Below, one piece after another: positions 1 through 24,000 of a DNA stretch of 24,000 nt. This stretch comes from Methanomicrobiales archaeon (GTDB taxonomy: Archaea; Halobacteriota; Methanomicrobia; Methanomicrobiales; JACTUA01): the NCBI GenBank assembly GCA_035506435.1, contig DATJPK010000026.1, positions 1 to 24,000 of the forward strand, written 5' to 3'. How positions within the stretch are numbered: the stretch's first letter is position 1; each line of letters begins with the position of its first letter. The position numbers and the translations under genes were made by a program. The notes beneath the pieces were generated by a model. That model was not told the DNA's origin. It searched no databases and was given only the letters and a program-made list of their open reading frames with translations.

Positions 1-521
1 AGGCCCCGTGCGCCGGTATCTGCACCCTTGCTGCTCCCCTGCACGACGGTCGATACGAGCTCGGGGCCGTACTGCCGGATCCGGTAGAGCTCCGCTTCGC
101 CCTCCTCGATCGCGAGGATGTGGACCGCTCCCGTCGAGGTGGCCTTCACCGCCCGGTCGATCCGGTCCAGGTCCACCTGGCGCCAGGTCCTGATCACCGA
201 GATCTCGTTCCCCGCGTCGAGGTTGATGGTGTGGTGCGATCCCTCGTCCACGCCGTGCTGGATGACCCCGCTGATCCGGAGCCGGTTCGAGTACTGGTGG
301 AAGGACACTCCCTCGACCCGGATCCCGAGCCGGACAGGCTTCTTCTCCGGCTTCTCGGGCCGGATCTTGTCGGTGACCGTCTCGACCGACCTGAAGGTCG
401 TGGCAAAGACGAGGTCCCCCGGCCGGATCAGGTGTGAGAGGTGCCAGAGGTCATCCACGCTCTCGGCAAAGAGCCGTATCTCGCCGTGGGATCCCTTCAT
501 CTCGAGGAACTCGGCCTTCAT
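1..521 (-). CDS. pelA: Pelota (archaeal Dom34 homologue), N-terminal ~173 codons; 3' end lies beyond the left window edge
   Basis: Absent from ORF track (no stop in window). Manual minus-strand translation from ATG at 521 gives MKAEFLEMKGSHGEIRLFAESVDDLWHLSHLIRPGDLVFATTFRSVETVTDKIRPEKPEKKPVRLGIRVEGVSFHQYSNRLRISGVIQHGVDEGSHHTINL..., open to position 3. GGAGG (532-536) lies 10 nt upstream. The DDLWHL..LI.PGD and RI.G motifs are typical of the Pelota N-domain. Confidence 0.9.
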   Translation of the reverse strand, partial: MKAEFLEMKGSHGEIRLFAESVDDLWHLSHLIRPGDLVFATTFRSVETVTDKIRPEKPEKKPVRLGIRVEGVSFHQYSNRLRISGVIQHGVDEGSHHTINLDAGNEISVIRTWRQVDLDRIDRAVKATSTGAVHILAIEEGEAELYRIRQYGPELVSTVVQGSSKGADTGARG

Positions 522-558
522 CGGGAACCCGCCTCCTTCCCTGCCCTGCCGCCACCGT

Positions 559-2448
559 TCATGACGCCACCATCTCCGACCCGCCGGGAGGTACGAACGC
601 GGCGACCGCCTCGGTCGAAAGAACCCTCCGCAGGCCCCCGCGTTCGCCCTCGGGGAGCATCTCCCTGAGGGCCCTCACGACCTTCTTTGCGATGTCGTTC
701 GGTTCATAGATGCCGGGCCTGATGGTGACCCGGCGGGATGTTTTCGGAGTGACCGCGGCCGGCGGCCCCCCGATGACCCTGGGGGTTTCCCCGTCCGCAA
801 GGCCGATCGAGATGGCGAGGGGCACGTCCCTGTACCAGGTCCGTTCGCCCCGCACGAGGAAGCCACCCGTCGAGAGATACTCGCCCGATGGTGGGGTCTT
901 CGAGACCTGGTCGGGGTGTGCCGCGTAGACATCGGCCGAGGCATGCCCGCTCTTCCAGGCCCCCGAGTACGAGGCGGCGAACTGCACCACCTCGTCCATT
1001 CGCTCCGTGGCCCCCTTGACGATCACCACCGCCGCGCCGTGGACGTCGGCGTGGACGAAGGTGTCGCCTCCCGCGAGGTATTTCCGGACGAGCTCCTCGT
1101 TCTGCCCGGCGTCCCTCCCGCCGACGACGAGAACCCCGTCCGAGGTCTCGAACCACCGGAACCGGTGGAACCACCGGCGTTTCGCCTCCGCGGGCTTTTC
1201 CGCCTTCTCCGGCGGCACGGGGAGCGGCCGGGCGAGGGCCGCCATCGCCCCGTCCCGCTTCCGCCGGTATTTCTTGATCTCCTCGTGGGTGCGGCCGATG
1301 TTCTCCCTGACCGATTCCCTGACGGAGATGGTCACCTGCTCCCCGTCGAGGTCGAGGGTGACCGAGGCCTTTTCGGGGTGAAACTGCACGACGGCCTTCG
1401 CCGCGGGGAGGTCGCTCTCCTTCAGGGTCTTCTCGATCTCGCTCCAGGGGTTCTTCTTCTCTGCCGACGAAAGGGCCCGGATGACCTCCTCCACGAGAGG
1501 ATAGTTCGCATAGACGGCCTCGACGGATTTCTCCAGCCGGCCGATCTCTCTCTCGAACTTTTTCAGGCTCTCCTCCTGCCGGGCCCGGATGGTCCCCCTC
1601 CGTTTTGCCGCGGCCTTTTTCTCCTTCGCCGGTGCCGGGGAAGGCCCGCCATAGTATGCCTCGAGCGCCTCGTGGTAACTCGCGAACCGGGCGCTGACCT
1701 TTTCACCTGCTCCGGGGAAGGGCCAGCAGCCCGAGGGGGTGATGACCGGCTCCCTCGCCGTCCTCACCCGTTCGAGGAGGCCGGCGATTGCCTGCCCGAC
1801 CTTCCCCGGGTCCGCCGATCCGGCGGGGGTATCCTTCGGTATTCCCGCAGAGGCGCAGGCCTCCTCCGCGTACCTCCCGCCCAGCATGCACCCGACGGCA
1901 AGGGCCTTCACGATCTCCTTTCCGGATGCGGCGAGGAGGGCCCCGAGGGCGGCAGGAGACATCTCTGAACAATCCGTTCCCGTAAAGAAGTAGGTCGCCC
2001 CCGGGACCACCTCCCGGTCCTTGAACCGGTGGTGCCACAGGGGCTTGATGATGGTCCCAGCCTCGTCGCAGAGCACGATGTTCCCCTCGTCGAAGAGCTC
2101 GGTGACGAGCCGGAGGCTCCCTGCCTTTTTACCGATGGTGATGGTGAAGATCCGCTGGAGGCCGTGCTGGTCAATCCCGAGCACCCGCCCACCCTCGAGA
2201 TGCTTCCTGAGGAGCATGGCAAAACCCCCGGGCTTCACCGGCGCTTCGGGGAGAGCCTTCACGAGGTGCGCCCTCTTCCCGGACTCGATAACGAGGGCGT
2301 GGCGGGCATGGTTCTCTCCCTGGAGCCGGATGGCGATGGTTTTCTGGTCGTACTGGTAGATCTTCCCGACCCAGAGGGGGAGGAGCGGGGCGAGCTCGGC
2401 GACCGCTGCTGTGAGGTCCACCCCGCTCATCCCCTGCGCCGTCGCCAT
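559..2448 (-). CDS. NFACT-family protein (Rqc2/RqcH/FbpA-like ribosome quality control factor, archaeal form)
   Basis: 629-aa ORF. NFACT-N-like N-terminus (LPLWVGKIYQYDQKTIAIRL...ESGKRAHL), central K/E-rich coiled coil, NFACT-R/DUF814 core (WFETSDGVLVVGGRDAGQNEELVRKYLAGGDTFVHADVHGAAVVIVKG). Ends 37 nt before the pelota start on the same strand. Confidence 0.9.
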   Translation of the reverse strand: MATAQGMSGVDLTAAVAELAPLLPLWVGKIYQYDQKTIAIRLQGENHARHALVIESGKRAHLVKALPEAPVKPGGFAMLLRKHLEGGRVLGIDQHGLQRIFTITIGKKAGSLRLVTELFDEGNIVLCDEAGTIIKPLWHHRFKDREVVPGATYFFTGTDCSEMSPAALGALLAASGKEIVKALAVGCMLGGRYAEEACASAGIPKDTPAGSADPGKVGQAIAGLLERVRTAREPVITPSGCWPFPGAGEKVSARFASYHEALEAYYGGPSPAPAKEKKAAAKRRGTIRARQEESLKKFEREIGRLEKSVEAVYANYPLVEEVIRALSSAEKKNPWSEIEKTLKESDLPAAKAVVQFHPEKASVTLDLDGEQVTISVRESVRENIGRTHEEIKKYRRKRDGAMAALARPLPVPPEKAEKPAEAKRRWFHRFRWFETSDGVLVVGGRDAGQNEELVRKYLAGGDTFVHADVHGAAVVIVKGATERMDEVVQFAASYSGAWKSGHASADVYAAHPDQVSKTPPSGEYLSTGGFLVRGERTWYRDVPLAISIGLADGETPRVIGGPPAAVTPKTSRRVTIRPGIYEPNDIAKKVVRALREMLPEGERGGLRRVLSTEAVAAFVPPGGSEMVAS

Positions 2449-2505
2449 GATAAACCCAAGCTACATATGGCTTCAGCGCTAAAAAAATAGACTACTGGTG
2501 GCGAT
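2449..2505. promoter_or_regulatory. 57-bp divergent promoter spacer (NFACT-pelota leftward, membrane protein-ABCE1 rightward)
   Basis: The only AT-rich stretch in the area. AAAAAAATAG (2481-2490) is ~25 nt upstream of ATG 2506. CCATATGTAG (minus strand, 2461-2470) is ~15-20 nt upstream of ATG 2448. No SD before either ATG, suggesting leaderless or very short leaders. Confidence 0.35.
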
Positions 2506-2928
2506 ATGGCAGGCGAGCCGAAGGCCGAAAGGGAGAAGGGGGCGAAACCTGAGGGGGAGAAGGCTCCGGAGAAGTCCCCGGAGAAGGCCACGAAGAGGAA
2601 GCTTTCCCGGGAGGAGAAGCAGGCCCAGCACATGGACCGGCTCAAGCGGACCTCGGTCGCCTGCGGGATGGGGATCATCGTCGGGGTGCTCTCCTTCTAC
2701 CTCGACCCCGCCCCGGCGGGAGCAGCGGTCGCGGGAACGGTATTCGGTATCCTCCTCCTCCTCGCCGGCATCGTGTTCCAGAAGTACGTCTTCCTCGCCC
2801 TCAGGATGGACTATCTCGGCATCACGACGAAGGACTGGTTTTACCAGGGGTTCATGACCTTCTCCCTCTGGTTCATCACCTGGACCATCCTCCTCTCCTC
2901 ACAGATACCCACCCTCACCACCCCGTGA
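2506..2928 (+). CDS. Small membrane protein, function unknown: ~45-aa Lys/Glu/Pro-rich N-terminal tail plus 3 predicted TM helices
   Basis: 140-aa ORF with GC3-biased codons. Hydrophobic segments are SVACGMGIIVGVLSFYL, AVAGTVFGILLLLAGIVF and FMTFSLWFITWTILLSS. Stop is 6 nt before the ABCE1 ATG. Confidence 0.75.
   Translation: MAGEPKAEREKGAKPEGEKAPEKSPEKATKRKLSREEKQAQHMDRLKRTSVACGMGIIVGVLSFYLDPAPAGAAVAGTVFGILLLLAGIVFQKYVFLALRMDYLGITTKDWFYQGFMTFSLWFITWTILLSSQIPTLTTP
2557..2592 (+). repeat. Three tandem 12-nt units (GAGAAGNNNNCG) encoding EKAP-EKSP-EKAT in the charged tail
   Basis: Read directly: gagaaggctccg / gagaagtccccg / gagaaggccacg. Confidence 0.8.
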
Positions 2929-2934
2929 CGGACC

Positions 2935-4707
2935 ATGAGGATCGCCGTAGTCCATAAAGACCGCTGCCACTCGAAGAAGTGCGGGAACGAGTGCATCATC
3001 TATTGCCCGCGCGTGAGGACCGGCGACGAGACGGTGGTCATCGGCGAGGAGGGCACCGCGGTTGTCTCCGAGGAGCTCTGCGTCGGCTGCGGGATCTGCA
3101 TCAAGAAGTGCCCCTTTTCCGCCATCGACATCGTGAGCCTCCCCGAGGAGCTCCCGTATCCCACCCACCGGTACGGGAAAAACGCCTTTGCCCTCTACGG
3201 CCTCCCGATCCCCGTCCCGGGGAAGGTGACCGGTCTCCTCGGCCCGAACGGGATCGGGAAGTCAACTTCCATCCAGATCCTCTCCGGGGGCCTGAAGCCG
3301 AACATGGGCGAGCTCGACCGCGACGTCCCCTGGAAGGAGATCCTCTCCCATTACACGGGCACCGAGCTCTTCGAGTACCTCCGCATGGTCTCAGGAGGCG
3401 GGGTGAAGACCGCGACGAAGCCGCAGTACATCGACTATATCCCGAAGATGTTCAAAGGGAGCGTCGGGGAGCTCCTGGAGACCACGGACGAGCGGGGGCA
3501 GCTCGCCCGGTACGTTGCGGCCTTCTCCCTCGGGCCCCTTATCGACCGGCCCATCGGGTCACTCTCGGGGGGCGAGCTCCAGCGGGTCGCCATCTGCGCC
3601 TGCCTCTCCCGGAAGGCCGATTTCTACTTCCTCGACGAGATCACCCCGTTCCTCGACATCTACCAGCGGATGGCCGCGGCCTCCCTCATCCGTGAGCTCG
3701 CGGCCGAGCGGCCCATCATGATCGTGGAGCATGACCTCGCCATCCTCGACCTTCTCGCCGATACCGTCCACATCGCCTTCGGGAAGCCCGCGGTCTTCGG
3801 GATCGTCACCCAGCCGAAGGGGGTCCGGGTGGGGATCAACCAGTACCTCGAGGGGTACCTCGCCGAGGAGAACATGCGGTTCCGGGAGTACCAGGTGGTC
3901 TTCGAGAGCAGGCAGCACGGGGAGCGGCAGGAACTCGAGGTGCTCACCGAGCTCCCCGCGATGGTGAAGAAGTACCCGGGCTTTACTCTCGAGGTGCAGG
4001 GCGGGGAGATCCACTGCGGCGAGGTGCTCGGCGTCGTCGGGCCGAACGGGATCGGGAAGACCACCTTCGCCCGGCTCCTCGCAAAGGAGGAGGAGCCTGA
4101 CCGGGGGAAAATGGTCCAGGCCCTCAGTATCTCGTACAAGCCCCAGTACCTCAAGGCCGAATCCGAGGAGACGGTCGAGTCGATCCTCAGGTCCGCGACG
4201 ACCCGGTTCGACAGCTCCTTCTTCCAGCACGAGGTCCTCGAACCCCTCGCCCTCACCCACCTCCTTGCCTCGCCGGCAAAGACCCTCTCGGGCGGGGAGC
4301 TCCAGCGGCTCGCCATCGCGACCTGCCTCTCGCGGGAGGCGGACCTCTATATCCTCGACGAGCCGAGCGCCCACCTCGACGTCGAGCAGCGGGTGAAGCT
4401 TCCAAGGGTCATCAGGAACCTCGCGCAGGAGCGGGAGGCGGGCATCCTCGTCATCGACCATGACATCTACCTGATCGACATCATCAGCGAGGGGCTCATG
4501 GTCTTCTCGGGCGAGCCGGGCAGGCAGGGTGTCGCCGAGGGGCCGTTTTCCATGCGGGAGGGGATGAACAGGTTCCTCCGGACCCTCGGGATCACCTTCC
4601 GGAGGGACAGGAGCGGTCGGCCCCGGATCAACAAGCCGGGCTCGTTCCTCGACCGGGAGCAGAGGGCGTCGGGTAACTATTATTACTCGGAGATTTCAAA
4701 GGGCTGA
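2935..4707 (+). CDS. abce1: ABCE1 / RNase L inhibitor-type ribosome recycling ATPase
   Basis: 590 aa. N-terminal double 4Fe-4S motifs (CHSKKCGNECIIYCP, CVGCGICIKKCP), two ABC cassettes with Walker A GPNGIGKST / GPNGIGKTT and two LSGGELQR signatures. Confidence 0.97.
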   Translation: MRIAVVHKDRCHSKKCGNECIIYCPRVRTGDETVVIGEEGTAVVSEELCVGCGICIKKCPFSAIDIVSLPEELPYPTHRYGKNAFALYGLPIPVPGKVTGLLGPNGIGKSTSIQILSGGLKPNMGELDRDVPWKEILSHYTGTELFEYLRMVSGGGVKTATKPQYIDYIPKMFKGSVGELLETTDERGQLARYVAAFSLGPLIDRPIGSLSGGELQRVAICACLSRKADFYFLDEITPFLDIYQRMAAASLIRELAAERPIMIVEHDLAILDLLADTVHIAFGKPAVFGIVTQPKGVRVGINQYLEGYLAEENMRFREYQVVFESRQHGERQELEVLTELPAMVKKYPGFTLEVQGGEIHCGEVLGVVGPNGIGKTTFARLLAKEEEPDRGKMVQALSISYKPQYLKAESEETVESILRSATTRFDSSFFQHEVLEPLALTHLLASPAKTLSGGELQRLAIATCLSREADLYILDEPSAHLDVEQRVKLPRVIRNLAQEREAGILVIDHDIYLIDIISEGLMVFSGEPGRQGVAEGPFSMREGMNRFLRTLGITFRRDRSGRPRINKPGSFLDREQRASGNYYYSEISKG

Positions 4708-4754
4708 AATCGTTCTCTCCGGATCATCGTCGTCGGGGCAAAAATCACTAAAGG

Positions 4755-4784
4755 TTAATATAACTTCCGCCGTATATTCATTCA
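4755..4784 (+). promoter_or_regulatory. Candidate TATA box and promoter of the 405-aa gene
   Basis: TTAATATAA at 4755-4763 is ~25-30 nt upstream of ATG 4785. No SD, consistent with a leaderless mRNA. Confidence 0.4.
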
Positions 4785-6002
4785 ATGATGCAGGAGGAGA
4801 AGCTCCCCGGCCTCAGCCCCGACGACAGGCTGAAAAAGGTCAGGAAAGAGTTCCACGAATACATCGACAAGAACATCGCCGAGATCGTCCAGACCCTCCC
4901 CGTCTTTTTTGCCCACATCATCACGATGCTCAACGACTCCTTCCCCGGCATCAAGGACGAGGCCCACGACGAGTTCATCGACTCGGTCACGGAGCGGATC
5001 CTCTCCGACTCCCGGCAGGGGAACAACCTCGCGTTCGTCGAGAAGGTCTGCGCGAACGCCGTGCGGGCGAAGAAGGGCCAGCGGGCGAAGCAGGGCACCG
5101 ACATCATCGCCGGGATCGAGCTCCTGAAGAGCGAGCAGTTCGCCCCCGCCATCCGGCTCCTGAAGGAGTACACCCACCTGGACGCGACCATCGGCGCGGC
5201 GGTGGCATACTGCTATTACATGCTCTCGATGAAGGAGATCGCCTCGCTCAAGGAGAAGGCCATCAGGGTCGACGAGAAGGAGCAGCGGCCGAACCAGTAC
5301 GAGCTCATGGCGAGGGAGGAGATGCTCCGGCTCGCGAACTCGAGGCCGCCCATCAACGCCCTCAGGGAGCTCCGGATCCGGGAGGAGGAGGAACCGGTCC
5401 TCAGGAGGGCCTTCTGGCTCATGATCTCCTGCGCCCTCGAGTGGTTCCCGAACGAGAAGGGCTTCCTCTTCGTGGGGCTCGAGAAGGCAAAAAGGGACAA
5501 GAACCGGGACATGAAGAGCGAGCTCCTCAAGATCGCGACCGAGCGGTTCTTCGACGACATGTACTTCCTGAAGGAGATGTACCATTTCAAGCTCGAGACC
5601 GGGGACGGTGACGGCGCGACGGTGGTCGTCCGGCAGATGATCCAGCAGTTCCCCGACGGGCTGGAACCCCTGTACTTCGGGCTCATGATCTCCCTCCTCT
5701 CGATGAAGAAGACCACGTACGACGGGTTCCGGAAGCTGCTCCTCATGAAGGGGATCCCCGAGCACATACCCGGGACGATGGACATCGCCTACCATGTCAT
5801 GAACAACGACCACCGGCAGGCGCTCGCCACCCTTCGTGAGCTCAAGGGGAAGTTCCCGAGGTTCGATTTTTACTACGTCTCCCTCGAGTACCTCCTCGCC
5901 GATACCTCCGCCGAGGACCAGAAGCGGAACAAGCGGGCGAGGAAGATGCTCCTCGACTCCATCGACCGGTTCTGCTTAAACGAGCTCGGGATAGAAAGGT
6001 AA
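4785..6002 (+). CDS. Hypothetical protein, predicted all-helical (TPR-like?), cytoplasmic
   Basis: 405-aa ORF with balanced K/E/L/F/Y composition and strong GC3 bias. The antisense ORF 4782-5813 is R/G/P/H/D-rich shadow. No motif I recognise. Confidence 0.8.
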   Translation: MMQEEKLPGLSPDDRLKKVRKEFHEYIDKNIAEIVQTLPVFFAHIITMLNDSFPGIKDEAHDEFIDSVTERILSDSRQGNNLAFVEKVCANAVRAKKGQRAKQGTDIIAGIELLKSEQFAPAIRLLKEYTHLDATIGAAVAYCYYMLSMKEIASLKEKAIRVDEKEQRPNQYELMAREEMLRLANSRPPINALRELRIREEEEPVLRRAFWLMISCALEWFPNEKGFLFVGLEKAKRDKNRDMKSELLKIATERFFDDMYFLKEMYHFKLETGDGDGATVVVRQMIQQFPDGLEPLYFGLMISLLSMKKTTYDGFRKLLLMKGIPEHIPGTMDIAYHVMNNDHRQALATLRELKGKFPRFDFYYVSLEYLLADTSAEDQKRNKRARKMLLDSIDRFCLNELGIER

Positions 6003-6028
6003 TAAAACCGGGCAGGATTCCCGTGGTT
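6003..6028. terminator. Possible bidirectional hairpin between convergent genes
   Basis: AACCGGG (6006-6012) pairs with CCC-gt-GGTT (6020-6028), 7 bp with a 2-nt bulge. The minus strand gives GGTTTTAT after the propeller gene stop. Confidence 0.25.
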
Positions 6029-7239
6029 CACCGGCCGAGGAGCCGGCCGAAAAACCCTGATATCGCTTTTAAGAAAGCCTCGAGGGGGCCCGGGGGTGCC
6101 GCGGGGGCCTCCTGGACCTCCGTGTAGGAAACGGCGGGGGTCAGGGAGTGCGCCGGGGGAGCCGGAGGGGCAGGATAGGTCGTCACGACGGGGAAGGTAT
6201 CGACGGGTATGGTCGGGTTCCCCGCCCCGCTCTCCGGGGGAAGCTGGTAGTACCCGACGTTCTCGGGGGTGACGAACCAGAGCCGGTCCTGGGAGTCGAG
6301 GTAGAGCCTCTTCACCGCGTTGTTCCTGATCCCCCTCGGGGCATCAAGGTGGTCCTTCACGCCGTAATCCCACTTGTAGAGGCCGTAGTTCGTCGCGATC
6401 CAGAGGGCCCCGGAGGGGTCGACCTGGACGTCCGCGATGTCGATCCCCATCATCAGGTCGTCGGGGGTAGCGATCAGCCGGAGCCGGTCCTGCGGGTTGT
6501 AGTGGAGGATTGCTGACGAGTTGAAGATGTAAATTCCCCCGAAGGGGTCCTCCTTGAGCCGGTAGGCCGATCCCGCGGCGAGCTGGGGATCGGTGAAGAG
6601 GGTGAAGGATACAGGGGAATCGGAGTTCTCCGTCGACCAGATACCGGTGTTGCAGGACGCGTACAGGGTCTTTCCCCCGTTATCGGCGGTCATCGAGTCC
6701 ACGTAGTTGCACCCGAGCCCCTCGCGGCCGCCGGGCTGGAACCATTCCCAGGTCCCGTCGCGGTACCGGTGAAGCCCCGCCGTCCCCGCAGCGACCCACA
6801 TCCTCCCGTTCGCGAGGAGGAGCCCGTGGATGTCCAGGCTTTTTAAGAGCTGCTGGTCACGGTTCGTCTCGTACAGGCCGTCCTCGATGACCTGGATGCC
6901 GTCGGGGTAGCCCAGCCAGAGGTGGCCCGCGGGGTCGAACTCGGCGGCGAGGATATGGTCCGAAAGGAGCCCGTAGCTCACGTTACCGTAGGTCATGTGG
7001 CGGATCTGCCACGAACCGTCGTAGATGGAGAGGCCGTTGTCGGTCCCGAAGTAGAGGGTCCCGTGAGGGTCCTCGGCGATGTCGAGGACCCCGAGGGAGG
7101 AGATCTGGTTCGACGAGGCAATGAAAAGGACGGTGCCTGCGAGGGCTGGCCCGGAGACTGCAAAGACGAGGGCGAGGAGGATGACCGGGACCAGCCCGGG
7201 GCTCCGGGACCCCGTGCGGACTCCTGCGCCACCCGCCAT
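6028..7239 (-). CDS. Secreted/membrane-anchored 7-bladed beta-propeller protein (two-component-regulator-propeller, Reg_prop-like repeats), Pro-rich stalk and C-terminal amphipathic helix
   Basis: 403 aa. N-terminal signal/anchor (LVPVILLALVFAVSGPALAG). Seven repeats of the form D-x-x-G-x-[LI]-[WY]-h-[GA]-T-x-x-G-[LI]-x-x-[YW], e.g. EDPHGTLYFGTDNGLSIYD, DPAGHLWLGYPDGIQVIE, NGRMWVAAGTAGLHRYRD, DPSGALWIATNYGLYKWD, SQDRLWFVTPENVGYYQ. Tail is PAPPAPP...GPLEAFLKAISGFFGRLLGR. ATG is 6 nt after the stop of the preceding gene, with GAGGGAGA upstream. Confidence 0.85.
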   Translation of the reverse strand: MAGGAGVRTGSRSPGLVPVILLALVFAVSGPALAGTVLFIASSNQISSLGVLDIAEDPHGTLYFGTDNGLSIYDGSWQIRHMTYGNVSYGLLSDHILAAEFDPAGHLWLGYPDGIQVIEDGLYETNRDQQLLKSLDIHGLLLANGRMWVAAGTAGLHRYRDGTWEWFQPGGREGLGCNYVDSMTADNGGKTLYASCNTGIWSTENSDSPVSFTLFTDPQLAAGSAYRLKEDPFGGIYIFNSSAILHYNPQDRLRLIATPDDLMMGIDIADVQVDPSGALWIATNYGLYKWDYGVKDHLDAPRGIRNNAVKRLYLDSQDRLWFVTPENVGYYQLPPESGAGNPTIPVDTFPVVTTYPAPPAPPAHSLTPAVSYTEVQEAPAAPPGPLEAFLKAISGFFGRLLGR

Positions 7240-7245
7240 GGGACC

Positions 7246-8112
7246 CTATCTCCCTCTCATTTCGTGCAGGACGTCTCCCAGTTCGTCGAGGAGCTGCTTC
7301 CCGCTCACCCTGACGCCCTTCAGGTCCCGCAGGAGGCTCGTGTCGTCCCGCCTCTTTTCCCTCATCGCCTCTGCCCGGAGGGCCGAGAGGAGGTCGTCGG
7401 CACCCAGCCCGCCGTCGGCGAGGGTGAGGACGTTCACCGGGGGTTCCACCACCGGCTCCGGCTCCTCCCCGGGCTGGGGGAAGGCGGCCGCCTGGAGATC
7501 ACCCGGCCCGGGGGTACCGGCGACGGGGGCGAGGGCGCCCGCAGCCCCGGCTGTCTCCTCGCCGCTGACCTCTTCGAGGAGCTGGGCCGGGATGTCCACC
7601 CCGGTGAGATCGTCGAAGGGGTTATCCTGCCCCTCTCCCTGCACCGCCCCGGGCGCCGGCTTCGCCCCGGCAGGAGAGGCCTTCGCGGCCGGCTGGACCG
7701 GCGTGACGGCCTTCGGCCGGCCCTCGGCGAGGGATATGATCTTTCTTGACTGGCCGACGAGCGCCGAGTCGAGCATCAGGTCGATCTTCTCCTTCTCGGC
7801 CTCAGCGACCGCCTCAGCGGGCTCGCCGGCCGCGCCCCGGGACGGCCTGAGGCTCCTCATCCTCCCGAGTGAAGCCCGGAGCCCTCCGGGCGCTTCGGGC
7901 ACGGTGCCGGCCTGCACGACCTCTCTCGCAGAGGCTGCCGACCGGATCCGGAGGTCTTCCATCTTCAGGGAGCCCGCGGCAAAGAGCATCCCGATCCCCA
8001 CCACCGTGTCCGTGAGGACGAGGAGGACGGGGTTCATCCCGGTGTACAGCAGCGCCGTACCCGTTCCGAAGGTTCCGAGGCCAAGGATCATCTGGCGTAT
8101 TCTCTCGTTCAT
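7246..8112 (-). CDS. Hypothetical membrane protein coupled to arlJ: N-terminal TM hairpin, long Ala/Pro/Glu-rich disordered region, helical C-terminus
   Basis: 288 aa. The ATG overlaps the arlJ stop (ATGA at 8109-8112), with GGAGG (8119-8123) 6 nt upstream. TM segments are MILGLGTFGTGTALLYTGM and PVLLVLTDTVVGIGMLFAAGSL. C-terminus is DDLLSALRAEAMREKRRDDTSLLRDLKGVRVSGKQLLDELGDVLHEM. Confidence 0.8.
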   Translation of the reverse strand: MNERIRQMILGLGTFGTGTALLYTGMNPVLLVLTDTVVGIGMLFAAGSLKMEDLRIRSAASAREVVQAGTVPEAPGGLRASLGRMRSLRPSRGAAGEPAEAVAEAEKEKIDLMLDSALVGQSRKIISLAEGRPKAVTPVQPAAKASPAGAKPAPGAVQGEGQDNPFDDLTGVDIPAQLLEEVSGEETAGAAGALAPVAGTPGPGDLQAAAFPQPGEEPEPVVEPPVNVLTLADGGLGADDLLSALRAEAMREKRRDDTSLLRDLKGVRVSGKQLLDELGDVLHEMRGR

Positions 8113-9719
8113 GTGATTCCTCCCGTGGGGAAGGTTGGAATGGTGAAGAAGATGTTCACGATGATAGGCGCGAGGATGACGAGCGCCCCGCTGATGGTAA
8201 AGAGGATCGTCGAGAACAGGTAGAAGATGTACCGGTCGCCCCCGTACACGATTTTCCCCGCGATGATGTTCGAGACGGTGATGAGGAGGATGATGATCAT
8301 GACGTAGGTGGTCATCTTGTCGACGGGGAAGTGCATGAGGAAGGTGACGTCGAGGCCCGACGGCATCGACGAGGTGCTCCCCGAGATGGCCGCCTGGGAC
8401 TCCCCCAGGTTCGACATCACGTTCTCGATGGAGTTCGAGATGTTGCTCATGATGAAGAACAGGAAGAGGAGAATACCCACCATGGCGGCGTGCATGGGCA
8501 CGAGGAGGGTGACGAAGCCCATCGAGACCTGGTGGCGCTTGTCCCGGAGGAGCACCTGGTCCAGGCTCGAGGTGCCGACGATCAGGCCGACCTTGTCCGG
8601 CGAGCCGCCGAGGGTGACCGAGTCCCGGAAGATGTTCGTGTACTTGTAGATGTTATTGCTCCCCGACTCGCCGATGAACCGGCTCCAGCTCTGGGTCTCG
8701 TCGAGGCCGAGGTTCAGCTTCGAGTAGATGGAGTCCACGAGGTCACGGATCTTGGGGAGCGAGGCCCGGTCCACCTCGGTGAAACCCTGCACCATCGGGA
8801 CCCCCTTCCCCCCCATCACCGAGCCGAGGGTCCGGATGAAGGTGGGGAAGTCGTTGTCCCGGCCGACAATCTTGCTGTCGTCGATGAAGCCGAGGATCGC
8901 GAGGGGCGCGAGGAGGATCCCGATGAGGAGGTAGATGAACCCGGCGCTCTGGCCCGTGACCCAGAGGATGATGCAGCCGGCCGCCGTGACGAGGACGAGG
9001 GGCCGCTCGAGCTTCCTGATGAGGCCCTGCTCCCGGGAACACCGGTCGGCGAGACCGTGGGTCCGGCGGTCCTCGGGTACAGAGCGGTACATCGTGACGA
9101 GGCCGAAGATGGAGATCATGATGACGATGAGGTACGAGAGGTTCAGGGTCTGGTCGATTCCGCCGGCAGAGAAAATGGCGATGGAGAGCATGATGATGAG
9201 GGAAACGAGCACGCCCGAGAAGAGCATCGCGATGTACGCGTCGCCCCACTTCTTGAGCATCTCGAGGCCCTGCTCCACGGTGTTCCGGTACACGCTCCTG
9301 ATGGTGTCGAGCTCCCGGTCCAGGAAGTCCTCGTCGGGCACGCCGCTCTCCATCGCGTTTGCGTACCGGTTGAAGACCGACTGGAGCACCTCGTTTTTGA
9401 TCTTCTTTGCGACGATCTTCAGGGCCTCGGCATAGCTGTAGTTCCAGCGCTTGACAAAGTAGTCAACCTTTGCCACGTACTTGGTGGGGACGTACTCGTA
9501 CCGCCTGCCGGTGTAGGAGAAGATGTCCGGCCGGGAGACCCCCGCGGTCGTGATGGAGGCCATGTAGGTCGCCATGAAGAGGAGGTCGGCGGGGGTCCGC
9601 TTCTCCTCGTCGACGCTCTGGACGAAGCCGCTGACCCGCTTCACCTGGTCCGCGAAGGGAAGCTTCCCATCTCCCCTTGCCCGCAGGGCGTCTGCAAACC
9701 CGCCGAAGAGTCCCGCCAT
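8109..9719 (-). CDS. arlJ: Archaellum polytopic membrane platform protein ArlJ (FlaJ)
   Basis: 536 aa. Two T2SS-F-like cytoplasmic domains separated by TM bundles. Position is directly after arlI (2-nt spacer). Confidence 0.95.
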   Translation of the reverse strand: MAGLFGGFADALRARGDGKLPFADQVKRVSGFVQSVDEEKRTPADLLFMATYMASITTAGVSRPDIFSYTGRRYEYVPTKYVAKVDYFVKRWNYSYAEALKIVAKKIKNEVLQSVFNRYANAMESGVPDEDFLDRELDTIRSVYRNTVEQGLEMLKKWGDAYIAMLFSGVLVSLIIMLSIAIFSAGGIDQTLNLSYLIVIMISIFGLVTMYRSVPEDRRTHGLADRCSREQGLIRKLERPLVLVTAAGCIILWVTGQSAGFIYLLIGILLAPLAILGFIDDSKIVGRDNDFPTFIRTLGSVMGGKGVPMVQGFTEVDRASLPKIRDLVDSIYSKLNLGLDETQSWSRFIGESGSNNIYKYTNIFRDSVTLGGSPDKVGLIVGTSSLDQVLLRDKRHQVSMGFVTLLVPMHAAMVGILLFLFFIMSNISNSIENVMSNLGESQAAISGSTSSMPSGLDVTFLMHFPVDKMTTYVMIIILLITVSNIIAGKIVYGGDRYIFYLFSTILFTISGALVILAPIIVNIFFTIPTFPTGGIT

Positions 9720-9721
9720 CC

Positions 9722-11587
9722 CTAGCTCCCGATCTTGAGCAGGCCTTCCTTCTTCACCTTCGTGATCATCTGGAAGAGGTCCTTGAAGTCAACGTAGCCC
9801 GCCTTGTGCAGCCGCTCGAGGATCCGTGCCCGCTTGTCCACTTCGTCGTAGATCTCGGCCTTCTTGTGGTCGGGGAAGCCGAGGAGGGTCGCGATCTTGT
9901 TCTCGAGGATATAGCTCGCCCCTTTTCCCGAGAAGTCGAAGGTGTCGTTCACGGGGTTCCACTTGAAGATCTCGACGAAGGAGATACCGCCGGTATCGGC
10001 GTTGTACCCGACGAGCTCGTTTACCGAGAGCATGCGCCTGACGGTCTCACCGGAGGGGCGCTTGACCGCGCTCTGGATGACGACGAGGTTCAAGTTATCG
10101 AGGTAGGTCTTCGGGATGTTGATCGGGTCACCGCAGAGACGCTGGATGAGCTTCTCGACCGAGGCCGCATGGAAGGTGGAGAGCACCGGGTGACCGGTCT
10201 GCATCGCACCGAAGGCGACCGACCCCTCGACACCACGGATTTCCCCGACCACGATCATGTTCGGCCGCTGACGGAGGGCCGACTTCAGGAGGTCGAACAT
10301 GGTGACATCGGCCCCCTCGCCCTCCCCCTTGCCCTTTGCCTTCGAGACCTCCCGGGTCCAGTTCTTGTGGGGCACCTGGAGCTCGGGGGTATCCTCGATG
10401 GAGACGATCTTGTGCTCGGGCGGGATGAAGGCCGTCACGGCGTTCAGGGAGGTGGTCTTCCCCGAGGCCGTCTCCCCGCTCATGAAGAGGGACATCCCGT
10501 GCTCGATGCAGATCCAGAAGTACCCCGCCATCAGGTAGTTGCAGGTCCCGAACTCCACGAGCTTGAGGATGCTGATGACGTCGTCGGCCATGGCCTTCCG
10601 TATCGTGAAGTTGGAGCCGCGCTTCGAGATCTCGGTCCCGTACACGATGTTGATACGGGACCCGTCGGGCAGCGTCGAGTCCACGATGGGCGTGCGGTAG
10701 GTGAGGGGCTTCTTCAGCCTCTCGCCGAGCTTCACCACGAACTGGTCGAGCTCGTCGGACTTGTGGAACTCGATGATGGACTTCAGGCCCTTGAAGATCT
10801 TGTGCTCGATGAAGATCGGGCCGAGGCCGTCGCAGGTGACATCCTCGATATACCGGTCGTTGATGTACGGCTTCAGCACCCCGAGGTCGATCTTGTCCCG
10901 GATCATGAGGTACTCCACCGCCTGGTACTCCTGCGGGGTAAGCACGATCCGGCCGTCGGGGAGTTTCGGGACCTTCGCGAGCGCCGCGTCGGCCTCGTTG
11001 TCGGTCGCAGCAGTCAGGTCCTTGTTCAGGAACCCCATGATCTTTTCCTTCATGCCCTGCTTCGCCGCGATCTGGGCCATGAGCCCCTCCACCGTCTCGC
11101 CCTGCTTCGTGACGTAGACAACCCGGGAGACGAGTTCCTTTAATACCGAGGCCCGCTCGGCATCGTTGATGGGGTCCCGGTCGAGGGCGTCGAGCAGGTT
11201 CACGAGCTTGACCTCCACCGCGGGGATGAGGTCGTTCACCGAGTGGAGGAAGGAGGGCTCGATGGGGATGTAGTAGTTCCGGGCATCGACGGGGTCGGGG
11301 AAGATGTGGATGTAGGTGTTTTCGCCCGCGGGATAGATCAGGTTCGGGTCCTTCATCGACTTGAGGTCCCGCTTCAGCTCCGAGAAGAACAGGGGGACCC
11401 CGTAGGTGTTCACCGGGTAGGTATGGAGGTACTCGAGGAGGTGCGGGCTCCTCTGCGCGTACTCCTTTGCATGCGCCGGGAGCATCCGGTAGATCGAGCA
11501 GCCTTCGATGTTGTTTGCGCAGTCGTTCCCCTCGTCGGCCTTTGCCGGGTTGAAGGGGAGTGTCAGGGAGACGGTGAGGGTGCCCAT
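9722..11587 (-). CDS. arlI: Archaellum motor/assembly ATPase ArlI (FlaI), secretion-ATPase superfamily
   Basis: 621 aa. Walker A GETASGKTT, Walker B NMIVVGEIRG, SIEDTPEL and HPVLSTFHA motifs. ATG is 3 nt after the arlH stop. An internal Met at residue 35 is an alternative start. Confidence 0.97.
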   Translation of the reverse strand: MGTLTVSLTLPFNPAKADEGNDCANNIEGCSIYRMLPAHAKEYAQRSPHLLEYLHTYPVNTYGVPLFFSELKRDLKSMKDPNLIYPAGENTYIHIFPDPVDARNYYIPIEPSFLHSVNDLIPAVEVKLVNLLDALDRDPINDAERASVLKELVSRVVYVTKQGETVEGLMAQIAAKQGMKEKIMGFLNKDLTAATDNEADAALAKVPKLPDGRIVLTPQEYQAVEYLMIRDKIDLGVLKPYINDRYIEDVTCDGLGPIFIEHKIFKGLKSIIEFHKSDELDQFVVKLGERLKKPLTYRTPIVDSTLPDGSRINIVYGTEISKRGSNFTIRKAMADDVISILKLVEFGTCNYLMAGYFWICIEHGMSLFMSGETASGKTTSLNAVTAFIPPEHKIVSIEDTPELQVPHKNWTREVSKAKGKGEGEGADVTMFDLLKSALRQRPNMIVVGEIRGVEGSVAFGAMQTGHPVLSTFHAASVEKLIQRLCGDPINIPKTYLDNLNLVVIQSAVKRPSGETVRRMLSVNELVGYNADTGGISFVEIFKWNPVNDTFDFSGKGASYILENKIATLLGFPDHKKAEIYDEVDKRARILERLHKAGYVDFKDLFQMITKVKKEGLLKIGS

Positions 11588-11590
11588 GGA

Positions 11591-12337
11591 TCAGACCTTC
11601 GCAACCGATATCGGGATGATCTTGATGCCGTACCCGGGGACGACCTCGAAGGAGACCAGGTTCTCCCGGGTCTTGTGGGCGCCCCGGATCTTCACGACCT
11701 CGAGGACCATCAGGTACTTGTCGCCCATGAGGGCCCGCTTCAGGGTGAGGAGGGCGTCGCAGACCTGCCGGAGCCGGACGAGCGTGTCCTCCTCGAAGGC
11801 ATAGGAGTGCAGGGTGACGAAGATGGTCTTTCCCTTGTCGCAGAGGTTCTTGCAGCCCGTGAAGAAGTCGATGATGACCTCGCTCGAGGTGTTCTCGGTG
11901 AAGAGGGTGATGGAGTCGATGATGACGATCTCCGCCTGGCTCTCCCTGATGTGGGCGAGGAGGCGCTGGAGGATCTCCTCCATGTTCTCCTTCTCGGGGT
12001 CAAAGCCGGGCACGAGGACAGGGAAGAGCCTGAGGTAGCCCCAGGCATAGTAGTCAGAGATGTCGAGGCTCATCGTCTCCATCTGTGAGAGGAAGTCCTG
12101 GGGGTTCGTCTCGCTCGAGTAAATGTCGATGCACAGGCCCTGCTTCATCCCGCCCCATATGATCTGCTGGGTGAAGACCGACTTCCCGCTGTCATGTTCC
12201 CCCTCGATGAGGGTGAGGGACTTCAGGGGCACCCCGTCGTCGAATTTCTTGTCGATCTCGGACTTCCCCGTCACGAGGACGGCCTTCTTCTTTTCGGCCG
12301 CCTGGTCCAGGGATCCTGGCTTGTCTTCCAATGGCAT
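11591..12337 (-). CDS. arlH: ArlH (FlaH), KaiC/RecA-like ATP-binding archaellum protein
   Basis: 248 aa. Walker A-like GEHDSGKS, IVIIDSIT Walker B-like strand. GGAGTG SD overlaps the arlG stop. Confidence 0.95.
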   Translation of the reverse strand: MPLEDKPGSLDQAAEKKKAVLVTGKSEIDKKFDDGVPLKSLTLIEGEHDSGKSVFTQQIIWGGMKQGLCIDIYSSETNPQDFLSQMETMSLDISDYYAWGYLRLFPVLVPGFDPEKENMEEILQRLLAHIRESQAEIVIIDSITLFTENTSSEVIIDFFTGCKNLCDKGKTIFVTLHSYAFEEDTLVRLRQVCDALLTLKRALMGDKYLMVLEVVKIRGAHKTRENLVSFEVVPGYGIKIIPISVAKV

Positions 12338-12346
12338 AGAGCACTC

Positions 12347-12847
12347 CTACACGATGTACGCGGAGTCGTAGACCCCGTTCGCAGTCGACACCTTCACCCA
12401 CACCGGGTCGCCCTTCAGGGGGTCCGGGTCGTAGGCCACCGAGATGTTCACAACCTCGTCGGGATCGAGGAGCCCCGGGTGGACGATCTCGCCGTGGACG
12501 AGATCGGGGCTCATGATCCGGTAGACCCAGTCGTACGGGGCCGAGAGGTTGGTGTACGTGTACGGGACCCCGCCCTGCATCAGGTACACCTCGGTGTGGT
12601 TGAAGTCCCCGAGGATCTCGCTCCCCGTGTTCTTCACCTCGAGGTACGTCAGCCGGGCCCCGAGGTCGTTCGATACGTTCATGATCTCGACGTTCGTATG
12701 GATCCGCTCGTTTTCCTTCTCCGAGATGGCACGCTGGGCAAGGACGGCGGTCTTTGCCGTGGCAAGGGTCCCCCCGATCAGGACGTAGGCCGTTATGATG
12801 AGGAGGATGATCGCGACCGCGGACGCGATGATGGTGCCGGCACCCAT
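12347..12847 (-). CDS. arlG: ArlG (FlaG)
   Basis: 166 aa. Single N-terminal hydrophobic helix (IIASAVAIILLIITAYVLIGG) followed by a beta-rich domain. F versus G is assigned by the canonical order arlF-arlG-arlH. Confidence 0.8.
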   Translation of the reverse strand: MGAGTIIASAVAIILLIITAYVLIGGTLATAKTAVLAQRAISEKENERIHTNVEIMNVSNDLGARLTYLEVKNTGSEILGDFNHTEVYLMQGGVPYTYTNLSAPYDWVYRIMSPDLVHGEIVHPGLLDPDEVVNISVAYDPDPLKGDPVWVKVSTANGVYDSAYIV

Positions 12848-12850
12848 ATC

Positions 12851-13354
12851 CTAGCTCACCGTAAACTGCTCCGAGCGCTTCGTCCCGTCGAAGAGGACCA
12901 TCTGGAAGTACACGACGTCCCCCCTCGAAGTCGGGAGATGGTCGCTCTTCATCATGAGATGGAGGGTCTCGCCCTCGTCCCAGTAGGCGTTCGAGTTATC
13001 CAGGATATCGTAGCTCCACTTGCCGGCGGCCGGCGGGGCGCCCACGAGATCATCCTGGGAGAGGGCCTCGAAGTCGCCCGGGGCACCGATAAAGAGGGTG
13101 GACATGTTCAGGTCCTTCAGGTAGATCCGACTCGTACCCGTGTCCTTCAGCCAGACCTGGGCGTTCCCTGCCGAATCCGCGAAGCTGTTCACGATGACCA
13201 TGTCGGTCCGCATCTGCTGGTCTGCCTTCGAAGAGGAGGAGGAGAAGGTGGAGGACATGGTATAGATGGCCGGGAAAATCTGGGAGGTGAGGATGCCTGC
13301 CGCTACGATGGCGGTGATGAGGAAGATGGCCGTAACGATTGTCTCACTCGACAT
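12851..13354 (-). CDS. arlF: ArlF (FlaF)
   Basis: 167 aa. N-terminal helix TIVTAIFLITAIVAAGILTSQIF plus a beta-rich domain. 3-nt spacers on both sides. Confidence 0.8.
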   Translation of the reverse strand: MSSETIVTAIFLITAIVAAGILTSQIFPAIYTMSSTFSSSSSKADQQMRTDMVIVNSFADSAGNAQVWLKDTGTSRIYLKDLNMSTLFIGAPGDFEALSQDDLVGAPPAAGKWSYDILDNSNAYWDEGETLHLMMKSDHLPTSRGDVVYFQMVLFDGTKRSEQFTVS

Positions 13355-13357
13355 CCA

Positions 13358-14161
13358 TCAGGTCCTGTCCATGCTGTCGATCCACTCGAAGACCTGATCG
13401 CTCTCGGGTTTCCCGGCCTTTCTCGGGACCGCGGCCACCGGGCCCGGGATCCGGTGGGTCATGAGGACCTCGATCATGTCCTCGTCCAGGGTGTTGTCCT
13501 TGGGGTCGAGGATCCGGTTGAGGATATAGAGCTCGGAGACGAACTCGTCGGGTCCGATGACATGGAGTTCCCCGAGCGAGGCGGGGAGGAGCCGGCCGAT
13601 CTCCCGGATCTGGCCTTCCATCTCCTCGGTAAGGTATCCCATGCTCGTATAGGCCTGGAGGAGGATCTCGAGCCGGTCATGGCCGTACCGGTTGATGATC
13701 TTCGACGTCCATCCAAAGAGCCGGTGTACCTTCCGGAGCCGGAGCTTCTCCCCGAGCTTCCCGGATCCGAAGGGCATGGCCGGCGGCATCTTTCCCTTTC
13801 CCCGCAGCATGTTTGCAAGCTCCTCCTGGACGCTCTTCTCGGCGCCCGGGAAGGACTCCTCCTGCTCCTCCGCCTTCTCTTCACCGGCGGGGACCTCCTC
13901 CTCTTCCTTCTCCTCCTCGGCCGGGGCCTCTTCAGCCTCGGGGAGCTTTCCCGGGAGCGGCCCATGGGTGAGGAAGGGGTTATCCTTCTCGTTCAGCCGG
14001 TCCCGGATATCGATCAGGAGCTTCTTGATGGAGGTCTTCATGAGGTCCATCTCGTCCTGCAGCTTGAGGAGCTTCACGTCCGCGTCCCCGGCAGGTGAGG
14101 CGGCAGCGGCGGGTGCCTCATCCTGCGGTGACGGCGGCATATTCAGATTGAGCCTGGCCAT
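13358..14161 (-). CDS. arlCDE: Fused ArlC/ArlD-E type archaellum protein (FlaC coiled coil + acidic linker + FlaD/E domain)
   Basis: 267 aa. N-terminal coiled coil VKLLKLQDEMDLMKTSIKKLLIDIRDRLNE, poly-acidic linker EEAPAEEEKEEEEVPAGEEKAEEQEE, C-terminal FlaD/E-like RLFGWTSKIINRYGHDRLEILLQAYTSMGYLTEEMEGQIREIGRLL. An alternative start is Met8 (14140). Confidence 0.85.
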   Translation of the reverse strand: MARLNLNMPPSPQDEAPAAAASPAGDADVKLLKLQDEMDLMKTSIKKLLIDIRDRLNEKDNPFLTHGPLPGKLPEAEEAPAEEEKEEEEVPAGEEKAEEQEESFPGAEKSVQEELANMLRGKGKMPPAMPFGSGKLGEKLRLRKVHRLFGWTSKIINRYGHDRLEILLQAYTSMGYLTEEMEGQIREIGRLLPASLGELHVIGPDEFVSELYILNRILDPKDNTLDEDMIEVLMTHRIPGPVAAVPRKAGKPESDQVFEWIDSMDRT

Positions 14162-14169
14162 AGCACACT

Positions 14170-14215
14170 CACGTAAAAAAAATTAATCACTCATACTAAA
14201 TATACCTTGTGTTTT
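14170..14215 (-). promoter_or_regulatory. Candidate promoter of the arlCDE-J (and downstream) operon
   Basis: Minus-strand AGGTATATTTAG (14196-14207, ~41 nt upstream of ATG 14161) and GATTAATTTTTTTT (14174-14188), inside a ~140-bp very AT-rich island. Confidence 0.35.
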
Positions 14216-14302
14216 GCTATTTTTCATAAAAGACATAGTGTTTACAAAATAACCTGAAAATCTTCATTAAAACGGGAAATAAATCGGGTTTGCGCCTCGT
14301 TC

Positions 14303-14380
14303 ATCCGGGGGTGGTCCCCCCGGATACATCACCTGCTATCCCCGGCATGCACCGGGCGCGGCGCATGCACTGTAAAAAAA
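14303..14380 (-). terminator. Archaellin transcript terminator: T7 run followed by GC-rich hairpins
   Basis: On the minus strand a TTTTTTT run (14374-14380) starts 10 nt after the arlB stop. Next comes GCATGC...GCATGC (14345-14350 / 14363-14368). Then a 9-bp perfect stem ATCCGGGGG / CCCCCGGAT (14303-14311 / 14317-14325) with a 5-nt loop. Confidence 0.55.
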
Positions 14381-14389
14381 GGTGAGGGA

Positions 14390-14998
14390 TCAGGTCAGGA
14401 TGTTCATGACGGTGATCCCGCCAGGCGCCGTTTTCACGAGCGGGAGGGCCGCGCCCACGTCCGGCTTGATGGTGAGGGTGAATTCCTCGCCCGCCGGGAG
14501 GCTCGACGATCCCATGCTCAGGTTCGCCTGGATGGTGAACTTCTCGTTCCGCTCGAGGGCGGTGTCCCCGTCGTCGTTCTGGGTCGAGACGATGCACCAC
14601 TGGTAATTGGACGGCTGGACCCCGGGCTTGTAGATGTTGCTCGCGAAGTCCAGGTTCTGGAGAACGCTCCGGTTCTGGTAGGTGAGCACCGTCCGGTTGA
14701 GGTCGACCGGGGTTCCGCCAGCAGCGAGCTGGATGCTGAACAGGATCGTGTGGATCCCGTGCGGGCCCGAGTTCACGTCAGCGGTTCCCTCGGCGTCCCC
14801 GTACACCTCGCCGTTGATCACGATGTTCGAGGTGGCCTGCTGGACGCCCTTGTAGACGACCTCCTGGGATTTCTGGGTCGTGAAGAACCCGGCCCCGAGG
14901 ACCACATACGAGAAGACCGCGGCAACCACCACGAAGGCGATGAGGACGATGGCCGCCTCAAGGCCCGTGAAGGCTTCGGATTTCTGGAATTTCTTCAT
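14390..14998 (-). CDS. arlB: Archaellin ArlB (FlaB), promoter-distal copy
   Basis: 202 aa. Class III signal peptide and hydrophobic N-terminus MKKFQKSEA/FTGLEAAIVLIAFVVVAAVFSYVVLGAGFFTTQKSQ. N-x-S/T sequons NRT, NRS, NLS. GGTGAGGTGA SD in the 11-nt spacer after the first archaellin. Confidence 0.95.
   Translation of the reverse strand: MKKFQKSEAFTGLEAAIVLIAFVVVAAVFSYVVLGAGFFTTQKSQEVVYKGVQQATSNIVINGEVYGDAEGTADVNSGPHGIHTILFSIQLAAGGTPVDLNRTVLTYQNRSVLQNLDFASNIYKPGVQPSNYQWCIVSTQNDDGDTALERNEKFTIQANLSMGSSSLPAGEEFTLTIKPDVGAALPLVKTAPGGITVMNILT
14831..14978 (-). repeat. Conserved 5' segment shared by the two archaellin genes (copy 2)
   Basis: Manual alignment with 15442-15589 (offset 611 nt): about 24 mismatches in ~147 nt, roughly 84 percent identity. 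The remaining 3' two-thirds diverge. Confidence 0.8.
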
Positions 14999-15009
14999 CT
15001 CTTCTCACC

Positions 15010-15612
15010 TCACCGCAGGGCGTTCACCGGGTCGATGCCACCGGGGCCTTCCCTCTTGATGGAGAGGGCCGGGCCGACGACGGGCTTGACCTCGAGGGTG
15101 AACGTGTCCCGGGAGACGATGGCGCTCGTTGACGAGGTAAGGTGAACGGAGATGTCCATCTGCTCGCCGGTCTCCAGGTAATAGTTCGTGTTCCCGTTCG
15201 TGATCCTGATGATGGACCACTGGCCTGCAGCCGGGCCGCTGTTGAAGAGCGGGCTCGCCTGGGAGAGCTCTACCCGGGTACTCTGGTTCGAATACACCAT
15301 CGCGATCTTCGTCATGTCAATGGGTTCGCCGCCAGGGGCGAGGCCCATCGTGAAGTTCACGAAGTTGATCTCCGGACACGGGCATGCACCCGCCGTGACC
15401 CGGCCGAGGCCGATGACGTCCCCCAGTACCTCGAAACTCGAGGAGGCCTGCTGGACGCCCGTGATCACGGTCTGCTGGCTCTTCTGGGTGGTGAAGAACC
15501 CTGCCCCGAGGACCACGTAGGAGAAGACAGCGGCCACGACCACGAAGGCGATGAGAACAATCGCCGCCTCGAGGCCCGTGAACGCATCTTCACGACTCAG
15601 TAGACGTTTCAT
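15010..15612 (-). CDS. arlB: Archaellin ArlB (FlaB), promoter-proximal copy
   Basis: 200 aa. MKRLLSREDA/FTGLEAAIVLIAFVVVAAVFSYVVLGAGFFTTQKSQ. Sequons NFT, NQS. AGGTG SD (15619-15623) 6 nt upstream of the ATG. Confidence 0.95.
   Translation of the reverse strand: MKRLLSREDAFTGLEAAIVLIAFVVVAAVFSYVVLGAGFFTTQKSQQTVITGVQQASSSFEVLGDVIGLGRVTAGACPCPEINFVNFTMGLAPGGEPIDMTKIAMVYSNQSTRVELSQASPLFNSGPAAGQWSIIRITNGNTNYYLETGEQMDISVHLTSSTSAIVSRDTFTLEVKPVVGPALSIKREGPGGIDPVNALR
15442..15589 (-). repeat. Conserved 5' segment shared by the two archaellin genes (copy 1)
   Basis: See 14831-14978. Confidence 0.8.
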
Positions 15613-15618
15613 AGACTA

Positions 15619-15700
15619 CACCTGTCAGTATCCCGAATCTCTCCAGGTATACTCACTGTTAAATCTGCTTCTCTGTATAAAATCCTTTCTCTATAAACCG
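15619..15700 (-). promoter_or_regulatory. Archaellin promoter region with SD and tandem TATA-like elements
   Basis: Minus strand reads GGTTTATAGAGAAAGGATTTTATACAGAGAAGC. It holds two TTTATA(C)AGAGAA(A)G copies (15685-15697 and 15668-15681), plus GTATAC at ~-38 and AGGTG at -6. Confidence 0.45.
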
Positions 15701-15713
15701 GGTGATAATCCAA

Positions 15714-16772
15714 TTATTCAGCTAAAGTTCTGGTATTTTTTATTCTGGATATGGCTTCGACCGCCGCATCATGCAGTTCGGAATCGGCTTCTATGAGTGC
15801 GTCGGTAAGCGGCTGGATGGCCCGGGGGTCGGCAATTTTCCCGAGGGCGGCCGCGGCCCGGACCCGGACGCCATCGTCCTCGTCCCCCAGGGCGGTGATG
15901 AGATCCTCGGTCGCCCGGGGGTCGCCGAGCCGGCCGAGCGACTTCACCGCCTCCCGGCGCACGAAACGGTTCTCGTCCGAGGTCGCCCGTGCAAGGGGCT
16001 CCACGCCCTCCGGGTCCCCGATGATCCGCAGCGCAATCGCCGCCCCCATCCGGATGTGCCAGTCGGCATCCCCGAGCGAAGTGATGAGCCGAGGAACAGC
16101 GAGCCCGCCGAGGGACCCGAGGGCCTGCGCCGCCGACTCCCGGATGGCACGGTTCTCGTCCCCCATGAGCCCGATGAGGGGCCCGACGGCCCGGGGGTCG
16201 CCGCTTTTCCCGAGGGACGAGATGGCCGCCCTGCGCACCCGGTTGTCCTGGATCGCGAGGGTCGAGAGGAGGGAGTCGAGGTCCTCGCCGGCGCCGGCCG
16301 CATGGGGCCCGGGCAGCGGGGCGGTCGCCCCGGCGTCCACCGCGGCATCATCCCGCCCGCCCGCATTCCGAGCCCTGAGGAACCCGGAGATGCGCCTCCA
16401 CTGCCCCATGGTGAAGAGGGAGATGGCGGCCACCACCCAGATATAGATCGCCATGTACACGAGGACCAGGGGATCGAAGGGGATCCCGTTCGCGAACCCG
16501 AAGAGGATCATCCCGATGGAGACGCCGACGAGGACGCAGATGAAGAGGAGCCCCCGCCTGGGGTACCAGATGGCGGCGAGCACGATGGGGATGCAGTAAA
16601 GGAGGGGAAAGAGGGGGAGTATCTCCCGTGAGAATGCCTCGACAGGGCTCGTGATGGCGTACGCATGGAGGAGGAGGGTGAGGATGGTGAATACCCCGAT
16701 GAGGAAGGGTCTCAGGATCCCGCTCTCCGGGGCCTCCCGCATCGAACCCTGGATGGACAGATCCCCCGGCAT
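15714..16772 (-). CDS. Membrane protein with 4 N-terminal TM helices and a C-terminal array of PBS-lyase-type HEAT repeats
   Basis: 352 aa. TM segments are FLIGVFTILTLLLHAYAI, LPLFPLLYCIPIVLAAIWY, LLFICVLVGVSIGMILFGF and LVLVYMAIYIWVVAAISLF. About 5.5 repeats of 31 aa, e.g. DENRAIRESAAQALGSLG, DENRFVRREAVKSLGRLGDPRA, DEDDGVRVRAAAALGKIADPRA. Confidence 0.85.
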   Translation of the reverse strand: MPGDLSIQGSMREAPESGILRPFLIGVFTILTLLLHAYAITSPVEAFSREILPLFPLLYCIPIVLAAIWYPRRGLLFICVLVGVSIGMILFGFANGIPFDPLVLVYMAIYIWVVAAISLFTMGQWRRISGFLRARNAGGRDDAAVDAGATAPLPGPHAAGAGEDLDSLLSTLAIQDNRVRRAAISSLGKSGDPRAVGPLIGLMGDENRAIRESAAQALGSLGGLAVPRLITSLGDADWHIRMGAAIALRIIGDPEGVEPLARATSDENRFVRREAVKSLGRLGDPRATEDLITALGDEDDGVRVRAAAALGKIADPRAIQPLTDALIEADSELHDAAVEAISRIKNTRTLAE

Positions 16773-16948
16773 AGGTTGAATAAAACATAATTCCTCTATT
16801 TATATTATACTATTCACAACAACTCTCTGGAGATTCCAGTTGAAAAAATACTTCCTGAAAAAAAGGTTGCTTGCGGTTCGCCCGCGCGCGACCCGGAATA
16901 ATCTTATTACCTCCTGCTTCATATATTCCTGAAAGAGCTGGACGGTCT
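16773..16948. promoter_or_regulatory. 176-bp AT-rich divergent promoter spacer
   Basis: Minus-strand ATAATATAAATAG (16797-16809) is ~31 nt upstream of ATG 16772. Plus-strand TCATATATTC (16919-16928) is ~25 nt upstream of ATG 16949. Three copies of TTCC-N0-3-TGAAA lie between them. Confidence 0.4.
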
Positions 16949-17638
16949 ATGGAAAAACGGGACGTTATGGTGGTCGTGATCGCCATCGCGGCCTTCGCGG
17001 TGCTTGCCATCGTTATCCATCCCTTCCTTGCCGGGCAGTCCATCGGCCTCGGCGGGCAGGGGCAGGACGGCATCTCCACCCCGTCCCGGACCATCCCGCA
17101 GACGACCCCGGGCCTCTCGGTGACCATTCCACCGGGGAAGCGGGTCCCGACCACGGTCCCCACGACCATCCCGGCCACGGTGGCCCCCGTCACCACCCAG
17201 CCCTGGGACGGGTCGGTGAAGAACGTGGGGATGCTCGACCAGCCGGCAGACCTCCCGCCCGCGTCACCGACGATCCCACCGGATAACGCGCCGAACCGGT
17301 CGCTGACCACGTACGCCCAGATCGGGCCGTTCACCGGGAGCGGCACCACCGATATCGTCCATATCCCGTATCCCTCGTGGGTCCTCGAGTACACCGCCGA
17401 ACCGACGACAACCTCGGGGGACGTGTTCCCGAAGATCGTCATCCAGGTCTTCGATGCCCAGAACCCGAACCGGCTCGTCATCCCGGTCATCGACCAGCAG
17501 ATCATCGGGGACCCGCCGACCGACCCCTGGTCGGTGAAGCTGTACGAGGGGAACCGGGACTACTACTTCAAGGTCGATACGCGGTTCATCAAGACCTATA
17601 CCCTGACCATCAGGATCCCGACCCAGTACCTGGGCTGA
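16949..17638 (+). CDS. Hypothetical exported protein: N-terminal TM anchor, Pro/Thr-rich linker, ~110-aa beta-rich C-terminal domain
   Basis: ORF track starts at TTG 16871 (shown as M in the track), but that extension is R/P-rich and crosses the promoter. ATG 16949 gives MEKRDVMVVVIAIAAFAVLAIVIHPFLAG..., 229 aa. Linker is TIPQTTPGLSVTIPPGKRVPTTVPTTIPATVAPVTT. Confidence 0.75.
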   Translation: MEKRDVMVVVIAIAAFAVLAIVIHPFLAGQSIGLGGQGQDGISTPSRTIPQTTPGLSVTIPPGKRVPTTVPTTIPATVAPVTTQPWDGSVKNVGMLDQPADLPPASPTIPPDNAPNRSLTTYAQIGPFTGSGTTDIVHIPYPSWVLEYTAEPTTTSGDVFPKIVIQVFDAQNPNRLVIPVIDQQIIGDPPTDPWSVKLYEGNRDYYFKVDTRFIKTYTLTIRIPTQYLG

Positions 17639-17673
17639 CCAGGGAAAAACGGGAAAAGGGGATTGGTTGTTCT
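17639..17673. terminator. Oligo-T rich spacer between convergent genes
   Basis: Minus strand after the aIF5A stop reads CCCCTTTTCCCGTTTTTCCC (T4 and T5 runs at 17654-17657 and 17645-17649). Plus strand reads TTGGTTGTTCTT. Confidence 0.35.
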
Positions 17674-18051
17674 TCAGTCGAGCTTACGCTTGCCCATGGA
17701 TTCTATATAGGTAATGTCTTTTCCGGTCTCGATCTTCGCGGCCTCCTCTTCAGAGACCGTGAGCTCGAACATCGTGAAGTCCTTCACGTCCATGAGCTGG
17801 ATGACCCGGCCCGCCTTCGAAATGACCTGGGCCCCCTTCCGCTCCACGATCGGCACGTAGATCTTCGCCGAGACGGGCTGCACGATGGAGCGCTTGACCC
17901 CGTCGAAGAGCCCGACGGCGTCGACGCGCGACTTGGCTGCCCCGTGCTTCCCCGGCTTCGACGTCGCGATCCCGAGGATCTTGCTCGGCTCCTCGTCGAT
18001 GACGACGTACCGGCCCTCCTTCAGCTTGCCGACCTCTGTCTGTTCCTTCAT
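17674..18051 (-). CDS. eif5a: Translation initiation/elongation factor 5A (aIF5A)
   Basis: 125 aa. Hypusination loop TSKPGKHGAAKSRV and an OB-fold C-terminal half. GAGGAC SD upstream. Confidence 0.97.
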   Translation of the reverse strand: MKEQTEVGKLKEGRYVVIDEEPSKILGIATSKPGKHGAAKSRVDAVGLFDGVKRSIVQPVSAKIYVPIVERKGAQVISKAGRVIQLMDVKDFTMFELTVSEEEAAKIETGKDITYIESMGKRKLD

Positions 18052-18118
18052 TCGGTTGTCCTCTTGTTGTGGTATTCATTTATCTGATGATATACCATAA
18101 ATACCACGCGGGATATCC
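18052..18118. promoter_or_regulatory. Divergent promoter spacer (aIF5A leftward, IMPase-NADK rightward)
   Basis: AT-rich ATTCATTTATCTGATGATATACCATAAATACC. TATA-like elements lie at suitable distance from both ATGs. No SD before ATG 18119. Confidence 0.35.
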
Positions 18119-18895
18119 ATGGAATTCCTGGCCTGCTGCGAGGAGATGGCCCGTGCCGTGGGGGATATCGTGGAGGACCTCGCGTCCCGGCCCGAGGGCG
18201 GGCGGGTCACGGGCACGGGGGCGAGCGGGAGCCCGACCCGGCGGGTCGACCAGGCGGCCGAGGACTGGATCGTCGGGTACCTCTCCTCCCATGCCCTCTG
18301 CCGGACCCTCGTCTCGGAGGAGTGCGGGAAGAAGGACATGGGGGGCGAGAAGGGGACCATCTTCCTCGACCCCGTGGACGGCACCCACAACGCCCTCGCG
18401 GGCATCCCCTTTTACGCCCTCTCCATCGCCTATGCAGAGGAGGGCGAGGTGAAGGAGGGCTTTGTCCGGGACCTCGCCCACCGGGAGACCTTCACGGCCC
18501 GGAAGGGGAAGGGCGCGTTTCTCGACGGGAGGCCGATCCGGGTTTCCAACAGGGCGCTCCTCGAGGAGAGCGCGATGTCGGTCTATGGCCGGAAGTTCAA
18601 CCCTGCCCCGGTCCTCTACCTCGGGCAGAAGATCCGGCGCTGGCGCCTGCTCGGGGCATCGGCACTCGAGCTCTCCTATGTCGCCGCGGGCAGGCTGGAC
18701 GGCTTCATCGACCTCCGGGCCACCCTCCGGGTGACCGATGCCGCGGCGGGCATGCTCGTCTGCGAGGAGGCGGGAGGGAAGGTCTCCGACCTCGAGGGGA
18801 GGCGGATCCGGTTCCCCGACGAGGTGACCGTGGGGAAATGCCTCGTGGCGAGTAACGGCACCCTCCATGGCAAGGTCATCGAGTACCTGAGGTGA
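18119..18895 (+). CDS. suhB: Inositol-monophosphatase family phosphatase (archaeal IMPase/FBPase type; possible NADP phosphatase)
   Basis: 258 aa. Metal-binding motifs VSEE, LDPVDGTHN, WRLLGASALELSYVAAGRLDGF and DAAAG. Confidence 0.9.
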   Translation: MEFLACCEEMARAVGDIVEDLASRPEGGRVTGTGASGSPTRRVDQAAEDWIVGYLSSHALCRTLVSEECGKKDMGGEKGTIFLDPVDGTHNALAGIPFYALSIAYAEEGEVKEGFVRDLAHRETFTARKGKGAFLDGRPIRVSNRALLEESAMSVYGRKFNPAPVLYLGQKIRRWRLLGASALELSYVAAGRLDGFIDLRATLRVTDAAAGMLVCEEAGGKVSDLEGRRIRFPDEVTVGKCLVASNGTLHGKVIEYLR

Positions 18896-18900
18896 GGAGC

Positions 18901-19713
18901 ATGAGGATCCTGCTCGTATCACGGGTGGACAATGAACAGGCGCTGAACTATGCAGCGGAGCTCGGGAAGACCCTCGTTGCAGCGGGCCACTCCGTTGCCT
19001 TCGAGAAGGCGACCGCCGGCCGCCTGGGCGTCCCGGGGACACCCCTCGGGCGTGCCGAGGCAGACCTCGCCGTCGTGGTCGGCGGGGACGGCTCGGTCCT
19101 CTACACCGTCCAGGGGATGAAGGCGCAGGTCCCGGTCCTCGGGATCAACTGGGGCGAGGTGGGGTTCCTCGCCGAGCTCGAGCCGGCCGACGCGGCCCGG
19201 TTCCTGGAGGGGCTCTCCGGGGCGTTCAGGGTCGAGAAGCGGATGAGGATCGGGATATCCCTCGACGGGGAGAGGCTCGGCGACGCGCTGAACGAGGTGG
19301 TGATCGTCACGAGCCGGCCGGCAAAGATGCTCCGGTTCACCGTGGAGATCGACGGGATCGTCGCCGAGCGGTTCAGGGCCGACGGGATGCTCGTCTCCAC
19401 CCCCACCGGGTCCACCGCCTACGCGATGAGCGCAGGGGGCCCCATCGTGGACCCGAGGGTGGAAGGCTTCCTCCTCGTTCCCCTCGCCCCGTACCTGCTC
19501 TCTTCCCGACCCCTCGTGATCGCGAGCGACCGGGCCCTCCGGATCACCCTCGAGAGCGAGAAGCCGGCGAAGCTCGTCATCGACGGCCAGACGAACCGGG
19601 AGCTCCAGATCGGGTCGGTCATCACCGTGAGAAGGTCGGAGCACCCGGCCCTCTTCGTCGATGTCGGGAAGTCCTTTTTTGACAAGGTTGAGAGCAAGCT
19701 CCGCAGGCCGTAG
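18901..19713 (+). CDS. nadK: NAD kinase
   Basis: VVVGGDGSVLY, NEVVI and DGMLVSTPTGSTAYAMSAGGPIVDP motifs. ORF track starts at GTG 18892 (GTGA overlap with the upstream stop). I prefer ATG 18901 because GAGGTGA (18889-18895) lies 5 nt upstream. Confidence 0.93.
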   Translation: MRILLVSRVDNEQALNYAAELGKTLVAAGHSVAFEKATAGRLGVPGTPLGRAEADLAVVVGGDGSVLYTVQGMKAQVPVLGINWGEVGFLAELEPADAARFLEGLSGAFRVEKRMRIGISLDGERLGDALNEVVIVTSRPAKMLRFTVEIDGIVAERFRADGMLVSTPTGSTAYAMSAGGPIVDPRVEGFLLVPLAPYLLSSRPLVIASDRALRITLESEKPAKLVIDGQTNRELQIGSVITVRRSEHPALFVDVGKSFFDKVESKLRRP

Positions 19714-19772
19714 GGATCCCAATAATCTCAACCCTTATCAGGGATGGGGTCGAGAGTGTTCCGCTGGAGAGG

Positions 19773-20489
19773 ATGGACATGGCCGAAATGAAGCTCCAGA
19801 TCCCGTACGCCGCGATATCCGAGAGCCTGAAGAAGACCCTCGCCCTCACGGGATCGCCCGTTGCCGTGAAGCTCGCGAAAGCGAAGGAGGACATCCCTGC
19901 CGGTATCCCGGAGGGAAAGGAGGTGCTCAGGCATTGCCAGATGGTGAACCTTGCGCGAAAGGAGGGGCAGGTGTTTTTCGCGCCTTCGGACAAGCACCAG
20001 TGCAACGGCGGGGCATGGGCCCTCGGGCTCCGGGAGATCACCCCGACCCTCCGGAGCGGCGAGTTCTACTTCAGGCTCGGGAAGTTCGAAAGCATGGCTG
20101 CCTGCCGGCGGACGATGGACAGGATTCCGCACCTCCGGACGGGCGAGACCTATGCCACCATCTATGCCCCGCTCGAGAAGACCCCCGTCGACCCCGACGT
20201 GGTGCTCATCATCACCACCCCGAGGAACATGCTGAAGCTCGCGCAGGCGAGCCTTTTCCGGCTCGGGGGGAGGATCACCGCGGCGATGGCCGGCATCCAG
20301 TCGGTCTGCTCCGACGCGACGGCCCAGACGTACCTCACCGGGGTTGCGAACTTCTCCCTCGGTTGTGACGGCTCGCGCCGGTTCTCTGGCATCGGGGACG
20401 ACGAGATGGTCATGGGGTTCCCTGCCGAGATCCTTCCCGAGATCAGCGAGGCGATCAGGGTCGTTACCGCGGCGCCGGGCTCGAAGTAA
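19773..20489 (+). CDS. DUF169-family protein
   Basis: 238 aa. ALTGSPVAVKL, HCQMV and QCNGGAWALGL are typical of DUF169 (COG2043) as I recall it. ATG 19779 has better SD spacing (GGAGAGG at 19766-19772), so the true start may be 6 nt downstream. Confidence 0.8.
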   Translation: MDMAEMKLQIPYAAISESLKKTLALTGSPVAVKLAKAKEDIPAGIPEGKEVLRHCQMVNLARKEGQVFFAPSDKHQCNGGAWALGLREITPTLRSGEFYFRLGKFESMAACRRTMDRIPHLRTGETYATIYAPLEKTPVDPDVVLIITTPRNMLKLAQASLFRLGGRITAAMAGIQSVCSDATAQTYLTGVANFSLGCDGSRRFSGIGDDEMVMGFPAEILPEISEAIRVVTAAPGSK

Positions 20490-20940
20490 CCCGGCGTTCC
20501 CTATCCTTTTTTACCTCTATTACCACGAGCCGGGCCGCCACAGGGAGAGCCGCCCTGACCGCCGGGTCCATCTCGCCGGAAAATCCCTGCATCTGTCCGC
20601 CCTCGATCCCGACGATCACCACCTCGGGGGCGACCCCGAGGGTGCGGGCGAGGGCGAGGGCCTCGGCAATGCCGAGCTCGTGGAGCGAGAGGCTCGGGAT
20701 CCCCCCAGGCGGCACCCCGCGGAACACCCTGACCTCGCCGGGCTCACCCATTCCTGACGTTGCATCGACGATCACAACCCGGTCGTACCCCTCCATGAGG
20801 GGGATGAGCCCGAGGCCCCCGTTTCCCCCGTCGACGGCGTCAATCTCCGGGTGTGTCTCCCTGACGAGGGCCATCACCGCGAGACCAGCCGCATCGTTCC
20901 CCATGAGCGGGTTCCCGCACGCGATGACCCGGACCTTCAT
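20464..20940 (-). CDS. Hydrogenase maturation endopeptidase (HycI/FrhD-like)
   Basis: Track ORF (20464-21324) has an implausible D/E/G/R/P-rich N-terminal extension. ATG 20940 gives 158 aa, MKVRVIACGNPLMGNDAAGLAV...VVIVDA...SLHELG, matching the GN.L..DD.G / D / H nickel-endopeptidase motifs. Confidence 0.85.
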   Translation of the reverse strand: MKVRVIACGNPLMGNDAAGLAVMALVRETHPEIDAVDGGNGGLGLIPLMEGYDRVVIVDATSGMGEPGEVRVFRGVPPGGIPSLSLHELGIAEALALARTLGVAPEVVIVGIEGGQMQGFSGEMDPAVRAALPVAARLVVIEVKKDRERRVTSSPAPR

Positions 20941-21051
20941 AGTGCCCTCGCCCCCTCTCCATCCCCGTGTATGAACCCGGCCGGTTCTTATACTCTTATC
21001 AGGGAGGGAGTTCAAATAACGATCACCAGGTGGTCGACCGTGCAGGTATCC
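20941..21051. promoter_or_regulatory. Divergent promoter spacer (protease leftward, ACT-hom operon rightward)
   Basis: A single AT-rich patch, TTCTTATACTCTTATC (20985-21000), could serve both directions. Confidence 0.3.
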
Positions 21052-21543
21052 ATGAAGCTCGAGATGAAGGACACCCCGGGGCAGCTCGTCCGGGTCCTCG
21101 AACCCATATCCGCGTGCGGCGGGAACATCATCGCCGTAATCCACCAGCGGGACCCCGAGTCTGAGTCGGACACCCTCGACGTCCAGATCGTGCTTGACCT
21201 CCCCGCGGGCAGGCTCCCCTCGCTCGTCGACCAGATCAAGAGCCTCGGGGTGGACATCCTCCGCATCGGCGAAGAAAGGCTCATCCACAGGCGGTCCCTC
21301 ATCATGATCGGCCACATCATGCACACCGACATCAGCGACACCGTCGACCAGATCGACCGCACGGGGTTTGCCGAGGTCGCGGAGCTCTCGCTCATGATGC
21401 CTGCCATCAGCGAGCGTTCCTCGGCGCGGATCACCATCAAGACCGCGAACCGGGCCGACATGGAGACCGCGGTCGGCATCCTGCGGGAGGTCGCCGCGAA
21501 GAAGGACATCCTCGTCGTCGAACCACTGGAGGACGGGGCATGA
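21052..21543 (+). CDS. ACT-domain protein (amino-acid-binding regulatory domain), coupled to homoserine dehydrogenase
   Basis: MKLEMKDTPGQLVRVLEPISACGGNIIAVIH... has ACT-like beta-alpha-beta-beta-alpha-beta periodicity, apparently two modules. GTG 21040 is an alternative start. The stop overlaps the hom ATG (ATGA 21540-21543). Confidence 0.82.
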   Translation: MKLEMKDTPGQLVRVLEPISACGGNIIAVIHQRDPESESDTLDVQIVLDLPAGRLPSLVDQIKSLGVDILRIGEERLIHRRSLIMIGHIMHTDISDTVDQIDRTGFAEVAELSLMMPAISERSSARITIKTANRADMETAVGILREVAAKKDILVVEPLEDGA

Positions 21544-22514
21544 GGGTCGCCATCCTCGGGTTCGGTTCCGTCGGGCAGGGGGTGGCGAGGATGATCGGGG
21601 AAAAGGACCTCGGCCTCACCGTCACGGCCCTCGCCGATTCAAGAGGGGGGATCATCGACCCCGATGGCATCGACATCCCGGGGACCTTCGCGAGGAAGTC
21701 GAAGAGCGGATCCTGCGGGAAACCCCGGGTATCGGCGATGGACGTCGTCGCGTCGGGCGCCTACGACGCCCTCGTCGAGGTCACCCCGACGAACATCAGG
21801 ACCGGCGAGCCGGCCATCACCCACATCAGGAAGGCCCTCTCGCTCGGGAAGCATGTCGTCACCTCGAACAAGGGCCCCATCGCCCTCGCCCGCCGGGACC
21901 TGCTGGCCCTCGCGGCGAAGAAGGGCGTCGCCCTCCGGTACGAGGCAACGGTCTGCGGGGCGATCCCCATCATCCACACCCTGGAGCACGGCCTGCTCGG
22001 AAACGAGGTGAAGGGCCTCTTCGGCGTGATGAACGGGACCTGCAACTACATCCTCACCCGGATGGAGGACGAGGGGCTCACCTACGACCAGGCGCTCGGC
22101 GAGGCGCAGGAGATGGGGTACGCCGAGAAGGACCCCACGTACGACGTGAAGGGCCTCGACACGGCGCTCAAGCTCGTCATCCTCGCGAACACCGTCTGGG
22201 GGACGGACAGGACCCTCGCCGACGTGCAGGTGACGGGAATCGACCTGATCACCCCGCAGGCCATCCAGCTCGCCATGGACCGGGAGACGGCCATCCGGCT
22301 CATCGGGGAGGCCGTGCCGTCGCGGAACCTCCTCCGGGTCTCCCCCCGGATCATACCGAGGAACCACCCGCTCCTCGTCGCCGGGACCCTGAACGCGGTG
22401 ACGGTCGTCACCGACATGGCCGGGGAGCTCACCTTCATCGGGAAGGGGGCGGGCTCGGTCGAGACGGCGAGCGCGGTGATCGGGGACCTCCTCTACATCG
22501 CCGGGAGCACCTGA
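21540..22514 (+). CDS. hom: Homoserine dehydrogenase
   Basis: 324 aa. MRVAILGFGSVGQGV Rossmann motif, NGTCNYILTRM, GYAEKDPTYDVKGLDTALKLVILAN. GGAGG 7 nt upstream. Confidence 0.95.
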   Translation: MRVAILGFGSVGQGVARMIGEKDLGLTVTALADSRGGIIDPDGIDIPGTFARKSKSGSCGKPRVSAMDVVASGAYDALVEVTPTNIRTGEPAITHIRKALSLGKHVVTSNKGPIALARRDLLALAAKKGVALRYEATVCGAIPIIHTLEHGLLGNEVKGLFGVMNGTCNYILTRMEDEGLTYDQALGEAQEMGYAEKDPTYDVKGLDTALKLVILANTVWGTDRTLADVQVTGIDLITPQAIQLAMDRETAIRLIGEAVPSRNLLRVSPRIIPRNHPLLVAGTLNAVTVVTDMAGELTFIGKGAGSVETASAVIGDLLYIAGST

Positions 22515-22524
22515 AGGGGCGGCG

Positions 22525-23646
22525 ATGCCGGGAGTCCTCGAGAGGCGGCGCGGGATCCTGAAACTGATGCGGTCCTACACGCTGGACCGCGGGTTTTTCA
22601 CGGTGTCCGACATCGCCGCGAGCACCGGCCTCCCCCGGTCGACGGCGCAGGACTGGATCAACCGGCTCCTCGACGAGGGGTGCCTGGTCGTCCGGGAAGG
22701 CCGGCGGGGGAGGGCCCCGGCCCGGTACCTCTCGAAGAGCGCGATGCCCTCCTCGGCCTGCCGCCGGATCTTCACCACCATCGACGGCGACGAGGTGGAG
22801 ATCTACCACGAGTGCCTCTCGGCGGGGAGCGCCGCCTACTGCGAGTTCCACCACCGGCGGGCAGGGGGGGTCCTCTCCCGGGTGTCCCGGGACGGGACCC
22901 TCCTTCGGGAACGTGCCTTCCTCGGGGAGCGGGGCACCCACATCGGGTTTTTCCCCGATCCGGCCGTCGGGGTCACCCGCCTCCGGCAGGAAGGGGAGGA
23001 TCTCGTCCAGGCCATCCGGTGTGTCGGGGGTCCCGCGTATTCCCTCACCGATATGATGGCCCAGGCCGAAGGGGTCCTCGACGTCAGGGTGGAACGGTCG
23101 GGGCCCTTTGTCGAGGGGGAGGTCACCACCCGGGCAATGCGCTACCTGGCGATCGGGATAGACGACACCGACACGCCCGAGGGCGGGGCCACCTTCGCCC
23201 TCGCCCTCGCCCTGCACCAGCACCTCTCCACCCTCGGGGGGGTCATGCCCATCGGCCACCACGTGGTAATGCTCAACCCGGAGAACCCGGACCGGACGGG
23301 AGGGAACTCGGCGAGCTTCATCGAGCTTGCCGCCGAGCCGGCCCTGTGCCCGCAGATCCGGGAGCACAGCCTCAGGTTCGTCTCCGACGAGGCCCTCTCC
23401 CCCGAGTGGGGGATCGCCATCAAGGGGGGCTTCACCGTTCCACGGGACCTCCGCGAGTTCGGGAACCGGGCCCGGACCGGGAGGGTCACGAGGGAGGAGG
23501 CCGGGGAGATGGCCCGGAGGCACGGGATTTTCATGAGCGGGGGGCGGGGGACCATCGGGGCCCTCGCCGCGGTCTCCTGTATCGGCCTCGACAACTCCAT
23601 CCTTCTCGATCCCAAGCGAGCGATCCTCCCGGAAGGGGGAGCCTGA
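22525..23646 (+). CDS. Uncharacterised protein: N-terminal winged-HTH, Cys/His-rich middle region, C-terminal domain resembling the N-terminal kinase (TCKD) domain of tRNA(Ile2) agmatidine synthetase TiaS
   Basis: 373 aa. HTH-like FTVSDIAASTGLPRSTAQDWINRLLDEGCLVV. AIGIDDTDTPEGGATF and VVMLNPENPDRTGGNSASF parallel the TiaS motifs GIDDTDS..GMCTTY and RLNP.IP.KTRGNGA (from memory). No OB-fold or Zn-ribbon tail. Starts 10 nt after the hom stop with GAAGGGG upstream. Confidence 0.7.
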   Translation: MPGVLERRRGILKLMRSYTLDRGFFTVSDIAASTGLPRSTAQDWINRLLDEGCLVVREGRRGRAPARYLSKSAMPSSACRRIFTTIDGDEVEIYHECLSAGSAAYCEFHHRRAGGVLSRVSRDGTLLRERAFLGERGTHIGFFPDPAVGVTRLRQEGEDLVQAIRCVGGPAYSLTDMMAQAEGVLDVRVERSGPFVEGEVTTRAMRYLAIGIDDTDTPEGGATFALALALHQHLSTLGGVMPIGHHVVMLNPENPDRTGGNSASFIELAAEPALCPQIREHSLRFVSDEALSPEWGIAIKGGFTVPRDLREFGNRARTGRVTREEAGEMARRHGIFMSGGRGTIGALAAVSCIGLDNSILLDPKRAILPEGGA

Positions 23647-23692
23647 ACCCTCCCGTGCAGGGATCCCGTTATCACCCGATGGATTACCCATA

Positions 23693-23736
23693 GGGAAAGA
23701 TAGGTATAAATAGACCATTCCCTGAAATAATGAAGG
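23693..23736 (+). promoter_or_regulatory. grpE promoter: TATA box bracketed by an inverted repeat
   Basis: GTATAAATA (23704-23712) is ~29 nt upstream of ATG 23737. GGGAA (23693-23697) and TTCCC (23718-23722) flank it. Confidence 0.4.
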
Positions 23737-24000
23737 ATGACTGGTGAGGAGGGCGGACAGGAGGGTGAACCCGCCGGTGGAATCGCAGAGCTCAGGAAGG
23801 AGCTCGACGATGCACGGCGGCTCGCCGACGAACGGCTCACCCGGCTCCGGTATCTCCAGGCAGACTTCGACAACTACCGGAAGAGCCAGGACCGGGAGCG
23901 GGAGCAGATCGTCCAGCTCGCGGCCGAGTCCCTGGTCCGGGACCTCCTCCCGGTCCTCGACGACCTCGAGCGGGCGATACCGGCGCTCTCCCAGGAGAAA
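23737..24000 (+). CDS. grpE: GrpE nucleotide exchange factor, N-terminal 88 codons; continues beyond the right window edge
   Basis: Absent from ORF track (no stop). Manual translation: MTGEEGGQEGEPAGGIAELRKELDDARRLADERLTRLRYLQADFDNYRKSQDREREQIVQLAAESLVRDLLPVLDDLERAIP. This is the GrpE signature (R..ADF.N.RKR...E........L..LLPV.D.LERA). Confidence 0.9.
   Translation, partial: MTGEEGGQEGEPAGGIAELRKELDDARRLADERLTRLRYLQADFDNYRKSQDREREQIVQLAAESLVRDLLPVLDDLERAIPALSQEK

Follow-up and report, generated by a model that had tools for sequence, protein, structure and literature searches.

Stalled ribosomes are split by Pelota/Dom34 together with ABCE1 in archaea and eukaryotes, and NFACT proteins (Rqc2, RqcH) bind the obstructed large subunit and drive C-terminal tailing. 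The pathway of Pelota (Dom34)-ABCE1 (Rli1) splitting followed by NEMF/Rqc2 RQC has three protein families in common with the locus described here, which was found in a 24,000 nt stretch of DNA from a Methanomicrobiales archaeon (the whole stretch is referred to as the window), but in the window the corresponding genes are clustered in two adjacent operon-like units. Compared to eukaryotic RQC, the locus is without Ltn1, Rqc1, Vms1 and the ubiquitin system, and the window NFACT has QR, not DR. The closest conceptual match is eukaryotic ER-associated rescue/RQC, in which the same rescue factors deal with ribosomes that have stalled at machinery for membrane insertion: Dom34 clears clogged Sec61, and NEMF is found on translocon-bound 60S (PMC4969602, PMC12047416). 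The eukaryotic ER system, however, uses Sec61, UFMylation and Ltn1, whereas the sole membrane component of the present locus is an Oxa1-superfamily accessory subunit, and its link to rescue is purely genomic.

Two earlier studies touch on parts of the arrangement. A conserved archaeal NFACT-centered neighborhood was also used for functional inference by Burroughs and Aravind (2014; PMC4075521), but the partners there were a Mut7-C RNase and AMMECR1, and Pelota, ABCE1 and a small membrane protein are unmentioned in the main text; neither Mut7-C nor AMMECR1 was found directly beside NFACT among the gene-called loci examined here. Lewis and Hegde (2021; PMC8675477) described a predicted archaeal EMC6-like/YidC heterodimer, grouped with the eukaryotic pairs EMC3-EMC6, GET1-GET2 and TMCO1-C20orf24. 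The 140 aa protein of the window belongs to the same family, the Methanomicrobiales version differing by an extra 20–45 aa Lys/Glu-rich N-terminal tail. In that study the EMC6-like gene lies away from the SecY/YidC/ribosomal cluster, and linkage to NFACT or ABCE1 is unreported. Our literature searches retrieved no earlier description of Pelota/NFACT/EMC6/ABCE1 linkages, and no biochemistry on large-subunit binding or C-terminal tailing by any archaeal NFACT homologue. A study of bacterial RQC anticipates that archaea and eukaryotes have an NFACT cofactor yet to be discovered (PMC8373112).

Gene content of the locus

The features of the locus are as follows.

1..521, minus strand: the first 173 codons of pelota (aPelota/Dom34 homologue), the gene continuing past the window edge
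522..558, minus strand: NFACT-pelota intergenic gap, 37 nt, containing GGAGG, Shine-Dalgarno-like, some 8 nt ahead of the pelota ATG
559..2448, minus strand: NFACT family protein (archaeal Rqc2/RqcH homologue, aRqcH), 629 aa, matched by Pfam and NCBIfam
2449..2505, no strand: divergent intergenic spacer, 57 bp, with the three elements below
2456-2470, in the spacer: conserved box CCAAGCTACATATGG, which reads CCATATGTAGCTTGG on the NFACT strand
2479-2490, in the spacer: A/T run
2497-2501, in the spacer: GGTGG, Shine-Dalgarno-like, preceding the EMC6 ATG
2506..2928, plus strand: EMC6-like small membrane protein, 140 aa, matched by Pfam EMC6_arch
2935..4707, plus strand: ABCE1/RLI ribosome-splitting twin-ATPase, 590 aa, matched by NCBIfam RLI and Pfam
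4785..6002, plus strand: orf405, separated from ABCE1 by 77 nt, which may belong to the EMC6-ABCE1 unit as its third gene

The coordinates of NFACT, Pelota and ABCE1, along with the 37 nt gap and 57 bp spacer, were all reproduced from a preliminary description of this DNA, and the EMC6-like and ABCE1 genes are separated by 6 nt. The same description spoke of a complete archaeal rescue/RQC pathway, which overreaches, as neither aEF1-alpha, a peptidyl-tRNA hydrolase nor a degradation factor is encoded at the locus. No YidC gene was found within the window. The window also encodes aIF5A, 13 kb off. A sigma-70 promoter and terminator scan, a method that is not applicable to archaea, gave nothing of use and no promoter-like or terminator-like site in the gap at 522..558.

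The window Pelota starts at the ATG at 521 and is represented by only its N-terminal 173 aa, which match Pfam eRF1_1 (7.7e-29) and the NCBIfam pelota model TIGR00111 (1.1e-37); the TIGR00111 score is below the cut-off solely because the protein is truncated. Orthologues at related loci are 341–352 aa long and carry the domains Pelota_N, eRF1_2 and eRF1_3. ABCE1 scores 876 bits against the NCBIfam RLI equivalog (cut-off 469) and has Pfam matches to Fer4_RLI, Fer4 and two copies of ABC_tran. As expected of an ABCE1/RLI protein, an N-terminal domain for two [4Fe-4S] clusters, with all eight cysteines read from the translation (11/16/20/24 and 49/52/55/59), is followed by twin ABC nucleotide-binding domains with two GPNGIGK Walker A motifs and two LSGGELQR signatures.

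The window NFACT combines NFACT-N, an HhH/middle region, a coiled coil and NFACT-R (DUF814) in one protein. It matches Pfam NFACT_N over residues 9–406 (8.8e-44) and NFACT-R_1 over residues 430–534 (9.3e-30), gives an end-to-end match of 626 bits to NCBIfam RqcH_arch (cut-off 400), and aligns with the human NEMF, Rqc2 and B. subtilis RqcH chains in the PDB. The Asp-Arg (DR) motif is absent from this protein: Q98-R99 align to the DR of NEMF, so that the Arg is kept and the Asp replaced. At the Asp position, Q (59) or E (23) is found in close relatives within Methanomicrobiales, and D (203) or E (45) in other archaea. Since the DR of NFACT-N (B. subtilis D97/R98) is needed for tRNA selection and tailing (PMC8373112), its replacement by QR means that canonical tailing is not assured.

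The 140 aa protein encoded between NFACT and ABCE1 matches Pfam EMC6_arch (PF19094; 7.2e-26, 90.9 bits, cut-off 26.7). A 45 aa Lys/Glu-rich N-terminal tail precedes three predicted membrane helices, the size falls in the roughly 90–140 aa class of the family, and there is a conserved C-terminal W..W motif. An AlphaFold single-sequence model also has three helices, at low confidence (pLDDT 64), and a Foldseek search of the PDB with this model, together with a PDB profile search, gave only noise. Judged by its sequence, the protein is an archaeal EMC6 homologue. The archaeal EMC6-like protein of M. jannaschii forms a high-confidence predicted heterodimer with archaeal YidC (Lewis and Hegde 2021, PMC8675477), making the family a predicted partner of the archaeal YidC/Oxa1-type insertase, although this archaeal role as an insertase subunit is likewise no more than a prediction. 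The product of orf405 has no Pfam or NCBIfam match, and AlphaFold, run on the single sequence, gives a poor model composed of helices alone (pLDDT 50).

Conservation and recurrence of the linkage

Conservation was assessed in 80 species-level genomes, the best 80 of 419 matches of a contig profile scan; it is because of this selection that the scan gave Methanomicrobiales alone, and Sulfolobales, Nitrososphaeria, Thermoplasmata, Methanococcales and Archaeoglobi lie outside the sample. NFACT proteins of these best 80 of 419 share 52–82% identity with the window copy. The four genes occur together in all 29 of the species among them that have full flanks of ±10 kb, whereas the genes immediately past Pelota are common to 2/29 of these loci and remoter genes to 1–4/29. 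Exceptions to this scrambling of the flanks are found on the ABCE1 side, where a propeller protein is retained in 20/29 and orf405 in 10/29 full-flank loci; orf405 follows ABCE1 in about 25 of the 69 loci with an EMC6-ABCE1 pair. Pelota directly follows NFACT in 79/79 assessable loci among the best 80 of 419, and in 72 of these 79 species their reading frames share 4 or 11 nt, the window having instead its 37 nt gap. The median gap from EMC6 to ABCE1 in Methanomicrobiales relatives is 6 nt, and this pair adjoins NFACT-Pelota in every one of the 69 loci, again among the best 80 of 419, that have a position for both pairs. The preliminary description named as its own refutation a linkage confined to one genome and a handful of near kin, which would point to chance juxtaposition. 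This is not what was found: the block is order-wide within scrambled flanks, and CP061209, of the Methanosarcinales, likewise has the full cluster, with a 59 bp spacer. The conservation of the block in 29/29 loci against 2/29 for the genes past Pelota, the overlaps, the 6 nt gaps and the spacer motifs argue that the linkage is not due to chance.

The orientation of the two units varies. Divergence holds in the window but not as a general rule, since 49 of the Methanomicrobiales loci are divergent and 20 are tandem. In Methanoculleus, NFACT, Pelota, EMC6 and ABCE1 are all in tandem, a layout that probably arose from a single inversion; such an inversion keeps the genes adjacent by default and so, alone, is no evidence of selection. 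As Methanoculleus keeps the cluster with its four genes co-directional, the proposal of one bidirectional control region does not stand as a conserved feature.

The spacer of the window is AT-rich in a genome of 65% GC. An alignment of 12 spacers has 14 invariant columns, and the spacer is kept at the nucleotide level across families with proteins that are only about 52% identical. Of the 53 occurrences of the box (as CCATA..TA..TT) in 4.4 Mb, 33 sit 17–26 nt upstream of the NFACT ATG, a strong position specificity. The conserved A/T run and CCATATGTA box most likely act together as a compact promoter for both directions. Related elements are retained upstream of each unit in Methanoculleus. 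A shared 'ATGTA' regulatory motif upstream of both Methanoculleus units was considered and dropped, as its information content was too low, and no tRNA was found in the 600 bp gap between Pelota and EMC6 of this genus.

Beyond the order, parts of the arrangement recur in different combinations. The NFACT-Pelota pair is present in Methanocella and Methanocellaceae (Methanocellales) and in Methanohalobium (Methanosarcinales), the EMC6-ABCE1 pair in Methanoperedens, and NFACT divergent from EMC6-ABCE1 in a Halobacteriota MAG lineage. A metagenome scan was queried with 21 NFACT sequences that share W[FY]E[KR][FY]RWF, a pattern that leaves out Methanomicrobiales, and Bathyarchaeia-like contigs are strongly overrepresented in the resulting sample. 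Taxon labels in this sample are those of the nearest named NFACT, often just 36–60% identical, and are tentative. An EMC6-like gene is divergent from NFACT in 41/74 assessable diverse loci and in 21 of 27 NFACT clusters, and this divergent pair was found on Methanobacteriales, Hydrothermarchaeota-like, Bathyarchaeia-like and Asgard-like contigs. Homology of the small proteins at the diverse loci to EMC6 is supported by both Pfam and hhalign, and in one case there was also an independent gene call. The HMM used for EMC6 was built on the membrane core alone, because a version built from stop-to-stop ORFs drifted to 241 hits through the low-complexity KE-rich tail. One of the small Bathyarchaeia-like ORFs was left uncalled by a public gene caller, but the possibility that these ORFs are spurious was rejected, given their protein-level conservation across many divergent contigs and their matches to the EMC6 profile.

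Neither Pelota nor ABCE1 was found near NFACT in the Thermococcales, Bathyarchaeia-like, Asgard-like and Methanobacteriales loci examined, so the pathway does not depend on clustering. The four-gene cluster is not pan-archaeal; among the lineages sampled, only Methanomicrobiales and part of the Methanosarcinales have it in full. The EMC6-NFACT linkage is the oldest and most widespread element. The EMC6-like protein is the NFACT neighbor with the widest conservation and the most informative candidate for guilt by association, an approach that the preliminary description had proposed for other genes of the two units; the membrane protein is indeed the best candidate, although its EMC6-like identity was missing from that reading.

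Interpretation of the cluster

The reading we favor, with a probability of about 65%, is that the whole locus is a selectively maintained translation-surveillance cluster of two short back-to-back operons, in which rescue/RQC is tied to membrane insertion. The first unit would be NFACT (aRqcH) followed by pelota, translationally coupled in most relatives, and the second the EMC6-like gene followed by ABCE1, with orf405 as an addition in some lineages. The overlaps and conserved spacer are in favor of a pair of operons that share a compact control region, for which the 6 nt gaps and Shine-Dalgarno-like motifs give further indirect support. We infer co-transcription and shared regulation, and EMC6 may be coupled, physically or functionally, to NFACT or ABCE1. 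In the proposed mechanism, which follows what is established for these families, Pelota with aEF1-alpha (encoded elsewhere) would occupy the vacant A site where a ribosome has stalled, ABCE1 would split that ribosome, and NFACT would next bind the 50S-peptidyl-tRNA product. The adjacency of two probably co-regulated units may serve to balance the supply of the splitting and post-splitting steps, and the EMC6 link may reflect how the insertase is freed of stalled ribosomes or 50S subunits during co-translational membrane insertion.

A more specific proposal is tentative. The EMC6-like protein could work with NFACT/aRqcH, perhaps through physical contact (and, in the Halobacteriota-type arrangement, also with ABCE1), to couple splitting/RQC to ribosomes stalled at YidC/Oxa1, in which case the divergent pair, which spans Methanomicrobia to Bathyarchaeia-like and Asgard-like lineages, would mark an ancient membrane RQC that predates eukaryotic ER-RQC.

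Genes for housekeeping and translation that are expressed constitutively may also simply aggregate in archaea and share strong promoters, with no pathway logic behind the cluster and the EMC6-like gene as a passenger. In other lineages, NFACT or EMC6 adjoins the L11-L1-L10-L12 operon, L7Ae-S28e-NDK, or the genes for eIF2-alpha, S27e, L44e and Nop10, and such placements beside ribosomal-protein or initiation-factor genes fit a looser translation neighborhood equally well, as does the aIF5A gene of the window. We regard this explanation as rather unlikely, since the recurring partners are specifically rescue factors, in several independent pairwise combinations, the synteny boundaries around the four-gene block are sharp, and the EMC6-NFACT pair survives phylum-level distances at which nearly all non-operon gene order is lost.

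It is less probable still that the small membrane protein works with NFACT outside any YidC/EMC context, as an anchor or receptor for NFACT or the 50S subunit, or as a regulator, the linkages to ABCE1 and Pelota being secondary. This would suit the breadth of the EMC6-NFACT linkage, which ABCE1 and Pelota join only in Halobacteriota-type lineages, the lack of a YidC/DUF106 gene in any of the gene-called loci, and the occurrence of the charged N-terminal tail in lineages with ABCE1 downstream. The family, however, is homologous to eukaryotic EMC6 by its Pfam matches and has the high-confidence predicted heterodimer with YidC (PMC8675477), while contact with NFACT is a conjecture from gene linkage. 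Phylogenetic inertia after a single accidental origin in the Methanomicrobiales ancestor would accommodate the partly kept ABCE1-side neighbors (propeller protein, 20/29; orf405, 10/29) and the one inversion behind the Methanoculleus layout, but is largely refuted and very improbable given the intact block (29/29) amid scrambled flanks (1–4/29), the overlaps and conserved non-coding spacer that indicate functional coupling, and the recurrence of pairs in Methanosarcinales, Methanocellales, Methanobacteriales, and Hydrothermarchaeota-, Bathyarchaeia- and Asgard-like sequences.

Archaeal RQC is essentially uncharacterized, both in what NFACT does to its substrates and in the proteins it works with. 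A block that is kept under selection provides a testable shortlist, with the EMC6-like protein first and orf405 second, plus the 57 bp control region. If functional, the EMC6-like/NFACT pairing would bear on how insertases are cleared of stalled ribosomes without Ltn1 or UFMylation, and on the origin of eukaryotic ER-RQC and EMC-associated quality control.

Gene content of the cluster and its surroundings

The window derives from an uncultured Methanomicrobiales archaeon of ~65% GC. The best match to its NFACT is on an ENA metagenome contig (98% identical), and the named relatives are Methanomicrobiales MAGs, Methanoculleus and Methanofollis.

Features of the cluster and its neighbours in the window
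521 to window edge, −: pelota, 173 codons present; matches eRF1_1 and TIGR00111
NFACT-pelota gap: 37 nt, carries a GGAGG motif
559-2448, −: NFACT; NFACT_N and NFACT-R_1; NCBIfam RqcH_arch, 626 bits
2449-2505: spacer, 57 nt, AT-rich
2506-2928, +: EMC6-like membrane protein, 140 aa; Pfam EMC6_arch, 7e-26
EMC6-like to ABCE1 gap: 6 nt
2935-4707, +: ABCE1; RLI equivalog, 876 bits; all eight FeS cysteines and both nucleotide-binding sites
4785-6002, +: orf405, 405 aa, predicted all-helical, 77 nt after ABCE1 on the same strand
6028-7239, −: beta-propeller protein, Reg_prop repeats, secreted or membrane-anchored
8109-15612, −: archaellum operon; ArlJ-like (T2SSF), ArlI (T2SSE ATPase), ArlH (KaiC-like), two flagellin-fold accessory proteins, a 267-aa gene without assignment, two archaellins
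15714-16772, −: HEAT/PBS-lyase repeat protein
17674-18051, −: aIF5A, another factor relieving stalled ribosomes; 13 kb from the cluster and not conserved with it

All four family assignments are strong, and the ORF layout of the preliminary description holds exactly. The membrane protein, present as described there but left without a family name, is a clear member of EMC6_arch, the archaeal counterpart of eukaryotic EMC6. A heterodimer of EMC6_arch with an archaeal YidC/Oxa1-type insertase was predicted by Lewis and Hegde (PMC8675477). Structure predictions were of poor quality and contributed nothing to the conclusions. The remainder of the window (archaellum operon, aIF5A, metabolic genes) is not related to the rescue cluster.

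Conservation and spacer elements in Methanomicrobiales

An NFACT-anchored scan gave 80 species-level Methanomicrobiales genomes (the best 80 of 419 matches), in which NFACT is 52–82% identical to that of the window. Among the matches listed, pelota comes immediately after NFACT in each of the 79 loci with continuing sequence, their stop and start codons overlapping by 4 or 11 nt in 72, the EMC6-like gene lies upstream of ABCE1 (median gap 6 nt), and this pair adjoins NFACT-pelota in 69/69 loci where both could be located. The divergent arrangement seen in the window recurs in 49 listed loci (spacer median 58 bp), but in 20 others (Methanoculleus and relatives) the layout is tandem, with EMC6-ABCE1 co-directional with pelota and downstream of it; a single inversion of the divergent layout would give it. 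When the presence anywhere of each reference-locus gene was scored in the 29 loci flanked by a full 10 kb on either side, the four cluster genes were found in 29/29, the gene right after pelota in 2/29 and farther genes in 1–4/29. The cluster is therefore a conserved-order island with sharp edges, and not a by-product of slow rearrangement.

The same control found orf405 in 10/29 loci and the beta-propeller protein in 20/29, the latter in varying position and orientation. An orf405 orthologue comes next after ABCE1 in some 25 of 69 related loci; the protein matches no Pfam or NCBIfam family, and its single-sequence AlphaFold model was too poor for a structure search.

Aligned spacers from different families, 50–63 bp long, share 14 invariant columns, CACCAGTAGTC-TATTTTTTTAG-N8-CCATATGTAnnTTGG. 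Of 53 occurrences of the box CCATA..TA..TT across 4.4 Mb of retrieved sequence, 33 sit 17–26 nt upstream of an NFACT start codon. The EMC6-like gene is no longer upstream of NFACT in Methanoculleus, yet TTCTTTAG-N8-CCGAATGTA is retained before NFACT, and ACTGGTG (SD-like GGTG) precedes the EMC6-like gene. From the positions of these elements in the spacer, the T-run, whose centre lies ~37 nt before the ATG, is a putative TATA element for NFACT, with a leader that would be ~10 nt; the CCATATGTA box may span the NFACT start site or a regulator site, and EMC6 would be translated from a short leader with GGTGG. The A/T run might act in the EMC6 direction as well. The tandem gap between pelota and the EMC6-like gene in Methanoculleus-type loci is 90–890 bp (2.7 kb with an inserted gene in one, L031); no convincing ORF and no tRNA was found in it (L010-L047, e.g., L015 12950-13562). 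It has a conserved GC-rich leader ending ACTGGTGTCACG-ATG, with TATA-like boxes ~110 nt upstream.

Linkages outside the order

Beyond Methanomicrobiales, thirteen gene-called contexts (two ABCE1-anchored) and 80 diverse metagenome contigs form a mosaic of cluster gene linkages; contig taxon labels are approximate, and sampling is uneven, with many Bathyarchaeia-like contigs and none from Sulfolobales, Nitrososphaeria, Thermoplasmata, Methanococcales or Archaeoglobi. The Methanosarcinales genome CP061209 has the full cluster arranged as in the window, with a spacer of 59 bp. NFACT-pelota occurs alone, overlapping or 22–24 nt apart, in Methanocella, Methanocellaceae MAGs and Methanohalobium, and EMC6-ABCE1 alone in Methanoperedens. 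In one Halobacteriota MAG lineage, NFACT is divergent from EMC6-ABCE1 without pelota and is followed by L7Ae-S28e-NDK. Pelota lies 1–2 kb downstream of NFACT, with other genes between, in 2/4 haloarchaeal contigs, the Hydrothermarchaeota-like L094 and the related L117; the last two carry an ERCC4-nuclease and SAP-domain protein on the opposite strand there (L094 12059-13225, −; L117 8321-9442, −). No pelota or ABCE1 was within reach of NFACT in Thermococcales (8 loci), Bathyarchaeia-like (~50) or Asgard-like (7) loci, and at one Bathyarchaeia locus the gene 3 kb from NFACT is aRF1 rather than pelota. Given this mosaic, the complete cluster characterises Methanomicrobiales and some Methanosarcinales rather than the archaea as a whole, and the pelota/NFACT/ABCE1 linkage, from which a co-regulated rescue/RQC pathway had been proposed, is order-wide and reaches CP061209. 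In Pyrococcus abyssi (L083), NFACT lies after GatD-GatE and shares a 4-nt overlap with an uncharacterised 148-aa gene (9947-10393, +), a hint that NFACT has another, lineage-specific partner in Thermococcales.

An EMC6-like gene lies directly upstream of NFACT, on the opposite strand, in many lineages without neighbouring ABCE1 or pelota. It exceeds the Pfam EMC6_arch threshold in Methanothermobacter-like contigs (58–66 bits), L094 (41 bits), L117 (32 bits) and the Halobacteriota MAG lineage (82–92 bits), while the upstream ORF of Asgard-like contigs passes the eukaryote-type model PF07019 (27.5 and 23.5 bits). The Bathyarchaeia-like ORF (86–108 aa, three hydrophobic helices, ending KxxTTGIGIYFxSWxVFWxLLYT) scores below the Pfam threshold (two members, at 22 and 19 bits), and profile-profile comparison matched it to the euryarchaeal EMC6-like family (87% probability, E 4e-6) and the Asgard-like family (98%, E 2e-14). 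By family HMM, for which members' E-values (not positions) are circular since the same sequences built it, the opposite-strand gene lies no more than 400 bp from NFACT in 41 of 74 non-Methanomicrobiales loci (all with 400 bp or more of upstream sequence), and 0.4–2 kb upstream in 10 more; none was found near NFACT in 19/74, including all eight Thermococcales, two haloarchaeal contigs, Methanocella and Methanohalobium. With NFACT clustered at 55% identity, 21 of 27 assessable clusters show the adjacent pair; at 45%, 8/11 do. One such gene, 21 bp upstream of NFACT beside an L11-L1-L10-L12 operon, was called and Pfam-labelled independently by a public pipeline. The EMC6-like↔NFACT pair is likely the old unit; in Halobacteriota-type lineages it would have gained ABCE1 behind EMC6 and pelota behind NFACT.

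Where ABCE1 comes next, the EMC6-like protein has a Lys/Glu-rich N-terminal tail of 20–45 aa (window 2506-2640; L082, L111, L160, L171, L172), absent from Methanobacteriales, Hydrothermarchaeota-like and Bathyarchaeia-like versions without that neighbour. A 170-aa protein ~1.8 kb upstream of NFACT (L170 3700-4251, −), with PKD-domain hits in a public pipeline and a strong EMC6-like family HMM match, may be a fusion or an annotation overlap.

A proposed link between ribosome rescue and the membrane

Pelota with aEF1-alpha recognises stalled ribosomes, ABCE1 splits them, and NFACT proteins bind the resulting large subunit with peptidyl-tRNA. The two operon-like units would supply splitting and post-splitting activities together.

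B. subtilis RqcH needs the Asp of the NFACT DR motif to select tRNA-Ala and to add tails (PMC8373112). From codon 98 (2155-2157) the window NFACT reads Gln-Arg where RqcH, Rqc2 and NEMF carry Asp-Arg; among its relatives (P0001-P0120) the close Methanomicrobiales ones have Q (59) or E (23), and other archaeal NFACTs mostly keep Asp (D, 203; E, 45). The Gln/Glu-type proteins may therefore not tail nascent chains in the canonical way.

No NFACT-pelota operon, EMC6-ABCE1 operon or EMC6-NFACT linkage is described in the literature searched, which excluded subscription-only titles. A study of NFACT neighbourhoods names Mut7-C RNase and AMMECR1 as partners instead (PMC4075521), one of release-factor evolution reports no Dom34 neighbourhood with NFACT (PMC6514570), and the EMC6 study places the gene only as away from the SecY/YidC cluster (PMC8675477). 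All four families were already known; what is apparently new is the conserved cluster, above all its membrane-protein link.

In other lineages, NFACT or the EMC6-like gene abuts ribosomal/translation operons (NusG-L11-L1-L10-L12, L7Ae-S28e-NDK and L44e-S27e-eIF2alpha-Nop10; L169 2715-5657, L172 3924-5209 and L084 4407-5936).

The main rival reading, a looser clustering of translation genes, is rather unlikely; in its favour, some lineages have ribosomal-protein genes beside NFACT or EMC6. The argument for joint supply and for rescue at the membrane is a genomic one. In eukaryotes, Sec61 clogged by nonstop membrane proteins is unblocked through Dom34-dependent release (PMC4969602), and NEMF works on translocon-bound 60S subunits (PMC12047416). 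Since an insertase accessory subunit is encoded with the rescue genes, stalled membrane-bound ribosomes would be an important substrate.

What the first reader, a model, noticed from the sequence alone, without database searches (positions are those of the whole stretch)
6028..8112. Archaellum operon extended past arlJ by two uncharacterised, translationally coupled genes (TM-hairpin/disordered protein + secreted 7-bladed propeller)
Seen:
- The 288-aa ORF starts in an ATGA overlap with the arlJ stop (8109-8112), with GGAGG 6 nt upstream.
- The 403-aa ORF follows after a 6-nt spacer with its own SD.
- There is no AT-rich or oligo-T break until 6003-6027, so arlCDE-F-G-H-I-J-orf288-orf403 looks like one transcription unit.

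Established: described euryarchaeal arl/fla operons end at arlJ. The known accessory components are ArlC/D/E (Euryarchaeota) or ArlX (Crenarchaeota).

Inference:
- orf288 has two N-terminal TM helices with positive charges on both flanks, so about 230 aa would face the cytoplasm. That part is a long A/P/E-rich disordered segment ending in an amphipathic helical region.
- This topology recalls the membrane-anchored scaffold ArlX.
- orf403 has a signal/anchor sequence, seven Reg_prop-like blades, a Pro-rich stalk and a C-terminal amphipathic helix (GPLEAFLKAISGFFGRLLGR). That would place a ligand- or envelope-binding propeller outside the cell.
- Together they could be an undescribed stator, envelope-anchoring or sensory module of the archaellum in this lineage.
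Basis: partly seen in the sequence, partly recalled or inferred. Interest (0 to 1): 0.75.

Follow-up and report, generated by a model that had tools for sequence, protein, structure and literature searches.

The report
Two undescribed genes ending an archaellum operon
The swimming-motor (archaellum) operon of this methanogen carries two extra, real and conserved genes: a small membrane-anchored protein that follows the motor platform gene arlJ in every relative examined across the order Methanomicrobiales, and a secreted propeller protein that normally ends the adjoining chemotaxis operon. Neither has been described, so both are candidate new parts of the archaeal motility and taxis machinery.

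Summary
orf288 (8112-7246) overlaps the arlJ stop by ATGA. orf403 (7239-6028) follows after 6 nt. All genes from arlCDE to orf403 are at most 9 nt apart. Both ORFs are under purifying selection (dN/dS 0.27 and 0.21; arlJ 0.22).

- orf288 belongs to an unannotated family: 112 clusters, no Pfam or NCBIfam model, and every named member is in Methanomicrobiales.
- In 80 metagenome loci, arlJ lies immediately upstream in 52/52 and cheF immediately downstream in 75/75.
- The usual layout in the order is arlCDE-G-F-H-I-J-orf288-cheF-Y-B-A-C-D-propeller.
- The propeller start overlaps the end of cheD by 23 or 16 nt in 23/25 loci.
- This window's lineage lacks the six che genes at this locus, which puts orf288 next to the propeller.

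So the two genes are not a conserved pair. One is coupled to arlJ, the other to cheD.

Best reading (inferred): orf288 is a membrane tether on the ArlJ platform that presents a conserved cytoplasmic C-terminal module to the switch ring. This is analogous to crenarchaeal ArlX but not homologous. orf403 is a surface-tethered, seven-bladed ligand-binding propeller serving taxis or motility.

The parts
15714..16772 (-). HEAT_PBS repeat protein directly upstream of the archaellin genes (context)
   Evidence: Pfam HEAT_2 4.5e-37 and HEAT_PBS 3e-28. The same gene sits upstream of arlB in sister loci L001-L011. A HEAT_PBS protein, OE2401F, is needed for motor switching in Halobacterium salinarum (PMC2666748).
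14390..15612 (-). Two archaellin genes, arlB (15612-15010 and 14998-14390)
   Evidence: Pfam Arch_flagellin 5e-33 and 1.6e-35; class III signal-peptide N-terminal domain TIGR02537.
14162..14389 (-). Intergenic region with a T7 run just after arlB2 (14380-14374), an AT-rich promoter-like stretch and a T8 run (14182-14175) before arlCDE
   Evidence: GC is 0.43 against 0.64 for the window. One search lists a TATATT element at 14199.
13358..14161 (-). Divergent ArlC/D/E-like protein (267 aa)
   Evidence: Assigned by position. Only a weak Pfam Arch_fla_DE hit (E=0.048). Conserved in all related loci.
12347..13354 (-). arlG-like (13354-12851) and arlF-like (12847-12347) stator genes
   Evidence: Pfam Arch_flagellin 1.2e-7 and 1.1e-9. 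NCBIfam best hits are ArlG 1.2e-6 and ArlF 2.2e-5, both below cut-off. The G-F order matches the 'fla2' cluster type of Methanomicrobia (PMC1914349).
11591..12337 (-). arlH (KaiC-like ATP-binding protein)
   Evidence: NCBIfam FlaH 321 bits (cut-off 194) and ArlH 227 bits (cut-off 215).
9722..11587 (-). arlI (motor ATPase)
   Evidence: NCBIfam archaellum ATPase FlaI 711.7 bits (cut-off 550).
8109..9719 (-). arlJ (membrane platform protein)
   Evidence: NCBIfam ArlJ/FlaJ equivalog 667 bits (cut-off 570).
7246..8112 (-). orf288, a member of an undescribed arlJ-coupled membrane protein family. Its start overlaps the arlJ stop (ATGA).
   Evidence: There are 74 close and 112 cluster-level relatives. 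arlJ is upstream in 52/52 loci. dN/dS is 0.27.
7966..8091 (-). orf288 residues 8-49: Gly-rich two-helix membrane hairpin with a short NP turn
   Evidence: AF2 helices 3-23 and 28-45. Nearly invariant in the close family. dN = 0 against the 92%-identical relative. Basic residues lie on both flanks.
7720..7818 (-). orf288 residues 99-131: conserved cytoplasmic helix carrying the family motif IDxxLDxx
   Evidence: AF2 helix 99-129 with pLDDT about 80. The motif is conserved in close and distant members.
7249..7404 (-). orf288 residues 237-288: conserved C-terminal helix, beta-hairpin, helix module (DDLLSALR..DDTSLLRDLKGV.V.G..LLDEL)
   Evidence: AF2 pLDDT about 80. This is the most conserved part across the whole family. 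dN = 0.
6028..7239 (-). orf403: secreted seven-bladed Reg_prop beta-propeller with a Pro-rich stalk and a C-terminal amphipathic helix
   Evidence: Pfam Reg_prop 61 bits. AF2 pLDDT 77.7 and pTM 0.72. Foldseek matches the BT4663/BT3049/BT4673 sensor propellers at E about 1e-13. dN/dS is 0.21. Orthologues overlap cheD in 23/25 loci.
6031..6090 (-). orf403 residues 384-403: C-terminal amphipathic helix (GPLEAFLKAISGFFGRLLGR)
   Evidence: AF2 helix 385-402. Hydrophobic moment is 1.36 against 0.59 for shuffles. A comparable hydrophobic tail is kept in distant orthologues.
5990..6027 (-). T-rich stretch after the orf403 stop (GGTTTTATTACCTTTCTAT), the likely end of the transcription unit. A convergent gene (4785-6002, + strand) ends here.

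Best explanation
SHOWN. orf288 and orf403 are real protein-coding genes at the 3' end of a tightly packed arlCDE-G-F-H-I-J block.

- orf288 belongs to an uncharacterised family spread across Methanomicrobiales. Its gene always lies directly after arlJ, usually overlapping it. Where che genes are present, it lies directly before cheF.
- orf403 belongs to an orthologous group of secreted single Reg_prop propellers. In most relatives it is the last gene of the adjoining che operon, and its start overlaps cheD.
- In this lineage the cheF-cheD block is missing from the locus, so the two genes abut.

INFERRED mechanism.
- orf288 is made together with ArlJ and inserts next to it through its Gly-rich hairpin.
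- Both termini are cytoplasmic. A flexible linker of 100-300 residues carries a conserved helix and a conserved 50-residue C-terminal module.
- That module docks a cytoplasmic partner at the motor. The most likely partner is the ArlCDE/ArlH ring or the CheF-CheY switch adaptor.
- orf288 would thus act as a membrane tether for the euryarchaeal switch ring, which has no membrane anchor of its own.
- orf403 is exported by Sec and held near the membrane by its stalk and amphipathic tail. It binds an extracellular ligand, probably a glycan, in the service of taxis or motility. A sensory accessory role seems more likely than a stator part, because some lineages lack it.
For: - Real genes: dN/dS is 0.27 (orf288; 0.0 in the hairpin and C-terminal module) and 0.21 (orf403), against 0.22 for arlJ.
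- Operon: gaps are 9 nt or less from arlCDE to orf403.
- Family size: 74 close relatives. An exhaustive profile search of 1.84 billion representatives finds 112 clusters with the same architecture.
- Taxonomy: all named members are Methanomicrobiales.
- Context for orf288: arlJ is upstream in 52/52 loci and cheF downstream in 75/75. Annotated examples are L014-L016.
- Context for the propeller: it follows cheD in 22/27 loci. Its start overlaps cheD by 23 nt (20 loci) or 16 nt (3 loci) out of 25.
- Propeller fold and nearest structures.
- Literature: ArlCDE lack the transmembrane domain that ArlX has, and the membrane anchoring of the euryarchaeal ring and the composition of the polar cap are unknown (PMC8978795).
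- orf288 stays with arlJ in the lineage that has no che genes at the locus. This ties it to the motor rather than to Che proteins.
Against: - No interaction, expression or phenotype data exist for either protein.
- The whole region is syntenic across the order, including unrelated genes on the far side (ABCE1/RLI, EMC6, NFACT, Pelota). Neighbourhood evidence alone is therefore weaker than the counts suggest.
- The sampled loci were found through orf288 itself. Whether some arlJ genes in the order lack it was not tested.
- orf288 has no detectable similarity to any archaellum or Che protein or to any solved structure, so its partner is a guess.
- The propeller is missing after cheD in 5/27 loci and in L016, so it is not essential to the machinery.
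- Most of the orf288 model is low confidence (pLDDT 56).
Confidence: 0.5

Rival explanations
1. orf288 is a regulator or assembly factor rather than a structural tether. It might be a brake or clutch, a factor that helps insert or stabilise ArlJ, or a landmark that positions motors at the pole. Its disordered acidic linker would then act as a spacer or as an interaction hub.
For: The coupling to arlJ and the architecture would suit this reading equally well. Linker length and composition vary widely, from 268 to 493 aa in total, which is typical of regulatory hubs.
Against: The hairpin and the C-terminal module are extremely conserved (dN = 0). The 1:1 gene coupling suits a stoichiometric part at least as well. 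Nothing in hand separates the two readings.
Confidence: 0.25
2. orf403 is an envelope-binding part of the archaellum. It would act outside the cell as a bushing or stator accessory that grips the S-layer or sheath glycans alongside ArlF/ArlG.
For: It is secreted, has a stalk and a tail, and has a glycan-sensor-like propeller. It is kept and co-transcribed with the motor genes in the lineage without che genes at the locus. Lineage-specific surface proteins in archaellum loci have been proposed to modify the S-layer locally in Methanococcales and Thermococcales (bioRxiv 10.64898/2026.04.22.720090).
Against: In most relatives it is coupled to cheD, six genes away from the motor genes. It is absent from 5/27 che-bearing loci and from L016, which is unexpected for a stator part.
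Confidence: 0.2
3. One or both genes are passengers. They would be conserved neighbours, read through from the arl/che operon, with a function unrelated to motility, such as envelope maintenance or nutrient sensing.
For: Gene order in this region is conserved across the order even for clearly unrelated genes such as ABCE1, EMC6, NFACT and Pelota. Reg_prop propellers serve many purposes.
Against: The unrelated neighbours are on the opposite strand or beyond a convergent gene. In contrast, orf288 overlaps arlJ and the propeller overlaps cheD in nearly every locus. No orf288 relative was found away from arlJ in 52 informative loci. All named members of the family come from one order, in which it sits inside the arl-che cluster.
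Confidence: 0.12

Closest known systems
ArlX (FlaX), the membrane-anchored cytoplasmic ring scaffold of the crenarchaeal archaellum
   Same: It is a small membrane-anchored protein encoded in the arl operon with most of its mass in the cytoplasm. ArlJ and ArlX depend on each other for stability (PMC8978795), which parallels the tight arlJ-orf288 gene coupling here.
   Different: ArlX has one TM helix and a coiled-coil domain and belongs to the FlaD/E family (arCOG07206; Makarova 2016 supplement). It replaces ArlCDE and is encoded upstream of arlG. orf288 has a two-helix hairpin and a long disordered linker. It shows no Arch_fla_DE or ArlCDE similarity. It co-occurs with ArlCDE and lies after arlJ.
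ArlCDE / CheF / HEAT_PBS (OE2401F) switch adaptors of Euryarchaeota
   Same: They are encoded in the same arl-che supercluster, and orf288 sits exactly between arlJ and cheF. These are the proteins that link CheY to the motor (PMC7534055; PMC2666748).
   Different: All three are soluble proteins with known domains (Arch_fla_DE, CheF-arch, HEAT). orf288 is membrane-anchored and shares no detectable similarity with them (hhalign probabilities below 1%).
Periplasmic sensor propellers of Bacteroides hybrid two-component systems (BT4663, BT3049, BT4673; Pfam Reg_prop)
   Same: They share the seven-bladed Reg_prop fold (Foldseek E 2e-13 to 1e-11, TM-score about 0.6 on the query) and an extracytoplasmic location. 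In BT4663 the propellers bind glycans.
   Different: Those proteins have two propellers plus a YYY domain, fused to a membrane kinase and a response regulator. orf403 is a single free-standing propeller with a signal peptide, a Pro-rich stalk and an amphipathic tail. Sequence identity is only 15-20%.
S-layer-like accessory proteins in archaellum loci of Methanococcales and Thermococcales (arCOG05057)
   Same: They are a precedent for lineage-specific secreted proteins encoded with archaellum genes and proposed to act on the envelope (bioRxiv 10.64898/2026.04.22.720090).
   Different: They have Ig-like folds rather than a beta-propeller, occur in different orders and are not linked to che genes.

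Membership tests
Archaellum (arl/fla) operon core | ArlJ, ArlI and ArlH reach the curated family thresholds and are encoded together with archaellins and ArlF/G | tested here: met
   ArlJ 667 bits (cut-off 570), FlaI 711.7 bits (cut-off 550), FlaH 321 bits (cut-off 194). Two archaellins match Arch_flagellin at E about 1e-33 to 1e-35. ArlF and ArlG match only below cut-off.
ArlX (FlaX) | A single N-terminal transmembrane helix followed by a cytoplasmic coiled-coil domain | tested here: not met
   orf288 has two N-terminal helices forming a hairpin (AF2 residues 3-23 and 28-45). This is conserved across the family. Most of the cytoplasmic part is low-confidence or disordered.
ArlX (FlaX) | Sequence relationship to the FlaD/E family (arCOG07206, COG3351) | tested here: not met
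   No Pfam Arch_fla_DE hit even at E<=5. None of 62 family members hit it. hhalign against the ArlCDE proteins of related loci gives probabilities below 1%.
ArlX (FlaX) | Replaces ArlCDE and is encoded between the archaellin and arlG | tested here: not met
   orf288 co-occurs with an ArlCDE-like gene in every locus and lies 3' of arlJ.
ArlX (FlaX) | Forms a ring around ArlH/ArlI and binds them | not testable with these tools
   This needs multimer prediction or experiment. Only single-chain prediction was available.
Reg_prop beta-propeller (PF07494) | Repeated Reg_prop motifs above the Pfam threshold, folding into a seven-bladed propeller | tested here: met
   61 bits against a cut-off of 20.4. 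AF2 shows seven four-stranded blades, pTM 0.72. Foldseek to BT4663 gives E=2e-13.
Hybrid two-component system sensor (BT4663 type) | Two propellers plus a YYY domain fused to a TM segment, a histidine kinase and a receiver | tested here: not met
   orf403 is 403 aa with one propeller and no kinase or receiver domain.
Archaeosortase-type C-terminal sorting signal (PGF-CTERM and relatives) | A signature motif, then a hydrophobic TM helix, then a basic cluster at the extreme C-terminus | tested here: not met
   No NCBIfam sorting-signal model hit at E<=0.01. The tail is amphipathic and carries internal charges (GPLEAFLKAISGFFGRLLGR). Orthologue tails are 14-18 residues long and mostly lack a terminal basic cluster.
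MotB/ExbD/TolR-type ion-driven stator | A universally conserved acidic residue in the TM helix plus a periplasmic anchoring domain | tested here: not met
   Asp35 is invariant only in the close family and is absent from TM2 of distant members. There is no periplasmic domain. Single-member ExbD/PomA hits at E about 0.005 are noise.
arlJ-coupled hairpin protein family (defined here) | An N-terminal two-helix hairpin, an IDxxLD helix, a variable linker and the C-terminal DDLL..K..SLLRDLK..V....L..EL module, with the gene immediately 3' of arlJ | tested here: met

The most novel reading that the evidence does not exclude
orf288 is the missing membrane anchor of the euryarchaeal archaellar motor in Methanomicrobiales. 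On this reading it is a stoichiometric partner of ArlJ whose C-terminal module holds the ArlCDE/CheF switch ring, or the polar cap, to the membrane. It would do the job that ArlX's transmembrane helix does in Crenarchaeota. The cheD-coupled propeller would be an extracellular component of the same taxis and motility apparatus.
Probability: 0.2. Interest if true: 0.8.

Novelty: new variant of a known kind. Interest (0 to 1): 0.6.

Why it matters
Reviews of the archaellum state that the euryarchaeal cytosolic ring (ArlCDE) has no membrane anchor. They also note that the composition of the polar cap and the way the ring is held in place are unknown (PMC8978795).

A protein that is membrane-anchored, cytoplasm-facing, translationally coupled to arlJ and conserved across a whole order gives that question a concrete, testable candidate.

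The propeller is the first secreted protein I am aware of that is systematically coupled to an archaeal che operon. This points to an extracellular element in archaeal taxis or motility.

Both families are currently annotated only as 'hypothetical'. One member is mislabelled as a cation exchanger. Defining the families would improve annotation of all Methanomicrobiales genomes.

The finding also shows that the arl operon boundary drawn from model organisms, ending at arlJ, does not hold in this order.

Tried and rejected
- **Curated libraries.** Pfam and NCBIfam scans of orf288 and of 62 diverse family members found no family. Four members hit LapA_dom, which is just a two-helix hairpin resemblance. 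Single-member hits to ExbD, PomA, PspM and SCO2097 at E about 0.002-0.006 were treated as noise.
- **Solved structures.** A PDB sequence search with the family profile returned only a de novo designed helical protein at E=0.53. Foldseek of the orf288 model against PDB found nothing below E=4.7, as expected for a mostly disordered model.
- **Paralogy within the cluster.** I tested whether orf288 is a diverged paralogue of another cluster protein. hhalign against alignments of ArlB, CDE, F, G, H, I, J, CheF, Y, B, A, C, D, HEAT, the propeller, the convergent 405-aa gene and RLI gave probabilities below 1% in every case.
- **Ion-conducting stator idea.** Asp35 sits in TM2, but it is not conserved outside the close family, so I rejected this.
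- **Archaeosortase sorting signal on orf403.** Rejected on inspection and for lack of any model hit.
- **Scans that failed or were limited.** A metagenome scan with the full-length diverse alignment failed because no stretch was conserved enough. It was redone with the C-terminal module. The genome-contig scan used patterns from the close family and so found only 8 uncultured species. It does not bound the family.
- **Prior computational notice.** Makarova et al. [quoted passage not shown] The stored neighbourhood table is cut before Methanomicrobiales, so I could not map them to this family.
- **AFDB fold search.** The library was unavailable.
Full report
**Observation**

The minus strand of the window carries a complete archaellum cluster.
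- Two archaellin genes lie at 15612-15010 and 14998-14390.
- A 267-aa ORF (14161-13358) has only a weak FlaD/E hit (E=0.048).
- Two ArlG/ArlF-like genes lie at 13354-12851 and 12847-12347.
- arlH is 12337-11591, arlI is 11587-9722 and arlJ is 9719-8109.

ArlJ, ArlI and ArlH exceed the curated NCBIfam thresholds.

orf288 (8112-7246) starts in an ATGA overlap with the arlJ stop, and GGAGG lies 6 nt upstream. orf403 (7239-6028) starts 6 nt after the orf288 stop. Gaps from the ArlCDE-like gene to orf403 are 3, 3, 9, 3, 2, -4 and 6 nt.

A T7 run follows arlB2, and an AT-rich region with a T8 run precedes the ArlCDE-like gene. The archaellins may therefore terminate separately, while arlCDE to orf403 forms one compact block.

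At this base composition about one T>=5 run is expected in 8.1 kb, and one is seen.

**Are they genes?**

Yes. I compared the window with a 92%-identical relative (L097).
- orf288 has dN/dS 0.27. There are no non-synonymous changes in the hairpin or the C-terminal module, and 0.54 in the linker.
- orf403 has dN/dS 0.21.
- arlJ has dN/dS 0.22.

**What is orf288?**

It has no Pfam or NCBIfam match.

A word-indexed search found 74 relatives, all from uncultured Methanomicrobiales. Their alignment shows four features:
- a nearly invariant Gly-rich N-terminal pair of helices joined by a short NP turn;
- a conserved helix at about residues 99-131 carrying an IDxxLD motif;
- a variable Ala/Pro/Glu-rich linker;
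- a strongly conserved C-terminal 50 residues.

AlphaFold2 predicts the hairpin, the helix and a C-terminal helix, beta-hairpin, helix with pLDDT about 80. The rest is low-confidence. Basic residues flank the hairpin on both sides, so both termini should be cytoplasmic.

An exhaustive profile search of 1.84 billion cluster representatives found 112 clusters. The distant members are 320-490 aa long and have the same three conserved elements with longer, more acidic linkers.

Every member that carries an organism name is from Methanomicrobiales: Methanoculleus, Methanoregula, Methanoplanus, Methanomicrobium, Methanofollis and Methanocalculus. None of 62 diverse members matches a curated family.

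The profile matches no solved structure and the model matches no fold. Profile-profile comparison with every other protein family of the cluster is negative.

**Genomic context of orf288**

Annotated contigs from Methanoculleus sp. 7T and two other lineages read arlCDE-like, arlG/F, arlH, arlI, arlJ, the orf288 homologue, cheF, cheY, cheB, cheA, cheC, cheD.

I then scanned metagenome contigs with the C-terminal module. This gave 219 relatives, of which 80 loci were fetched. I labelled their ORFs by BLASTP with the window's proteins and the Methanoculleus Che proteins.
- arlJ lies immediately upstream in 52 of 52 loci that have upstream sequence. The usual arrangement is a 4- or 8-nt overlap.
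- Four apparent gaps of 306-797 nt are family genes broken by frameshifts in long-read contigs. Their N-terminal fragments still start at the arlJ stop.
- cheF lies immediately downstream in 75 of 75 loci, at gaps of 4-96 nt.

The sister loci of this window (L001-L004, L006-L013, L097) have the same order without the che genes.

**What is orf403?**

It has the following parts:
- a Sec-type signal peptide;
- Reg_prop repeats at 61 bits;
- a confident seven-bladed propeller, closed by the N-terminal strand;
- a disordered Pro-rich segment at 337-381;
- an amphipathic C-terminal helix.

The nearest solved structures are the periplasmic glycan-sensing propellers of Bacteroides hybrid two-component systems, at E about 1e-13 and 15-20% identity.

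Its orthologues form a distinct group with 52 hits, falling to 36% identity. The 36% relative sits directly after cheA-cheC-cheD.

In the che-bearing loci a propeller follows cheD in 22 of 27 cases. When its start is placed at the signal peptide, it overlaps the end of cheD by 23 nt in 20 loci, by 16 nt in 3, and by 11 and 1 nt in the other two. In the window's sister loci it follows orf288 after 31-53 nt.

Distant orthologues keep the signal peptide, a Pro/Thr-rich stalk and a short hydrophobic or amphipathic tail.

**Synthesis**

The layout in most loci examined across the order is (HEAT)-arlB...arlCDE-G-F-H-I-J-orf288-cheF-Y-B-A-C-D-propeller. A convergent gene and ABCE1 follow.

The window's lineage lacks cheF-cheD at this locus, and no che gene occurs anywhere in the 24 kb. 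The orf288/orf403 adjacency is therefore secondary. orf288 is an arlJ-coupled gene and orf403 is a cheD-coupled gene.

Other Euryarchaeota also link arl and che genes. One example is arlJ-HEAT-cheF in Archaeoglobus veneficus (Makarova 2016 supplement). Loss or relocation of the che block in this lineage is therefore the simpler history, but I did not root it.

**Mechanism (inferred)**

orf288 has the shape of a tether: a conserved membrane hairpin, a flexible spacer and a conserved terminal module.
- Its unbroken coupling to arlJ argues for co-production and co-assembly with the platform protein.
- Its retention where che genes are absent from the locus ties it to the motor rather than to Che proteins.
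- Reviews stress that ArlCDE lack the transmembrane domain of ArlX, and that the anchoring of the euryarchaeal ring and the nature of the polar cap are unknown (PMC8978795).

I therefore favour a role as a membrane tether that docks the ArlCDE/ArlH ring or the CheF adaptor. A regulatory or assembly role is the main rival.

For orf403 I favour a surface-tethered ligand-binding protein serving taxis or motility. A sensory accessory role is more likely than a stator part, because some che-bearing lineages lack it.

The main caution is that the whole region is syntenic across the order, including unrelated genes beyond the convergent gene. In addition, loci were sampled through orf288 itself, so the reverse question of whether every arlJ has an orf288 is untested.

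**Comparison with what is known**

orf288 is not ArlX. It has a hairpin rather than a single TM helix, shows no FlaD/E similarity, co-occurs with ArlCDE and lies 3' of arlJ. It may nonetheless work like the membrane-anchoring part of ArlX.

orf403 is a true Reg_prop propeller but not a two-component sensor.

Neither family is mentioned in the reviews and censuses I could read (PMC4858521, PMC8978795, PMC10117864, PMC1914349, and two 2026 preprints). The supplementary arCOG lists of Makarova et al. contain a few unresolved small 'predicted archaellum component' groups that I could not map. Prior computational notice therefore cannot be ruled out.

**Verdict**

This is a known system, the archaellum/chemotaxis supercluster, with two undescribed accessory genes conserved in relatives across the order. 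Interest is moderate to high because orf288 gives the open question of membrane anchoring of the euryarchaeal motor a concrete candidate.

Noticed in passing
window 15714-16772 (- strand): A HEAT_PBS repeat protein lies directly upstream of the archaellin genes, and also in sister loci. In Halobacterium salinarum the HEAT_PBS protein OE2401F is needed to couple CheY to the motor, and that paper found no homologues in the che regions of non-halophilic archaea. Its presence here suggests the lineage keeps a switch apparatus even though no che genes are at the locus.
   Followed up: partly
window 6028-8112 compared with L014-L096: The whole cheF-cheY-cheB-cheA-cheC-cheD block that separates the two genes in other Methanomicrobiales is missing from this lineage's locus. 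Only 6 nt remain here (31-53 nt in sister loci). I could not determine whether the che genes moved elsewhere or were lost.
   Followed up: partly
window 12347-13354 (- strand): Weak NCBIfam hits suggest the order is arlG then arlF.
   Followed up: partly
window 14162-14389: A T7 run immediately after arlB2 and an AT-rich promoter-like stretch before the ArlCDE-like gene suggest a separate archaellin transcript, with the accessory genes on their own promoter or on read-through.
   Followed up: no
window 4785-6002 (+ strand): A 405-aa gene convergent with orf403 has no Pfam family (only TPR_6 at E=0.16). It is conserved in the same position between the propeller and ABCE1/RLI in sister loci and in some che-bearing loci (L031, L032, L052, L057, L086).
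   Followed up: no
L001/L006, L035, L051, L067, L094: Several long contigs show arl, che and family genes split into two or more ORFs. These are probably indel errors of long-read assemblies rather than pseudogenes. They inflate apparent intergenic gaps.
   Followed up: partly
P0164 (Methanoplanus limicola WP_004079170.1): A family member is annotated in GenBank as 'putative sodium/potassium/calcium exchanger'. This is almost certainly a mis-annotation caused by its acidic low-complexity linker.
   Followed up: no
orf288 residues ~108-116 and family alignment A3: The conserved mid-helix motif (K/E)IDxxLD resembles, from memory, the EIDALL core of the CheY-binding N-terminal peptide of bacterial FliM. 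The motif is short, so this may be coincidence. It was not tested.
   Followed up: no
L016, L017, L020, L048, L086, L093: These che-bearing loci lack the propeller after cheD. L016 has arginine decarboxylase and carbamoyl-phosphate synthase genes there instead. The propeller is therefore dispensable or relocated in some lineages.
   Followed up: no

Follow-up and report, generated by a model that had tools for sequence, protein, structure and literature searches.

What does a winged-helix protein with a kinase-type domain do directly behind a homoserine dehydrogenase gene? The question is raised by one gene in a 24,000-nucleotide stretch of Methanomicrobiales DNA, referred to here as the window. 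The original prediction, made from the sequence of the window, described a winged helix-turn-helix (wHTH) protein whose C-terminal half resembles an isolated kinase domain (TCKD) of the tRNA(Ile2) agmatidine synthetase TiaS. Both functions that it suggested are still live hypotheses: a transcription factor that senses a nucleotide or other ligand, or an enzyme with a different substrate.

Domain layout of the window protein

A sequence search returned 749 relatives, whose N-termini line up with the window protein from residue 1, and an AlphaFold model of the protein was obtained (pLDDT 92.2, pTM 0.78). The window protein is composed of three domains: a TrmB/MarR-type winged helix, an Mmp11-type N-domain, and a TiaS-type TCKD. 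The predicted wHTH and kinase domains are both real, but the TCKD is not isolated, as residues 81–353 match the profile of methanogenesis marker protein 11 (Mmp11; TIGR03280) as one unit. The gene and its parts are as follows:

22525..23646, forward strand: gene of the wHTH / Mmp11-type N-domain / TCKD protein, a member of the fused clade (ORF, 373 aa)
22525..22746, forward strand: winged helix-turn-helix domain, residues 1–74 (Pfam, secondary structure of the model, Foldseek)
22747..23139, forward strand: Mmp11-type N-domain, residues 75–205, two tandem β-β-α-β-β units (TIGR03280 alignment, unfused Mmp11-type matches)
22759..22842, forward strand: Cys79, His95, Cys97, Cys106 set (C-x15-H-x-C-x8-C), a putative metal or redox site (conservation)
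23140..23589, forward strand: TiaS-type TCKD, residues ~206–355 (Pfam, NCBIfam, phmmer against PDB, Foldseek)

The expected N-terminal wHTH was upheld by the model, which has helices at residues 4–22, 27–34, and 38–50 plus a wing. When the N-terminal 74 residues were isolated, they scored above the Pfam gathering thresholds (GA) of TrmB (26.3 bits, GA 25.6) and HTH_IclR (22.8 bits, GA 22); the TrmB score of the full protein is 22.3 bits, below the GA, and several other wHTH families score nearly equally. Foldseek matched the domain to the wHTH of ROK and MarR regulators. The segment is basic (14 Lys and Arg vs. 7 Asp and Glu), and the strongest constraint within the protein falls on it. Its recognition helix reads P37-R-S-T-x-Q-D-W-x-x-R47 and its wing G62-R-x-P-A-x-Y; in 60/60 sequences of the fused clade, a sample spanning Methanomicrobiales and Asgard lineages, residues P37, R38, T40, D43, W44, and R47 do not vary.

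The Cys/His middle region, previously set apart as a segment of its own, is the N-domain of the Mmp11 family, as the TIGR03280 match and the alignments with unfused Mmp11-type proteins indicate. Modeled alone, this domain reached a pLDDT of 92.2 and a pTM of 0.85. A Pfam scan matched no family to it, and a Foldseek search against PDB gave only weak ACT-like half-domain matches (best E = 0.04, none at E ≤ 0.001). The Cys/His spacing first given (C-x17 at the start, C-x-HH at the end) was wrong, the actual spacing being C79-x15-H95-E-C97-x8-C106-x2-H109-H110. C79, H95, C97, and C106 are kept without exception in Methanomicrobiales (43/43) and in distant members of the fused clade (17/17), and H109 and H110 (to position 22854) are conserved within Methanomicrobiales only. 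In unfused sequences, C79 (6/11) and C97 (9/11) recur in the A-type only, H95 and C106 are replaced throughout, and no sequence has the complete Cys3His set.

The likeness to TiaS had been argued from two motifs. Both are present (AIGIDDTDTPEGGATFALALAL, residues 209–230; VVMLNPENPDRTGGNSASF, residues 247–265), and profile, sequence, and structure searches extend the likeness to the whole TCKD. The Pfam family TiaS_TCKD (PF22641) scored 30.2 bits against a gathering threshold of 27, the NCBIfam TiaS profile matched residues 208–351 (E = 1.7e-13), and phmmer against PDB found 3u02 (E = 2.4e-11) and 3amt, 3au7, and 4rvz (~3e-4; residues 208–352). Foldseek placed the AlphaFold model on TiaS structures over 145–164 columns at 2.5–3.0 Å (probability 1.00, E = 5e-10 to 2e-8). 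Key features of the domain are G-I-D213-D214-T-D216, G221-A-T223, L250-N-P252, R257-T-G-G260-N261, and G342-x-x-G345-A-L-A-A. T223 is presumably the equivalent of the autophosphorylated Thr18 of TiaS. Together, the Asp motif and T223 would correspond to TiaS D8, D9, D11, and T18, going by the sequence alignment to the PDB entries and by the residue roles reported by Terasaka et al. and Osawa et al. (NSMB 2011).

The tRNA-binding modules are absent, as predicted: the protein ends at residue 373, ~20 residues past the TCKD, with no Pfam match to TiaS_FLD or tRNA_anti-codon. True TiaS proteins (405–460 aa; the sampled representatives are from orders other than Methanomicrobiales) match the window protein over residues ~208–352 only. 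Compared with TiaS (PDB 3AMT, 3AMU, 3AU7, 4RVZ, 5XOB, 3U02), the window protein keeps the TCKD fold, the DDxD motif, the Thr18 equivalent, and K-T-x-G-N. However, the TCKD is N-terminal in TiaS and C-terminal in the window protein, where it follows the wHTH and the Mmp11-type domain, and the FLD, OB fold, and zinc ribbon of TiaS are missing.

Domain content also bears on the names found in public databases, which would make the protein either a TiaS or a regulator of the TrmB family specific for sugars. NCBI calls close relatives "sugar-specific transcriptional regulator TrmB," the TrmB HTH is the best Pfam match at the N-terminus, and the TCKD is homologous to that of TiaS. Yet only an HTH of ~50 residues matches TrmB, with the sugar-binding effector domain absent (no TrmB_EBD match), and the TiaS equivalog NF040849 scores 49.9 bits against a cut-off of 600, with profile positions 3–151 of 422 matched and the FLD, OB, and zinc-ribbon modules lacking. 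Both identities are refuted by this domain content, and we give them next to no chance.

A conserved operon with homoserine dehydrogenase

The window gene is the last, tightly coupled cistron of an operon, ACT-hom-X, in Methanomicrobiales. In the window, the parts of the operon that precede it are as follows:

20983..21003, forward strand: conserved promoter box of ACT-hom-X, TTCTTATACTCTTATCAGG in the window
21040..21543, forward strand: ACT-domain protein, first cistron (Pfam ACT E = 8e-5, 22.7 bits, below the gathering cut-off of 27)
21540..22514, forward strand: hom, homoserine dehydrogenase (Pfam Homoserine_dh E = 8e-58; NCBIfam NF004912 425 bits, cut-off 373)

The operon with ACT and hom, as first proposed, was borne out by comparison: in every Methanomicrobiales locus with sufficient sequence (71/71), the gene directly before the fused gene on the same strand is hom (modal alignment gap 11 nt), the arrangement being seen likewise in Methanoculleus and Methanocorpusculum, and the ACT gene is upstream of hom in 66/68 loci. 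In the window, the predicted gap, in which a Shine-Dalgarno sequence (SD) had been proposed, is confirmed as a 10-nt spacer, AGGGGCGGCG (purine- and G-rich), between the hom stop at 22514 and the fused gene. ACT and hom overlap by ATGA. The ACT gene, whose orthologs match PF26798 (ACT_10), probably starts with GTG at 21040, and there is an ATG at 21052; the run GTG-CAG-GT(A/T)-TCC-ATG is conserved after an SD-like CAGGTGGT.

The promoter box reads gTAAAAGgCTTATCTT in most genera, ~52–55 nt before the ATG, and 61 distinct sequences show strong conservation of a 16-nt block. In 843 kb, the pattern was matched 50 times, or about once for each locus, at the ACT-hom-X promoter. It is BRE/TATA-like and not palindromic. 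Between this TATA-like box and the expected start there follows a second stretch (gGc.GttCaA.tatt), which is conserved less strongly. The block is absent upstream of the fused gene in Methanomethylicia, Nezhaarchaeales, and one Asgard-like contig, and the unfused-Mmp11 cluster lacks it in its promoters. A near-palindrome over the SD (CGATCACC-A-GGTGGTCG) was rejected as an operator, being present in the lineage of the window and not conserved in other genera.

A paralog of methanogenesis marker protein 11

The TIGR03280 match of residues 81–353 (E = 1.4e-29) spans profile positions 4–283 of 292, with 103.1 bits against a cut-off of 255.8. For comparison, a true TIGR03280 member of M. petrolearia scored 319 bits and its A-type neighbor 203 bits. 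The window protein is a paralog of Mmp11. We rejected the possibility that it is the Methanomicrobiales Mmp11 ortholog because unfused paralogs exist in the same genera and the same species: unfused forms of 318 aa occur in Methanoculleus, Methanoregula, Methanoplanus, and Methanolacinia, and M. chikugoensis holds both a fused (P0118) and an unfused (P0423) form. Mmp11, also named "methanogenesis imperfect marker protein 11," is a COG1571-type paralog, an example being MMP1593 of M. maripaludis.

Methanomicrobiales have at least three Mmp11-type paralogs, of which two unfused ones lie side by side; the true TIGR03280 member is a third gene, in the same cluster as the unfused A-type paralog. 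This cluster is of the coenzyme-B type and was seen in two lineages. It is conserved, headed by the unfused pair (Mmp11 proper and A-type), and carries AksA/D/E/F-like genes, a lipoyl-synthase-like radical SAM enzyme, and a TPP protein.

In a neighbor-joining tree, the fused clade falls between TiaS and the two unfused groups (bootstrap 72% and 74%). Within the Mmp11/TCKD superfamily, the fused form makes up an old clade of its own. An origin by detachment of the TCKD from TiaS and new fusion with an HTH was not borne out; the protein belongs to the Mmp11 branch of the superfamily, which was already catalogued. The family itself is uncharacterized. The literature searched on Mmp11/TIGR03280, TCKD, TiaS-like, and DUF1743 proteins, and on the late part of coenzyme B synthesis, yielded no statement of function, and the original statement that no function was known for the fused architecture stands.

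Fused and unfused forms share the tandem ββαββ N-domain and TCKD core, with GxDDTD, G-A-T, and a C-terminal GxxGxxGAxAA; residues D213, D214, T215, D216, G221, A222, T223, T258, G342, G345, and A346 are common to the fused clade and both unfused groups. The fused form differs from Mmp11 in several further respects. The window protein adds a 74-residue wHTH, found in none of the unfused members sampled, and an invariant Cys3His set marks the fused clade. The clade carries K-T-x-G-N (R-T-G-G-N in the window) where Mmp11 has K-T-x-N-C; G260-N261 is as in TiaS (KTRGN) in 60/60 of its members, whereas the unfused groups have N260 (15/16) and C261 (16/16). Finally, the genomic partner of the fused form is hom (other genes elsewhere), and that of Mmp11 is the AksA/D/E/F-type cluster.

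These neighborhoods would suit an enzyme of metabolism that works in the homoserine/threonine branch or helps to supply precursors of coenzyme B or cobamides, for example, a homoserine/threonine-hydroxyl kinase or an ATP-dependent amide ligase, with a winged helix that is vestigial or serves protein contacts. Such an enzyme would explain why, throughout the order, the gene is strictly coupled to hom, being the last cistron and linked in translation, and its catalytic motifs are intact. The TCKD of TiaS reportedly phosphorylates both a threonine hydroxyl and a carbonyl oxygen, and the unfused paralogs belong to a coenzyme-B-type cluster, a pathway whose late threonine-ligation and phosphorylation genes were not found assigned in the literature searched. 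However, the linkage to hom is confined to Methanomicrobiales, with unrelated neighbors in Nezhaarchaeales, Methanomethylicia, and Asgard lineages, and the wHTH, being under the strongest constraint in the protein, is not vestigial. We consider this account unlikely.

The fused clade beyond Methanomicrobiales

We defined the fused clade by a P-R-S/T-T-x-x-D-W-x-x-R helix, C-x15-17-H-x-C-x8-C, a TCKD with T-x-G-N, and a length of ~370–390 aa. The window protein has all of these features, as do the members sampled (60/60). Beyond Methanomicrobiales, the clade was found in Methanomethylicia, Nezhaarchaeales, Promethearchaeota, Helarchaeota, Freyarchaeota, Jordarchaeia, and Thermoprotei bins, and it was absent among the named matches from Methanosarcinales, Methanococcales, and Methanobacteriales. 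The wHTH-Mmp11-like architecture is old and broadly spread, with members as far away as the Asgard and TACK lineages. It occurs patchily, and the search of the whole superfamily gave only 206 representatives. The "marker" definition of Mmp11 is based on restriction to methanogens, whereas the fused clade also occurs in nonmethanogen lineages such as Promethearchaeota and Freyarchaeota. Gao and Gupta (2007) listed a COG1571-type protein as methanogen-specific.

The synteny with hom holds in Methanomicrobiales, and elsewhere the partners differ. The fused gene is found with mtrH-Mmp14 in Nezhaarchaeales and with NIF3/DUF34 in Helarchaeota and Promethearchaeota, and it is solitary in Methanomethylicia and Freyarchaeota. 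A THUMP-SPOUT gene is divergently adjacent to it in Methanomethylicia, and RsmB-type and TrmY-type methyltransferase genes lie within 3 kb of it in Helarchaeota and Promethearchaeota. In three Asgard loci, a Pterin_bind/DUF4346 gene lies at a distance of ~5.5 kb, and in Nezhaarchaeales and Methanomethylicia the fused gene has MtrH genes near it; both observations were judged too weak to build on.

The RNA-modification genes among these neighbors would fit a nucleic-acid-modifying enzyme. Acting on RNA or DNA, it would either phosphorylate its substrate or, as TiaS does, use ATP to activate a carbonyl oxygen and then add an amine, with the winged helix and N-domain replacing the FLD, OB fold, and zinc ribbon as substrate holders. 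The fused clade branches closest to TiaS and keeps its K-T-x-G-N, every catalytic-motif residue is invariant, and so is the recognition helix between phyla, as expected for a universal target (tRNA, rRNA). Winged helices bind RNA in some proteins, such as Rio2, although the Foldseek matches to Rio2 were weak here. Conversely, a patchy distribution would be odd for the modification of a universal RNA, the linkage to hom has no obvious RNA rationale, and the closest paralogs sit inside a small-molecule biosynthetic cluster. None of the nearby RNA-modification genes is a conserved partner, and chance could account for their presence. An enzyme of this kind, too, seems unlikely.

A putative enzyme-derived regulator

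The constant position behind hom in Methanomicrobiales makes a predicted enzyme-derived, ATP-using regulator the most likely reading. By analogy with BirA and the ROK repressors, the window protein would be a one-component transcription regulator, an explanation that we favor tentatively and hold at somewhat less than an even chance. The Mmp11/TCKD module would bind Mg-ATP and a small metabolite, which in Methanomicrobiales would probably belong to the homoserine/threonine branch or be a product that contains threonine. Phosphoryl transfer by this module, onto the ligand or onto its own Thr223, would then switch the winged helix between DNA-bound and free states and so tune transcription of its own operon, including homoserine dehydrogenase, and possibly of other targets. 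The Cys3His site may be a structural zinc site or a second redox or metal input.

Several lines of evidence argue for such a regulator. The basic wHTH scores above Pfam thresholds by itself and has an invariant recognition helix and wing (60/60). The architecture is kept while operon partners vary between phyla, as local regulators tend to do, and the distribution is patchy. The operon also has its own conserved promoter block with a moderately conserved stretch after it. Use of ATP is predicted from the DDxD, G-A-T, and T-x-G-N motifs, which are invariant throughout the clade. Coenzyme B is 7-mercaptoheptanoyl-threonine phosphate, and the association of the unfused paralogs with AksA/D/E/F-like genes, whose pathway product thus contains threonine, suggests a link to threonine.

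Other observations count against a regulator. The promoter block has no dyad, could be a plain BRE/TATA element, and is missing before the fused gene in other phyla. Active enzymes, more typically than sensors, keep all their catalytic motifs over very long divergence. That the recognition helix stays the same while the neighboring genes differ could mean a universal nucleic-acid or protein partner and not lineage-specific operators. A last cistron so tightly coupled in translation (by a 10-nt spacer or an overlap) would also suit an enzyme or subunit of a pathway. Synthesis of coenzyme B is not known from the Asgard carriers, which excludes a ligand related to coenzyme B as the ancestral one.

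Known systems offer a parallel for the favored regulator. ROK repressors (Mlc/NagC) carry an N-terminal winged helix on a homolog of an ATP-using enzyme, a sugar-kinase fold with a Cys-rich zinc site, and BirA joins a winged helix to an enzyme-type domain, biotin-protein ligase. As in these systems, a free-standing homolog of the fused domain coexists in the same genome. The effector domains of ROK proteins and BirA, however, are not homologous to Mmp11/TCKD, and the parallel is an analogy of mechanism, not family membership.

Implications for the TCKD superfamily and methanogen metabolism

Earlier descriptions of the TCKD present it as a fold that occurs in no protein other than TiaS, a tRNA enzyme. 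It is now seen in at least three further protein types, one of them fused to a DNA-binding-type domain and conserved from methanogens to Asgard archaea. The public names for all three groups ("TrmB sugar regulator," "TiaS") are misleading and should not be propagated.

From their place at the head of the AksA/D/E/F-like cluster, the unfused paralogs (Mmp11 proper and A-type) are candidate enzymes for ATP-dependent reactions late in coenzyme B biosynthesis, namely the ligation of threonine and the phosphorylation, in a pathway described in a 2025 paper as still incompletely assigned. A wider proposal, which we regard as quite improbable, would make the TCKD a signaling module: the fused protein would be a transcription factor that phosphorylates itself (Thr223) or its ligand, representing a new class of archaeal one-component kinase-regulator common to Methanomicrobiales, TACK methanogens, and Asgard archaea, and it would couple ACT-hom expression to the demand for threonine-containing cofactors from the unfused paralogs. 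As a corollary, the unfused Mmp11 pair would be the missing ATP-dependent ligase and kinase of coenzyme B synthesis.

If the fused form is a regulator, it would represent a new type of enzyme-derived transcription factor, and it would provide a first handle on the control of the homoserine/threonine branch in Methanomicrobiales.

A fused, early-branching relative of Mmp11

The ORF at 22525–23646 (+) of the original prediction is real and encodes 373 residues, and the TiaS-like motif strings quoted there were located at residues 209–230 and 247–265 of the product (denoted X). The resemblance to the kinase domain (TCKD) of the tRNA enzyme TiaS is real and goes beyond chance motifs. At 30.2 bits the Pfam TiaS_TCKD match exceeded the gathering threshold of 27, the NCBIfam TiaS model covered residues 208–351 (E=1.7e-13), and phmmer against PDB sequences retrieved TiaS of P. 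furiosus (3U02, E=2.4e-11) and A. fulgidus (~3e-4). The AlphaFold model (pLDDT 92.2, pTM 0.78) superimposed on six TiaS entries over 145–164 columns at 2.5–3.0 Å (probability 1.00). In the sequence alignment, D213, D214 and D216 fall on Asp8, Asp9 and Asp11 of the TiaS motif, and T223 on Thr18, reportedly the TiaS autophosphorylation residue.

The predicted N-terminal winged helix was borne out: it occupies the first 74 residues of the AlphaFold model, and the segment, when scanned alone, scored above Pfam's cut-offs for HTH domains of the TrmB and IclR types. It is basic (14 K+R vs. 7 D+E) and highly constrained. NCBI labels the fused clade, that is, proteins with this architecture, "sugar-specific transcriptional regulator TrmB"; the label fails because there is no TrmB effector domain.

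A Cys/His-rich middle region is present as claimed, with a slightly different spacing (C79-x15-H95-E-C97-x8-C106-x2-H109-H110, not C-x17-HEC-x8-C-x-HH). What had been missed is that this region is the N-domain of the methanogenesis marker protein 11 (Mmp11) family, and that the top full-length match of X is Mmp11, ahead of TiaS (TIGR03280, E=1.4e-29; residues 81–353 against profile positions 4–283 of 292). An exhaustive phmmer search of residues 75–373 against 1.84 billion representatives returned only 206 proteins, in three tiers: fused proteins (372–391 aa, 34%–57% identity); unfused proteins (300–335 aa, 22%–33% identity), lacking the winged helix; and proteins matching the TCKD alone, comprising true TiaS (405–460 aa, the long members being verified as such) and short TiaS-like proteins. 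The assignment of the N-domain follows from the unfused proteins, whose alignments span the middle domain as well as the TCKD. In predicted structures the N-domain folds as two tandem β-β-α-β-β units; a Pfam scan gave no model for it, and Foldseek no solved structural relative (best E = 0.04).

X is nevertheless distinct from both relatives: it lacks features of TiaS and of Mmp11, besides failing both curated cut-offs (49.9 vs. 600 bits for TiaS; 103 vs. 255.8 bits for TIGR03280). Across 43 nonredundant Methanomicrobiales and 17 distant fused-clade sequences, the recognition helix (P37, R38, T40, D43, W44, R47), the residues C79, H95, C97 and C106, and G260-N261 of the K/R-T-x-G-N motif were each invariant (60/60). 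The unfused Mmp11 groups differ, with N260 in 15/16, C261 in 16/16 and no complete Cys/His set. Common to fused and unfused groups are D213-D214-T-D216, G221-A-T223, L250, T258 and G342/G345/A346. That the catalytic motifs are fully retained and the recognition helix does not vary across phyla would also suit an enzyme whose target is a universal nucleic acid, a role we consider unlikely for X.

A neighbor-joining tree of 165 TCKD columns set TiaS apart from all others (100%), recovered the fused clade (72%), and grouped the two unfused types to its exclusion (74%). The fused clade therefore branched off early and is no recent fusion derived from Mmp11.

Genomic context of the gene

The hom gene (homoserine dehydrogenase) ends at 22514, and the ATG of X follows a purine-/G-rich spacer, AGGGGCGGCG, of the 10 nt originally claimed; hom itself shares an ATGA overlap with an ACT-domain gene. 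Among Methanomicrobiales loci with at least 1.5 kb of upstream sequence, hom was directly upstream on the same strand in 71 of 71 (modal alignment gap 11 nt), and ACT preceded hom in 66 of 68. The ACT-hom-X triad also occurs in Methanoculleus and, at 48% identity, in Methanocorpusculum. Downstream genes are not constant (DUF2284 in only 5/66 loci), and in the window X is followed by a promoter-like box of its own kind and then by an ORF resembling GrpE. This makes X the final cistron of an ACT-hom-X unit. So tight a coupling to hom would also fit an enzyme of the threonine branch or of a cofactor precursor, a reading we nonetheless regard as improbable.

Features of the window
559–2448: NFACT protein gene, near the archaellum operon
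2935–4707: ABCE1/RLI gene, near the archaellum operon
8109–15612 (−): archaellum operon, with two flagellins, two FlaF/G-like flagellin-domain genes, KaiC-like FlaH, FlaI (T2SSE) and FlaJ (T2SSF)
20464–20931 (−): HycI-type hydrogenase maturation protease gene (Pfam E=6e-18), between DUF169 and ACT
21019–21035: inverted repeat CGATCACC-A-GGTGGTCG (7/8 positions), overlapping the SD-like CAGGTGG of ACT
After X (+): 84-nt spacer containing TATA-like AAAGATAGGTATAAATA, preceding the ORF at ~23731
~23731 (+), running off the window (region 23647–24000): putative GrpE-like ORF, translation judged by eye

The order flagellins, inositol monophosphatase, NAD kinase, DUF169 is as in a Methanoculleus locus (L001). 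The HycI-type gene, divergent from the ACT-hom-X promoter, is absent there, and ACT directly follows DUF169.

Upstream of ACT, a 16-nt block, gTAAAAGgCTTATCTT (TTCTTATACTCTTATC at 20987 in the window), was strongly conserved in 61 distinct sequences, ~52–55 nt ahead of the ATG and about once per locus; a moderately conserved gGc.GttCaA.tatt and an SD-like CAGGTGGT follow. The block is BRE/TATA-like, not a dyad, and as a sequence pattern is compatible with autoregulation of ACT-hom-X. It was not found upstream of the fused gene in other phyla, nor in promoters of the unfused-Mmp11 cluster. The inverted repeat, found only in the window's lineage and not conserved in other genera, could be an SD-sequestering hairpin or a lineage-specific operator.

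Distribution and a possible regulatory role

A scan of species-representative genomes identified 309 loci with a relative. The best 80 of the 309 were all from Methanomicrobiales (Methanoregulaceae, Methanolinea, Methanoculleus, Methanofollis, Methanospirillaceae and Methanomicrobiaceae). Beyond this order the fused architecture recurs, including in Jordarchaeia and Thermoprotei bins, and the hom link does not.

Fused genes outside Methanomicrobiales
Methanomethylicia/Verstraetearchaeota: solitary, with a divergent THUMP-SPOUT gene
Nezhaarchaeales: mtrH, Mmp14, fused gene, aminotransferase; adjoins mtrEDCBAFG
Helarchaeota and Promethearchaeota: after NIF3/DUF34, at 10 and 77 nt
Freyarchaeota: solitary
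Asgard-like contig of the P0133 cluster (including "Lokiarchaeota CR_4" protein P0291): no hom; Arf/Ras/Roc GTPase gene near

The Nezhaarchaeales run (L090:4563–9459) is co-directional: an mtrH gene scoring 443 bits and a methanogenesis marker 14 gene scoring 600 bits precede the fused gene, which is followed by a member of the acetylornithine-aminotransferase family. The mtrEDCBAFG operon is divergent from this run, which ties together two uncharacterized "methanogenesis marker" families. Three Asgard loci of otherwise different gene order (L093:12878–13128, L094:12710–13122, L095:12658–13131) have a Pterin_bind/DUF4346 gene (methanopterin-type dihydropteroate-synthase-like) at a distance of ~5.5 kb from the fused gene, and one of the three has a GCHY-1 gene as well; an MtrH-like gene lies ~4.7 kb away in Methanomethylicia (L008:13411–14235); these proximities may be chance. 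Two single metagenome bins each carried two fused-gene copies on separate contigs (L035 and L053 in JAKPPB01; L015 and L016 in DATKMC01), reflecting either strain mixture or genuine duplication.

Varying operon partners and a patchy distribution would suit a local regulator. The leading reading, offered tentatively and by analogy with ROK repressors vs. ROK kinases and with BirA, is that X is a one-component regulator built from an enzyme. The Mmp11/TCKD module would take up Mg-ATP together with a metabolite, phosphoryl transfer onto the ligand or Thr223 would gate DNA binding by the winged helix, and in Methanomicrobiales this binding would adjust the ACT-hom operon. Against such a regulator, the promoter-block search across ACT-hom-X, other phyla and the unfused cluster yielded no operator; the retained catalytic motifs, the invariant recognition helix and the tight hom coupling also count against it. 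The original interpretation is supported in part: its observation was confirmed, Mmp11 membership having escaped it.

Unfused paralogs and coenzyme B

A profile search with unfused proteins found ~318-aa members in Methanoculleus, Methanoregula, Methanoplanus, Methanolacinia, Methanomicrobium and Methanogenium. NCBI labels most of these "tRNA(Ile2) 2-agmatinylcytidine synthetase" (TiaS), which fails for want of FLD, OB and zinc ribbon; JGI has "methanogenesis imperfect marker protein 11". Methanoculleus chikugoensis encodes both fused (P0118) and unfused (P0423) forms, so X is a paralog and not the order's Mmp11 ortholog. Methanomicrobiales thus have three Mmp11-type proteins and, presumably, TiaS as well.

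The unfused genes come first in a conserved co-directional cluster in Methanolacinia petrolearia (CP002117 2474813–2495811, L004:10001–18634) and Methanoculleus (L006:8001–16608).

Genes of the unfused-Mmp11 cluster
A-type Mmp11-like (203 bits on TIGR03280), in tandem with Mmp11 proper
Mmp11 proper (319 bits on TIGR03280, above cut-off)
Lipoyl-synthase-like radical SAM enzyme
IOR-alpha-like TPP protein
AksA-like homocitrate/isopropylmalate synthase
Aconitase large and small subunits
XcbA-family protein (DUF7714)
Isopropylmalate-dehydrogenase-like

The cluster includes AksA-, AksD-, AksE- and AksF-like genes, and in a different lineage a gene of the other unfused Mmp11-type group is flanked by AksA-like and radical SAM genes (L092:1030–4205). 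Aks enzymes make 2-oxosuberate, a precursor of coenzyme B (7-mercaptoheptanoyl-threonine phosphate). Coenzyme B biosynthesis has unassigned ATP-dependent steps, threonine ligation and phosphorylation, for which the cluster genes are candidates; perhaps they are also candidates for decarboxylation and sulfur insertion.

The protein family of X is already in databases and its domains are already known; a literature search found no paper with this architecture, or function for any Mmp11-type protein. The architecture is unusual and deeply conserved. It takes the TCKD fold beyond tRNA modification and leads to testable candidates for late steps of coenzyme B biosynthesis.
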